NCBI GenBank assembly: GCA_964016885.1
Contig: OZ024755.1
Location: forward strand, 31,310,001 to 31,374,000
Length of the DNA stretch: 64,000 nt
Direction of reading: 5' to 3'
Source of the DNA: Eledone cirrhosa
Lineage: Eukaryota
Part shown: one piece after another, positions 1 through 64,000 of the stretch
How the letters are laid out: each line of letters begins with the position of its first letter
Numbering within the stretch: position 1 is the first letter of the stretch
Program-made: the position numbers and the translations under genes
Notes under the pieces: generated by a model
Told to the model about the DNA's origin: nothing
The model's database searches: none
Seen by the model: only the letters and a program-made list of their open reading frames with translations

Positions 1-134
1 AGTGATGGTAATATATACAAGTTTCTATTGCATGTAGTGATGGTAATATATACAAGTTTCTATTGTCTATAGTGATGGTAATATATACAAGTTTCTATTG
101 TCTATAGTGATGGTAATATATACAAGTTTCTATT
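1..134. repeat. 35-bp tandem repeat running into the splice acceptor of the first visible exon
   Basis: AGTGATGGTAATATATACAAGTTTCTATTG(C/T)... starts at 1, 36, 71 and 106. The last copy ends in ttttcag, the acceptor at 138-139. Confidence 0.9.
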
Positions 135-139
135 TTCAG

Positions 140-278
140 GAAATTGCCAATAACTCAAATTCTGAAGCTGTGCTACAACTTGTTAACTTAATAGCTGGCC
201 GATATATCTTCACTCTTCAAATCTTTGACAGTGATGGTCTGACCAGTTCTGATTCAGCTTCCATTATTGTCAAACCAG
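140..278 (+). CDS. KIAA0319L: KIAA0319-like (AAVR) internal exon, C-terminal part of the last PKD/Ig-like domain
   Basis: ttttcag|GAA...CCA G|gtaaaa. Translates EIANNSNSEAVLQLVNLIAGRYIFTLQIFDSDGLTSSDSASIIVKP, a PKD-type L.G.Y.F.L.V.D..G.S motif. Phase 0 to 1. The gene begins upstream of the window. Confidence 0.88.
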
Positions 279-1039
279 GTAAAAACAGAAGCTGGGCTTA
301 TTTTCTCCAGAAACCAGTGAGGGTTTTTCTCAAATTTTATTTTACTATAATTTTTTGTGTTTTTGGGTGGTGATGGTGGATGGTGCTTGCGTTTGCAAAA
401 GTAATAAACTATATCCTTCATCATCATCATCATCTTGTCTATTTTCCATGCTAGCATGGGTTGAGCAGGTCACCATAGTCTGGAACCAAACTAGTTGAAG
501 AACTATGTTTCCATATTTGATACTGTAGTGACCTACATTCTGAGGACTCTTGAATACATTCTCCATACGTTGTTTGGCTTAGTTCAGCCAATCGCTACCA
601 GCGTAAGGAAATGTATTCAACTTCCGGCGAAAGGGAAAAATTCCCACTTCTCTTCGAAAATCTCTCTCTTTTTGCATCTCGGCACTGGAAGGTAAACAAC
701 TCTTGATTTTGCTCCTCAAATATTCCAAAATGTAACTACTGGAATTCTTCGCGCCGTCGCCTCTAACTTCAGCCATAGGTCTGCATATTCTTTTACAGCA
801 TTTTATGACATGTCTTCACAGCTAACTCAACTTCCCATCTTTGTAAATAAATTATATATAAAAAAACGTTGTAATGCCTTATAATGATATTTTCCACAAC
901 ATTCCTTTTAACTGCTTCAACGGTGACTTCTCTGATACAATACACAAACAAATATTAACATTCATAACACAACATATATCCATATATCTCTCAACCAAAT
1001 AACTTCTTCTAAAATACAATTTCCTGAGGCCAACTACTT

Positions 1040-1400
1040 TATAGAATGTATTTTATTGTGGCACTAACAGTTTACAGAGTGTACTGGGTGTATTTTATTG
1101 TGGCACCAACACTAACAGTTTACAGAGTGTACTGGGTGTATTTTATTGTGGCACCAACACTAACACTTTACAGTGTGTACTGGGTGTATTTTATTGTGGC
1201 ACCAACACCAACACTTTACAGAGTGCACTGGGTGTATTTTATTGTGGCACCAACACTAACACTTTACAGTGTGCACTGGGTGTATTTTATTGTGGCACCA
1301 ACACTAACACTTTGCAGAGTTTACTGGGTGTATTTTAATGTGGCACCAACACTAACACTTTACAGAGTGTACTGGGTGTATTTTGTGACAGCAACACTAA
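1040..1400 (+). repeat. 48-bp minisatellite (retroposon-derived family)
   Basis: About 7 copies of ACTTTACAGAGTGTACTGGGTGTATTTTATTGTGGCACCAACACTAAC. Confidence 0.9.
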
Positions 1401-1689
1401 AGGGGTTGTCAGGTACTCAACAGGTTCAAATCATCCTCTCTATTCTGTCTTGATCTCTTCAGTACTGAGTGTATTCCATTTTGACACTAAAACTAGAGGG
1501 ATTGTCTTCTTCCCTGTTGGCTAAAAGGGGCTTCTCTAGTCTAGTCTGTGTCCAATATCTCTCCATATGTATTATACTGTATATATATTGCACTGTTTAG
1601 TCGCAGGAGAAGAGCAGCAACCTCTACAATTATTAATTGAGGGCTTTTTCTTTAGTGATTACAACCACATATTCAGACAACTATATATA

Positions 1690-3425
1690 TATCAGCATCA
1701 TCATCATTTTATGTCTGCTTTTCCCTGCTTGCAAGAGTAGGGGAGGAACTCTTCAGCACAGCATCTCCCATTCATCACGGTCCTTCGTCATCTCCTCTGT
1801 GAGTTTCAGCATTCTGAGGTCTGCTCTCACTACCACTGCCCATGTTTTTTTCAGTCTTCCTTCCACTGAGATTACTTGGCACTTCTTCACCCAGCAGTCA
1901 TTTTCCATGTGCATCACGTCGATACCAACGCAGTCTTCCCTCCTGCACACTACAATTTATCCCTCTTATACACAGTCTCACTCTCAACTCATCTATGCTT
2001 GGTTGTTCAGACACATTGACATCCAACGGAGCATGCTTGCTTCATTTCTCTTCAGCCGTCACATACCCTCCACAGTTGCTACCCATATCTAACTGCCATG
2101 CAGCATTGTACATCTCACACAGGCATCATATAACTGACCTTTCGTTCGTAAAGAGAAACCCTTCATTGTCAACAAAGGAAGCAGTTACCTAAACTTCTTC
2201 CATCCTCTCCTTATTCCAGGCACAATGATCTCTGAGCACCCTCCACCCTTGCTAATCTGATCACCTAGGTACCGGAAGCTATCAACCACCTCTATAGATC
2301 CTACCTGCATTTGGAAAATATGCCTATCACTGACACTTCTATCAACTTTTCCTGTACATCTACTGCATATGAAGTTTTCCTTTCCTGTTAGTTTGCCTGT
2401 TATCCCACTATATCTCTTGTATACACAAGATCTGCATTGTGTACATTCTATAGAGTTTATGCCAGTTCCTTTTCTACATATTGAACATGTCCATTTCCCT
2501 GATGGAATCAGAGTTTTGTCTTCTTTCCTACTTATCAACACTTTAGTTTTTGCTAAGTTCACTCTGTGAAGTACCAGATCGTCAGCATAGAGAAGCTCCT
2601 ATGGGCAGCCAGTCTTAAACTGTTATGGCTTGGAGGACTATAATGAATAAGAACGGGCTGAGGACTGAATCCTGATGAACTTCTACTTGTATCTGAAATT
2701 CCTCACTAAACTCCATTGCTACTCTCACTTTACTGACAGCACCCCTGTACATAGCTTGCACTGTCCTCACAAGCCATTCCTCTACACCTAGTTTCCTTAC
2801 AGACCACCAGATGACAGATCGGAGTACCCTATCAAAGGGCTTCTCTAGGTCAATAAAAGCTAAATATAGTGGCTTATTCTTCTCTAAGAACCGCTCTTGT
2901 AGTTGTTTCACTAAGAAGAGGGCATCTGTTGTACTTTTCCCAGACACAAAAACCAAATTGCATCTCATCTAATTTGACCCTTTCTATAATTAGTTGTGCT
3001 AGCATTCTTTCTGTTTTAGGTCCCTATAATTGCTCCTCTCCAGAGCATCCCCTTTACCATTGTAGCAATTAACAAAAATACTGCTGCACCAGTCTTTGGG
3101 TATGACACCACCATATATAGCTTGATTGACTATGTGTGTAACTAGTTTAGTTCCTACTTCTGATGCCTTCAACATCTCAGCAACTATCCCTGATGGTCCA
3201 GCGGCCTTACCATTTTTAATTTCTTTAATTGCTTCTTTGACCCTATAATTGACAGTCTCAATAGCTGGTCCCTCTGTTGGGTCTACTAGTTTCTCTCTCT
3301 CCCATTCATTCCCAGCATTCATCAGTAATGACATTTCCAGGCCTCCTTTTTCTGAGCATCAGTGATGCTAAATGCACCAGCATCATTTTGAACACACTTA
3401 TCTCAAACAACATCCTGATTTACAT
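1690..3425 (-). mobile_element. 5'-truncated, degenerate RTE-clade LINE
   Basis: Minus-strand RT fragments ([46 protein letters not shown]) with internal deletions. (CAT)n tail near 1700. Same family as 36722-38598. Confidence 0.9.
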
Positions 3426-3621
3426 ATATGTGTATGTTTACATATATGTGTACATATATGTGGTGTTGGGGGTTCAGTGAATGACTCTATGCACAGGCAG
3501 TTTGTATATGATATAATGTGCTGGTACACACTCACACACACACAGTGAGTGCTGGGTGCTTTTTTGCCGTGGCACCTATACGACCACTTTGCAGTGGAAT
3601 GGTAGGGACCCCAACCGTATC

Positions 3622-3763
3622 ATCTCATTTCTACAGCTGAGTAAACTGGAGCAATGTGAAATAAAGTGTCTTGCTCAAGGAAACAACACATCACCTGGTC
3701 TGAGAATTGAACTCACAACCTTTCGATTGCAAGCCCAATGCTCTAACCACTAAGCCATGCGCC

Positions 3764-3768
<5 letters not shown>
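3622..3768 (-). mobile_element. tRNA-derived SINE 5' part (family B, CORE-like)
   Basis: Reverse complement reads GAAGGCGCATGGCTTAGTGGTTAGAG (A box)...GAGTTCAATTC (B box)...TTGAGCAAGACACTTTATTTC. A second copy lies at 9188-9310 (+). Confidence 0.75.
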
Positions 3769-3823
<55 letters not shown>

Positions 3824-3846
3824 TATACACATATATACATACACAT

Positions 3847-3897
<51 letters not shown>

Positions 3898-4079
3898 CAT
3901 ACATATATACACATATATATACATATATATATATACACATATACACATACATACATATACACACATATATGTACATATACACACACAAATACACACACAT
4001 ACACACATATATACATATACATACACACATACACATACATATACACATATATATACACACACATCTACACACATACACG

Positions 4080-4147
<68 letters not shown>

Positions 4148-4195
4148 TATATACACATACATACACATATATATATACATATATATATATATATA
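3768..4195. repeat. (TA)n/(CA)n compound microsatellite
   Basis: Direct inspection. Confidence 0.95.
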
Positions 4196-4614
4196 AGACA
4201 ATGTCACTGGACCGTGACCTTTGGCGGTACTCAGTAACAGAGAAGACCCGCCTTGCCAGTAGGCATCTCTAACAAACTACACCCCGTCCCGCCACCACCC
4301 ACACCCCATCCACACCACCCCGTTCTATGTAAAGTTATGTTGGTGCCGCGCCATCCAGGCCGAAACAAATGAGATCGTGTAGGTGTCACGACAAAAAAAC
4401 ACACAGTCCACGCTGTAATGTGGCCGTGTAGGCAACACGGTAAAAACCTCCCAGACCCACACTGTAAATGTGGTTGGTGTTAGGAAGGGCATCCAACTGT
4501 AGAAAACCTGCCAGACAGTCCTATGCGAGCAAGACAATCACTCTTGCCTCAAGTGGGACTACCCCCGTCCAAACCCATGCAAGCGTGGAACACGGACGTT
4601 AAACGTTGATGATG

Positions 4615-4616
<2 letters not shown>
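4196..4616 (+). mobile_element. 3' end of an RTE LINE (last ORF codons, 3' UTR, ATG-repeat tail)
   Basis: [20 protein letters not shown] followed by a UTR that is the near-identical reverse complement of 6890-7340 and 16777-17020. Ends GGACGTTAAACGTTGATGATGAT. Confidence 0.85.
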
Positions 4617-4661
<45 letters not shown>

Positions 4662-4674
4662 TACACATACATAT

Positions 4675-4724
<50 letters not shown>

Positions 4725-5316
4725 GTATGTGTGTTTTTTTGTTTTTTATGTGTGTTTTTTGTTTTTCTGTTTTTTTGTTTTTTTGTTTTTTTGTGAATGT
4801 GTCTGTTGATTTTGGCATATTGTTGATTAGTTTAAGAGAAGTTCGAAGATAATAGTAAGATATGCACTTAGTATTTTGAATCTGTCTGCAGAATTCTCTA
4901 GACCTTTGTCACTTAGTAGAACCTTAATGACTTTAGCTTTTAAAGAATCTCCCTTTTCTTTAATTCTATCGAGCATGACTGACCCCCCACTGATTTTATA
5001 GACATCTGTTAACTTATTGACAAGGAATGGTATGCCATCCGGAACCTATTTATAGAATTCTGTCTGCCTTTGTTACTCTAAAAACATAAATAAATATAAA
5101 TATAAATAAAAATAAAAATTAACTATAGCTTTGTAGAATTAGCTTTTAATGAATTCCCTTTTCTATCAACCAATGACCTGCACCCATCCCACTCCCCACC
5201 CTCTCCTACCACTTGTAGAGACCTATAAATACCATATTTATTTTTTGATACCCAGATTCCTGATGATTTCTAATGAATGAAACAGTTCTAGTCCTGTAGA
5301 ATCTCATCTATATTAA

Positions 5317-5429
<113 letters not shown>

Positions 5430-5540
5430 TAAACCCATGCTAGCATGGAAGATAGACGTTAAATGACAATTATGATGATGATGATGATGACACCTTTTCA
5501 TCTCTCATACCACAACAAAAATATTTTGTTTGTCACATTG

Positions 5541-5630
5541 CCAGTCTGAGGAGCAGATCGATAGTGGAGTCGGGTCCATAACTCCTATGGGTGACCTTGA
5601 GCCAATCCTCTGTGAAACACGTGTAACAGA
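5541..5630 (+). ncRNA. Type-I hammerhead ribozyme motif in a Penelope-like terminal repeat
   Basis: CTGAGGA (5546-5552), stem II GCAGA...TCTGT, GAAA (5614), palindromic CACGTG, then TA. Stem I is weak. AATAAA follows. A core-deleted paralog lies at 46560-46690. Confidence 0.6.
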
Positions 5631-5820
5631 TCGATACCCAATAAATATCTTTTATATGTAAACAAAAAAACTTCCTCTTTTCTTAATATTATATATATAT
5701 ATGTATTTGGCAGAGATGTTATGGTAACATCAGTGTCATGCTACTCCAGAGGTTCACCTATATGTTTACAGGGTCATCAGATGTCTGTTGTATATAGAGT
5801 TGTTACTTGTATTTTCCCAG

Positions 5821-5891
5821 ATCCCAGCGAAATAGACAGAATGGTTCTTGAACTGGACACAGACATCGAACATTTCACAGAGAAAAGTCTG
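5821..5891 (+). CDS. KIAA0319L: KIAA0319-like exon
   Basis: ttttcccag|AT CCC...CTG|gtaagt. Translates DPSEIDRMVLELDTDIEHFTEKSL, comparable to the vertebrate DP...LVEIILD..SQLTE segment. Phase 1 to 0. Confidence 0.85.
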
Positions 5892-5979
5892 GTAAGTTTC
5901 TAACTTATCTAACAATTACCAAATCCTTCTACAGCAATGACATAATGTTTGTGCATTACAATTATAACTGTATGCGAGC

Positions 5980-8392
5980 AACTATATCTACACTATATTC
6001 TATATTATATGTATATACTAATACTATATCTACACTATATTCTATATTATATGTATATACTATATCTAGACTATATTCTATATTATATGTATATACTATA
6101 TCTACACTATATTCTATATTATATGTATATACTATATCTACACTATATTCTATATTATATGTATATACTATATCTACACTATATTCTATATTATATGTAT
6201 ATACTATATCTACACTATATTCTATATTATATGTATATACTACATCTAGACTATATTCTATATTATATGTATATACTACATCTAGACTATATTCTATATT
6301 ATATGTATATACTATATCTACACTATATTCTATATTATATGTATATACTATATCTACACTATATTCTATATTATATGTATATACTATATTATACTATATT
6401 CTATATTATATGTATATACTACATCTAGACTATATTCTATATTATATGTATATACTATATCTACACTATATTCTATATTATATGTATATACTACATCTAG
6501 ACTATATTCTATATTATATGTATATACTACATCTAGACTATATTCTATATTATATGTATATACTACATCTACACTATATTCTATATTATATGTATATACT
6601 ATATCTACACTATATTCTATATTATATGTATATACTATATCTACACTATATGCTATATTATATGTATATACTATATCTACACTATATTCTATATTATATG
6701 TATATACTATATCTACACTATATTCTATATTATATGTATATACTATATCTACACTATATGCTATATTATATGTATATACTACATCTAGACTATATTCTAT
6801 ATTATATGTATATACTACATCCAGACTATATTCTATATTATATGTATATACTATATCTACACTATATTCTATATTATATGTATATACTATCATTATCATC
6901 ATCATCAACGTTTACCGTCCGTGTTCCACGCTTGCATGGGTTTGGACGGGGGTAGTCCCACTTGAGGCAAGAGTGATTGTCTTGCTCACATAGGACTGTC
7001 TGGCAGGTTTGCTACAGTTGGATGCCCTTCCTAACACCAACCACATTTACAGTGTGGGACTGGGAGGTTTTTACCGTGTTGCCTACACGGCCACATTACA
7101 GCGTGGACTGTGTGTTTTTTTGTCGTGACACCTACACGATCTCATTTGTTTCGGCCTGGATGGTGTGGCACCAACATAACTTTACATAGGTGGGGGTGGT
7201 GTGGATGGGGTGGGGGTGGTGGGACGGGGGTGTATTTTGTTAGAGATGCCTACTGGCTGTAGTAGGTTTTACTATGTATTTAGGTAAGGCGGGTCTTCTC
7301 TATTAGTGAGTACTGCCAAAGGTCTCGGTCCAGTGACATTGTCTTGGAGAGGTGTAAGTGTGTGAGGTCGGAGTTTATCAGCTCGTCCCAGGTTTTTCTA
7401 GGTCTGCCTATTCCGTGGCTACCGTCTATCTTTATTGCCCTGCACTTTGTTATACTGCTATCGACTTTCATGCACATCACGTGTCCATACCAACGTAGCC
7501 TTCTCTCGAGTAAACAACATCTGATCCCTCTTATTTCTAATTTTTTCCTTAGTTCGTTAATGCTTTGCCGTTCACGTATATTACTATTACACATCCAGCG
7601 GAGCATGCAAGCTTCGTTCCTCTCTAGTCTGCGTATATCCTCTGCACACAATGCCCAGGTCTCACTGCCATGCAACATTGCTGTTCGTATGCAGGTATCA
7701 TACAACCTGCCTTTCATTTTTAGGGAGAACCCTATACTACATCTAGACTATATTCTATATTATATGTATATACTATATCTACACTATATTCTATATTATA
7801 TGTATATACTATATCTACACTATATTCTATATTATATGTATATACTATATCTACACTATATTCTATATTATATGTATATACTATATCTACACTATATTCT
7901 ATATTATATGTATATACTATATCTACACTATATTCTATATTATATGTATATACTATATCTACACTATATTCTATATTATATGTATATACTATATCTACAC
8001 TATATTCTATATTATATGTATATACTATATCTACACTATATTCTATATTATATGTATATACTATATCTACACTATATTCTATATTATATGTATATACTAT
8101 ATCTACACTATATTCTCTATTATATGTATATACTATATCTACACTATATTCTATATTACATGTATATACTACATCTAGACTATATTCTATATTATATGTA
8201 TATACTATATCTACACTATATTCTATATTATATGTATATACTATATCTACACTATATTCTCTATTATATGTATATACTATATCTACACTATATTCTATAT
8301 TACATGTATATACTACATCTAGACTATATTCTATATTACATGTATATACTATATCTACACTATATTATATGTATATACTATATCTACACTAT
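5980..8392. repeat. 36-bp AT-rich minisatellite interrupted by an RTE insertion
   Basis: Unit TATATCTACACTATATTCTATATTATATGTATATAC on both sides of 6890-7732. Confidence 0.95.
6890..7732 (-). mobile_element. 5'-truncated RTE LINE (RT C-terminus and 3' UTR)
   Basis: ORF 7280-7717 KGRLYDTCIRTAMLHGSETW...RRLRWYGHVM...GRPRKTW. (CAT)n tail at 6890. Confidence 0.92.
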
Positions 8393-8639
8393 AAAAAAGA
8401 AGAACAAGTCAACATCCTTGGATACCATCAGGGTTGCAGGTGTTATATCAGAGTTTTCCTTCTCCTAGAATTCTGCCTTGACAAAGGCTAAGGGGTCATC
8501 TCTCCCGGTGATTTTGGATGGCCATTGACCCTTAAGAGCTCCTTTGCCCTTTTGTTTTTAGTCCTGCAGGATGTCCAAAGTCACCCTCCTCACCAAGAAA
8601 CCTTGGTGGGGTTGCCAGTTTAGTCGCCAACGACCTGAC

Positions 8640-9180
8640 CATGACACATATATATATATATATATGGTACTATATACATATGATGATGATATATACATAT
8701 ATGTATATAGTACCATATATATATATGGTACTATATACATGATATATATATATGGTACTATATACATATGATGATATATACATATATGTATATAGTACCA
8801 TATATATATAGGGTACTATATACATGATATATATATATATGGTACTATATACATGATATATATATATATATGGTACTATATACATGATATATATATATAT
8901 GGTACTATATACATGATATATATATATATATGGTACTATATACATGATATATATATATATATGGTACTATATACATGATATATATATATATGGTACTATA
9001 TACATATGATGATATATACATATATGTATATAGTACCATATATATATATGGTACTATATACATGATATATATATATATATGGTACTATATACATGATATA
9101 TATATATATGGTACTATATACATATGATGATATATACATATATGTATATAGTACCATATATATATATATATCATATGTTT
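8640..9180. repeat. TA-based minisatellite containing internal fold-back (palindromic) units
   Basis: GGTACTATATACATGA(TA)n units, interspersed with inverted ...ATATGTATATAGTACC units. Confidence 0.85.
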
Positions 9181-9551
9181 ATAGTAGTGAAGGCACATGG
9201 TTTAGTGGTTAGAGAGTTGTGATTACTAGAGTGAGAGGGGTGTTGTACCCTTCAGCAAGACACTTTATTTTATGTGACTCCAGTTCACTCAGCTGGAAAA
9301 AATGAGTTGAAACGTAACTGATGCCAAGCTCTATCAACTTTTGCTTTTCTCTTGGACATCATACATAGTGTGTATATAGTGTATATATCATGTTTATATA
9401 GTGTATATATAGTGTACATATTGTGTTTATATAGTGTGTATATAATGTATATATAATGTATATATAGTGTATATATCATGTTTATATAGTGTATATATAA
9501 TGTATATAGTCTATATATTGTGTATATATATGTATATAGTGTATATATAAT

Positions 9552-9737
9552 TGTTTCTACATTTGGCACAAGGCCAGCAATTACCCAGTGCATTACTGGT
9601 ACTTTATTTTATTGACCCCGTAAGGATGAAAGGCAAAGTTAACCTCGGCGGGATTTGAACTGAATCCGTAAAGGGACGTAACTGTGCTCCAAAGCATGGC
9701 GTCCGACCCTCTACCGATACTGCCAATTCACCACCAC
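9552..9737 (-). mobile_element. Full-length tRNA-derived SINE (family A) with 15-bp TSD
   Basis: Minus strand GGTGGTGAATTGGCAGTATCGG...GTTCAAATCCC...GCCTTTCATCCTTACGGGGTCAATAAA. TSD TAGTGTATATATAAT at 9537-9551 and 9738-9752. Confidence 0.88.
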
Positions 9738-9763
9738 TAGTGTATATATAATGTGTATATAAT

Positions 9764-9882
9764 TGTTTCTACTTTTGGCACAAGGCCAGCAATTATCCCA
9801 GTACATTACTGGTACTTTATTTTATCGACCCCGTAAGGATGAAAGGCAAAGTAAACCTCGGCGGGAATTGAACTCAGATCGT
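9764..9882 (-). mobile_element. 5'-truncated SINE (family A) with 14-bp TSD
   Basis: Same body as 9552-9737. TSD AATGTGTATATAAT at 9750-9763 and 9883-9896. Confidence 0.85.
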
Positions 9883-10304
9883 AATGTGTATATAATGTGT
9901 ATATATCATGTTTCTAAAGTGTATATATAATGTGTATATAGTGTACATATAATGTCTATATAATATATATATAATGTGTATATAGTGTATATGGTGTGTA
10001 TATAATGTATATATATAATGTATATATAAAGTGCATATAATGTATATATAATGTGCATATAATGTATATATTAGTAGCAACATCACTGCTGCCAAGCTGT
10101 ATTGACAACTTGGACAACACTGATGACCCAGACTGGTGTGGCTGACTGCTGGTCACCTTCTCCAGTCTAATGTCTCTGGAACTTTCTAGGCGCATAACCC
10201 ATGGTCATTTGAGACTAACGTTTCACCTTCACCCTTTATCATTGTTTTACATGTTTTCAATGCTGGCATGGTTTCTAAAGATGAATGCCCTTCCTAACAG
10301 TAAC

Positions 10305-11320
10305 CATTTTATAGAGTGTAGTGGGTGTATTTTATCATGACCCCAGCACTACCACTTTACAGAGTGTACTGGGTGTATTTTATCATGGTACCAACACTAC
10401 CACTTTACAGAGTGTACTGGGTGTATTTTATCATGGTACCAACACTACCACTTTACAGAGTGTACTGGGTGTATTTTATCATGACACCAGCACTACCACT
10501 TTACACAGTGTACTGGGTGTATTTTATCATGGTACCAACACTACCACTTTACAGAGTGTACTGGGTGTATTTTATCATGACACCAGCACCACCACTTTAC
10601 AGAGTGTACTGGGTGTATTTTATCATGGCCCCCAACACTACCACTTTACACAGTGTACTGGGTGTATTTTATCATGGCCCCAGCACTACCACTTTACCGA
10701 GTGTACTGGGTGTATTTTATCATGACACCAGCACTACCACTTTACACAGTGTACTGGGTGTATTTTATCATGGCCCCAGCACCACCACTTTACAGAGTGT
10801 ACTGGGTGTATTTTATCATGACACCAACACTACCACTTTACAGAGTGTACTGGGTGTATTTTATCATGGTACCAACACTACCACTTTACAGAGTGTACTG
10901 GGTGTATTTTATCATGACACCAGCACCACCACTTTACAGAGTGTACTGGGTGTATTTTATCATGGCCCCAACACTACCACTTTACACAGTGTACTGGGTG
11001 TATTTTATCATGACACCAGCACTACCACTTTACACAGTGTACTGGGTGTATTTTATCATGACACCAACACTACCACTTTACAGAGTGTACTGGGTGTATT
11101 TTATCATGACACCAACACTACCACTTTACACAGTGTACTGGGTGTATTTTATCATGGTACCAACACTACCACTTTACAGAGTGTACTGGGTGTATTTTAT
11201 CATGACACCAACACTACCACTTTACACAGTGTACTGGGTGTATTTTATCATGACACCAACACTACCACTTTACAGAGTGTACTGGGTGTATTTTATCATG
11301 ACACCAACACTACCACTTTA
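10305..11320 (+). repeat. 48-bp minisatellite, about 21 copies
   Basis: Unit ACTTTACAGAGTGTACTGGGTGTATTTTATCATGACACCAACACTACC, preceded by the retroposon UTR motif ATGCCCTTCCTAAC. Confidence 0.95.
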
Positions 11321-11414
11321 CTCTTGTTAAATTTCAATAACTATATTTAAGTTAGTATCAACCTAAAACCTTCTATATTGTATTGGTGTCCTAATGTTGT
11401 TGTTTTATATTTAG

Positions 11415-11515
11415 AGAAATATTGAAAGCCAACTAGGCCTGCTTTTACACATGACCTCAGAAGAAGATACATACGTACTCAGTGAGAAAGTCTATAAAGA
11501 TTTCAATAGTGGGCA
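11415..11515 (+). CDS. KIAA0319L: KIAA0319-like exon
   Basis: tatttag|AGA AAT...GGG CA|gtaagt. Translates RNIESQLGLLLHMTSEEDTYVLSEKVYKDFNSG (cf. RQIGVLL). Phase 0 to 2. Not in the ORF track. Confidence 0.8.
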
Positions 11516-11995
11516 GTAAGTTTAAAGATTTTTTTAGATTTATCATCATTACCACCACCATCACCACCACCACCATCATGATCATCTGTTTAAATTCGAC
11601 CTCCCAGTGTTGGGAAATGGAATTTAAACTGACAACACAGAACCACACCAGATGCCACAAATAATTCTGTTTGATTCTTTAACAATATTACGAATCCAAT
11701 GACTCAAGATTGCTACTTTATTTATCAACTTCGGTAAGATTTGAATACAGACTACAAAGTGTCAGAAAGAATGTCGAGGTATTTAATTTGATGCTCTAAT
11801 GACTTTGCTAATTCGTCTCCTTCCAATATCTTCCCGAAAACAATTATCATCATCAGGTTGTAATGTTTGGTTAGATGACCATCTCTTGCTCACCTAACCA
11901 CACATTTCACAATGCTTCACAGAAACTATATGACTCCACTGTATACAATGTTTGTTTGAGATCTTTATAGGTGTTTGTCTGTTTTACCACTTTAG

Positions 11996-12141
11996 CCTAA
12001 AGATAGAATTTTATGCTGTATCTGTTACCAAAGAAACAAAGGTGGTGAAGAAAGGAATTGATGTATTTCACTGGTTAAAACCACGACTGTCTTCGCAAAC
12101 GAATATCTTTGAATATTCCATCGTTGATATCAACACTTTCG
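11996..12141 (+). CDS. KIAA0319L: KIAA0319-like exon
   Basis: cactttag|C CTA AAG...TTC G|gtttgt. Translates (H)LKIEFYAVSVTKETKVVKKGIDVFHWLKPRLSSQTNIFEYSIVDINTF. Phase 2 to 1 fits both neighbours. Confidence 0.82.
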
Positions 12142-12644
12142 GTTTGTATATATTTATTGTTTCTGCTTTATTTCCTGATTTCCTGACCCCTACAATTTGT
12201 AAAAATTCAAAAGCAACATCAATTGTCAACTTCTCTTTCCTTGAATTATGTTCTCTCAGTCTTGTCCTCAGTAACCCTTTGTATTTTAGTGACTTTATTA
12301 CCTTACTTGGGGTTATATTCTCTCTGTCTTGTCCTTATCCCTTTTTGGGTAACTGGAGCACTTGTTTTATAACTTCTTTGATACAGGCTGACTAAAACAA
12401 AACTAGTTCCATTCACATTTTGTGTCACTCTATATTCATTTTCTAACTGATTGGCCTTAAATTTTAGAACATTGCAGATACAACATCTGAGAAGACAAGA
12501 CCCAATGGGACTTCCAGCACATGGAATTTCTGTGTGAAACACTACTATAAGTGTGACTCGTACAAGCAGGTCCATTTTTTTAACAGATAAATCTCCCTTC
12601 AAAGATAATATACAAAACTGGGTGAAAATATTCGAGACCTTCAA

Positions 12645-13200
12645 ATACAGTGGAGAACCTCAATACAATGTCTGAAGACTGTCTTACCCACTCTGTGTGA
12701 CCCAGGAAGTGTACACAGGACATCAATTAACATAGTTCGAGTGTCTGTTGAACAGAGCTTAAAACAATCGCTGCACAGAAGCCAATGCTTGGGTCTCCAC
12801 AGAAACTCCACAGCATATGGACTGAAAAATAATTTTGGAAATCGTGTAATTAATTTGAAGACTGATTTTGAGTGGACTCCAAACAGCCATGATTTAAGCC
12901 CACCAGATTTCTTTTTTGGTGGGGCTATCTAAAGGATAAGGTATATGTCACCAAACCTAGGACTATCACTGAACTAAAGGAAAGTATCAGGGCGGAGATG
13001 AGAGCAATGTCTGTAACAGACTATGCTAAACTTCACCATAGAATGCAAAAAATGCATAGATTCAAATGTGGATCACTTGGAAGATGTGTTGTAACTCTGG
13101 ACAGAAACATCAGAAGATAGTGAATTGTTGATATGTTGTTTTTAATGATTCAAACTAAATATATTGTGAGTTTCATCAGTTTGTGTCAAAAAATGAATAA
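12645..13200 (+). mobile_element. Degenerate Tc1/mariner-superfamily transposase relic
   Basis: WTPNSHDLSPPDFFF(W)GYLKDKVYVTKPRTITELKESI, matching the WP..SPDL.P.DFF.WGYLK motif, frameshifted. Boundaries are approximate. Confidence 0.75.
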
Positions 13201-13764
13201 TGTAGACAAAAATAAAATGGGACTGCTGTGGGGCTTCTTCAGCCAACAAGAGAGTATCTATACAGTGACTTTACTTGCTACAAATAACAGCTAATTTTCT
13301 CTCATATCCTATCATTTTAAATATTAAATAATATAGTTCTTCATATAATCTCTGGTAGTTGTGCCATGTAAGTTGCACCCCGTGCACTCTGTAAAGTGGA
13401 AGGACATCCAACTGTAGAAACTATACAAAATAATGTGTTGAGAGGACTACTGTTCAGTTATTCCAAGAACAATAAAAATACTTTTGTGCTGGCACCACCA
13501 CATTAAATCACACCCAGTACACTCTGTAAAGTAGTTGGCAAAATGGAACATATTTGTGTGTGATATTGTTCCTATGAAGACAATAACTTCAATTAAGAAC
13601 TGACTTAGCAGAAGAAACTAACTTTTCGAGCACACACAGACCAAGATAAATCATGTCAGCTTACCGCACATACCCTACGACATTGTCATAGTCTTTCCAT
13701 TCCATCTGTATTATATATGATGGTGTCTTATAAAAACAATGTTGTGTTTGTTTCTATCTTACAG

Positions 13765-13887
13765 TATGTCAGAACAATTGCTCAGGACATGGAAAATGTG
13801 ACCGATACACAAAACAGTGTTTCTGTGAGGCATTTTGGATGCAGAATTTCATCCGTACAAAACTTTTTCATGGAGAAAACAACTGTG
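13765..13887 (+). CDS. KIAA0319L: KIAA0319-like exon, Cys-rich EGF-like juxtamembrane domain
   Basis: tcttacag|TA TGT...TGT G|gtaagt. Translates VCQNNCSGHGKCDRYTKQCFCEAFWMQNFIRTKLFHGENNC, matching the family C..CS.HG.CD..TK.C.C..FWM.N...G..NC signature. Confidence 0.95.
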
Positions 13888-13897
13888 GTAAGTAAAA

Positions 13898-14210
13898 ATG
13901 CTCTGTAAAGTGGTAGTGTTGGTGCCTCAATAAAATACACCCAGTACACTCTGTAAAGTGGTAGTGTTGGTGCTACAATGGAATACACCCAGTACACTCT
14001 GTAAAGTGGTAGTGTTGGTGCCTCAATAAAATACACCCAGTACACTCTGTAAAGTGTTAGTGTTGGTGCTACAATGGAATACACCCAGTACATTCTGTAA
14101 AGTGGTAGTGGTGGTGTCATGATAAAATACACTCTGTAAAGTGATAGTGTGGTGCCACAATAAAACACACCCAGTACACTCTGTAAAGTGATAGGGCTGG
14201 TACCATGATA
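13898..14210 (-). repeat. 48-bp minisatellite in reverse orientation, starting about 10 nt after the exon donor
   Basis: Reverse complement of the 1040 and 10305 unit. Confidence 0.9.
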
Positions 14211-14529
14211 ACATACCTCTATTATGCAATTAACACCTGAGGATGTCACCAGGTTCTTATGCAACCTGGCCACTGAAATGTGCATAGTGTTTGCAGAAAT
14301 AAATAATTAAGGAAATTCAACATATTTGACCTCCTGTCATTTCACTTTATAATACATTTACTCCGTTCCTGCACCACCAACATGATTCAATATGGACATA
14401 GAAGATGGATGAGTTGCATAACGTTGAGTGCTTTTCTCATATTACGTCATGGTTAACATTGCAGAATGACCAATTCTACCCAGTGGTAAACCACCAAATT
14501 TAAACGTGTGTATATATATATGTAATACA

Positions 14530-14856
14530 GAGTACCCGACCTCCCATGGGTACAAGCTGAAGCATATAGACAATATGCCCCCACACCCCCCACCGCAAGG
14601 TGGTCGTGGAGGTGCCACGGCAAAAAAGCACCCAGCCCACACTGTAAAGTGGACGTGTAGGCGCCACGAAAAAGCACCCAGCACTCACTGTAAATGAGGT
14701 TGGTGTTAGGAAGGGCATCCAGCTGTAGAAATCAAGTCAAGATCAGTTCCTGTATGAGCAAGGCATGGTCAGCCGACCAGACACTGCCCACAACAGGACA
14801 ACCCGTCTAACCCATGCTAGCGTGGAAGAACGGACGTAAAACGGTGATGATGATGA
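14530..14856 (+). mobile_element. RTE-related 3' UTR/SINE-like fragment
   Basis: AAAAAGCACCCAGCCCACACTGTAAAGTGG x2, GGAAGGGCATCCAGCTGTAGAAA, and tail GGACGTAAAACGGTGATGATGATG. Confidence 0.7.
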
Positions 14857-14877
14857 TATATATGTATATATATATAT

Positions 14878-15296
14878 ATGTAGGAGGTGAGTTTTATTGT
14901 AGTACAATAAAGCAATGCAGATATCGGATAATATCTTCCAACGGTTTTCAACCTCTCTATGTAAAACAATATATCTTTCTCAGTTATAAAAGCTATCTCT
15001 CTCTCTCTATCTCATCCTTCCTCATTATACTCCTCCCTCTCCACTTTTTACTCTCATCTCCTCCTCTTTCCCCCCCCCCCTCTAAATAAAATATTTTTCC
15101 CAATATCACACATCAATCTAAAACTACCTCTCATATGTTGATTTAAAACTGCACTATCCACAAGTGTTTTTTAACCTTCATATCATGTCTTCATGTTTTA
15201 TCTGATGAAAACACAAATATTATTGCATGATGATATTTGTTTTTGAAATGCGCATAATAAAATACATGGAACTCTTTTAACCATCTTTTGTTCTTA
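14878..15296 (+). mobile_element. Penelope-like terminal repeat copy 1 (internally deleted) with hammerhead
   Basis: Direct repeat of 17090-17787, lacking about 260 bp of it. Flanked by (TA)n. Confidence 0.7.
15191..15270 (+). ncRNA. Minimal type-I hammerhead ribozyme
   Basis: Stem I TTTTAT/ATAAAA. CTGATGA at 15202-15208. Stem II of about 14 bp. GAAA at 15245-15248, then palindromic TGCGCA and a UA cleavage site at 15255-15256. Confidence 0.78.
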
Positions 15297-15303
15297 TATA
15301 TAT

Positions 15304-15334
<31 letters not shown>

Positions 15335-15421
15335 TGGAAAACTAAATAACAACAACAAGTACAGTTACAAAAGATGTTAAGTATTAGGTTCACGCTTGAG
15401 AGTTGGATATATATATATATA

Positions 15422-16273
15422 CGAGGTATGTCAGAAAAGTTCCAGGACTGATGTCACAAAAGATTTATTTCAAACCCAAACTTTACACTAAGAGTTTTCT
15501 CCTTCAAAGTAATCCCCCTGGAGTATGTAACTAATCTTAGTTCTCTGCGACGATCAAACTTTTTTCTTCATAATTTTATATACATGTCCTCTGTTTCAGG
15601 TCGTCAAGCAATGAGCACAGAGCAACAAACAAACTTGAAAACTCTGTCAGAAGCACTGGCATTGCTGCAGCAAGTGGTGCAAGAGGTTTAAAGAAGGCCG
15701 CGAGGACGTGGAAGATGACCCCAGGAGCGGAAGGCCCTCAACAACCAGGACTGAGGTCAACATTGAGCGCGTCAGGCAGATGGTGTGTAGCGATCGTCGG
15801 CAGACTGTTCGACTGATGGCAAATGAGCTGGACATGAATCGGGACAGCGTCTGGAAGATTCTCACTGAAGATTTGGACATGCGGAAAGTCTGCGCGAAGA
15901 TGGTGCCAAAACTGCTGAACGATGACCAGAAGGGTCGACGCATGCAAGTGTGCCAGGACATCCTCGAACGTCTTGAAACCGAACCAGACTTGCTAGGGAC
16001 ACTCATCACCAGTGATGAGTCATGGATCTTCGAGTACGACCCGGAGGGGACCCGTTTTGAAGACGTGGATGACATCAAAACGGTGTGACGACGGAACTGC
16101 GGAGGATCCCGGAACAATCCTTCCAGGAGTGCATGCAAGCGTGGCAGAAAAGGATGGAAAAGTGCATTAGACTCCAGGGGGATTACTTTGAAGGAGGACA
16201 CTTTTAGTGTGAAGTTTGGGTTTGAAATAAACCTTTTGTGACATCAGTCCTGGAACTTTTCTGACCCACCTCG
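15422..16273 (+). mobile_element. Internally deleted non-autonomous mariner with about 70-bp TIRs and TA TSD
   Basis: TA|CGAGGTATGTCAGAAAAGTTCCAGGACTGATGTCACAAAAG...CTTTTGTGACATCAGTCCTGGAACTTTTCTGACCCACCTCG|TA. Transposase motifs EDDPRSGRP, KMVPKLL and ITSDESWIFEYDPE. Confidence 0.95.
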
Positions 16274-16414
16274 TATATATTCATTAAAATATGTTACTAA
16301 ACACTTATTTACATCATAATTTGAACAAAAATTCCGTAGATTTTTGTTTACATTTTACACAAATGTAAACAAAAGTTTTTGTGTGTTCGAAAAGATGAAC
16401 TTGTTGAAGTATTT

Positions 16415-16577
16415 ATCGATTAAATCGACCCCAGTGTGTATTTTATTTTATCGACCCTGTAAGGATGAAAGGCAAAGTTTACCTCGGCGGGATTTGAACT
16501 CAAATCATAAAGGGCCGTAACTCTATGCTGCAAAGCATGGCGTCCGACCCTCTACCAATACTGCCAATCTACTGCCC
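16415..16577 (-). mobile_element. tRNA-derived SINE (family A)
   Basis: ATCGACCCTGTAAGGATGAAAGGCAAAG...GATTTGAACTC...ACTGCCAATCTACTGCC. Confidence 0.8.
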
Positions 16578-16776
16578 TGCTCCACATGAAATAATCTGAC
16601 ACAGTGGGAGTTCATATAAATGTTTTTTTAAAATATTATATGTAGTATTGTGCACAGTTTATTGTAATAAATTACCGTATTTTGAGCTGATGTATCTTTT
16701 TCACCTACACCTTTCCAGTCTTTATATTTGAAAATAAATTTCTTTATATGTATGTATGTGTGTGTGTATATATATA

Positions 16777-17020
16777 TCATCATCATCATCATCATCATCA
16801 ACGTTTAACGTCCGTGTTCCACGCTTGCATGGGTTTGGACGGGGGTAGTCCCACTTGAGGCAAGAGTGATTGTCTTGCTCGCATAGGACTGTCTGGCAGG
16901 TTTTCTACAGTTGGATGCCCTTCCTAACACCAACCACATTTACAGTGTGGGTCTGGGAGGTTTTTGCCGTGTTGCCTACACGGCCACATTACAGCGTGGA
17001 CTGTGTGTTTTTTTGTCGTG
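16777..17020 (-). mobile_element. RTE 3' UTR fragment with (CAT)n tail
   Basis: Near-identical to 6890-7128. Confidence 0.85.
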
Positions 17021-17089
17021 ATTTATATATATATATAACCCATGCAAACATGGACAATAAACATTAAATACTGATGAAGATATATATAT

Positions 17090-17787
17090 ATGTAGGAGGT
17101 GAGTTTTATTGTAGTACAATAAAGCAATGCAAATATCGGATAAGTAGCACTCTTACATTACATAAAAACAAACTTAAACACTAAATAATTCCTCTAAATT
17201 CATAACTCATCCACTCTTCTACTTCGTTTCACAGTATATCCTTAATAACATTAATATTTTTATTTTAATAATACATATTAACAATTTCTTTTCCTCGCAC
17301 ATATTATTAAACCCTTCAATATACAAACCTTAATTTAATATTATTCTTAACCCCCCTTTTTCTCTTCATCAACTTTTAATTTCAAATTCTTTTAACTTAT
17401 CTATTATCTTCCAACGGCTTTTTAACTTCTCTCTGTGAGACAGTATATATTTTTCTCAGTTGTAAAGGCTATCTCTCTCTCTCTATCACCCATCTCTCCT
17501 CCTCTCTCATCCTTCCTTCTTATACTCCTCCCCCACCATTATCTACTTTCATCTCCTCCTCTTTCTCCCCCCCCCCCCCCTCCTCACTTTTTCCCAATAT
17601 CACACACCAATCTTAAATTATTTTTCATATGTTGATTTAAAACTTCACTATTCACAAGTGTTTTTTAACCTTCATATCATGTATCCCTATTTTATCTGAT
17701 GAAAACGCAAATATCATCTCATGATATTTGTTTTTGAAATGCGCATAATAAAATACTTGGAACTCTTTTAACCATCTTTTGATCTTA
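17090..17787 (+). mobile_element. Penelope-like terminal repeat copy 2 with hammerhead
   Basis: Starts TGTAGGAGGTGAGTTTTATTGTAGTAC and ends GGAACTCTTTTAACCATCTTTTG, as in 14878-15296. Confidence 0.7.
17688..17755 (+). ncRNA. Minimal type-I hammerhead ribozyme
   Basis: Stem I TATTTTAT/ATAAAATA. CTGATGA at 17696-17702. Stem II AAACGCAAATATCA/TGATATTTGTTTTT. GAAA at 17736, then TGCGCA and TA at 17746-17747. Confidence 0.8.
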
Positions 17788-17834
17788 TATTATATATATA
17801 TATATATATTTCTCTATATATTTTCTCTCAATAG

Positions 17835-18020
17835 ATTGGAGTATCCTGTATGTGGTTATTGTGTGTTTCTTGATCGTAGTTGGTATTGCAGGATTTGCTT
17901 GGCTCTCCTGCTGCATATGGAAAAGAAGACTATGTCGATGGAGGACTAGAAAACGGCCAAAATACGCTCTACTTTCACAGAATGATAGCGTTAAAGAAAA
18001 TTTTAAAATGGTAACTAAAA
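17835..18020 (+). CDS. KIAA0319L: KIAA0319-like exon, transmembrane helix and basic cytoplasmic segment
   Basis: ctcaatag|AT TGG...AAA A|gtgagt. Translates DWSILYVVIVCFLIVVGIAGFAWLSCCIWKRRLCRWRTRKRPKYALLSQNDSVKENFKMVTK, with the family WS.LYV and KY.LL motifs. Phase 1 to 1. Confidence 0.93.
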
Positions 18021-18599
18021 GTGAGTGAGATTCTTTTTTTTTTTTCTGTCCCAAACATCATCATCATAACTTTCTACCCTTTACTGAGCCCACTGGGTGC
18101 TTTTTGTCATGGTACCAGCACTACCAGCTTCCAGGATCGGCTGGGTGCATTTTATTGTGGCACCAGCATGACTGCCTTACACTAGGGTACAAATTGTCTC
18201 CAGGCTAGAGAGGATTGAAAGACAAGGGAGCATCAGGTGGTAGAGGGGTCCTTGAAGAGGGTGAGATGTATTAGTATATTGTGAAGTGTGTCTTTCTCTC
18301 TCCATACTAGCATGGGTTGTACAAGGGAGGGGAATTGAGGATGTAGGTAGAGGTAGGGATCACATCTTTCTTCAATGTTGGCATGGGTTGAGGAAGAGGG
18401 GTGAGGGATGTGAGTAGAAGAGAACATTGAAGAGAGAAGATAGGAGAGATGTGAATAGTTCATGGAGGGAGAAGGTTGGGTGAGAGTGGAAAGTATGTTC
18501 ATAGGTAAAATCCTAAATAATGTTTCATCTTCCTGCTGACCTGCATAGAGTAAGTCTTCTGTCGTACAACAAATCACCATTGAACTCAATCTTAACATG

Positions 18600-18915
18600 T
18601 CCTATGCAAGAACCCAAGTTTTCCTACATCTTCCTCTTCCAGACGTTCCATTGACTTTGAATGATCTGCACCTTTTATGCACCTGTGCATCACATGTCCA
18701 TATCAGCACAGTTTTCTCTCTTGTACACTGCATCTAATCTCTGTTCTACATAACTTTTCTCTCAGTTCACTAACACTTCATACACTCTGAACACATTTAT
18801 TGGAGTACACCTCATTTTTTTCTAATCTTCCAACTTCCTCTGCATTCAAGGTCCAAGTCTTATTTTCATGTAGCATCGCAGTTCACAGACAGACATCATC
18901 AATCTGCTTGTATGT
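18600..18915 (-). mobile_element. Highly degenerate RTE RT C-terminal fragment
   Basis: Minus-strand remnants of the ...MLH.ETW..., WYGHV and GRGR.RKTW coding sequence. Confidence 0.6.
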
Positions 18916-18959
18916 TTCTGGCAACCAAATTCAATGCACAAGGCATTGGTCAATATGAA

Positions 18960-19070
18960 GAAGTATTACAGGACGTTTACCCAGGGTACCATGAAATGTG
19001 ACTGAACCACAAAATATGTACTTGGAAAGTGAACTCCTGTACCACCACCTTAACCACACAGCCATGTCTG
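18960..19070 (-). mobile_element. Degenerate tRNA-derived SINE head that seeds the adjacent satellite
   Basis: Minus strand ACAGACATGGCTGTGTGGTTAAG (A box)...GAGTTCACTTTCCAAG...TGGTTCAGTCAC (B-box-like)...GGTACCCTGGGTAAACGTC. Confidence 0.6.
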
Positions 19071-22000
19071 TACCACCACCTTAACCACACAGCCATGTCT
19101 GTACCACCACCTTAACCCCACAGCCATGTCTGTACCATCTTAACCACACAGCCATGTCTGTACCACCACCTTAACCACACAGCCATTTCTGTACCACCTT
19201 AACCACACAGCCATGTCTGTACCACCTTAACCACACAGCCATGTCTGTACCACCACCTTAACCACACAGCCATGTCTGTACCACCTTAACCCCACAGCCA
19301 TGTCTGTACCACCTTAACCATACAGCCATGTCTGTACCACCTTAACCACACAACCATGTCTGTACCACCTTAACTACACAGCCATGTCTGTACCACCACC
19401 TTAACCACACAGCCATGTCTGTACCACCTTAACCCCACAGCCATGTCTGTACCACCTTAACCATACAGCCATGTCTGTACCACCTTAACCACACAGCCAT
19501 GTCTGTACCACCTTAACTACACAGCCATGTCTGTACCTCCACCTTAACCACACAGCCATGTCTGTATCACCTTAACCACACAGCCATGTCTGTACCACCT
19601 TGACCACACAGCCATGTCTGTACCTCCACCTTAACCACACAGCCATGTTTGTACCACCACCTTAACCACACAGTGTCTGTACCACCACCTTAACCACACA
19701 GCCATGTCTGTACCACCACCTTAACCACACAGCCATGTCTGTACCACCACCTTAACCACACAGCCTTGTCTGTACCACCTTAACCCCACAGCCATGTCTG
19801 TACCACCTTAACCACACAGCCATGTCTGTACCACCTTAACTACACAGCCATGTCTGTACCTCCACCTTAACCACACAGCCATGTCTGTACCACCTTAACC
19901 ATACAGCCATGTCTGTACCACCTTAACCACACAGCCATGTCTGTACCACCACCTTAACCACACAGACATGTCTGTACCACCTTAACCCCACAGCCATGTC
20001 TGTACCACCTTAACCACACAGCCATGTCTGTACCACCTTAACTACATAGCCATGTATGTACCACCTTAACCACACAGCCATGTCTCTATCACCTTAACCA
20101 CACAGCCATGTCTGTACCACCTTAACCACACAGCCATGTCTATACCACCTTAACCACACAGCCATGTCTGTACCTCCACCTTAACCACACAGCCATGTCT
20201 GTACCACCACCTTAACCACACAGTGTCTGTACCACCACCTTAACCACACAGCCATGTCTGTACCACCACCTTAACCACACAGCCATGTCTGTACCTCCAC
20301 CTTAACCATACAGCCATGTCTGTACCTCCACCTTAACCACACAGCCATGTCTGTATCACCTTAACCACACAGTCATGTCTGTACCACCTTAACCACACAG
20401 CCATGTCTGTACCACCACCTTAACCACACAGCCATGTCTGTACCACCTTAACCACACAGCCATGTCTGTAACCCCTTAACCCCACAGCCATGTCTGTACC
20501 ACCTTAACCCCACAGCCATGTCTGTACCACCTTAACCACACAGCCATGTCTGTAACACCTTAACCCCACAGCCATGTCTGTACCACCTTAACCACACAGC
20601 CATGTCTGTACCTCCACCTTAACGACACAGCCATGTCTGTACCACCTTAACCACACAGCCATGTCTGTACCACCTTAACCACACAGCCATGTCTGTACCA
20701 CCACCTTAACCACACAGCCATCTCTGTACCACCTTAACCACACAGCCATCTCTGTACCACCTTAACCACACAGCCATCTCTGTACCACCTTAACCACACA
20801 GCCATGTCTGTACCACCTTAACCACACAGCCATGTCTGTACCACCTTAACCACACAGCCATGTCTGTACCACCACCTTAACCCCACAGCCATGTCTGTAC
20901 CTCCACCTTAACCCCACAGCCATGTCTGTAACACCTTAACCACACAGCCATGTCTGTACCACCACCTTAACCACACAGCTATGTCTGTACCACCTTAACC
21001 ACACAGCCATGTCTGTACCACCACCTTAACCACACAGCCATGTCTGTACCCCCCACCTTAACAACACAGCCATGTCTGTACCACCACCTTAACAACACAG
21101 CCATGTCTGTATCACCTTAACCACACAGCCATGTCTGTACCACCACCTTAACAACACAGCCATGTCTGTACCACCTTAACCACACAGCCATGTCTGTACC
21201 ACCACCTTATCCACACAGCCATGTCTGTACCACCTTAACCCCACAGCCATGTCTGTACCACCTCCTTAACCACACAGCCATGTCTGTACCACCTTAACCA
21301 CACAGCCATGTCTGTACCACCACCTTAACCACACAGCCATGTCTGTACCACCTTAACCACACAGCCATGTCTGTACCACCTTAACCATACAGCCATGTCT
21401 ATACCACCACCTTAACCACACAGCCATGTCTATACCACCACCTTAACCACACAGCCATGTCTGTACCACCACCTTAACCACACAGCCATGTCTGTACCAC
21501 CACCTTAACCACACAGCCATGTCTGTACCATCTTAACCACACAGCCATGTCTGTACCCCCCACCTTAACCACACAGCTATGTCTGTACCACCTTAACCAC
21601 ACAGCCATGTCTGTACCACCACCTTAACCACTCAGCCATGTCTGTACCACCTTAACCACAGAGCCATGTCAGTACCACCACCTTAACCACACAGCCATGT
21701 CTGTACCACCTTAACCCCACAGCCATGTCTGTACCACCTCCTTAACCACACAGCCATGTCTGTACCACCTCCTTAACCACACAGCCATGTCTGTACCACC
21801 TTAACCATACAGCCATATCTGTACCACCTTAACCACACAACCATGTCTGTACCACCACCTTAACCACACAGCCATGTCTGTACCACCACCTTAACCCCAC
21901 AGCCATGTCTGTACCACCTTAACCACACAGCCATGTCTGTACCACCACCTTAACCACACAGCCATGTCTGTACCACCTTAACCACACAGCCATGTCTGTA

Positions 22001-25000
22001 CCACCACCTTAACCACACAGCCATGTCTGTACCACCACCTTAACCACACAGCCATGTCTGTACCATCACCTTAACCACACAGCCATGTCTGTACCACCTT
22101 AACCCCACAGCCATGTCTGTATCACCTTAACCACACAGCCATGTCTGTACCACCACCTTAACAACACAGCCATGTCTGTATCACCTTAACCACACAGCCA
22201 TGTCTGTACCACCACCTTAACCACACAGCCATGTCTGTACCACCACCTTATCCACACAGCCATGTCTGTACCACCTTAACCCCACAGCCATGTCTGTACC
22301 ACCTCCTTAACCACACAGCCATGTCTGTACCACCACCTTAACCACACAGCCATGTCTGTACCACCACCTTATCCACACAGCCATGTCTGTACCACCTTAA
22401 CCCCACAGCCATGTCTGTACCACAACCTTAACCACACAGCCATGTCTGTACCACCTTAACCACACAGCCATGTCTGTACCACCTTAACCACACAGCCATG
22501 TCTGTACCACCTTAACCACACAGCCATGTCTGTACCACCTTAATCACACAGCCATATCTGTACCACCACCTTAACCACACAGCTATGTCTGTACCACCAC
22601 CTTAACCACACAGCCATGTCTGTACCACCACCTTAACCACACAGCCATGTCTGTACCACCACCTTAACCACACAGCCATGTCTGTACCATCTTAACCACA
22701 CAGCCATGTCTGTACCCCCCACCTTAACCACACAGCTATGTCTGTACCACCTTAACCACACAGCCATGTCTGTACCACCACCTTAACCACTCAGCCATGT
22801 CTGTACCACCTTAACCACAGAGCCATGTCAGTACCACCACCTTAACCACACAGCCATGTCTGTACCACCTTAACCCCACAGCCATGTCTGTACCACCTCC
22901 TTAACCACACAGCCATGTCTGTACCACCTTAACCATACAGCCATATCTGTACCACCTTAACCACACAGCCATGTCTGTACCACCACCTTAACCACACAGC
23001 CATGTCTGTACCACCTTAACCACACAGCCATGTCTGTACCACCTTAACCACACAGCCATGTCTGTACCACCTTAACCACACAGCCATGTCTGTACCACCT
23101 TAACCATACAGCCATGTCTATACCACCACCTTAACCACACAGCCATGTCTATACCACCACCTTAACCACACAGCCATGTCTGTACCACCACCTTAACCAC
23201 ACAGCCATGTCTGTACCACCACCTTAACCACACAGCCATGTCTGTACCATCTTAACCACACAGCCATGTCTGTACCCCCCACCTTAACCACACAGCTATG
23301 TCTGTACCACCTTAACCACACAGCCATGTCTGTACCACCACCTTAACCACTCAGCCATGTCTGTACCACCTTAACCACAGAGCCATGTCAGTACCACCAC
23401 CTTAACCACACAGCCATGTCTGTACCACCTTAACCCCACAGCCATGTCTGTACCACCTCCTTAACCACACAGCCATGTCTGTACCACCTCCTTAACCACA
23501 CAGCCATGTCTGTACCACCTTAACCATACAGCCATATCTGTACCACCTTAACCACACAACCATGTCTGTACCACCACCTTAACCACACAGCCATGTCTGT
23601 ACCACCACCTTAACCCCACAGCCATGTCTGTACCACCTTAACCACACAGCCATGTCTGTACCACCACCTTAACCACACAGCCATGTCTGTACCACCTTAA
23701 CCACACAGCCATGTCTGTACCACCACCTTAACCACACAGCCATGTCTGTACCACCACCTTAACCACACAGCCATGTCTGTACCATCACCTTAACCACACA
23801 GCCATGTCTGTACCACCTTAACCCCACAGCCATGTCTGTATCACCTTAACCACACAGCCATGTCTGTACCACCACCTTAACAACACAGCCATGTCTGTAT
23901 CACCTTAACCACACAGCCATGTCTGTACCACCACCTTAACCACACAGCCATGTCTGTACCACCACCTTATCCACACAGCCATGTCTGTACCACCTTAACC
24001 CCACAGCCATGTCTGTACCACCTCCTTAACCACACAGCCATGTCTGTACCACCACCTTAACCACACAGCCATGTCTGTACCACCACCTTATCCACACAGC
24101 CATGTCTGTACCACCTTAACCCCACAGCCATGTCTGTACCACAACCTTAACCACACAGCCATGTCTGTACCACCTTAACCACACAGCCATGTCTGTACCA
24201 CCTTAACCACACAGCCATGTCTGTACCACCTTAACCACACAGCCATGTCTGTACCACCTTAATCACACAGCCATATCTGTACCACCACCTTAACCACACA
24301 GCTATGTCTGTACCACCACCTTAACCACACAGCCATGTCTGTACCACCACCTTAACCACACAGCCATGTCTGTACCACCACCTTAACCACACAGCCATGT
24401 CTGTACCATCTTAACCACACAGCCATGTCTGTACCCCCCACCTTAACCACACAGCTATGTCTGTACCACCTTAACCACACAGCCATGTCTGTACCACCAC
24501 CTTAACCACTCAGCCATGTCTGTACCACCTTAACCACAGAGCCATGTCAGTACCACCACCTTAACCACACAGCCATGTCTGTACCACCTTAACCCCACAG
24601 CCATGTCTGTACCACCTCCTTAACCACACAGCCATGTCTGTACCACCTTAACCATACAGCCATATCTGTACCACCTTAACCACACAGCCATGTCTGTACC
24701 ACCACCTTAACCACACAGCCATGTCTGTACCACCTTAACCACACAGCCATGTCTGTACCACCTTAACCACACAGCCATGTCTGTACCACCTTAACCACAC
24801 AGCCATGTCTGTACCACCTTAACCACACAGCCATGTCTGTACCACCACCTTAACCACACAGCTATGTCTGTACCACCACCTTAACCACACAGCCATGTCT
24901 GTACCACCACCTTAACCACACAGCCATGTCTGTACCACCACCTTAACCCCACAGCCATGTCTGTACCACCTTAACCACACAGCCATGTCTGTACCACCAC

Positions 25001-28000
25001 CTTAACCACACAACCATGTCTGTACCACCACCTTAACCACACAGCCATGTCTGTACCACCACCTTAACCCCACAGCCATGTCTGTACCACCTTAACCACA
25101 CAGCCATGTCTGTACCACCACCTTAACCACACAGCCATGTCTGTACCACCACCTTAACAACACAGCCATGTCTGTACCACCTTAACCACACAGCCATGTC
25201 TGTACCACCACCTTAACCACACAGCCATGTCTGTACCACCTTAACCACACAGCCATGTCTGTACCACCTTAACCACACAGCCATCTCTGTACCACCTTAA
25301 CCACACAGCCATGTCTGTACCACCTTAACCACACAGCCATGTCTGTACCACCACCTTAACCACACAGCCATGTCTGTACCACCACCTTAACCACACAGCC
25401 ATGTCTGTACCACCACCTTAACAACACAGCCATGTCTGTACCACCTTAACCACACAGCGATGTCTGTACCACCACCTTAACCACACAGCCATGTCTGTAC
25501 CACCTTAACCACACAGCCATGTCTGTACCACCACCTTAACCACACAGCCATGTCTGTACCACCTTAACCACACAGCCATGTCTGTACCTCCACCTTAACC
25601 ACACAGCCATGTCTGTACCACCTTATCCACACAGCCATGTCTGTACCACCTTAACCCCACAGCCATGTCTGTACCACCTCCTTAACCACACAGCCATGTC
25701 TGTACCACCACCTTAACCACACAGCCATGTCTGTACCACCACCTTAACCACACAGCCATATCTGTACCACCTTAACCACACAGCCATGTCTGTACCACCT
25801 TAACCACACAGCCATGTCTGTACCACCACCTTAACCACACAGCCATGTCTGTACCACCTTAACCACACAGCCATGTCTGTACCACCTTAACCACACAGCC
25901 ATGTCTGTACCACCTTAACCACACAGCCATGTCTGTACCACCTTAACCACACAGCCATGTCTGTACCACCTTAACCACACAGCCATGTCTGTACCACCAC
26001 CTTAACCACACAGACATGTCTGTACCACCTTAACCCCACAGCCATGTCTGTACCACCTTAACCACACAGCCATGTCTGTACCACCTTAACTACATAGCCA
26101 TGTATGTACCACCTTAACCACACAGCCATGTCTCTATCACCTTAACCACACAGCCATGTCTGTACCACCTTAACCACACAGCCATGTCTATACCACCTTA
26201 ACCACACAGCCATGTCTGTACCTCCACCTTAACCACACAGCCATGTCTGTACCACCACCACCTTAACCACACAGTGTCTGTACCACCACCTTAACCACAC
26301 AGCCATGTCTGTACCACCACCTTAACCACACAGCCATGTCTGTACCTCCACCTTAACCATACAGCCATGTCTGTACCTCCACCTTAACCACACAGCCATG
26401 TCTGTATCACCTTAACCACACAGTCATGTCTGTACCACCTTAACCACACAGCCATGTCTGTACCACCACCTTAACCACACAGCCATGTCTGTACCACCTT
26501 AACCACACAGCCATGTCTGTAACCCCTTAACCCCACAGCCATGTCTGTACCACCTTAACCCCACAGCCATGTCTGTACCACCTTAACCACACAGCCATGT
26601 CTGTAACACCTTAACCCCACAGCCATGTCTGTACCACCTTAACCACACAGCCATGTCTGTACCTCCACCTTAACGACACAGCCATGTCTGTACCACCTTA
26701 ACCACACAGCCATGTCTGTACCACCTTAACCACACAGCCATGTCTGTACCACCACCTTAACCACACAGCCATCTCTGTACCACCTTAACCACACAGCCAT
26801 CTCTGTACCACCTTAACCACACAGCCATCTCTGTACCACCTTAACCACACAGCCATGTCTGTACCACCTTAACCACACAGCCATGTCTGTACCACCTTAA
26901 CCACACAGCCATGTCTGTACCACCACCTTAACCCCACAGCCATGTCTGTACCTCCACCTTAACCCCACAGCCATGTCTGTAACACCTTAACCACACAGCC
27001 ATGTCTGTACCACCACCTTAACCACACAGCTATGTCTGTACCACCTTAACCACACAGCCATGTCTGTACCACCACCTTAACCACACAGCCATGTCTGTAC
27101 CCCCCACCTTAACAACACAGCCATGTCTGTACCACCACCTTAACAACACAGCCATGTCTGTATCACCTTAACCACACAGCCATGTCTGTACCACCACCTT
27201 AACAACACAGCCATGTCTGTACCACCTTAACCACACAGCCATGTCTGTACCACCACCTTATCCACACAGCCATGTCTGTACCACCTTAACCCCACAGCCA
27301 TGTCTGTACCACCTCCTTAACCACACAGCCATGTCTGTACCACCTTAACCACACAGCCATGTCTGTACCACCACCTTAACCACACAGCCATGTCTGTACC
27401 ACCTTAACCACACAGCCATGTCTGTACCACCTTAACCATACAGCCATGTCTATACCACCACCTTAACCACACAGCCATGTCTATACCACCACCTTAACCA
27501 CACAGCCATGTCTGTACCACCACCTTAACCACACAGCCATGTCTGTACCACCACCTTAACCACACAGCCATGTCTGTACCATCTTAACCACACAGCCATG
27601 TCTGTACCCCCCACCTTAACCACACAGCTATGTCTGTACCACCTTAACCACACAGCCATGTCTGTACCACCACCTTAACCACTCAGCCATGTCTGTACCA
27701 CCTTAACCACAGAGCCATGTCAGTACCACCACCTTAACCACACAGCCATGTCTGTACCACCTTAACCCCACAGCCATGTCTGTACCACCTCCTTAACCAC
27801 ACAGCCATGTCTGTACCACCTCCTTAACCACACAGCCATGTCTGTACCACCTTAACCATACAGCCATATCTGTACCACCTTAACCACACAACCATGTCTG
27901 TACCACCACCTTAACCACACAGCCATGTCTGTACCACCACCTTAACCCCACAGCCATGTCTGTACCACCTTAACCACACAGCCATGTCTGTACCACCACC

Positions 28001-31000
28001 TTAACCACACAGCCATGTCTGTACCACCTTAACCACACAGCCATGTCTGTACCACCACCTTAACCACACAGCCATGTCTGTACCACCACCTTAACCACAC
28101 AGCCATGTCTGTACCATCACCTTAACCACACAGCCATGTCTGTACCACCTTAACCCCACAGCCATGTCTGTATCACCTTAACCACACAGCCATGTCTGTA
28201 CCACCACCTTAACAACACAGCCATGTCTGTATCACCTTAACCACACAGCCATGTCTGTACCACCACCTTAACCACACAGCCATGTCTGTACCACCACCTT
28301 ATCCACACAGCCATGTCTGTACCACCTTAACCCCACAGCCATGTCTGTACCACCTCCTTAACCACACAGCCATGTCTGTACCACCACCTTAACCACACAG
28401 CCATGTCTGTACCACCACCTTATCCACACAGCCATGTCTGTACCACCTTAACCCCACAGCCATGTCTGTACCACAACCTTAACCACACAGCCATGTCTGT
28501 ACCACCTTAACCACACAGCCATGTCTGTACCACCTTAACCACACAGCCATGTCTGTACCACCTTAACCACACAGCCATGTCTGTACCACCTTAATCACAC
28601 AGCCATATCTGTACCACCACCTTAACCACACAGCTATGTCTGTACCACCACCTTAACCACACAGCCATGTCTGTACCACCACCTTAACCACACAGCCATG
28701 TCTGTACCACCACCTTAACCACACAGCCATGTCTGTACCATCTTAACCACACAGCCATGTCTGTACCCCCCACCTTAACCACACAGCTATGTCTGTACCA
28801 CCTTAACCACACAGCCATGTCTGTACCACCACCTTAACCACTCAGCCATGTCTGTACCACCTTAACCACAGAGCCATGTCAGTACCACCACCTTAACCAC
28901 ACAGCCATGTCTGTACCACCTTAACCCCACAGCCATGTCTGTACCACCTCCTTAACCACACAGCCATGTCTGTACCACCTTAACCATACAGCCATATCTG
29001 TACCACCTTAACCACACAGCCATGTCTGTACCACCACCTTAACCACACAGCCATGTCTGTACCACCTTAACCACACAGCCATGTCTGTACCACCTTAACC
29101 ACACAGCCATGTCTGTACCACCTTAACCACACAGCCATGTCTGTACCACCTTAACCACACAGCCATGTCTGTACCACCACCTTAACCACACAGCTATGTC
29201 TGTACCACCACCTTAACCACACAGCCATGTCTGTACCACCACCTTAACCACACAGCCATGTCTGTACCACCACCTTAACCCCACAGCCATGTCTGTACCA
29301 CCTTAACCACACAGCCATGTCTGTACCACCACCTTAACCACACAACCATGTCTGTACCACCACCTTAACCACACAGCCATGTCTGTACCACCACCTTAAC
29401 CCCACAGCCATGTCTGTACCACCTTAACCACACAGCCATGTCTGTACCACCACCTTAACCACACAGCCATGTCTGTACCACCACCTTAACAACACAGCCA
29501 TGTCTGTACCACCTTAACCACACAGCCATGTCTGTACCACCACCTTAACCACACAGCCATGTCTGTACCACCTTAACCACACAGCCATGTCTGTACCACC
29601 TTAACCACACAGCCATCTCTGTACCACCTTAACCACACAGCCATGTCTGTACCACCTTAACCACACAGCCATGTCTGTACCACCACCTTAACCACACAGC
29701 CATGTCTGTACCACCACCTTAACCACACAGCCATGTCTGTACCACCACCTTAACAACACAGCCATGTCTGTACCACCTTAACCACACAGCGATGTCTGTA
29801 CCACCACCTTAACCACACAGCCATGTCTGTACCACCTTAACCACACAGCCATGTCTGTACCACCACCTTAACCACACAGCCATGTCTGTACCACCTTAAC
29901 CACACAGCCATGTCTGTACCTCCACCTTAACCACACAGCCATGTCTGTACCACCTTATCCACACAGCCATGTCTGTACCACCTTAACCCCACAGCCATGT
30001 CTGTACCACCTCCTTAACCACACAGCCATGTCTGTACCACCACCTTAACCACACAGCCATGTCTGTACCACCACCTTAACCACACAGCCATATCTGTACC
30101 ACCTTAACCACACAGCCATGTCTGTACCACCTTAACCACACAGCCATGTCTGTACCACCACCTTAACCACACAGCCATGTCTGTACCACCTTAACCACAC
30201 AGCCATGTCTGTACCACCTTAACCACACAGCCATGTCTGTACCACCTTAACCACACAGCCATGTCTGTACCACCTTAACCACACAGCCATGTCTGTACCA
30301 CCTTAACCATACAGCCATGTCTATACCACCACCTTAACCACACAGCCATGTCTGTACCACCACCTTAACCACACAGCCATGTCTGTACCACCACCTTAAC
30401 CACACAGCCATGTCTGTACCATCTTAACCACACAGCCATGTCTATACCACCACCTTAACCACACAGCCATGTCTATACCACCACCTTAACCACACAGCCA
30501 TGTCTGTACCACCACCTTAACCACACAGCCATGTCTGTACCACCACCTTAACCACACAGCTATGTCTGTACCACCTTAACCACACAGCCATGTCTGTACC
30601 ACCACCTTAACCACTCAGCCATGTCTGTACCACCTTAACCACAGAGCCATGTCAGTACCACCACCTTAACCACACAGCCATGTCTGTACCACCTTAACCC
30701 CACAGCCATGTCTGTACCACCTCCTTAACCACACAGCCATGTCTGTACCACCTCCTTAACCACACAGCCATGTCTGTACCACCTTAACCACACAGCCATA
30801 TCTGTACCACCTTAACCACACAACCATGTCTGTACCACCACCTTAACCACACAGCCATGTCTGTACCACCTTAACCACACAGCCATATCTGTACCACCTT
30901 AACCACACAACCATGTCTGTACCACCACCTTAACCACACAGCCATGTCTGTACCACCTTAACCACACAGCCATGTCTGTACCACCACCTTAACCACACAG

Positions 31001-31137
31001 CCATGTCTGTACCACCACCTTAACAACACAGCCATGTCTGTACCACCTTAACCACACAGCCATGTCTGTACCACCACCTTAACAACACAGCCATGTCTGT
31101 ACCACCTTAACCACACATCCATGTCTGTACCTCCTCC
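19037..31137. repeat. 12-kb intronic satellite of 28/31-bp units with higher-order structure
   Basis: Unit CTGTACCAC(CAC)CTTAACCACACAGCCATGT. Diagnostic variants recur at offsets of 1719, about 6050 and 4332 bp. Confidence 0.97.
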
Positions 31138-31275
31138 ATCAGAAAATATCTAGAAATGGATTTAATTCAAATGTTTTTAGTATCCTTGCCAGTGAACAGA
31201 TTGTTGTGAAAATTTGCTGTATAAGATAAAAGAGTTTTATTGTTCATGAGATGCGGTGACAGTATTAAGAGTTAA

Positions 31276-31616
31276 CCCTATTGCATTTAAACCGGCTGTA
31301 TCCGGCCATAAATCCTTCACCTCTTTCTGTTCAAACCGGCCATAACCGGCTGCTCATGCCAATGTTAAGGTATTGTCCTCAAAATAAATAAGATCAAAAT
31401 CTCGTAGATTCGATATTATGTGAGATAATTATGTGAGATAAAGCCTTTTCTATGAAAATATAGTAAATATAGAGTAATGTGAATGTTATGTAAGATAAAG
31501 CCTTTTCTATGAAAATATAGTAAATATAGAGTAATGTGAATGTTATGTGAGGTAAAGCCTTTTCTATGAAAATATAGTAAATATAGTAAATATAGAGTAA
31601 TGTGAATGCTAAAGGG
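31276..31616. mobile_element. piggyBac-type MITE (TTAA TSD) carrying an internal 57-bp triplication
   Basis: TTAA|CCCTATTGCATTT...AATGCTAAAGGG|TTAA. ATGTGAGATAAAGCCTTTTCTATGAAAATATAG units at about 31431, 31488 and 31545. Confidence 0.7.
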
Positions 31617-31719
31617 TTAAACGAGTGAAACCGTATATTAGGAATATGTCAATGGTGATATTATTGTAACATTTACAGTTTGTACTCAAAGTAATTTGTG
31701 TACTGTTTACTCTTTTCAG

Positions 31720-31868
31720 CTCGTTTAAAAGCGAAGACAGGGACTCCTGCCAGCGAATCAGATCTTTCAAGTGAAGATACATTGTTTGTGAACCACAAAA
31801 GCCATAATGGACAAATCTGGCCTAAAAACGGAATAAACCAACACATAAGATCAAATATGTTAACCTAG
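31720..31868 (+). CDS. KIAA0319L: KIAA0319-like terminal coding exon
   Basis: tcttttcag|CT CGT...ACC TAG. Translates TRLKAKTGTPASESDLSSEDTLFVNHKSHNGQIWPKNGINQHIRSNMLT* (cf. SESE.DSD..IF). Phase 1 fits the previous donor. Confidence 0.87.
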
Positions 31869-31926
31869 GATTTAAACTAACTTTTTAAGTGCAACATATT
31901 AACATTGTGAGAGCTGGAGACTTTGA

Positions 31927-31932
31927 AATAAA
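31927..31932 (+). terminator. Candidate polyadenylation signal (a distal alternative AATAAA lies at 33871)
   Basis: AATAAA about 60 nt after the stop. A second AATAAA at 33871-33876 is followed by GT/T-rich sequence. Confidence 0.4.
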
Positions 31933-32049
31933 AACTTGTATGGAGATAATTACTACAGCAATATGGGAAAAACTCCACTTTTTTTAAAACGCTCCCATTA
32001 AAAAATGCTGGTTGCCATAACAACTTGGCAGTCTTAGTTTATTTTTGCA

Positions 32050-32910
32050 CTGTGTGTATGTGTGTGTGAGACGTTGTGAGACTGTGTGTGTATGTGTGTG
32101 AGACTGTGTGTGTGTGTGTGTAAGACATTGTGAGACTGTGTGTGTGTGTGTGTGTGTGTGAGACTGTGTGTGTGTGTGTGAGACTGTGAGACTATGTGTG
32201 TGAGACTGTGTGTGTGAGACATTATGAGACTGTATGTGTGTGTGTGTGTGAGTGTGAGAGAGAGAGAGACCTCTCTGTTGACCAGTAAACACCTCAGACC
32301 TCGAATGTCCCCTTATATAGAAGAATCCTTCTTTCACATTTCAGGTGTCACTCTCAGTCCCCCCCCTCTCTCTCTCTATGTCTCTCTCTCACCCTTTTTC
32401 ACTCTCTCTCTCTCTCTCTCTCACTCCCAGTCTCTCCATCACCCCAATAATAGCCAAGTCCCAGCTGATCTCAAATACAATGTCTTTTTCCATATCAACA
32501 ACTTTCTATGTGATAAGATGTGTGTGTGTGTGTGTGACATGTCAGTGTGTGTGTGTGTGACATGTCTGTGTGTGTGTGTGTGACAGACATGTCAGTGTGT
32601 GTGTGTGTGTGTGTGTGACATGTCTGTGTGTGTGTGTGACATGTCTGTGTGTGTGTGACAGACATGTCAGTGTGCTTGTGACGTGTGTGTAACATGTCAG
32701 TGTGAGTGTGTGACATGTCAGTGTGTGTGTGTGATGTGTGTATAACATGTCAGTGTGTGTGTGATGTGTGTAACATGTCAGTGTGTGACATGTCAGTGGG
32801 TGTGTGTGACATGTCAGTGTGTGTGTGTGTGATGTGTGTGTAACATGTCAGTGGGTGTGACATGTCAGTGGGTGTGTGACGTGTGTGTGACATGTCAGTG
32901 TGTGTGTCTT
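32050..32910. repeat. (TG)n compound microsatellites with GAGAC and TGACATGTCA spacers
   Basis: Direct inspection. Confidence 0.9.
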
Positions 32911-32971
32911 TGAAAAGTTTGTTCCTTCCAGAAACTTCTTTACTTTGCCTTTTAGATGACTGTAAACATCT

Positions 32972-33860
32972 AAACTACCACTACAACACTACCACCACAA
33001 CACTACCACAACACTACCACCACAACACTACCACTACCACCACAACACTACCACCACAACACTACCACTACCACCACAACACTACCACCACAACACTACC
33101 ACCACAACACTACCACAACACTACCACCACAACACTACCACCACAACACTACCACAACAACACTACCACAACAACAACACTACCACAACAACACTACCAC
33201 CACAATACTACCACAACAACCCTACCACCACAACACTACCACAACAACACTACCACTACAACACTACCACCACAACACTACCACCACAACACTGCCACCA
33301 CAACACTACCACAACAACACTACCACCACAACAATACCACACTACCACCACAACAATACCACACTACCACCACAACACTACCACCACAACACTAACACCA
33401 CAACACTAACACCACAACACTAACACCACAACACCACCACCACAACACTACCACCACTAAGCTACCACACTACCACCAGAACACTACCACCACAACACTA
33501 CCATTACTACCAACACACCACCACCACACTACTACCACCACCACCACCACACCACCACACTACCACCACCACCACACCACCACACTACTACCACCACACC
33601 ACCACACTACTACCACCACCACACCACCACCACCACCACACTACCACACTACTATCACCACCACACCACACCACCACACCACCACACTACCACCACCACC
33701 ACCACACCACCACACTACCACACTACTACCACCACCACACCACCACCACCACACCACCACACTACCACCACCACCACACCACCACACTACCACACTACTA
33801 CCACCACCACACCACCACACTACCACACTACTACCACCACCACACCACACCACCACCAAT
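32972..33860. repeat. CAC/CAA/TAC low-complexity repeat
   Basis: ACACTACCACCACA-type units. Confidence 0.9.
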
Positions 33861-34092
33861 CCCAAGAACCAATAAAGTGTTATGGTGTCTGAAAATATTT
33901 CACTGTAAAATATCTTTTACATTCTTGTTGTTTTATTTGCCACATGTGGCGTGTGTGTCACATGTCTTGTGTGTCACATGTCTTGTGTGTCACATGTGAC
34001 GCGTGTGTATGTCACGTGTGTCACATGCATGTGTGTGAGTATTATGTGTACACGTGTGTGTATATATTATGTATACATGTATATGGGGTACA

Positions 34093-34135
<43 letters not shown>

Positions 34136-34327
34136 ACATACTGCACACATGTGTGTGTATAGTCTACATGTATGTGTGTGTGTACCCTACACACATATGA
34201 CATGCTGAGGTAAGTGAAACCTAAGCTGTTAGAGTTGCGGCCCTTTACATTCTGAGTTCAAATCCTGCCGAGGTTAGCTTGCTGGCAATTATGTTGTTTA
34301 GTCCTCTAGGAAACTAAGTGTAGAAGA

Positions 34328-34772
34328 ATGTCACATGAGAGCAGTACTGACCTTATACAGAAGAACAGTCACATGAGAGCAGTAGTAACCTTATACAGAA
34401 CAGTCACATGAGAGCAGTACTACACCTTATACAGAGGAGATGTCACATGAGAGCAGTACTGACCTTATACAGAGGAGCTGTCACGTGAGAGCAGTACTGA
34501 CCTTATACAGAGGAGCTGTCACGTGAGAGCAGTACTGACCTTATACAGAGGAACAGTCACATGAGAGCAGTACTGACCTTATACAGAGGAGCTGTCACGT
34601 GAGAGCAGTACTAACCTTATACAGAGGAGCTGTCACGTGAGAGCAGTCCTAACCTTACACAGAGGAGCTGTCACAGGAGAGCAGTACTGACCTTATACAG
34701 AGGAGGTGTCACAGGAGAGCAGTACTGACCTTATACAGAGGAGGTGTCACAGGAGAGCAGTACTGACCTTAT
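34328..34772. repeat. 38-bp minisatellite
   Basis: TGTCACGTGAGAGCAGTACTGACCTTATACAGAGGAGC at 34441, 34479, 34517 and onward. Abuts an RTE fragment. Confidence 0.92.
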
Positions 34773-35060
34773 AACCAACTGATAACCTGGTTCTTCTAGC
34801 TGGTTCTGTGGAAGAGCTAGAGAAGGAATTCAGATTGTGGAAACTGAACTTAGAATCAAAAAGATTCAGGGTAACCTTAGTAAAGATCAAAGTCTTATTT
34901 AGTAGGTAAAAAGAGAGGACTCCAGTTCCCTCAGGGAGATGGCTATACTCAGTATATAAAGGAGTGGGTGGGAACTGTATATAATGTAAAACATGGGTAC
35001 ACAAGAGGTGTAGTGGGATTGTAGGCAGATTAACCAGAAAAGGTAGAAAGATGTACAGGA
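34772..35060 (+). mobile_element. Degenerate RTE RT fragment
   Basis: Remnants of DLVL.A.SVEELEK.F.LWK, PSG.W and WVHKRCSGI. Confidence 0.75.
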
Positions 35061-35888
35061 GTACATATATTTATATATTTATATATATAATTAGATACTT
35101 AGTAAAATCGAATCCCTGGTGGTGTGCAAGCAAATTCGGCCTACTATATGGAATAATGAGTTAGCAAAGCACTCGATAAGATAGGTCCTTAGAGTAATAA
35201 CATACGTTTAAATAGCTTGACAAATCAAACATTGTGGTAGGCAAAATCTAACACGATATACCAAAGTAACAAAAGAACTAACAGTTTGAGAAAAATACAC
35301 CTGGACAAAATCAAATATCAGACTTACGTGACAGGCAAGCTCGTGGTATTCATGATTGAACAGAGGATTCAGTTCATCAACAGGTTTTCGTTCTACCGAG
35401 GACGGGGCGAAAAGGCTAAATGTTGCCGCTAAGCTGCAGCGTATCGTATATTTAGCTGTCACGTGTTATTTCCAGCAAGGGAACGGATGAAGAACCCAAG
35501 AGCACACACTTCGTCCATTCCCATGTCGATTCAATTTGGATGGTCTCGGAAACATAACCTCATTATGTAACAAGTTGTCTGACGATGTCGCGACACTGGT
35601 GCACGGAACAGTGTGGCCACTGTCGCATTTGAAATATATATCACAGCATTATTATTAAAAGACTTGAACATCTGAAACTACTTCGCTTTTCCTTATTCGA
35701 TATTTACTCCGTCACTCCTATGTGGAATAAGTACGTTGAGTGCTTGAATTGAATTGCATCAATGTTTACCCTAAGAATATATATATAAATAAATATATAT
35801 ATAAATATATATATTTATATATATATTTATATATATAAATATATATATATGAAATATAAGAATCAAAGAACTGTTCAAAACATTATTA

Positions 35889-35935
35889 TGCTTACAGCTG
35901 TTTCCTCCAAACCGAGGTTTGGATTCTTCGGAGCA
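35889..35935 (-). ncRNA. Minimal type-I hammerhead ribozyme (Penelope-type) with a U4C core variant
   Basis: Minus strand TGCT CCGAAGA ATCCAAACC TC GGTTTGGAG GAAA CAGCTG TA AGCA. Confidence 0.72.
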
Positions 35936-36137
35936 ATTTATTAATGCATGGACAGTTATATGACCTCCTTTTCAGCCGAGAGACATATAACTAATACTAT
36001 AAATATATATATTTATATATATATTTATATATATAAATATATATATTTATTTTTGTGGTAATTTTGAATTGTGTGCTTTTTCTCTATGTGGTTTCCGAAT
36101 CGGAAATGTTGAAATTATTGTGTTGTATCAGATGAAA

Positions 36138-36245
36138 GAATGGTATTTAACTAATGTATTGGTACGCGATGGGGCCCACCCACAGCCCTGGCGGACAGAA
36201 TGGGGAAGGCGTTTCCCCGGAGAACCGCAAGGGAGATGCGCTGGA

Positions 36246-36247
<2 letters not shown>
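36138..36247 (-). mobile_element. Short 3'-end copy of the CRE-like element
   Basis: Reverse complement of about 41089-41197, including CCCCATCGCGTACCAATACATTAGTTAAATACCATTCT. Confidence 0.88.
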
Positions 36248-36720
<473 letters not shown>

Positions 36721-36721
36721 G

Positions 36722-38598
36722 TCAATGCAAATCAGGATGTTGTTGGGGATAAATGTGTCCGGGATGATGCCGGTGTACTTAGTGTCACGAATGATCAGAA
36801 AAAGGAGGCCTGGAAATGTCATTATGAGAGACTGATGAATGTGGAGAACAAATGGGAGAGAGAGAAATTGCCCTTGGTAGATCCGACAGAGGGACCAGCT
36901 ATTGAGATGGACAAATATAGGGTCCAAGAGGCGATTAGGGAAATGAAAAATGGTAAGGCTGCTGGACCATCGGGAATAGTTGCTGAGGTGCTGAAGGCAT
37001 CAGGGGACGTAGGCACTAAACTGGTTGCACGCATCATCAATCAGGCTATATATCGTGGTGTCATACCCAAAGACTGGTGCAGCAGTATTCTCATAAATTG
37101 CTACAAAGGTAAAGGGGATGCTTTGGAGAGGAGCAATTATAGGGGTATAAAACTGATAGATCAGGTTATGAAAGTGGCAGAAAGGATTTTAGCACAACTA
37201 ATTAGAGAAAGGGTCAAACTAGATGAGATGCAGTTTGGTTTTGTGCCTGGGAAGAGTACAACAGATGCCCTCTTCTTGGTGAGACAATTGCAAGAGAGGT
37301 TCTTAGAGAAGAATAAGCCACTATACTTAGCCTTTGTTGACCTAGAGAAGGCTTTGATAGGCTACCCCGATCTGTCATCTGGTGGTCCCTAAGGAAGCTG
37401 GGTGTTGAGGAATGGCTTGTGAGGACAGTGCAAACTTTGTACAGAGGTACTCTCAGTAAAGTCAGGGTAGGAATGGAGTTTAGTGAGGAATTTCAGATAC
37501 AAGTAGGAGTACATCAGGGTTCGGTCCTCAGCCCACTCTTGTTCATTATAGTCCTCCAAGCCATAACAGAGGAGTTTAAGACTGGCTGTCCATGGGAACT
37601 TCTCTATGCTGACGATCTGGTTCTTATAGCAGAATCAGTAGAGGAGCTAGAGAATAAATTCTGGCTATGGAAACAGCAGTTGGATGCAAGAGGACTGAGA
37701 GTGAATCTAGCTAAGACAAAAGTGTTGATGAGTAGAAAAGAGGACAAAACCCCGATTCCGTCAGGGAAATGGCCATGTTCGATATGCAGAAAAGGAACTG
37801 GCATAAATTCTATAAAATGCACACAATGCAGATCCTGGGTACACAAGAGATGTAGCGGGATAGCAGGCAAACTAACAGGTAGGGAGAAATATGTATGCAG
37901 TAGATGTACAGGGAAATTAGACAGTAGAAGTCGCATTGATAGACACATTTTTCAAATGCAGGAGGGCGCTATAGAAGTGGTGGATAGCTTCCGGTACCTA
38001 GGAGATCAGATTAGCATGGGAGGAGGGTGTTCCGAGGCCATAGTATCTAGAATAAGGACGGGTTGGAAGAAGTTTAGGGAGCTGCTTCCTCTGCTGACGA
38101 AGAAGGGTTTCTCCCTGCGTACGAAAGGCCGGTTGTATGATGCCTGTGTGAGGAGCGTGATGCTGCATGGTAGTGAGACATGGGCAACAACTGCAGAGGA
38201 TATGCAACGGCTGGAGAGAAATGAGGCAAGCATGCTCCGTTGGATGTGCAGTGTAAATGTGCGTGAACGACCCAGCATAAATGTGTTGAGAGAGAAACTG
38301 TGTCTGAGAGGGATAGAATATAGTGGACGGGAGAGGCGACTGAGGTGGTATGGACATGTGATGCGCATGGAGGATGACCGATGGGTGAAGAAGTGCCAGG
38401 AATTGCCAGTTGAAGGAAGACGTGGTAGAGGTAGACCACGAAAAACATGGGCGGAGGTGGTGAGAACAGACCTCAGATCATTGAAGCTCATGGTGGAGAT
38501 GACGAAGGACCGTGACGAGTGGAGAGATGCTGAATAAGACCCGTCCCACCCTTGCAAGCAGGGAAAAGCGGACGTAAAATGATGATGATGATGATGAT
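36722..38598 (+). mobile_element. 5'-truncated RTE-clade LINE, near-intact RT with one frameshift
   Basis: ORFs 36835-37392 and 37419-38537 join across a 1-nt frameshift at KAF/DR (about 37355). Motifs NYRGIKL, GVHQGSVLSPLLF and YADD (37605). Tail GGACGTAAAATGATGATGATG. Confidence 0.95.
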
Positions 38599-38619
38599 TA
38601 TATATATATATATAAATAT

Positions 38620-38820
38620 ATATTCAGGTTTGAGGTTCACCACTGGATAGAGCTGGTCAATTCCGTATGGTCAATCTTAATGTAATAATATGGAGAGTAC
38701 TCAACGTAAAGCAGTTCAACCGTCTTTGTTTTTGTAGTTGGTGGTGCTAGTACGGAGTTAAATATTATAATGAAATGACAGGAGGCTGGACTTGTGTAAA
38801 TCCTTGAAAGGTTTATTATA
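38620..38820 (-). mobile_element. Interspersed repeat (probable Penelope-associated terminal sequence), inverted homolog of 14325-14510
   Basis: GGAGTTAAATATTATAATGAAATGACAGGAGG versus CTCCTGTCATTTCACTTTATAATACATTTACTCC. Both share GAGT(A/G)CT with CAACGT. Confidence 0.5.
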
Positions 38821-38899
38821 CTATGATCATTTAAATGACCGGGTTCCGTATGAATCCGGTGATATCATCAGGTATTCGAAATATAATAAGTGAATGTAA

Positions 38900-41198
38900 T
38901 AACCACCCACTGATCTCAGACCCATACCCCCACTGGACCCCCACCTGCTCCTTGTGGCTACTGATGCAGATATCATGTCCGCCATCAGGTCCTTCCCAGC
39001 TCGCAGCTGCGGAGGTGTTGATGGTCTCCGACCAGGCCACCTCACGGAGTTGACATTCCCCTTCTCCGCTGAGGCCGGGTGCCGCCTTCTGAGTGCAATT
39101 GTGGCACTCACCATTAGGCTCATTCATGGTGCCCTTGATCCTTACGCCCGAGGCCTCTTTTTTTCGGCCAGCCTCACTGCTCTCAGGAAGAAAGAGGGTG
39201 GCATACACCCCATTGCTGTGGACAATGTCTTCCGGAGGCTGGCTGCCAATGTGATCTGCAAGTCCGTCACACACGAACTGGGTGAAGAGTTTAGTCCGGT
39301 GCAACTGGGTGTCGGCGTGTCCGGTGGCTGTGAGGGAGCCTCTCATGCAATCAGGCAGTTCTTCAGCAGCTGCCCATCGGTACCGGCATCCAGGGACTCC
39401 AGGCACCCCATTGTCAAGCTTGACATGAGGAATGCCTTTAACTCTTTACGCCGGGAACATCTGCTCGAGGCCTGCCTCAGCCGAGCCCACTCTGCCTACC
39501 CGCTGGCCTACCTGTCATATGGAGCCTCGAGCATGCTCCTAGCTGCTGATATAGTCATACCCTCGGCTACTGGGGTCCAACAGGGCGACCCTTTGGCACC
39601 CCTCCTGTTCGCCCTTGGTATTGACCACATCGCCCGGTGTATCACGGCCCCTCTCAACGTTTGGTATCTGGATGATGCTACGTTGGGCGGGCCTGTACGG
39701 ACGGTCTGCTAAGACCTTCAATCGGTGATTCCTGCCCTGGCGGGAATCGGCCTCCAGGTCAACTCGGCCAAGTCGGAGGTGGTGAACGTCAGCCTCGATG
39801 CTGCGAGCTTTGCAGCCTCCGTCTTGGACGTGCTGTCCATTCTCCGCCAGGTTCAGGTGACCCCCCAAAGAGGATGTCCTCATCCTCGGGTCACCGATCC
39901 ACCCGCCGGCAATCCGCTCCACCATCAGGTCCAGGCTTCAACAGCTCCAGACTCTCACGAGCCGACTGGGCTTGATTGATGGCCACCCAGCTCTCTTTCT
40001 GCTGAGGAACTGCTTCGCCATGCCGAAGCTCCTCTATACACTCCACAGCGCTCCATGCTACACCCAGACATCTCTCCTCGCTGACCTCGATACTTGTATC
40101 TGAGCAGCAGCCGAGGGGATATGCAATGTCAAGTTTGACGACATAGGGTGGCAACAAGCCACTTTACCGGTCAGGTATGGCGGCCTAGGCCTCCGATCCC
40201 CGATCTCACTAGCTTTGTCGGCGTATCTTTCGTCAGTAACCTCGTGCCGCGTCCTCGTCAGCAGGGTTCTTCAAAACACAACAGAACCCTCTGTGTACAG
40301 AGAACGTGAGGCCGCCTGTGAGACGTGGGACCGGATGGGACTTAGCCCAGTAGACGTTCCTCCTCCTTCTTCCCCTGTTGACGTCAAGTCCCCCCAACGC
40401 ACTTGGGATGCCATCAGTGCAGCCTGGCCTCAGACAGGCTCATGCGCCAGCTTGACCAGCACCGCCTTGCTTGTTTTCGTGCGGCCTCCAAACCCCACAG
40501 TGGTGCCTGGCTCCATGCTCTGCCCTCCTTCTCCACTGGTACGCAGCTAGACAACCATTGCCTGCGAATCGGTGTTTCCCTGAGGCTCGGTCCGGATCTG
40601 CCAGCCACACCAATGTTGCTGCGGTTCCACCGTGGACTCTTTCGGCCTCCACCCGCTTTCCTGTCGCCACAGTGCCGGCCGCATTCCACGCCATACTGCC
40701 CTCAACGAGATCATTAAGCGTGGTTTGGACGCTGCAGGCTTCCCTTCTCAGCTCGAGCCGGTGGGGCTGGATCGAGGGCACGGCAAAAGGCCAGATGGCA
40801 TGACCATCTTCCCGTTGCGCGGTGGCAAACCCCTCGTCTGGGATGCCACTTGCACCGACACTTTCTGCAGCCGCAACCTGGTGCAGTCTGCGACTGACCC
40901 AGGTTCTGCTGCACGTCGGGCTGAGGGGGCCAAACTCCTCAAATACCGGTCGCTCTCCGACAGGTTTCCGGTCGTTCCCCTGGCAGTGGAAACTTCTGGT
41001 GTCCTCGGCCCCAGGGCTACCTCCTTATTCACCACCATAGGTGCTGAGCTGGCCAGCTGCAGGTGTGAGCCTCACGAGTTGGAGTGGCTTTTCCAGCGTC
41101 TCCCTTGCCGTCCTCCGGCGAAACACCTTCTCCATTCTGTCCGCCGGGCTGTGGGTGGGCCCCATCGCGTACCAATACATTAGTTAAATACCATTCTA
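38900..41198 (+). mobile_element. CRE-clade non-LTR retrotransposon (RT plus restriction-like endonuclease), pseudogenised and 5'-truncated
   Basis: GGVDGLRPGHL, KKEGGIHPIAV, KLDMRNAFNSL, GVQQGDPLAPLLF and WYLDD, then GGLGL and SGAWL. Zinc knuckle H.LSC and RH..LN, then RLE KRPDG..WDAT..AE..K..KY..PLAVETSG. Several stops and frameshifts. Confidence 0.9.
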
Positions 41199-41469
41199 AC
41201 TAGGAAACCGAATGATTCTCGGCTTCAGAAATAACGTTTAATAAAATATATGTGTATAAATACATATATTTTTTTAAATACATATATATATATATATATA
41301 TTATATACATATTTATAATATATATATATATATACATTATATATGTATGTATTAATATATATAGTAATTATTTATTATTAATATAAATATATATATACTA
41401 TATATAAAATGGGAAGTATACAATCTAAAAAGAATCGAACTCACGATCGTGAAATCGCAATGGCTTTAA

Positions 41470-41632
41470 ATACTTTGCACATGCGCACTGGTGTCTAAAT
41501 TTTTGCGCATGTGTAATTGGCCTAATTCTCTTTCGCAAAAACAAAATGGCCGCTGTAACAATTTCTATTTTTTCTAACCCGAATGAAAAACGTTAACAAT
41601 TTGGATTTTACTATTTATAAGGAGGTAAAGTA
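41470..41632 (+). promoter_or_regulatory. Putative promoter and first exon (NRF1-like and YY1-like motifs, AG|GTAAAG donor)
   Basis: TGCACATGCGCA and TGCGCATGTG, then AAAATGGCCGC (about 41543) and GGAG|GTAAAGTA (41625). An inverted paralog lies at 48010-48175. Confidence 0.5.
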
Positions 41633-41959
41633 AAGTTTTATTTTATGTTGAACAGTTTTATGTTTATTTCCTTCCATAAACGTCAGCAGTAATTATTGAA
41701 ACGATAGTTTTGTTTAGCTACTGCAACATCTCCATGTAGTGTTGTATTTCAATGGTGCTCATTGTTACGTGATAGGTTGATCATTCTACATTATCTTATG
41801 CAAGAACGTTACGTTTCCAAAGCAATCCAGGTTAAAGACAGGGGAACAGACAGATATGATGTTGTCATTGCTTATATCTGTTCCACTTTACATGTGTGTG
41901 CAGTTGATTGTCAATAGTAAGCAGTTAGAACCATTGAAGTAAACCTACATGGCACACCA

Positions 41960-42700
41960 AAACCACCCTCCTCCATAGTTGGTCAATTCAGGGTGAGAGG
42001 GTGATTGAAGCCGTTTAAGGACGTATATTTCTCGTGGGAACCTCTACGGGTAGCTACTTCTCGTATGATCCTCTTGGTCAATGCCAGGTTGCTACTCGTG
42101 GGAACCTCTACGGGTAGCTACTTCTCGTATGATCCTCTTGGTCAATGACATGAGCACTTTAAAGGCGTAAACATCTCGTACGATCCTCTACAGCCAGCTA
42201 AACCATAATCAGTGCCTACTTAGAGGGCGTAAACATCTCGTACGATCCTCTACAGCCAGCTAAACCATAATCAGTGCCTACTTAGAGGGCGTAAACATCT
42301 CGTACGATCCTCTACAGCCAGCTAAACCATAATCAGTGCCTACTTAGAGGGCGTAAAGATCTCGTAGGATCCTCTACAGCCAGCTAAACCCTGGTCACTA
42401 AAACCACCCTCCTCCACAGTTGGTGAATTCCAGGTGAGAGGGCGATTGAAGCACTTTAAGAGCGTAAACATCTCGTACGATCCTCTACAGCCAGCTAAAC
42501 CTTGGTCAATGCCAGGTTAGATGGTGAAATAAGCAGTTTAAGGCCGTATACTTCTCGTGGGATCCTCTACGCCCAGCTAAACCATGATCAGTGCCTGTTT
42601 AGAGAGGGTGTAAACATCTCGTAGGAACCTCTACAGCCAGCTAAACCCTGGTCAATGTCGTGAGAGGGCGATTGAAGCACTTTAAGGGCGTAAACTTCGA
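41960..42700. repeat. About 62-bp tandem repeat family
   Basis: GGGCGTAAACATCTCGTACGATCCTCTACAGCCAGCTAAACCATAATCAGTGCCTACTTAGA, about 10 variable copies. Confidence 0.88.
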
Positions 42701-42989
42701 TAATGTCTGGTCAGTGACACTTTCAAAAACACACATTTCATATAGATTTTTTGGCATACATGACTTTTAACGGTCTGAAAAATGAAAGTAAATTTATTTT
42801 CATTTTCGAACGTCGTATTTACATTTTGTGTGTTTAGATCTAAATTAGTTACTGAGATTAAAGACAAAATCAGAGCCTTTGTCGTTTTAACTGATTATAT
42901 ATATGTGTGTGTGTAGTTGACGGTTGAGAGAAGAGTACTCAATACCAAAGTAATCTTGTAATGAGGCTTGCAGAATGGTGAGTCCGCCA

Positions 42990-43255
42990 TTCTGGACGCT
43001 GCTACCTTGTAGAAGTCCCAAATCGAAGCTCTGACATTCTTGTCCCCATCATTCAGCAGGGATTTTGCCAGGCAGCCGCATCATCTCCGATGGTTGGGCT
43101 TCCTATTCGGAAATTGAAGGTTGGATTTACGTTCATGATGTTGTGGTGCACGAACGGAACTTTGTAGATCCTGCGGACTCTGATGTGCACACACAGCTCA
43201 TAAAGAACACATGGAGCCGTGCAAAGAAGAAGCTTCGTCGCCAGCATGTTTCCTT
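42990..43255 (+). mobile_element. Merlin/IS1595 (ISXO2-like) DDE transposase fragment
   Basis: VEVPNRSS..ILPGSRIISDGWASY...H..V.HERNFVDP...HTQLIKNTWSRAK, the Merlin catalytic-core signature. The final E appears as K. Confidence 0.8.
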
Positions 43256-43313
43256 TAAACACACACACAAAATGTAAACACGACGTTCGAAAATAAAAAT
43301 AAATTTACTTCCA

Positions 43314-44040
43314 TTATTGCGACCTTTTTATGCAGCTGTCATCCTTCATACGCATCACATGTCCATACCAACGCATCCGCTTCTCCTGCACACAACATTT
43401 GATTCCTCTTATGCTCAGTCTCTCTCTCAATTCATTTATGCTTTGTCGTTCGCGTATATTACTATTACACATCCATCGGAGCATGCAGGCTTCGTTTCTC
43501 TCTAATCTACGTAAGTCTTCCACCTTCAGCCCCCAGGTCTCACTACCATGTAACATTGCTGTTCGGATACACGCATCATACAGTCTGCCTTTCATTTTGA
43601 GGGAGAAGCCTTTTGCAGCTAGCAGTGGCAGTAGCTCCCTGAACTTCTTCCATCCCGTTCTTACCCTAGTCATTGTACTTTCTGAACACCCACCTCCGCT
43701 GCTAATTCGGTCACTAGGTAGCAGAAGCTGTCTACTGTTCCTCCCAGAGATTGGTGGTACTTGTTTCCTGTTTGCTGTTCCAGCACAGCTGCTGCATGTG
43801 AAGCCTACATTCTTAATTAAGCTTCCTGAGATCCCGCTACATCTCTTGTGTACCCATTGTTTGCATTTGGGGCAGAGAATGGAGTTCCTACCTACACCTT
43901 TCCTACATACTGAGCAAGGCCATTTCCCTGAGGGGATCTGGGTTCTGTTTTCTTGTCCTTACAAGGTCCTTAGTCTTTGTCATGTTGACTTTGAGACCCT
44001 TTCTTTCTAGTCCCTGCTTCCAAGTTTGGAATTTCTTCTC
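43314..44040 (-). mobile_element. RTE LINE RT fragment
   Basis: ORF 43314-43673 RVRTGWKKFRELLPLL...MLHGSETW...RWYGHVMR. The upstream Cys-rich segment is also present. Confidence 0.9.
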
Positions 44041-44110
44041 TGTAACATAGAACCATTTACATTCTTAGTTTCTTCATTTACTTTCTTTGTTCCTTTTCAA
44101 CACTTCATTA

Positions 44111-44373
44111 ACATTCTTAGTTTCCTCTAATTAAATGTATATATAATTGTTTCTACATTTGGCACAAGGCCAGCAGATTACTGGTACTTTATTTTATCGA
44201 CCCCGTAAGGGTGAAAGGCAAAGTTAACCTCGATCTCAGTTCAAATCCCGTCGAGATTAACTTTGCCTTTCATCCTTACGGGGTCGATAAAATAATGTAC
44301 TGGATAATTGCTGGCCTTGTGCCAAAAGTAGAAACTATTATATATACATTTAAATAGAGGAAACTAAGAATGT
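44111..44373. repeat. Fold-back palindrome of two head-to-head SINE 3' halves plus their flank
   Basis: ACATTCTTAGTTTCCTCTAATTAAATGTATATATAATTGTTTCTAC... is mirrored by ...GTAGAAACTATTATATATACATTTAAATAGAGGAAACTAAGAATGT. Confidence 0.88.
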
Positions 44374-44733
44374 ATATATAATAAAAGACAAAATTGGATG
44401 AATTTTATCAAGTTTAATATTGTTTTTATTGATAACGTATGTTCATTTCTTTTTACAGATGTCCAGACTTCAAGTTCGTATCCTGTGGGAATGGCGTAGT
44501 TTCTGTTAATAAAGAAAGTTTTCATTTTATTTTATTTTGACAAAAATGAATAAAGAAAGTTTACATATTATATACGAATTGTGTTAATTTTACTTTAACA
44601 AAAATGAATAAAGAAATCAAGTCCACAAGAAACTGAGTAAGACGTACTAAAAAGAACGTAAGTGTACGAAGTTTCTAAATAAGAAACTAAAAATGTCGAA
44701 AAAAAAACCTATATGAAACGCGACGCCATCTTG

Positions 44734-44838
44734 TTTTTTTTTTTATTTCTCCACTTTAGAGGCATCAGATACTCATGCATGGTTAAAGGCATGGAGCGAG
44801 GAACTGATGCCTCTAAAGTGGAGAAATAAAAAAAAAAA
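44734..44838. repeat. Perfect 35-bp inverted repeat (hairpin)
   Basis: T11-ATTTCTCCACTTTAGAGGCATCAG (44734-44768) pairs with CTGATGCCTCTAAAGTGGAGAAAT-A11 (44804-44838). Confidence 0.95.
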
Positions 44839-45521
44839 TTAACGGGGGGGCCCCCTCTGTGATGGAAATTTAAAAAAAAATTTGAATAGTTGCTTCCCTT
44901 ACTTTTTACAAAGAGAAGTCATTAGAAGCCATTTATTAGGCTAATTTTTTTTCATTGTCAAACAATATGTAGAATTTTTTAATATTTTTTCTCGTAAATA
45001 ATGTGTAAAGATTCTTTTATTAACAAAATCTTTTTTCATACAATTTGTAAATTTTATTAACAGACACTTCGACTTGTAGAAATATTCCCTCAGTGGTTAC
45101 GGCAAACAACACAGCATATGACCGAGAAGGCTGGATGGACATCTGTAAGAAAAATGAAATAAGAAAAACTATGAGAATCATTTACATACGTTGTCAATAA
45201 AAATGTTTAAACTTCATCAAATTCTTCCAGTTTTGTCATATTTTGTACATAAATATGAAGATAAATTTGTTTTGCGAGGTTTTTTATATGAAATCGTGTA
45301 TCGAAACAAATATTGTTATACTTGGGGAGGGTTATATTGTTGTAATAATATTGCCAGAAATAATAACAGAACACACTATAAAGATATATATTTAAATACT
45401 CACGTTGTCAATTAAACAAGGGTGTGCGGGCAACATAATGATCTGTCGGTTGTGAAGTTACGGATTTCAATAAACCAAATGAATATGACCTCGGATTTTT
45501 TATTGATATATATATATATAT

Positions 45522-46112
45522 ACTAGCAGCAGTACCCAGCGTTGCCTGGGTAAGTAAAATATCTGCTTTGATGAAAAGGTGTTGATCTTAGCGACTGCTT
45601 CTCGATGACTCATCTATAGCCACACACAGGCCATGTGGGGGAGGGTGGTGATGAGCTATATCACTGAGAAACGTGGGTTACTGACGAAGGGGCATACTGG
45701 GGGAGGGAGTTTCGAATTTGAACGAAATCGGTTGAAACATGTGGGAACTGGAGCCGAAAAGGTGGTATTTTCGAATATTTAAGCGGCTGCCACGCCGTCC
45801 CTGAACAACAAATGCAAAATATAAAGCCATTACAGGATGTGCAATGATAAATTCTATTTTGCTTTAAAATTTGAACGAAATCGGTGGCAAAATGTGGGAG
45901 CTAGAGCCAAACATCTTATATTTCGATACCTAAAAAAAGGTGACCCCGCTATCGATTTTTATCTGCAGAATGACCCAGGAACAAAAAAAAACAAAAACGA
46001 TACGCTGATATATAGAAAACACTCCCCCGATGACTAGTCTATGAGCCTGTAAAGTTTCATGAAAATCGGTCGTAAGATGTAGGCCCCTATAGCTAATACA
46101 CAGACACATACA
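45522..46112 (+). mobile_element. Non-autonomous Helentron/HINE-like element
   Basis: Begins (TA)n TACTAGCAGCAGTACCCAGCGTTGCCTGGGT (subterminal hairpin). Internal repeats TTTGAACGAAATCGGT. AAGTTTCATGAAAATCGGTC precedes ACACAGACACATAC. Confidence 0.6.
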
Positions 46113-46189
46113 CGTGTGCAGGTAAGTATCAGTGTTAATTAAGATGATGATCACGTAGGAAATATTTCTGTTGATGTAAAGAACTTCGC

Positions 46190-46361
46190 TGGCTTGTTCG
46201 AAAGAGAGAGTAGGACCCAAAGGGTCTGTTCTTTTAAAATCTGTATTGGTACCCACTTCCTATGGAAAGAGGCGAAGAGAATGTCCCAAGATGAACTGGT
46301 GGCAGACAAAAAAAATCTATGCTAAACTTTATTTCATTAAATTGTGTGCATCACAAACACA

Positions 46362-46409
<48 letters not shown>

Positions 46410-47720
46410 CAAGATCCAAGACTTCATTCGTTTAACGAGTGGGGTAGAGCTCCTCGGACGGAGGAAACAATGTTTCCATTGCTAATACTATGTCGATCAC
46501 AAATCCAGACAGAATGAGCAATGTGAAATAAAGTGTACATACATATTTTCTCATATCACCAATCTGACGAGCAGATCGATACTGGAGTCGAGTCCATAAC
46601 TCCTATGGGTCACCTTGAGCGCGTAACAGGTCGATACGCAATAAATATTTTTCATATGTAAACGAAACTTGCTCGTTTTTTTCTATTATATATATATATA
46701 TATATATACTGAAATATGTAGGGAGGTGTTGTATTATATTAGAAATACATTAACACGGGAGAAGGGTTGCAATAGCTAAACAACACTATCGTTTAATTAT
46801 GTCTCACCACGTGGGAGTTTTAAGTCTAATCTGTCTCACACGACTCCCAAACGAGAGACATGATAATCCAAAGGGAAATAAAAATACAAAGTTAGTTGGA
46901 ATAAAATAAAGATATACTTTACCTTCGTAAAAATGGTAAAAATCCAAGGTTTTAACGTTTATTTTTTCTACAGGCTGGAAAGCACGTTTAAAAGTTAAGC
47001 AGAGAGAAGGAGAGAGAGACCCAAAGGGTCTGTTCCGTGTAAATCTGTATTGGTACCCCAACTCCCAAGAATGTAGATGAAGTGTCTAAAAAAAGAAACT
47101 ATATCTATTTGTCTGTCTGCCTGTCTATCTATCTCACACGACTCCCAAGTGCTATACATGTGAATCAGGTCCTGTATTGATACCCACTCCTGTAATAAGA
47201 GACGAAGAGGATGTCCCAAGATGAACTGGCGACAGGGACCTGAAATCCGCCAACAAAACAGAAGTTGGAACGATGTATTGATAGATGCAACTGACCATGG
47301 TGGTCGATGGAGCACTTTGGTTGCCTCGTGTGTTTAAAGATGAGGGAGTTTTTAAGTCTAATCTATCTGTCTGTGCGTTCATTTCTCACGATTCCCAAAT
47401 GAGACATGCTAACCAGGTTCTGTATTGGGAAGAGGACGACCCAAGATGAACTGGTGCTAGACAATCGACAGAGACCTAAAGCCCCTCAACAAAAGTTGGA
47501 ACGATGTATTGATAGATGCAACTGATCGTAGTGGTCATTGGATCACTTTAATTGTATCATGTGTCTCAAAATGTGGCAGCTTCTGGCATCATTACAAGAC
47601 ATGAAATGTTCTCATACATGACTTTAATTGCCTTCGCGATCTGCTGGGGGTACCCCGTTAACAAAACAAACGTTTGAACGATGTATTGATAGATGCAACA
47701 GACCGTAGTAGTTGATTTTT
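46190..47720 (-). repeat. Local diverged tandem segmental repeats
   Basis: TTGGAACGATGTATTGATAGATGCAAC-type x3 (about 47265, 47495, 47675). CCCAAGATGAACTGG x3. GACCCAAAGGGTCTGTTC x2. Confidence 0.75.
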
Positions 47721-48009
47721 GCCGACCAACAAAAGGGGCAGACATTGAGTGTCTATGATATCAACCAATACCACCCGAAACTTTGTTAGTTTATACAACT
47801 GTAGCCACCAATATTATAAGAATATTCATTTAAGTTTTCATATTATAAGTATTTGAATTCAAGGGGTGTTTTTGTGGTCGCAATGTATATTGAAATACGT
47901 GCGGAGGGGAAGCAATAGCTAAACAAGACTATCGTTTAATTAGTTATTGGTGACATTATGGAGGGAAATAAATACACAATATTTCAATAAAAGACTTCAA
48001 CATAAAATA

Positions 48010-48175
48010 AAGCTTTACTTTACCTTCGTAAAAATGGTAAAAATCCAAGTTTTTAACGTTTATTTTTTCTACGGGCTTGAAAATACATCTAATATTTAAG
48101 CAGCCATTTTTTTTCTGAAATATTTACAGCAATTGCGCATGCGCAAAAAATTAAACGTCAGTTCGCATGTGCATG
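48010..48175 (-). promoter_or_regulatory. Putative promoter and first exon (perfect NRF1 palindrome, YY1-like motif, donor)
   Basis: TGCGCATGCGCA at about 48134-48145. On the minus strand AAAATGGCTGC and GAAG|GTAAAGTA. A partial third copy lies at about 46765-46980. Confidence 0.5.
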
Positions 48176-48319
48176 GAATTTTTCAACATGAACGTATCCA
48201 CAGCTATAGAAACCGAAAATAAGTGTAAAATTACACACACATGTACACCAGATCCGAACAGAGAGGAACCAAAACTCCCAGTGTCATCGCCTCTCTCGCC
48301 TTCCCCATCTCTCACTATT

Positions 48320-48560
48320 ATGAGCAAATGGGGTCCCACGGGTTGGCCACCCCGCGAACAGAATAGAGAAGGCCTTTCCCTGGAAGATGGTAAGGGAGAT
48401 GCGCTGGAAGAGCCATTCCAACTCGCGAGGCTCACACATGCGGCGAGCCAGTGCTCAACTGCAAACCTGCCGGAGAGTGACCGATATTTGGAGAGTTTAC
48501 CCTCCTCAGCTTGAAGTGCAGCAGAGCCTGGGTTAGTCGCAGACTGCACCAGGTTTCCAC
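48320..48560 (-). mobile_element. CRE-like element 3' fragment (diverged paralog of 40875-41165)
   Basis: NLVQSATNPGSAALQAEEGKLSKYRSLSGRFAV...ELEWLFQRISL, with an internal deletion. Confidence 0.85.
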
Positions 48561-48599
48561 CATTGGTCGCACTACTATTGCGGCGATCGTGCCAGTGAA

Positions 48600-48760
48600 G
48601 GTTACCACCAACATTGCCGGATGCGGCTAGGGAATCGCTAAGGTTATCTGAGCTGCCGTACTCCCTAAAATTGTCGTTGCTAGGATGCTGTATTTTAGTG
48701 AGCTTGTTGGAGTTACTTATCGCTATGAGGTCAGCTAGATTGGGTGTAGTGGAGAAGGAT
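48600..48760 (-). mobile_element. Penelope-like RT-EN linker fragment
   Basis: Minus strand SFSTTPNLADLIAISNSNKL, homologous to FSTAPNMADY.VKTNAVKL at about 50150. Confidence 0.55.
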
Positions 48761-48763
48761 ATA

Positions 48764-48806
<43 letters not shown>

Positions 48807-49599
48807 TAAAATAACAGATTAAAGTTTAAGCAAATAATCGCTGCTTTCACCCTTAACGAAAAACATTGCAACCGAAGGAAAACAGGAAGACGATACTTTG
48901 GTTCGTAGAGACGTTCCCTGGCAATGAACGGAAAAAAGCGAAGATAATACGTCGTTATGTGGAGCGTTGAGAACAATTACACGCAAAGGCAAAACCACAT
49001 TTATGGTATAACTGAAGTCGTAGACTAAAATTCTATTTAGGAAACCGAATGATTCTCGACTTCAGAGTTAAGAATAATGTAAATAAATTACAGAGGTTAT
49101 TGAAGTCAACAATAATTAAATATATACATACACGTATCCATATACGTACATACACATGCATACACGAAAACACCTACCAATGTATGCATATACACGCACG
49201 TACACAAAAACACGCGCACACATACAAAAACCCGCGCAACACCTGTACCTGTACACATACGAACGTATACACCAAATACGCATAAAAAAATATATTAAAA
49301 AAAATATATATATATGTGTGTGTGTTTGACGTGTATCCATATAATTATATAAACGTATATAAATATACACACATAAATACGTATATAACGCACGCACACA
49401 CATACCTACAGGTAAATACACATGTTTGCTAAACGTACGTCAAGCAAAACACAAAGTACACATATACACACCCTACATACATGCAAAACCGCATACACAC
49501 ACTAACGCAAAATACACGTATACACAAAACCATATACACATGTACCAGTATATATAATATATACACCTATAACAAATACAAGCAAAAATACGTACGAGA

Positions 49600-50260
49600 A
49601 AGTATATGTACGTTGAGATCATTTGGGGTGCCGTTGTCTTTCAAGTCCCATATTAGGTCCGCCAGCCTTGTGGAGTGTCTCTTGCTCCGGTCCTTGAAAG
49701 AGTTTGTGTAATTATACATCCTCGATTTAAAGGTCGTGGAAGTTGCGCCAATGTCGGTGCGCTCTGTGTTGTGCATGTTAACCACACATTTATATACTAG
49801 GCCCTTCGTTAGGCATCTTCCCTACAGGGGCCATTGTGTGCCCGCTCTGCAGTTGCATGTTCGGTCGTTATGTTGCTCATTTCCAACGCTCGGCCCTTGG
49901 TCTACCACGGCCCTCCCACGATTCTCTGGTTGTTGTTCTGTCGGTGCGGTGTCCTGTCCGCCCGGCATTCGATTACAGCGTCTTCCACAGGCATGGTGGT
50001 CGCTGCAGGGTCCAGAGTATAGTTGGAGACCCTGTCTGCAAGGGGCCCTCCGTTCCCGTGACCGTCAGTCGCCCGCCGCTGTTGACGGTCGAGTTTTCCC
50101 AACTTCACCGCGTTGGTTTTGACCGTGTAGTCTGCCATGTTAGGTGCGGTGGAGAAGAACTTCACCGTGTGGCGGTCGAATATCCTGTGGTACCTGCTCA
50201 ACGGCGGGAAGCACTTGTCCAACGCTCGGGGAAACAATTGTAACACACAATAAGTTGAGT
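49600..50260 (-). mobile_element. Penelope-like element fragment with GIY-YIG endonuclease
   Basis: ALDKCFPP..RYHRIFDRHTVK.FSTAPNM, then CNCR..CPL.G.CLTKGLVYKC...(D)IGATSTTFKSRMYN.TNSFK..KRHSTRLADLIWDLKD. Frameshifted. Confidence 0.85.
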
Positions 50261-50304
50261 TCCGATGCATCACTGATTTTTCGTTTTATATATATACATA
50301 CAAA

Positions 50305-50405
50305 AATATACACACTTCAAAAATATACACACTTCAACAGCATTCTAATAAATATTGTCTGTACAGATAATCAAAGTGTGTATACATTTTTGGGGACACC
50401 CTGTA
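50305..50405. mobile_element. Tc1/mariner-type TIR end (MITE remnant)
   Basis: ...AAAGTGTGTATACATTTTTGGGGACACCCTG|TA, the reverse complement of TA|CAGGGTGTCCCCAAAAATGTATACACACTTT. Confidence 0.6.
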
Positions 50406-50629
50406 TGTACATGTGATTTTATTAAATTCTGCATTAAATTCATTAAAGATTTTTAAAAACATTATTCGTTTGTTTTTATTCCCACTCTTCACATATCTTC
50501 CATCCTTCATCATCGTTTAACGTCCATCTTCCATGGGTTTGTCCCATTCAAGGCAAGTTATGTCAGGTGACCGTGGCTCACTCATATAGAACTGTTTCTG
50601 GCTGGTTTTCTATGGAAGGAAACCCTTCC

Positions 50630-51415
50630 TAACCACATTTGCAGTGTGTGCTGGGTGCTTTTTGTCGTGATTCCAACACGGCCACTTTATGGTGTAGACT
50701 GGGTGCTTTTTGTTGTGACACCTTCATGACCACTTTACAGTGTGGACTGGGTGCTTTTTGTTGTGACACCTTCATGACCACTTTACAGTGTGGACTGGGT
50801 GCTTTTTGTCGTGACACCTACATGACAACTTTACAGTGTGGGCTGGGTGCTTTTTTTCGTGACACCTACATTACCACTTTATAGTGTGGACTGGGTGCTT
50901 TTTGTCGTGACACCTACATGACCACTTTACAGTGTGGACTGGGTGCTTTTTGTCGTGACACCTACATGACCACTTTACAGTGTGGGCTGGGTGCTTTTTT
51001 TCGTGACACCTACATTACCACTTTATAGTGTGGACTGGGTGCTTTTTGTCGTGACATCTACATGAACACTTTACAGTGTGGACTGGGTGCTTTTTGTCGT
51101 GACACCTACATGACCACTTTACAGTGTGGGCTGGGTGCTTTTTTTCGTGACACCTACATTACCACTTTATAGTGTGGACTGGGTGCTTTTTGTCGTGACA
51201 TCTACATGAACACTTTACAGTGTGGACTGGGTGCTTTTTGTCGTGACACCTACATGACCACTTTACAGTGTGGACTGGGTGCTTTTTGTCGTGACACCTA
51301 CATGACCACTTTACAGTGTGGGCTGGGTGCTTTTTGTCATGACACCTACATGACCACATTATAGTGTGGACTGGGTGCTTTTTGTCGTGACACCTACATG
51401 ACCACTTTACAGTAT
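50630..51415 (+). repeat. 48-bp minisatellite, about 16 copies, amplified inside an RTE-UTR-like element
   Basis: Unit ACTTTACAGTGTGGACTGGGTGCTTTTTGTCGTGACACCTACATGACC, preceded by CATCATCGTTTAACGTCC and CCCTTCCTAACC (50505-50635). Confidence 0.93.
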
Positions 51416-51419
51416 GGGA

Positions 51420-52295
51420 TGGTTATAGTACAACTAATTAGGGAAAGAGTTAAAATAGATGAGATGCAGTTTGGTTTCATGCCTGGGAAAAGTACTACAG
51501 ATACTCTCTTCTTAGTGAGATAACTACAAGAGAAGTTCCTAGCCAAGAATAAGGTCTGAGTGTATACTTAGCCAAAACTAAAGTGCTAGTGAGTAGAAAA
51601 AAAGATAGGAACCAGATTCCTTCAGGGAAGTGGCCCTGATTAATATACAGAAAAGGAGTAGGTATAAACTCCATACAGTGCACAGAATGTAAATCCTGGG
51701 TACACAAAAGATGTAGTGGAATAACGAATAGGCTAACAGGAAGGGGAGACTTTGTATGTAAAAGATGCACAGGAGCAATCGAGGGGAAGAGTGCCAATGA
51801 CATAAACTTTTTCCAGTCACAGGAAGGGTCCATAGAAGTGGTTGATAGCTCCTCCTATCTAGGTGAGTTAATTAGCAGCGGAGGAGGGTGTGCTGAGAGC
51901 ATAATAGCTAGAATAAGGATAGGAAACAAAGGTTTCTTCCTACACTGAAAAAGATGACTGTACAAAGTGCGATACTGCATGGTAGTGAAACATTGGCAGT
52001 GACTGCAGAACACATGCATAGACTGGAGAGAAATGAAGCAGCCATGTTTTGTTGGATGTATAATTGTTTCTACGTTAGGCACAAGGCCAGCAATTATCCA
52101 GTGCATTACTGGTACTTTATTTTATCGACCCCGTAAGGATGAAAGGCAAAGTCAACCTCGGCGGAATTTGAACTCAGAATGGCAAGGGCCGTAACTCTAT
52201 ACGTCAAAGCATGGCGTCCGACCCTCTCCCAATACTGCCAATTCACCGCCCTATGTTGGATGTATAATGTAAGTGTGAGAGAAAGGCAGAACCAT
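51420..52295 (+). mobile_element. Degenerate RTE RT fragment interrupted by a SINE
   Basis: QLIRERVKIDEMQFGFMPGKSTTD...WVHKRCSGI...ILHGSETL...RLERNEA. The sequence resumes after the SINE at 52254. Confidence 0.85.
52065..52253 (-). mobile_element. Full-length tRNA-derived SINE (family A) with 15-bp TSD
   Basis: TSD TGTTGGATGTATAAT at 52050-52064 and 52254-52268. Confidence 0.9.
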
Positions 52296-52377
52296 CTTTT
52301 GATCATTGCAAGGAGTGGGTCCTGGCTGCCAGCATATCTGTTAACTCACTGCCTGACAAAGCTGTATATTTTATGCT

Positions 52378-55300
52378 CCATGTATAGGATGTGTAGCAAC
52401 CTTCTGAAGGACTTGTACCCCATGTATGGGATGTGTAGCAACCTTCTGAAGGACTTGTACCCCATGTATGGGATGTGTAGCAACACTCTGAAGGACTTGT
52501 ACCCCATGTATGGGATGTGTAGCAACCTTCTGAAGGACTTGTACCCCATGTATGGGATGTGTAGCAACCTTCTGAAGGACTTGTACCCCATGTATGGGAT
52601 GTGTAGCAACCTTCTGAAAAACTTGTACCCCATGTATGGGATATGTAGCAAACTTCTGAAGAACATGTACCCCATGTATGGGATATGTAGCAACCTTCTG
52701 AAGGACTTGTACCCCATGTATGGGATGTGTAGCAACCTTCTGAAGAACTTGTACCCCATGTATGGGATGTGTAGCAACACTCTGAAGGACTTGTACCCCA
52801 TGTATGGGATGTGTAGCAACCTTCTGAAGGACTTGTACCCCATGTATGGGATGTGTAGCAACCTTCTGAAGGACTTGTACCCCATGTATGGGATGTGTAG
52901 CAACCTTCTGAAAAACTTGTACCCCATGTATGGGATATGTAGCAACCTTCTGAAGGAATTGTACCCCATGTATGGGATGTGTAGCAACCTTCTGAAGAAC
53001 TTGTACCCCATGTATGGGATGTGCAGCAACATTCTGAAGGACTTGTACCCCATGAATGGGATATGTAGCAACCTTCTGAAGGACTTGTACCCCATGTATG
53101 GGATGTGTAGCAACCTTCTGAAGGACTTGTACCCCATGTATGGGATGTGTAGCAACCTTCTGAAGGACTTGTATCCCATGTATGGGATGTGCAGCAACCT
53201 TCTGAAGGACTTGTACCCCATGTATGGGATGTGTAGCAACCTTCTGAAGGACTTGTACCCCATGTATGGGATGTGTAGCAACCTTCTGAAGGACTTGTAC
53301 CCCATGTATGGGATGTGCAGCAACCTTCTGAAGGACTTGTACCCCATGTATGGGATGTGTAGCAACCTTCTGAAGGACTTGTACCCCATGTATGGGATGT
53401 GTAGCAACCTTCTGAAGGACTTGTACCCCATGTATGGGATGTGTAGCAACCTTCTAAAGGACTTGTACCCCATGTATGGGATGTGTAGCAACCTTCTGAA
53501 GGACTTGTACCCCATGAATGGGATGTGTAGCAACCTTCTGAAGGACTTGTACCCCATGTATGGGATGTGTAGCAACCTTCTCAAGGTCTTGTACCCCATG
53601 TATGGGATGTGTAGCAACCTTCTGAAGAACTTGTACCCCATGTATGGGATATGTAGCAACCTTCTGAAGGACTTGAACCCCATGTATGGGATGTGCAGCA
53701 ACCTTCTGAAGGACTTGTACCCCATGTATGGGATGTGCAGAAACCTTCTGAAGGACTTGTACCCCATGTATGGGATGTGTAGCAACCTTCGGAATGACTT
53801 GTACCCCATGTATGGGATGTGCAGCAACCTTCTGAAGGATTTGTAGCCATGTATGGGATGTGTAGCAACCTTCTGAAGGACTTGTACCCCATGTATGGGA
53901 TATGTAGCAACCTTCTGAAGGACTTGAACCCCATGTATGCGATGTGCAGCAACCTTCTGAAGGACTTGTACCCCATGTATGGGATTTGTAGCAACCTTCT
54001 GAAGGACTTGAACCCCATGTATGGGATATGTAGCAACCTTCTGAAGGACTTGTACCCCATGTATGGGATTTGTAGCAACCTTCTGAAGGACTTGTACCCC
54101 ATGTATGGGATATGCAGCAACCTTCTGAAGCACTTGTACCCCATGTATGGGATATGTAGCAACCTTCTGAAGGACTTGTACCCCATGTATGGGATGTGTA
54201 GCAACCTTCTGAAGCACTTGTACCCCATGTATGGGATGTGTAGCAACCTTCTAAAGGACTTGTACCCCATGTATGGGATGTGCAGCAACCTTCTGAAGGA
54301 CTTGTACCCATGTATGGGATGTGTAGCAACATTCTGAAGGACTTGTACCCCATGTATGGGATGTGCAGCAACCTTCTGAAGGACTTGTACCCCATGTATG
54401 GGATGTGTAGCAACCTTCTGAAGGACTTGTACCCATGTATGGGAAGTGTAGCAACCTTCTGAAGGACTTGTACCCCATGTATGGGATGTGTAGCAACCTT
54501 CTGAAGGACTTGTACCCCATGTATGGGATGTGTAACAACCTTCTGAAGGACTTGTACCCCATGTATGGGATGTGTAGCAACCTTCTGAAGGTCTTGTACC
54601 CCATGTATGGGATGTGTAGCAACCATCTGAAGGACTTGTACCCCATGTATGGGATGTGTAGCAACCTTCTGAAGGACTTGTACCCCATGTATGGGATGTG
54701 TAGCAACCTTCTGAAGGACTTGTACCCCATGAATGGGATGTGTAGCAACCTTCTGAAGGACTTGTACCCCATGTATGGGATGTGTAGCAACCTTCTGAAG
54801 GTCTTGTACCCCATGTATGGGATGTGTAGCAACCTTCTGAAGAACTTGTACCCCATGTATGGGATATGTAGCAACCTTCTGAAGGACTTGAACCCCATGT
54901 ATGGGATGTGCAGCAACCTTCTGAAGGACTTGTACCCCATGTATGGGATGTGTAGCAACCATCTGAAGGACTTGTACCCCATGTATGGGATGTGTAGCAA
55001 CCTTCTGAAGGACTTTTACCCATGTATGGGATTTGTACCAACCTTCTGAAGGACTTGTACCCCATGTATGGGATGTGTAGCAACCTTCTGAAGGAATTGT
55101 ACCCCATGTATGGGATGTGCAGCAACCTTCTGAAGGACTTGTACCCCATGTATGGGATTTGTAGCAACCTTCTGAAGGACTTGAACCCCATGTATGGGAT
55201 GTGCAGCAACCTTCTGAAGGACTTGTACCCCATGTATGGGATTTGTAGCAACCTTCTGAAGGACTTGAACCCCATGTATGGGATATGTAGCAACCTTCTG

Positions 55301-58300
55301 AAGGACTTGTACCCCATGTATGGGATTTGTAGCAACCTTCTGAAGGACTTGTACCCCATGTATGGGATGTGCAGCAACCTTCTGAAGGACTTGTACCCCA
55401 TGTATGGGATGTACAGCAACCTTCTGAAGGACTTGTACCCCATGTATGGGATATGTAGCAACCTTCTGAAGGACTTGTACCCCATGTATGGGATGTGTAG
55501 CAACCTTCTGAAGCACTTGTACCCCATGTATGGGATGTGTAGCAACCTTCTGAAGGACTTGTACCCCATGTATGGGATGTGTAGCAACCTTCTGAAGGAC
55601 TTGTACCCCATGTATGGGATGTGTAGCAACCTTCTGAAGGTCTTGTACCCCATGTATGGGATGTGTAGCAACCTTCTGAAGAACTTGTACCCCATGAATG
55701 GGATTTGTAGCAACCTTCTGAAGGACTTGTACCCCATGTATGGGATGTGTAGCAACCTTCTGAAGGACTTGTACCCCATGTATGGGATGTGTAGCAACCT
55801 TCTGAAGGACTTGTACCCCATGTATGGGATGTGTAGCAACCTTCTGAAGGACTTGTAGCCATGTATGGGATGTGTAGCAACCTTCTGAAGGACTTGTACC
55901 CCATGTATGGGATATGTAGCAACCTTCTGAAGGACTTGAACCCCATGTATGCGATGTGCAGCAACCTTCTGAAGGACTTGTACCCCATGTATGGGATTTG
56001 TAGCAACCTTCTGAAGGACTTGAACCCCATGTATGGGATATGTAGCAACCTTCTGAAGGACTTGTACCCCATGTATGGGATTTGTAGCAACCTTCTGAAG
56101 GACTTGTACCCCATGTATGGGATATGCAGCAACCTTCTGAAGCACTTGTACCCCATGTATGGGATGTGCAGCAACCTTCTGAAGGACTTGTACCCCATGT
56201 ATGGGATATGTAGCAACCTTCTGAAGGACTTGTACCCCATGTATGGGATGTGTAGCAACCTTCTGAAGCACTTGTACCCCATGTATGGGATGTGTAGCAA
56301 CCTTCTAAAGGACTTGTACCCCATGTATGGGATGTGCAGCAACCTTCTGAAGGACTTGTACCCATGTATGGGATGTGTAGCAACATTCTGAAGGACTTGT
56401 ACCCCATGTATGGGATGTGCAGCAACCTTCTGAAGGACTTGTACCCCATGTATGGGATGTGTAGCAACCTTCTGAAGGACTTGTACCCATGTATGGGATG
56501 TGTAGCAACCTTCTGAAGGACTTGTACCCCATGTATGGGATGTGTAGCAACCTTCTGAAGGACTTGTACCCCATGTATGGGATGTGTAGCAACCTTCTGA
56601 AGGACTTGTACCCCATGTATGGGATGTGTAGCAACCTTCTGTAGGACTTGTACCCCATGTATGGGATGTGTAGCAACCTTCTGAAGGACTTGTACCCCAT
56701 GTATGGGATGTGTAGCAACCTTCTGAAGGTCTTGTACCCCATGTATGGGATGTGTAGCAACCTTCTGAAGAACTTGTACCCCATGAATGGGATATGTAGC
56801 AACCTTCTGAAGGACTTGAACCCCATGTATGGGATGTGCAGCAACCTTCTGAAGGACTTGTACCCCATGTATGGGATGTGTAGCAACCTTCTGAAGGACG
56901 TGTACCCCATGTATGGGATGTGTAGCAACCTTCTGAAGGACGTGTACCCCATGTATGGGATGTGTAGCAACCTTCTGAAGGACTTGTACCCCATGTATGG
57001 GATGTGTAGCAACCTTCTGAAGGACTTGTACCCCATGTATGGGATGTGTAGCAACCTTCTGAAGGACTTGTACCCATGTATGGGATGTGCAGCAACCTCC
57101 TGAAGGACTTGTACCCCATGTATGGGATGTGTAGCAACCTTCGGAATGACTTGTACCCCATGTATGGGATGTGCAGCAACCTTCTGAAGGACTTGTACCC
57201 CATGTATGGGATTTGTAGCAACCTTCTGAAGGACTTGTACCCCATGTATGGGATGTGCAGCAACCTTCTGAAGGACTTGTACCCCATGTATGGGATGTGT
57301 AGCAACCTTCTGAAGGACTTGTACGCCATGTATGGGATGTGCAGCAACATTCTGAAGGACTTGTACCCCATGAATGGGATATGTAGCAACCTTCTGAAGG
57401 ACTTGTACGCCATGTATGGGATGTGCAGCAACCTTCTGAAGGACTTGTACCCCATGTATGGGATGTGTAGCAACCTTCTGAAGGACTTGTACCCCATGTA
57501 TGGGATGTGTAGCAACCTTCTGAAGGACTTGTACCCCATGTATGGGATGTGTAGCAACCTTCTGAACGAGTTGTACCCCATGTATGGGATGTGTAGCAAC
57601 CTTCTGAAGGACTTGTACCCTATGTATGGGATGTGTAGCAACCTTCTGAAGGACTTGTACCCATGTATGGGATGTGCAGCAACCTTCTGAAGGACTTGTA
57701 CCCCATGTATGGGATGTGTAGCAACCTTCTGAAGGACGTGTACCCCATGTATGGGATGTGTAGCAACCTTCTGAAGGACTTGTACCCCATGTATGGGATG
57801 TGTAGCAACCATCTGAAGGACTTGTACCCCATGTATGGGATGTGTAGCAACCTTCTGAAGGACTTGTACCCATGTATGGGATTTGTAGCAACCTTCTGAA
57901 GGACTTGTACTCATGTATGGGATTTGTAGCAACCTTCTGAAGGACTTGTACCCCATGTATGGGATGTGTAGCAACCTTCTGAAGGACTTGTACCCCATGT
58001 ATGGGATGTGCAGCAACCTTCTGAAGGACTTGTACCCCATGTATGGGATGTGCAGCAACCTTCTGAAGGACTTGTACCCATGTATGGGATGTGTAGCAAC
58101 ATTCTGAAGTACTTGTACCCCATGTATGGGATGTGCAGCAACCTTCTGAAGGACTTGTACCCCATGTATGGGATGTGTAGCAACCTTCTGAAGCACTTGT
58201 ACCCCATGTATGGGATGTGCAGCAACCTTCTGAAGGACTTGTACCCCATGTATGGGATATGTAGCAACCTTCTGAAGGACTTGTACCCCATGTATGGGAT

Positions 58301-61300
58301 GTGTAGCAACCTTCTGAAGCACTTGTACCCCATGTATGGGATGTGTAGCAACCTTCTAAAGGACTTGTACCCCATGTATGGGATGTGCAGCAACCTTCTG
58401 AAGGACTTGTACCCATGTATGGGATGTGTAGCAACATTCTGAAGGACTTGTACCCCATGTATGGGATGTGCAGCAACCTTCTGAAGGACTTGTACCCCAT
58501 GTATGGGATGTGTAGCAACCTTCTGAAGGACTTGTACCCCATGTATGGGATGTGTAGCAACCTTCTGAAGGACTTGTACCCCATGTATAGGATGTGTAGC
58601 AACCTTCTGAAGGTCTTGTACCCCATGTATGGGATGTGTAGCAACCTTCTGAAGGACTTGTACCCCATGTATGGGATGTGTAGCAACCTTCTGAAGGACT
58701 TGTACCCCATGAATGGGATATGTAGCAACCTTCTGAAGGACTTGAACCCCATGTATGGGATGTGCAGCAACCTTCTGAAGGACTTGTACCCCATGTATGG
58801 GATGTGTAGCAACCTTCTGAAGGACGTGTACCCCATGTATGGGATGTGTAGCAACCTTCTGAAGGACGTGTACCCCATGTATGGGATGTGTAGCAAACTT
58901 CTGAAGGACTTGTACCCCATGTATGGGATGTGTAGCAACCTTCTGAAGGACTTGTACCCCATGTATGGGATGTGTAGCAACCTTCTGAAGGACTTGTACC
59001 CATGTATGGGATGTGCAGCAACCTTCTGAAGGACTTGTACCCCATGTATGGTATGTGTAGCAACCTTCGGAATGACTTGTACCCCATGTATGGGATGTGC
59101 AGCAACATTCTGAAGGACTTGTACCCCATGTATGGGATTTGAAGCAACCTTCTGAAGGACTTGTACCCCATGTATGGGATGTGCAGCAACCTTCTGAAGG
59201 ACTTGTACCCCATGTATGGGATGTGTAGCAACCTTCTGAAGGACTTGTACGCCATGTATGGGATGTGCAGCAACATTCTGAAGGACTTGTACCCCATGAA
59301 TGGGATATGTAGCAACCTTCTGAAGGACTTGTACGCCATGTATGGGATGTGCAGCAACCTTCTGAAGGACTTGTACCCCATGTATGGGATGTGTAGCAAC
59401 CTTCTGAAGGACTTGTACCCCATGTATGGGATGTGTAGCAACCTTCTGAAGGTCTTGTACCCCATGTATGGGATGTGTAGCAACCTTCTGAAGGAGTTGT
59501 ACCCCATCTATGGGATGTGTAGCAACCTTCTGAAGGACTTGTACCCTATGTATGGGATGTGTAGCAACCTTCTGAAGGACTTGTACCCATGTATGGGATG
59601 TGCAGCAACCTTCTGAAGGACTTGTACCCCATGTATGGGATGTGTAGCAACCTTCTGAAGGACTTGTACCCCATGTATGGGATATGTAGCAACCTTCTGA
59701 AGGTCTTGTACCCCATGTATGGGATATGTAGCAACCTTCTGAAGGACTTGTACGCCATGTATGGGATGTGCAGCAACATTCTGAAGGACTTGTACCTCAT
59801 GAATGGGATATGTAGCAACCTTCTGATGGACTTGTACGCCATGTATGGGATGTGCAGCAACCTTCTGAAGGATTGTACCCCATGTATGGGATTTGTAGCA
59901 ACCTTCTGAAGGACTTGTACCCCATGTATGGGATGTGTAGCAACCTTCTGAAGGACTTGTACCCCATGTATGGGATGTGTAGCAACCTTCTGAAGGACTT
60001 GTACCCCATGTATGGGATGTGCAGCAACCTTCTGAAGGACTTGTACCCCATGTATGGGATGTGTAGCAACCTTCTGAAGGACTTGTACCCCATGTATGGA
60101 ATGTGTAGCAACCTTCTGAAGGACTTGTACCCCATGTATGGGATTTGTAGCAACCTTCTGAAGGACTTGTACCCCATGTATGGGACGTGTAGCAACCTTC
60201 TGAAGGACTTGTACCCCATGTATGGGATTTGTAGCAACCTTCTGAAGGACTTGTACCCCATGTATGGGATGTGCAGCAACCTTCTGAAGGACTTGTACCC
60301 CATGTATGGGACGTGTAGCAACCTTCTGAAGGACTTGTACCCATGTATGGGATTTGTAGCAACCTTCTGAAGGACTTATACCCCATGTATGGGATGTGTA
60401 GCAACCTTCTGAAGGACTTGTAGCCCATGTATGGGATGTGTAGCAACCTTCTGAAGGACTTGTACCCCATGTATGGGATTTGTAGCAACCTTCTGAAGGA
60501 CTTGTACCCCATGTATGGGATGTGTAGCAACATTCTGAAGGACTTGTACCCCATGTATGGGATGTGTAGCAACCTTCTGAAGGACTTGTACCCATGTATG
60601 GGATGTGCAGCAACCTTCTGAAGGACTTGTACCCCATGTATGGGATGTGCAGCAACCTTCTGAAGGACTTGTACCCCATGTATGGGATGTGTAGCAACCT
60701 TCTGACGAACTTGTACCCCATGTATGGGATGTGCAGCAACCTTCTGAAGGACTTGTACCCCATGTATGGGATGTGCAGCAACCTTCTGAAGGAATTGTAC
60801 CCCATGTATGGGATGTGTAGCAACCTTCTGACGAACTTGTACCCCATGTATGGGATGTGCAGCAACCTTCTGAAGGACTTGTACCCCATGTATGGGATGT
60901 GCAGCAACCTTCTGAAGGAATTGTACCCCATGTATGGGATGTGTAGCAACCTTCTGAAGAACTTCTACCCCATGTATGGGATGTGTAGCAACATTCTGAA
61001 GGACTTGTACCCCATGTATGGGATGTGTAGCAACCTTCTGAAGGTCTTGTACCCCATGTATGGGATGTGTAGCAACCTTCTGAAGAACTTGTACCCCATG
61101 AATGGGATATGTAGCAACCTTCTGAAGGACTTGAACCCCATGTATGGGATGTGTAGCAACCTTCTGAAGAACTTGTACCCCATGAATGGGATATGTAGCA
61201 ACCTTCTGAAGGACTTGTACCCCATGTATGGGATGTGTAGCAACCTTCTGAAGGACGTGTACCCCATGTATGGGATGTGTAGCAACCTTCTGAAGGACGT

Positions 61301-64000
61301 GTACCCCATGTATGGGATGTGTAGCAACCTTCTGAATGACTTGTACCCCATGTATGGGATGTGTAGCAACCTTCTGAAGGACTTGTACCCCATGTATGGG
61401 ATATATAGCAACCTTCTGAAGGACTTGTACCCCATGTATGGGATGTGTAGCAACCTTCTGAAGGACGTGTACCCCATGTATGGGATGTGTAGCAACCTTC
61501 TGAAGGACGTGTACCCCATGTATGGGATGTGTAGCAACCTTCTGAAGGACTTGTACCCCATGTATGGGATGTGTAGCAACCTTCTGAAGGACTTGTACCC
61601 CATGTATGGGATGTGTAGCAACCTTCTGAAGGACTTGTACCCATGTATGGGATGTGCAGCAACCTTCTGAAGGACTTGTACCCCATGTATGGGATGTGTA
61701 GCAACCTTCGGAATGACTTGTACCCCATGTATGGGATGTGCAGCAACCTTCTGAAGGACTTGTACCCCATGTATGGGATTTGTAGCAACCTTCTGAAGGA
61801 CTTATACCCCATGTATGGGATGTGCAGCAACCTTCTGAAGGACTTGTACCCCATGTATGGGATGTGTAGCAACCTTCTGAAGGACTTGTACGCCATGTAT
61901 GGGATGTGCAGCAACATTCTGAAGGACTTGTACCCCATGAATGGGATATGTAGCAACCTTCTGAAGGACTTGTACGCCATGTATGGGATGTGCAGCAACC
62001 TTCTGAAGGACTTGTACCCCATGTATGGGATGTGTAGCAACCTTCTGAAGGACTTGTACCCCATGTATGGGATGTGTAGCAACCTTCTGAAGGACTTGTA
62101 CCCCATGTATGGGATGTGTAGCAACCTTCTGAAGGAGTTGTACCCCATGTATGGGATGTGTAGCAACCTTCTGAAGGACGTGTACCCCATGTATGGGATG
62201 TGTAGCAACCTTCTGAAGGACTTGTACCCCATGTATGGGATGTGTAGCAACCATCTGAAGGACTTGTACCCCATGTATGGGATGTGTAGCAACCTTCTGA
62301 AGGACTTGTACCCATGTATGGGATTTGTAGCAACCCTCTGAAGGACTTGTACCCATGTATGGGATTTGTAGCAACCTTCTGAAGGACTTGTACCCCATGT
62401 ATGGGATGTGTAGCAACCTTCTGAAGGACTTGTACCCCATGTATGGGATGTGCAGCAACCTTCTGAAGGACTTGTACCCCATGTATGGGATGTGTAGCAA
62501 CCTTCGGAATGACTTGTACCCCATGTATGGCATGTGCAGCAACCTTCTGAAGGACTTGTACCCCATGTATGGGATTTGTAGCAACCTTCTGAAGGACTTG
62601 TACCCCATGTATGGGATTTGTAGCAACCTTCTGAAGGACTTGTACCCCATGTATGGGATGTGTAGCAACCTTCTGAAGGACTTGTACCCCATGTATGGGA
62701 TGTGTAGCCACCTTCTGAAGCACTTGTATCCCATGAATGGGATATGTAGCAACCTTCTGAAGGACTTGTACCCCATGTATGGGATGTGTAGCAACCTTCT
62801 GAAGGACTTGAACCCCATGTATGGGATGTACAGCAACCTTCTGAAGGACTTGTACCCCATGAATGGGATATGTAGCAACCTTCTGAAGGACTTGAACCCC
62901 ATGTATGGGATGTACAGCAACCTTCTGAAGGACTTGTACCCCATGTATGGGATGTGTAGCAACCTTCTGAAGGACGTGTACCCCATGTATGGGATGTGTA
63001 GCAACCTTCTGAAGGACGTGTACCCCATGTATGGGATGTGTAGCAACCTTCTGAAGGACTTGTACCCCATGTATGGGATGTGTAGCAACCTTCTGAAGGA
63101 CTTGTACCCCATGTATGGGATGTGTAGCAACCTTCTGAAGGACTTGTACCCATGTATGGGATGTGCAGCAACCTTCTGAAGGACTTGTACCCCATGTATG
63201 GGATGTGTAGCAACCTTCTGAAGGACTTGTACGCCATGTATGGGATGTGCAGCAACATTCTGAAGGACTTGTACCCCATGTATGGGATGTGTAGCAACCT
63301 TCTGAAGGACTTGTACGCCATGTATGGGATGTGCAGCAACCTTCTGAAGGACTTGTACCCATGTATGGGATGTGCAGCAACCTTCTGAAGGACTTGTACC
63401 CCATGTATGGGATGTGTAGCAACCTTCTGAAGGACGTGTACCCCATGTATGGGATGTGTAGCAACCTTCTGAAGGACTTGTACCCCATGTATGGGATGTG
63501 TAGCAACCATCTGAAGGACTTGTACCCCATGTATGGGATGTGTAGCAACCTTCTGAAGGACTTGTACCCATGTATGGGATTTGTAGCAACCTTCTGAAGG
63601 ACTTGTACTCATGTATGGGATTTGTAGCAACCTTCTGAAGGACTTGTACCCCATGTATGGGATGTGTAGCAACCTTCTGAAGGACTTGTACCCCATGTAT
63701 GGGATGTGCAGCAACCTTCTGAAGGACTTGTTCCCCATGTATGGGATGTGTAGCAACCTTCTGAAGGACTTGTACCCCATGTATGGGATGTGTAGCAACC
63801 TTCGGAATGACTTGTACCCCATGTATGGCATGTGCAGCAACCTTCTGAAGGACTTGTACCCCATGTATGGGATGTGTAGCAACCTTCTGAAGGACTTGTA
63901 CCCCATGTATGGGATTTGTAGCAACCTTCTGAAGGACTTGTACCCCATGTATGGGATTTGTAGCAACCTTCTGAAGGACTTGTACCCCATGTATGGGATA
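52378..64000. repeat. 42-bp satellite array (over 11.6 kb, runs off the window)
   Basis: Unit CCCCATGTATGGGATGTGTAGCAACCTTCTGAAGGACTTGTA, with occasional 41-bp variants. Confidence 0.98.

Follow-up and report, generated by a model that had tools for sequence, protein, structure and literature searches.

Two hammerhead motifs in an intron of a KIAA0319-like gene

The window, by which we mean the whole stretch of 64,000 nucleotides analyzed, carries a KIAA0319-like gene, in which the following elements enclose the motifs described here:

13765-13887, plus strand: EGF-like exon of the host gene (translation, splice sites, Pfam EGF_2 with E=2.3e-4)
13888-17834, plus strand: host intron, 3,947 nt, GT..AG
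17835-18020, plus strand: transmembrane (TM) exon, joined in frame with the EGF-like exon

Further upstream, a K319L-like PKD piece was detected at 47-274 (Pfam, E=7e-6). Read-through of the EGF-like exon leads to a stop two codons into the intron. A 1,052-nt contig from run X4 of the source organism covers 17834-18020 only, with 0 differences, which gives the exact splice boundaries of the TM exon; its library is not on record as RNA, a single sample is represented, and rare forms are lost from contigs. The contig continues without a break for 470 letters on the upstream side of the exon. The first-pass annotation had placed a hammerhead pair between the EGF-like and TM exons, and indeed both exons were found and join in frame. 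The TM exon does lie just downstream, with boundaries that we now set at 17835-18020, and the second cut site, said to be less than 90 nt from the acceptor, is located 87 nt before the acceptor end.

Scanning both strands of the 64 kb for type-I hammerheads returned exactly two matches, both on the plus strand, which confirmed the claim of two intact sense-strand cores in one intron:

15194-15264, plus strand: hammerhead 1; stem I 15194-15201/15257-15264, CUGAUGA 15202-15208, stem II 15209-15244, GAAA 15245-15248, palindrome 15248-15255, cut after A15256 (AUA triplet)
17688-17755, plus strand: hammerhead 2; stem I 17688-17695/17748-17755, CUGAUGA 17696-17702, stem II 17703-17735, GAAA 17736-17739, palindrome 17739-17746, cut after A17747

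CUGANGA, GAAA and NUH follow one another in order, and the three-way junction is opened at stem I, as in type I. Stem I comprises 8 bp, H17 is A in both hammerheads (15256 and 17747), and the self-complementary 8-nt sequence AUGCGCAU is present at stem III of both. Stem II has 14-15 bp, with a C.U mismatch at the fourth pair and A10.1-U11.1 at its base, and neither copy has a bulged base after the core. An AATAAA spans each cut (15256-15261 in hammerhead 1 and 17747-17752 in hammerhead 2). All core bases and the palindrome are kept in both copies, and the three stem substitutions between them all keep pairing.

The pattern was absent from all 100 dinucleotide shuffles, and 150 block-wise Markov windows yielded 0.047 loose and 0 strict matches per window. 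An Rfam hammerhead match, the check named at first pass, was found neither among 71 matches nor among the 4 matches of another search; stem II and loop III are outside the usual sizes. Metagenome contigs gave 0 matches to the pattern, and 92 viral-contig loci with a looser pattern were taken as chance or unrelated.

The repeat copies and their abundance

Each hammerhead is located at the end of a repeat copy, and the copies have the following neighbors in the intron:

14616-14876, plus strand: repeat, inverted partner of 16767-17020 (77% over 271 nt)
14880-15296, plus strand: repeat copy 1, about 417 nt, with about 260 nt of copy 2 missing, between (TA)n runs
15415-16280, plus strand: DNA transposon remnant; its 110-nt terminal inverted repeats (94%) are predicted to pair, which would shorten the spacer
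16767-17020, minus strand: repeat in the opposite orientation, with 98-99.6% similarity to the copies at 4387-4616 and 6897-7127
17092-17787, plus strand: repeat copy 2, about 696 nt, starting and ending as copy 1 does at its 5' and 3' ends, flanked by (TA)n runs

We take 14616-14876 and 16767-17020 to be SINE-like repeats and 15415-16280 to be a mariner-like DNA transposon remnant. The inverted pair 14616-14876/16767-17020 is predicted to surround copy 1 and to leave copy 2 outside. Copies 1 and 2 are 88.6% identical, and no third copy was detected in the 64 kb. The earlier statement that each core lies in a direct repeat about 2.5 kb apart was right as to the repeat, but these are two separate copies with unrelated repeats and unique DNA between them, including about 370 nt without a second match in the window. 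The tandem-repeat list contains no 170-400-nt array; the copies are solitary, at 417 and 696 nt. A donor-like motif (17096-17103) and an acceptor-like AG (17459) are present in copy 2. The window also contains a separate PLE-like remnant at 49570-49860, for which 0 of 10 candidates passed in a protein search; the one metagenome candidate of 150 that passed was a bacterial sugar-metabolism contig and was rejected.

Between the two copies, 62 of 67 positions were identical in the hammerhead and 304 of 346 outside it (Fisher p=0.40; low power, two copies only). Thus, this comparison revealed no extra conservation of the ribozyme over its flanks and no sign of selection. An identical 19-nt core is expected with p=0.10.

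Contig depth was available from 4 of 23 runs, none on record as RNA; three raw-read reduced-representation DNA rows were left out. In run X1, summed depth was 1,083,441 on the hammerhead 1 bin versus 11.5 on the TM exon (about 94,000-fold), and 21,673-115,486 on the 5' half of copy 2. Depth on the ribozyme was 10-50 times that on the 5' half of the repeat, cover thinning 5'-ward. Summed contig depth is not a copy number, but even with an overcount of up to 31-fold allowed for, about 3,400 copies are left, a rough sign that the family comprises thousands of copies or more. With 3,400-105,000 copies in an assumed 2-3-Gb genome, random placement is expected to give 5 to 7,000 same-strand neighbors within 2.5 kb.

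In organism B (run X5), the TM exon of which differs from the window at 9 listed places, depth was 379 on the hammerhead bin versus 16.5 on the TM exon, while the mariner- and SINE-like bins stayed high. The hammerhead family therefore appears to have multiplied mainly in the lineage of organism A. Contigs of other organisms do not bridge the hammerhead site, and missing single-copy cover of copy 2 in runs X5 and X6 was not counted as evidence. Among the ends listed, no position with an accumulation of ends appeared, a pattern that contigs are unable to reveal. The X4/X1 summed-depth ratio was 0.002-0.003 for the hammerhead bins, 0.003 for the mariner-like bins and 0.04-0.15 for the SINE-like bins; it is a poor measure of expression.

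Likely Penelope-like origin

The motifs resemble the minimal hammerhead ribozymes (min-HHRs) of metazoan Penelope-like elements (PLEs; Cervera and De la Pena 2014, PMC4209133) in type-I topology, long helix II and palindromic positions 15.2-16.2, and also in U-rich and AU-rich flanks, thousands of solitary copies and the dimer requirement; as in that class, the palindromic stem III permits a double hammerhead. They differ from the consensus of the same study in that no bulged base follows CUGANGA and A-U replaces G10.1-C11.1. Among the 44 rows of the published min-HHR alignment that were accessible, A-U occurs in 3 and the bulge is absent in 2, so these are tolerated minority states and do not exclude the motifs from the class. 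Both helices exceed those of PLE min-HHRs (PMC4209133) in length (helix II 14-15 bp, helix I 8 bp), and the palindrome has 8 nt. The minimal, dimer-type, Penelope-like identity proposed at first pass holds on motif anatomy and the palindromic stem III.

The Hydra-clade PLE hammerheads, which include Hydra-1_Obim of Octopus bimaculoides (Craig et al. 2021, PMC8557442), share (TA)n targets, a ribozyme near the 3' end, a 4-bp near-palindromic stem III and A or U at the cut; Hydra-1_oBim also has A-U at the base of stem II. The sequence is different, and four motifs of the hammerhead repeat had 0 matches in the supplement of that study. In this clade the hammerhead lies within 40 nt of the element's 3' end between (TA)n flanks, and head-to-head inverted junctions are a described PLE trait (PMC8557442). 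In line with this, the hammerhead is less than 40 nt from the 3' end of our repeat, (TA)n runs flank the copies, and a head-to-head inverted joint (15138/17626), centered on a 6-nt palindrome, was found in 4 contigs among the joints listed. The 5' part of the repeat had no protein match in Pfam, 1.84 billion proteins, a word search, PHROGs or PDB. By eye, frames of 17085-17385 in this part contain what we take to be a degenerate GIY-YIG-like string. We consider it likely from these sequence features that the repeat is a Penelope-like retroelement family with the hammerheads as its 3'-end ribozymes. It is apparently one undescribed, very high-copy hammerhead repeat family, added to a class known since 2014; for cephalopod or octopus hammerheads, only PMC8557442 was relevant in the literature searched, most subscription papers and the Repbase/Dfam entries lying outside that search.

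The common 5' end of both copies is not what random 5' truncation would give. It fits a non-autonomous, retrozyme-like element with fixed ends, mobilized by PLEs and with its own RNA processed by the hammerhead, instead of a plain 5'-truncated PLE. The missing open frame, the internal-deletion variants and the 5' part without protein match would agree with this, and non-LTR retrozymes (Cervera and De la Pena 2020, PMC7229834) are likewise non-coding repeats with a type-I hammerhead whose weak stem III is rescued by dimers. However, retrozymes form 170-400-nt tandem units and abundant circles, whereas our copies are solitary and 2.5 kb apart. Long stem II and the lack of canonical loop 1-loop 2 contacts are also unlike retrozyme hammerheads. 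Together with the low X4/X1 depth ratio (library type not on record) and the GIY-YIG-like string (seen by eye), this makes a retrozyme-like element doubtful.

The same ends bear on whether the pair had one origin, i.e., a tandem or pseudo-LTR single insertion or a local duplication, split later by insertions, in which case the motifs would still be passengers. Both copies share strand and 5' and 3' ends, a SINE-like tail and (TA)n precede each, a third copy is lacking in the 64 kb, and PLEs tend to insert next to earlier copies (PMC6765202). But the SINE-like tails are only 71% alike (30/42) versus 89% for the elements, the approximately 370 nt between the copies have no second match in the window, and each copy has its own (TA)n flanks. 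Furthermore, a family member elsewhere joins the same 5' part to the ribozyme part (joint 17126 to 17627, contigs), so the fixed ends may be a family trait. On balance, we regard a single origin as unlikely. Our preferred reading, to which we assign a probability of about 0.75, is that two PLE-like copies were separately inserted in (TA)n and are passengers, mostly inactive and spliced out with the intron.

Predicted folding and consequences for the host transcript

With the cores trimmed to 10-nt flanks, the active double hammerhead was predicted at -34.6 kcal/mol, versus an MFE of -34.9 kcal/mol. In the fold of 15150-17834, the two palindromes pair (p about 0.99), and the active fractions were 1.2e-2 for 15256, 4e-6 for 17747 and 5e-8 for both cuts. 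Native flanks are predicted to displace stems I of the dimer, with the same pattern at 15-37°C: the 17747 half reached 1e-5 to 1e-7 and both cores 1e-7 to 1e-10. Two upstream strands are predicted to take part:

15161-15170, plus strand: copy 1 upstream strand, predicted to form an inactive helix with the 3' strand of stem I
17655-17664, plus strand: copy 2 upstream strand; its predicted pairing with 17750-17759 would block stem I

The predicted active fraction of the monomer was at most 5e-5 in all six contexts. In the whole-intron fold, cross-pairing of the palindromes was absent, and the dimer penalty of 169 kcal/mol obtained there reflects the no-pseudoknot rule and is not to be taken at face value. 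The active fractions may be underestimates: Mg2+ and tertiary contacts of the core are left out of secondary-structure models, which also do not allow the pseudoknot needed by the whole-intron dimer. Both hammerheads are thus predicted to fold mostly inactive in the native intron. Only the 15256 cut comes near reach, and low-level cutting may occur there.

The first-pass proposal that the two copies dimerize in cis and cut the intron is supported as to the compatibility of the cores but not as to functional cutting: the native flanks displace stems I, the whole-intron fold lacks the cross-pairing, PLE min-HHRs are slow as dimers, and the contig with the TM exon is present. One form of the idea is that a cis double hammerhead on the nascent pre-mRNA cuts chiefly at 15256 before splicing and lowers full-length mRNA in the manner of CPEB3. 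Nothing in the cores, the palindromes or the swapped stems I conflicts with it, the palindromes pair and leave 1.2% active core for 15256 in the fold given above, and the mariner-like inverted repeats would shorten the spacer. As precedent, the CPEB3 intronic ribozyme is described as lowering its host mRNA (PMC10274809). The CPEB3 HDV-like ribozyme and amniote intronic hammerheads are also sense, intronic and upstream of a coding exon, but they are single-copy, conserved and active as monomers, while our hammerheads belong to a high-copy family and need a partner; CPEB3-like conservation above the flanks was not seen between the two copies (Fisher p=0.40; low power), nor was any sign of selection on the ribozyme. 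Against attenuation, moreover, the dimer becomes possible only within the last 90 nt of the intron, its cross-pairing is lost in the whole-intron fold, and even dimerization leaves the minimal hammerheads of PLEs poor at cleavage (PMC4209133). The A10.1-U11.1 pair departs from the G-C consensus (3 of the 44 accessible alignment rows), among four triplets compared in one natural hammerhead AUA gave the slowest cleavage (PMC1636495), and introns cut by hammerheads are reported to splice nonetheless (PMC2995048). Such attenuation is therefore improbable.

We judge it quite improbable, too, that the two decayed ends rebuild a cis double hammerhead that cuts at 15256, tunes the KIAA0319-like mRNA and blocks intronic polyadenylation of a secreted form; the pair would switch off that polyadenylation because each cut splits AAUAAA. 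If true, then with thousands of copies such pairs would constitute a genome-wide, lineage-specific layer of intron cleavage. Were the cis dimer to cut, it would directly exemplify the action of a transposon's minimal hammerheads on a host pre-mRNA and would inform the question of whether ribozymes this slow have any cleavage activity in vivo. The locus, with two copies that can be told apart, lends itself to a test of this.

The first-pass annotation had gone further, suggesting that cutting at both sites excises or circularizes a 2.5-kb RNA, or that a transcript cut short ahead of the TM exon gives rise to a secreted ectodomain. Both sites are intact. Translation continuing past the EGF-like exon is stopped immediately, and a polyadenylated RNA ending in the intron would therefore code for a soluble protein. 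However, the predicted fraction with both cores active is vanishing (5e-8, or between 1e-7 and 1e-10 when native flanks are included, 15-37°C), and known retrozyme circles measure 170-400 nt and arise from tandem units, not from 2.5 kb of mixed repeats. The cut also splits AAUAAA and leaves a cyclic phosphate end (hammerhead chemistry as given in PMC6765202) rather than a poly(A) tail, which makes a secreted isoform or a 2.5-kb circle unlikely; this double-cut scenario is hardly to be expected. If a circle were joined between the two cut sites, its joint would hardly differ from either genomic copy, and only the phasing of a few letters would reveal it. A TM-less isoform could also arise independently of the ribozyme if one copy supplied both an acceptor-like AG (14983 or 17459) and its AAUAAA, the cut then opposing the secreted form. 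The acceptor-like AG, an in-frame tail of 52 or 58 residues and the AATAAA are all in the sequence, but there are 13 AATAAA in the intron, an 8-pyrimidine pattern is not matched by the acceptor-like sites (nor by the true acceptor), and the X4 contig has no break in the 470 letters before the TM exon. We consider this route very improbable.

If the two copies are passengers, as we prefer to read them, the palindromic stem III would let tandem copies of the parent element cut their own transcript as a double hammerhead, with the cut falling inside the element's own AAUAAA. In the intron, the monomer fold would be out of reach, and a cis dimer would have to span 2.5 kb against an inverted-repeat duplex and a local helix capturing stem I. 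Splicing commitment would win, since only 273 nt separate the second site from the end of the TM exon. If some cutting persisted, 15256 would be its most probable site, and the mRNA would be lowered or unaffected, with no new isoform. The hammerhead pair is probably inert at the KIAA0319-like locus, and given the mostly inactive predicted folds the host message is likely not shortened. This reading says little about the host gene; its side features of note are the cut site inside the element's AAUAAA and the built-in upstream strand that can block stem I.

Hammerhead motifs in one intron of a KIAA0319-like gene

We scanned both strands of the entire 64-kb window for the type-I hammerhead pattern (core, GAAA, NUH and three paired stems) and found two matches, both on the + strand. 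They lie in one intron of a KIAA0319-like gene, recognized by its EGF-like exon and by a PKD piece of K319L type close to the start of the window.

13765-13887, + strand, EGF-like exon, joined in frame to the hydrophobic exon at 17835
13888-17834, + strand, host intron between the EGF-like and the hydrophobic (transmembrane, TM) exon
14880-15296, + strand, repeat copy 1, between (TA)n runs, with hammerhead 1 as its 3' end
15202, + strand, core of hammerhead 1, cut after A15256 (type-I scan)
17092-17787, + strand, repeat copy 2, between (TA)n runs, with hammerhead 2 as its 3' end
17696, + strand, core of hammerhead 2, cut after A17747 (type-I scan)

Both hammerheads have an 8-bp stem I, a common self-complementary 8-mer from A15.1 to U16.1, and a stem II of 14-15 bp with an A-U first pair and a C.U mismatch at pair 4. 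None of 100 dinucleotide shuffles contained the pattern; across 150 Markov windows with local matching, loose matches averaged 0.047 per window and strict ones 0. An Rfam search listed no hammerhead family among its matches. The two intact sense cores described in the first-pass annotation are real, and the second cut site is indeed close to the acceptor, 87 nt from the intron end. Each predicted cut splits an AATAAA behind its first A (15256-15261; 17747-17752), which destroys this signal. In the parent element, cleavage and polyadenylation at that hexamer would therefore exclude each other.

The repeat family carrying the ribozymes

The two copies share both of their ends, copy 1 lacking about 260 nt, and 366 of 413 aligned columns are identical. 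Identity in the ribozyme region (62/67) is not above that of the remainder (p=0.40); at this level of divergence, the copies would be expected to share an unchanged 19-nt core with p=0.10. All three stem substitutions between the hammerheads keep pairing, which leans slightly toward ribozyme conservation. Between the copies lie what we take to be a mariner-like remnant (110-nt inverted repeats) and two SINE-like pieces, together with some 370 nt that match nothing else in the window. Because of this unrelated DNA, the copies are not the terminal repeats of one element around its own body. Less probably, the pair could be a split tandem or an old duplication. At the copy numbers estimated below, random placement alone would give about 7,000 to 5 same-strand neighbors within 2.5 kb, assuming a 2-3 Gb genome. 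Three SINE-like copies within a 13-kb part of this gene (16791-17020, 4387-4616 and 6897-7127) are 98-99.6% alike, and may reflect recent activity or local copying.

Contigs of 4 of 23 listed sequencing runs, all four consisting of contigs, were matched to 14700-18030 at 85% likeness. In run X1 of organism A, which may be the source of the window, summed depth was 1,083,441 on the hammerhead 1 bin and 353,879 and 131,329 on the hammerhead 2 bins. The 5' half of copy 2 had 21,673-115,486, compared with 11.5 for the TM exon. Summed contig depth is not copy number; allowing for 1- to 31-fold overcounting, we estimate about 105,000 to 3,400 repeat copies. The motifs are thus part of a repeat family of very high abundance. 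Among the joints listed, four X1 contigs had two ribozyme-bearing ends joined head to head at a palindrome of 6 nt (15138/17626), and a variant skipping 17126-17627 was also present in X1. In run X5 of organism B, whose TM exon carries at least 9 substitutions, hammerhead bin depth was 379 versus 16.5 on the TM exon, other intron repeats still being abundant. The X4/X1 depth ratio (both runs of organism A) was 0.002-0.003 for ribozyme bins, the same as for mariner-like bins, a weak hint against abundant family RNA in the X4 library.

By eye, the 5' part of copy 2 resembles a decayed GIY-YIG end; it had no match in Pfam, 1.84 billion proteins, a word search, PHROGs or PDB. Given its traits and this lack of a protein match, the family is likely the 3' end of a Penelope-like element (PLE). 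A ribozyme at the 3' end and (TA)n target sites are shared with PLEs in the accessible parts of PMC8557442 and PMC4209133; the cover biased to the 3' side and the inverted partners would fit the PLE pattern too, although the two copies here have the same 5' end. In the alignment excerpt from PMC4209133, the consensus has a bulged base that is absent here (and from 2 of 44 rows compared) and G10.1-C11.1 in place of A-U (A-U in 3 of 44). Judged by its repeats, the host resembles an octopus. The hammerhead of the octopus PLE Hydra-1_Obim differs from ours (PMC8557442, in part), and four motifs of our repeat had no match in that paper's supplement. PLE expansions in Octopus vulgaris are described in the available text of PMC13282606, which mentions no ribozymes. 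The literature searched on octopus and cephalopod hammerheads, largely outside subscription papers, contained no description of this family. The window also holds a PLE endonuclease remnant:

49570-49860, - strand, PLE endonuclease remnant with a CxC-x5 linker like that of the Hydra clade (PMC8557442, in part)

The scan of the 64 kb found no hammerhead beside it, and database searches gave no confirmed relative.

Predicted folding of the pair

With cores trimmed to 10-nt flanks, the full double hammerhead was predicted at -34.6 kcal/mol, close to the MFE (-34.9), and in a 15150-17834 fold at 20°C the nested cis dimer had its palindromes paired (p ~0.99) and its spacer shortened by pairing of the mariner-like inverted repeats. 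However, the dimer stems I had p = 0 and ~0.1, and predicted active fractions were 1.2e-2 at 15256, 4e-6 at 17747 and 5e-8 for both cuts. This low-activity pattern held in 12 of 12 settings at 15, 25 and 37°C in which the cores kept their native flanks and were joined by an inert linker (3e-5 to 1e-7 at 17747; 7e-3 to 2e-4 at 15256), whereas the six trimmed settings gave 1e-2 to 1e-1. The cause is a segment some 35 nt upstream of either core, which is predicted to pair with the 3' strand of stem I and sequester it. Monomers were predicted active at ≤5e-5 in 6 of 6 contexts. In the whole-intron fold, the palindrome cross-pairing was gone, and two SINE-like repeats in inverted orientation (77% over 271 nt) enclosed copy 1 alone. 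Since such models leave out Mg2+, contacts within the core and pseudoknots, and depend on where the folded segment ends, they rank the options and do not measure them. The suggested cis dimerization would thus be compatible with the trimmed cores and the palindromes, but not with the displaced stems I or the whole-intron fold. Low-level cis cutting that affects the mRNA level would be best placed at 15256, the best predicted site, and the near-MFE double hammerhead would favor it; we nevertheless consider it an unlikely, though serious, alternative, given the native-flank values, the lost cross-pairing and the splicing of cut introns described below.

Two inverted-repeat pairs in the intron (14616-14876/16767-17020 and 15415-15524/16171-16280) were predicted as long duplexes, candidate A-to-I editing substrates.

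Cleavage and host splicing

A 1,052-nt contig of X4, a second sample of organism A, lies only on 17834-18020, without differences; a further 470 letters on its upstream side and 395 on its downstream side fall outside 14700-18030. The matched part begins and ends as the acceptor and the donor at 18021 predict, apart from one additional base that is identical to the final base of the EGF exon. Most likely it is spliced mRNA with the TM exon, although it comes from a single sample, the library is not recorded as RNA, and rare forms are lost from contigs. Two donor-like sites separated by 10 nt follow the TM exon (18010-18021); the second is used, since the contig ends at 18020.

The cis dimer can start only once 17746 is transcribed, 274 nt before the TM-exon donor, or a few seconds at 3.5-4.1 kb/min (excerpt of PMC10274809; a mammalian rate that may not be this animal's). 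According to the portions available, PLE minimal hammerheads cleave weakly even as dimers and trimers (PMC4209133), axolotl retrozyme dimers cleave efficiently (PMC7229834), and, of four triplets compared in one natural hammerhead, AUA is cut most slowly (PMC1636495). Hammerhead-cut introns were still spliced; splicing was aborted only by an HDV ribozyme that cuts fast (as cited in PMC2995048, in part). We consider the hammerheads, with a probability of roughly three in four, to be passengers removed with the intron.

The first-pass annotation had also envisaged a 2.5-kb excised or circular RNA and a secreted, TM-less ectodomain, outcomes that we regard as very improbable. The circle would need both cuts, the least favored predicted state. 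Read-through from the EGF exon meets a stop after two codons, and an RNA that ended in the intron with a poly(A) tail would therefore specify a soluble protein; the cyclic phosphate left by hammerhead cleavage (PMC6765202, in excerpt) and the split AATAAA argue against such an RNA being made by the ribozyme, and the X4 contig fits a spliced TM exon.

With the pattern used, the only two strong donor-like motifs within the intron (14884-14891 and 17096-17103) sit at the 5' end of either repeat copy, and an acceptor-like AG follows in each (14983 and 17459). They are a possible source of cryptic splicing and are reminiscent of the Penelope pseudo-LTR intron. Elsewhere, the window contains two arrays, each of about 12 kb (19037-31131 and 52378-63999; 28/59-nt and 42-nt units). 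A minisatellite of 48 nt recurs at 1062, 10303, 13901 and 50632, in both orientations, and 36685-41180 holds long open frames that by eye resemble two kinds of reverse transcriptase from non-LTR retrotransposons.

Follow-up and report, generated by a model that had tools for sequence, protein, structure and literature searches.

In the 64-kb stretch of Eledone cirrhosa DNA that was analyzed (the window), two homologous islands lie in each of two arms that face each other tail to tail. The 5' island, about 290 bp, comprises promoter, exon 1 and donor, and the 3' island, about 190 bp, comprises acceptor, terminal exon and AATAAA. The features, from left to right, are as follows.

38903..41197, + strand: non-LTR retrotransposon of CRE/SLACS-like type, truncated at its 5' end and broken, upstream of the left unit (RVT_1, E 8.6e-8)
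41468..41553, + strand: left promoter-like block, with NRF1-like sites at 41477-41486 and 41505-41514 and a YY1-like site at 41543-41553
41543..41624, + strand: left predicted exon 1, ending at an AG/GTAAAG donor
41625..41755, + strand: conserved left 5' intron flank, holding a 26-nt element (41699-41724)
41950..42700, no strand: degenerate tandem array of 62-82-bp units in the left intron, without homology to the right intron
42769..43327, + strand: relic of a Merlin-like (ISXO2-type) DNA transposon, in sense orientation relative to the left unit (PF12762, E 2.5e-10)
43322..44110, - strand: LINE fragment, antisense to the left unit, 72-74% to an RT-bearing copy at 36730-38540, with a PHD match
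44111..44373, no strand: fold-back palindrome of 263 bp, made of two inverted SINE 3' halves
44387..44577, + strand: left 3' island, with the end of the intron, an acceptor (44459 is the first base of the exon), a short terminal exon and AATAAA at 44508 and 44549
44734..44838, no strand: perfect 35-bp hairpin (arms 44734-44768 and 44804-44838) with a 35-nt loop
44992..45237, - strand: right 3' island, with the end of the intron, an acceptor (45142 is the first base of the exon), a terminal exon and AATAAA at 45058 and 45021
45250..46100, no strand: high-copy repeats in the right intron (bin depths 26,000-263,000)
46761..47002, - strand: third, partial donor block, 89% to the right block
47006..47760, no strand: three diverged tandem units (66-82%) with an invariant 24-mer at 47268, 47499 and 47676
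47885..48181, - strand: right promoter-like block, predicted exon 1 (ending at 48024), donor and conserved 5' intron flank
48325..48555, - strand: short CRE-like 3' fragment with an internal deletion, lying upstream of the right unit and 84% identical to the left CRE

The mirrored, facing layout had been described in an earlier note on this DNA, and realignment agrees with it in coordinates and motifs. Without gaps, the 5' islands are identical at 216 of 277 positions (78%), and 41468-41724 (+) aligns with gaps to 48181-47912 (-) at 72% (E 6e-38); in the 3' islands, 44387-44442 (+) matches 45237-45184 (-) at 82% (E 4e-8), and homology between the arms extends about 65 nt beyond the first AATAAA (0/500 shuffles). 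The predicted introns measure 2,834 nt on the left (41625-44458) and 2,881 nt on the right (48023-45143), and their interiors of about 2.6 kb show no homology between arms, with alignment scores at shuffle level. Mirror symmetry is confined to the islands; interiors and CRE-to-promoter spacers lie outside it. The arms are diverged and carry different TE insertions, as had been claimed, with 5' islands 78% alike and interiors unrelated.

The reading that we favor, tentatively and short of confidence, is that the arms, set tail to tail, belong to a family of host-like, non-coding Pol II genes with two exons and with repeat-loaded introns that would likely feed small-RNA pathways. In its favor, each arm has the full signal set, correctly ordered and oriented and including two homologous AATAAA signals, and the insertions or arrays, at least four in each arm, fall in the interiors, with only short indels in the conserved blocks. 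Canonical donor, acceptor and poly(A) signals follow one another on each unit, as in spliced lncRNAs. The earlier description of the arms as convergent, spliced, non-coding paralogs with TE-packed introns fits the sequence.

The sites in the promoter-like blocks are named by consensus, so that NRF1-like and YY1-like are presumptive labels; we infer from the sequence that transcription of the left unit would start near the YY1-like site. Each of AAAATGGC.GC, ACAGATGTCCA and TCTGTTAATAAA occurs exactly twice in the whole 64-kb window, once per arm, and AGGTAAAGTA is listed at both arms and at the third block (46924-46915, -). The claim that the motifs are kept on both arms stands for these motifs and needs qualifying for the GCGCATGCGC-type site, of which each arm has only one near-perfect copy, at different, non-corresponding sites on the left and right. 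CpG observed/expected ratios are 1.64 over 41430-41624 and 1.77 over 48024-48230, on small counts of 10 and 9 CpGs, and the contrast of these values of 1.6-1.8 with 0.39 in the neighboring gene body counts for our reading. Against this argument, octopus intergenic DNA and TEs are expected to show low CpG decay anyway, according to the available part of PMC9476566.

Conservation between the arms is concentrated around the splice sites. The first 30 intron nucleotides are identical at 27/30 positions, the 26-mer, which is retained in all three donor blocks, at 24/26 and the intron end at 46/54; the exon-1 middle is identical at only 20/34, and the alignment of the exon-2 body holds 35 gap columns. 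Splice flanks are better conserved than exon bodies, which counts for our reading; that exon bodies are the least conserved parts argues against a functional mature RNA. The comparison of motifs with their flanks, which the earlier note had proposed as a refuting test, gives an excess that is present but modest: 37/41 motif positions are identical versus 179/247 elsewhere in the 5' block (p 0.03, with motifs picked post hoc), and 34/39 versus 80/105 in the 3' block (p 0.18).

These observations bear on the rather unlikely possibility that the family is the same but consists of ordinary lncRNAs, with the short spliced RNA, or transcription and splicing in cis, being what matters and the intron TEs riding as passengers that give no small RNAs. 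All of the structural evidence for our reading applies equally here, and the intron interiors are wholly unconserved. Octopus has thousands of putative lncRNAs, and promoter conservation is more frequent among them than among coding genes (7% versus 4.6%) in the portion of PMC9115989 available. Set against this are the poorly conserved exon bodies and a predicted mature RNA of only about 150-250 nt (varying with where transcription starts, where the RNA is polyadenylated and whether exon 1b is included), compared with the 200-nt lncRNA threshold.

Several candidate structures around the 26-mer were rejected. A conserved hairpin there has one compensatory pair but z of -0.7 to -0.9; likeness between the 26-mer and the 24-mer scores 16-25 against a null mean of 28.9; their pairing in the right arm is equaled by 5/40 shuffles; and the best duplex partner of the left-arm 26-mer (1/40 shuffles) sits in the Merlin-like relic, without a counterpart on the right.

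The absence of a conserved ORF, noted previously, was confirmed: none is common to the arms, as expected of non-coding units. An ATG directly follows the acceptor in both arms, which would suit short peptides encoded from the opening of exon 2. We consider this highly improbable, as the two ORFs differ in frame and span 16 and 40 aa, siblings differ by a segregating 4-nt indel, upstream exon-1 ATGs open unrelated short ORFs, Pfam gave no match, and a search of 1.84 billion representatives gave 1 match, 7/13 to a repetitive protein. ZNF 5' exons were likewise rejected, there being no space for a coding exon and no conserved donor after exon 2.

The suggestion that the locus hosts snoRNAs or miRNAs drew no support from Rfam, layout scans or folds. 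Rfam gave 22 matches, none at gathering score, with all miRNA matches below it. H/ACA-like layouts number zero in the left intron and one in the right, missing from its paralogous units, and box C/D-like layouts are found only antisense to the hosts, at the background rate of 0.5-1.2 per kb. Sliding folds revealed no shared pre-miRNA-type hairpin (conserved flank folds have z of -0.7 to -2.0), alignment folds no two-sided covariation, and the tRNA search no genes. The MirGeneDB 3.0 supplement, which may not include cephalopod sequences, had 0 short-motif matches, and short-pattern scans had none in metagenome or viral contigs. Hammerhead and spliced-leader RNAs were rejected by eye and have no Rfam match.

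Evidence of further copies comes from contigs of three runs of one public sample (share 0.34-0.38). Bins over the islands have depths of 160-1,760, whereas the Merlin-like relic reaches 2,000-5,500 and the SINE about 5 million, which goes against the view that the blocks are high-copy dispersed TE parts. Among the 24 pieces listed of 333,630, contig depth is 54.7 over 41623-41915 and 56 over 44559-44761, and 4.0-17.4 for the remaining 22. Among the best 40 of 448 difference rows, distinct contigs number up to 10-11 at 48134-48209 and 4-10 at 41689. Variants mixing left and right exon-2 features (best 12 of 105 indel rows and 15 of 791 joints) include, among the matches listed, a 9-nt insertion at 44441, a 4-nt omission at 45132 and a joint of 44485-45096, and one 84% paralog has non-fitting flanks. 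Near-identical siblings of the left arm cover the intron interior and left hairpin arm in this sample. The contigs support assignment of the islands to a low-copy family of several near-identical siblings and more diverged variants; the arms are paralogs, as had been proposed, but not a unique pair.

The left intron is loaded with mixed coding relics, a Merlin-like one in sense and a LINE in antisense. The former has 65-bp inverted ends that are 89% alike (Merlin being the name for eukaryotic IS1595/ISXO2 relatives), and the latter is presumably RTE-like. The palindrome that follows includes about 36 nt of duplicated non-SINE flank, ends 85 nt upstream of the left acceptor and folds at -180 kcal/mol (z -26.9, 0/200 shuffles); its SINE copies end at 44341, and bin depth is about 5 million. 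It is a long inverted repeat inside the predicted left transcription unit, as in hairpin-RNA loci, in the left intron only, and its restriction to one arm counts against our reading. Neither this fold-back nor the third donor block figured in the earlier note. In the right intron, 45520-46100 may be Helentron-like, and the invariant 24-mer stands out, since 0/100,000 column shuffles give a 24-column run. The third donor block, which lacks the promoter, has acquired a TTTCCAG acceptor and a branch-point-like CTTAAC, outlining a candidate 52-nt internal exon (46974-46923, predicted); this apparent re-use of the block as an internal exon counts for our reading.

Where the units meet, the perfect hairpin reported earlier is indeed present, with 35/35 pairs, 11 of them in a T/A run (-67.7 kcal/mol, z -10.9, 0/200 shuffles). 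It sits midway between the units, with A-runs pointing outward and AATAAA in each arm, 221 bp from the left and 215 bp from the right poly(A) signal. This spacing, together with the homology that runs past the first AATAAA, suits a rather unlikely alternative, in which a small gene or 5' stub, perhaps with its CRE, was copied by hairpin-centered inverted duplication and by later segmental duplications, and the copies have since been drifting and gathering insertions independently. The near-identical left-arm siblings, which include intron interior and left hairpin arm, suggest such segmental duplication, and the second, independent fold-back 360 bp from the hairpin indicates that the region makes palindromes. 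The CRE-like fragments are relevant here. The left element is interrupted by stops and frameshifts, and its C-terminal piece has 166 RT-bearing relatives, one named "Retrotransposable element SLACS protein". Left and right CRE-like 3' ends, which may belong to the mirror, are identical at 163/193 positions (84%), with changes at codon positions 1, 2 and 3 of 9, 10 and 11, a neutral pattern; their identity does not significantly exceed that of the promoter blocks (78%; Fisher p 0.096). Because CRE divergence is neutral and similar in size to that of the blocks, the blocks may be neutral duplicates of equal age, with a once-short intron. However, linker and exon-1 middle are more diverged than the CRE (31/52 versus 163/193, p 2e-4), yet donor, acceptor and both AATAAA survive; the CRE-to-promoter spacers lack homology between arms (105/200 shuffles equally good); and a perfect 35-bp stem misfits the age of 78%-identical arms unless renewed.

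The conserved ends, unrelated interiors of equal length, multiple copies and convergent spliced units that come within about 500 bp of each other could also be those of a low-copy non-autonomous mobile element with inward promoters and variable cargo, an architecture of the Mutator/Pack-MULE or Foldback kind. This seems to us improbable. The outer borders have no TSD (the best 7-mer lies away from them), no transposase of the units' own was found, within an arm the 5' island is no inverted repeat of the 3' island, the arms are only 78% identical, and no Helitron-type end was seen by eye. The TSD and arm-identity tests likewise speak against the large fold-back element once suggested.

Under the host-like gene reading, a TATA-less NRF1/YY1-type promoter would fire each unit toward the center, the intron of about 2.85 kb would be spliced out, and an RNA of 150-250 nt would be polyadenylated, with selection retaining processing signals rather than exon text. 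The working product would be the introns with their load of repeats, which would likely be turned into small silencing RNAs. Each intron would serve as a landing pad, with its TE fragments yielding piRNAs and the SINE fold-back yielding siRNAs, and transcripts reading through the central hairpin would contribute double-stranded RNA. There are precedents in mammalian host genes, which show an exonic indel excess with structure kept (PMC4739325, in the part available), and in molluscs, which have PIWI genes and TE-rich piRNA clusters, O. bimaculoides having PIWI genes (PMC6128900, available text). Counting against it are the modest motif excess, the neutral CRE changes, the mixed TE orientation and the lack of Rfam gathering-score matches; moreover, as repeats account for about 66% of an O. 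vulgaris assembly (PMC13282606, available text), TE-rich introns are ordinary.

Repeats make up about two-thirds of octopus genomes, and their transposons are almost free of DNA methylation (PMC9476566 and PMC13282606, as far as available), which raises the question of how these elements are controlled. A speculative and unlikely extension is that octopods defend against transposons through standardized mini-clusters, in which fixed promoter-donor and acceptor-poly(A) cassettes would enclose exchangeable introns that trap TE fragments and fold-backs; hairpin-centered, tail-to-tail pairs would yield piRNA precursors and dsRNA, and CREs would prefer to insert just upstream of the promoters. The shared-cassette family supplies exact junctions and motifs that can be looked for in existing RNA, ATAC and small-RNA data from octopus; should the units turn out to be silent or to yield no small RNAs, the locus would be a duplicate of an ordinary lncRNA, intact or decayed.

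The octopus units resemble snoRNA/miRNA host lncRNAs, as the available part of PMC4739325 portrays them, in their short indel-bearing exons, kept splice sites and promoter and lack of an ORF, and in that the intron would be the likely product. They differ in having introns without common box C/D, H/ACA or pre-miRNA elements and with unconserved interiors, and in forming a multi-copy family in tail-to-tail order. Drosophila flamenco is a promoter-driven, spliced, single-strand piRNA cluster. As in molluscan piRNA clusters (PMC6128900, available text), a predicted Pol II unit spans an array of TE fragments, in a phylum carrying PIWI. Unlike piRNA clusters, the octopus units are only about 3 kb each and have mixed TE orientation. 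Drosophila hpRNAs are hairpin-RNA endo-siRNA loci, which the octopus locus matches in a long, near-perfect inverted repeat with a stem of about 120 bp within a predicted Pol II transcript, but here the repeat is intronic, SINE-made and in one arm only. MuDR/Pack-MULE and Foldback elements have mirrored ends with convergent promoters and variable internal cargo. The octopus locus shares these properties but differs in its lack of TSD and transposase, its 78% arms and its equally mirrored 3' exons. Finally, the units are like octopus lncRNAs in being non-coding, TE-associated and conserved above expectation in the promoter; they differ in that the available part of PMC9115989 describes no paralog family with a common promoter-splice cassette.

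Comparison of 40.5-49.2 kb with the masked window by BLAST, together with exact processing signals and a central hairpin, confirmed the mirror-symmetric layout described in the earlier note, with two gene-like units, left (+) and right (-), facing tail to tail.

Mirror matches (self-comparison) and predicted processing sites (exact signals)
40875-41148 (+) and 48555-48350 (-), CRE-like ends
41468-41724 (+) and 48181-47912 (-), promoter/donor block, E 6e-38
44387-44442 (+) and 45237-45184 (-), acceptor block, E 4e-8
after 41624 (+) and after 48024 (-), predicted donors
before 44459 (+) and before 45142 (-), predicted acceptors
44508 and 44549 (left), 45058 and 45021 (right), AATAAA

The hairpin (z -10.9) was also recovered as a mirror match, and a T/A run makes up 11 of its 35 perfect pairs. 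The first poly(A) signals of the two units lie 221 bp and 215 bp away from it, and homology past these signals beats every shuffle (0/200 and 0/500), making it likely that the pair arose by an old inverted duplication centered on the hairpin, whose stem has since been either renewed or preserved. Predicted introns of 2834 nt (left, 41625-44458) and 2881 nt (right, 45143-48023) are near equal in length despite unrelated interiors, between which BLAST found zero matches. Homology between the arms was likewise absent just beyond the donor blocks (143/200 shuffles equally good) and in the CRE-to-promoter spacers (105/200). No ORF is common to the two units, and encoded peptides are a highly improbable product.

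In ungapped comparison of left with right arm, identity is 42/53 over two sites we take to be NRF1-like, 11/18 in the linker, 10/11 at a presumably YY1-like site, 20/34 in the exon-1 middle, 31/37 before the donor, 27/30 and then 34/43 after it, 24/26 in a conserved element of the 5' intron flank (17/25 thereafter), 46/54 and 14/16 before the acceptor, and 34/43 in exon 2, with 35 gap columns. Processing signals are therefore better kept than exon text, a pattern against which plain lncRNA genes, compatible with the missing common ORF, seem unlikely. For the named motifs, chosen post hoc, the excess over random placement is modest (p 0.03, and p 0.18 in the 3' island, the acceptor and terminal-exon block). 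Around both promoters, GAAACCGAA, which we presume to resemble an interferon-response-type site, occurs at 41204, 48209 and 49041, and once elsewhere, at 15975. CpG observed/expected reaches 1.64 and 1.77 in the promoters, against 0.67 and 0.87 for the introns and 0.39 for the neighboring gene body. This is weak support, because octopus methylation occurs mainly in gene bodies and is sparse outside them (PMC9476566). Across 38000-50000 the ratio stays at 0.6-1.3, versus 0.39 in that gene body.

The CRE-like ends offer a yardstick that cuts both ways. They are identical at 163/193 positions, with changes evenly spread over codon positions (9, 10, 11) and, in segment 1, 3 synonymous and 7 non-synonymous codons, which reads as neutral decay. 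Not being significantly closer than the promoter blocks (216/277; p 0.096), they fit a single neutral duplication event in which the copied gene had a short intron. Their identity is, however, well above that of the linker plus the middle of exon 1 (31/52; p 2e-4), and this, with spacers lacking homology, fits a more ancient split in which signals were kept and two CREs inserted separately. That the units are simply decayed duplicates, as the first comparison would allow, is a doubtful account given the second. A third CRE end (36137-36246), 102/107 identical to the left copy, has no adjoining promoter block. The three CRE-like fragments (36137-36246, 38903-41197 and 48325-48555) all fall in a 13-kb stretch, and each has an (AT)n tract nearby. 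Two of them sit upstream of promoter blocks in the same orientation; an insertion preference is possible. A 37-bp direct repeat (92%; 41193-41229 and 49030-49066) flanks the whole locus, with weak likeness extending to an AATAAA, and may be a retroelement tail.

Contigs from three runs of one sample (runs containing 0.34-0.38 of sampled words), placed at 80%, point beyond a pair. Several positions carry non-window letters only, so the sample may be another individual or close relative. Summed contig depth does not measure copy number; it ranges from 160 to 1,760 across the conserved islands, is 260-335 in the hairpin bin and 2,000-5,500 across the Merlin-like relic, and rises to 0.55-1.2 million for the LINE fragment and ~5 million for the SINE. 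Single contigs almost identical to the left arm, at 41623-41915 (5 other letters) and 44559-44761 (4 other letters), have depths of 54.7 and 56, versus 4.0-17.4 in the other 22 of 24 pieces listed, which suggests some four to eight close left-arm siblings. Distinct contigs number up to 10-11 over 48134-48209 and 4-10 at 41689. Among the rows listed, variants combine left and right exon-2 features: an insertion of 9 nt at 44441, a joint 44485-45096 and, in 4-7 contigs, the loss of 4 nt at 45132. One 398-nt contig matches 47915-48113 at 84% and not beyond. This one sample suggests a family with members on the order of tens. The earlier note's interpretation is partly supported: paralogous, non-coding units with repeat-filled introns fit the sequence, and its two-unit pair becomes part of a probable family.

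The introns hold further elements, for which the labels Merlin, RTE and Helentron are our presumption. A third donor block (47002-46761, -), 89% identical to the right one, lacks a promoter and could be a 52-nt internal exon, since a pyrimidine tract, CTTAAC and TTTCCAG lie upstream. The left intron contains a near-perfect 263-bp fold-back (44111-44373; -180 kcal/mol, z -26.9) of a very abundant SINE. It consists of two inverted 3' halves and ~36 nt of flank absent from other copies of that SINE, which points to a local fold-back event rather than two insertions. Both its arms have an 11-nt gap at one common site, yet keep different letters. The right intron has three tandem units, 66-82% identical, with an invariant 24-mer (0/100,000 column shuffles); the units examined show no pre-miRNA fold. 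The 15-mer CCCAAGATGAACTGG likewise stays constant across three units, located near 46274, 47214 and 47439.

Invariant 24-mer, with the letters that follow on the + strand
47268-47291, CTGA
47499-47522, CTGA
47676-47699, CAGA

The window was assigned to an octopod through an exon that carries a K319L-like PKD domain and has 91% identity to KIAA0319-like proteins from O. vulgaris and O. sinensis (5 matches among 13 candidates).

KIAA0319-like exons (+; first by search, others by eye)
140-277
5820-5891
12015-12145
13765-13888
17836-18012
31721-31870

By our reading this gene would end near 31870, placing the mirrored locus downstream of it, surrounded by satellites. Satellites include one of 12 kb (19037-31131), which takes up the gene's last intron, and one with a 42-bp unit (277 copies, 52378-64000) that continues past the window edge. 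A broken ORF at 49570-50240 (-) resembles, by eye, a Penelope-type GIY-YIG end, with no Pfam match at E 0.05.

Layout, paralogy, the missing coding frame and unrelated repeat-filled interiors form the observed basis for a mechanism. Each unit would be transcribed by Pol II from a TATA-less promoter and spliced to a polyadenylated RNA of 150-250 nt; the text of this RNA would matter little, as described for mammalian small-RNA host genes (PMC4739325). No snoRNA or miRNA was detectable in the locus (22 Rfam matches, 0 at gathering score), and the anatomy suggests TE-derived small RNA as the remaining product: the intron would yield piRNAs, the SINE fold-back siRNAs, and read-through at the center double-stranded RNA. 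PIWI genes and clusters enriched in TEs are present in molluscs (PMC6128900). Mixed TE orientation and the high repeat load of the octopus genome (PMC13282606) weigh against over-reading this last, predicted step. We tentatively favor these Pol II units with a TE-derived small-RNA product, without holding it probable; the bolder reading, standardized TE-trapping mini-clusters, is decidedly speculative.

The titles and abstract openings searched describe no such family in cephalopods. Comparison drew on general descriptions of flamenco, hpRNA, MuDR and Foldback. Membership tests placed the locus among neither snoRNA hosts nor miRNA hosts, nor among Mutator/Foldback elements, and mobile-element ends are an improbable identity for the blocks. 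The favored small-RNA reading likens the locus to a small-RNA host or a promoter-driven piRNA precursor.
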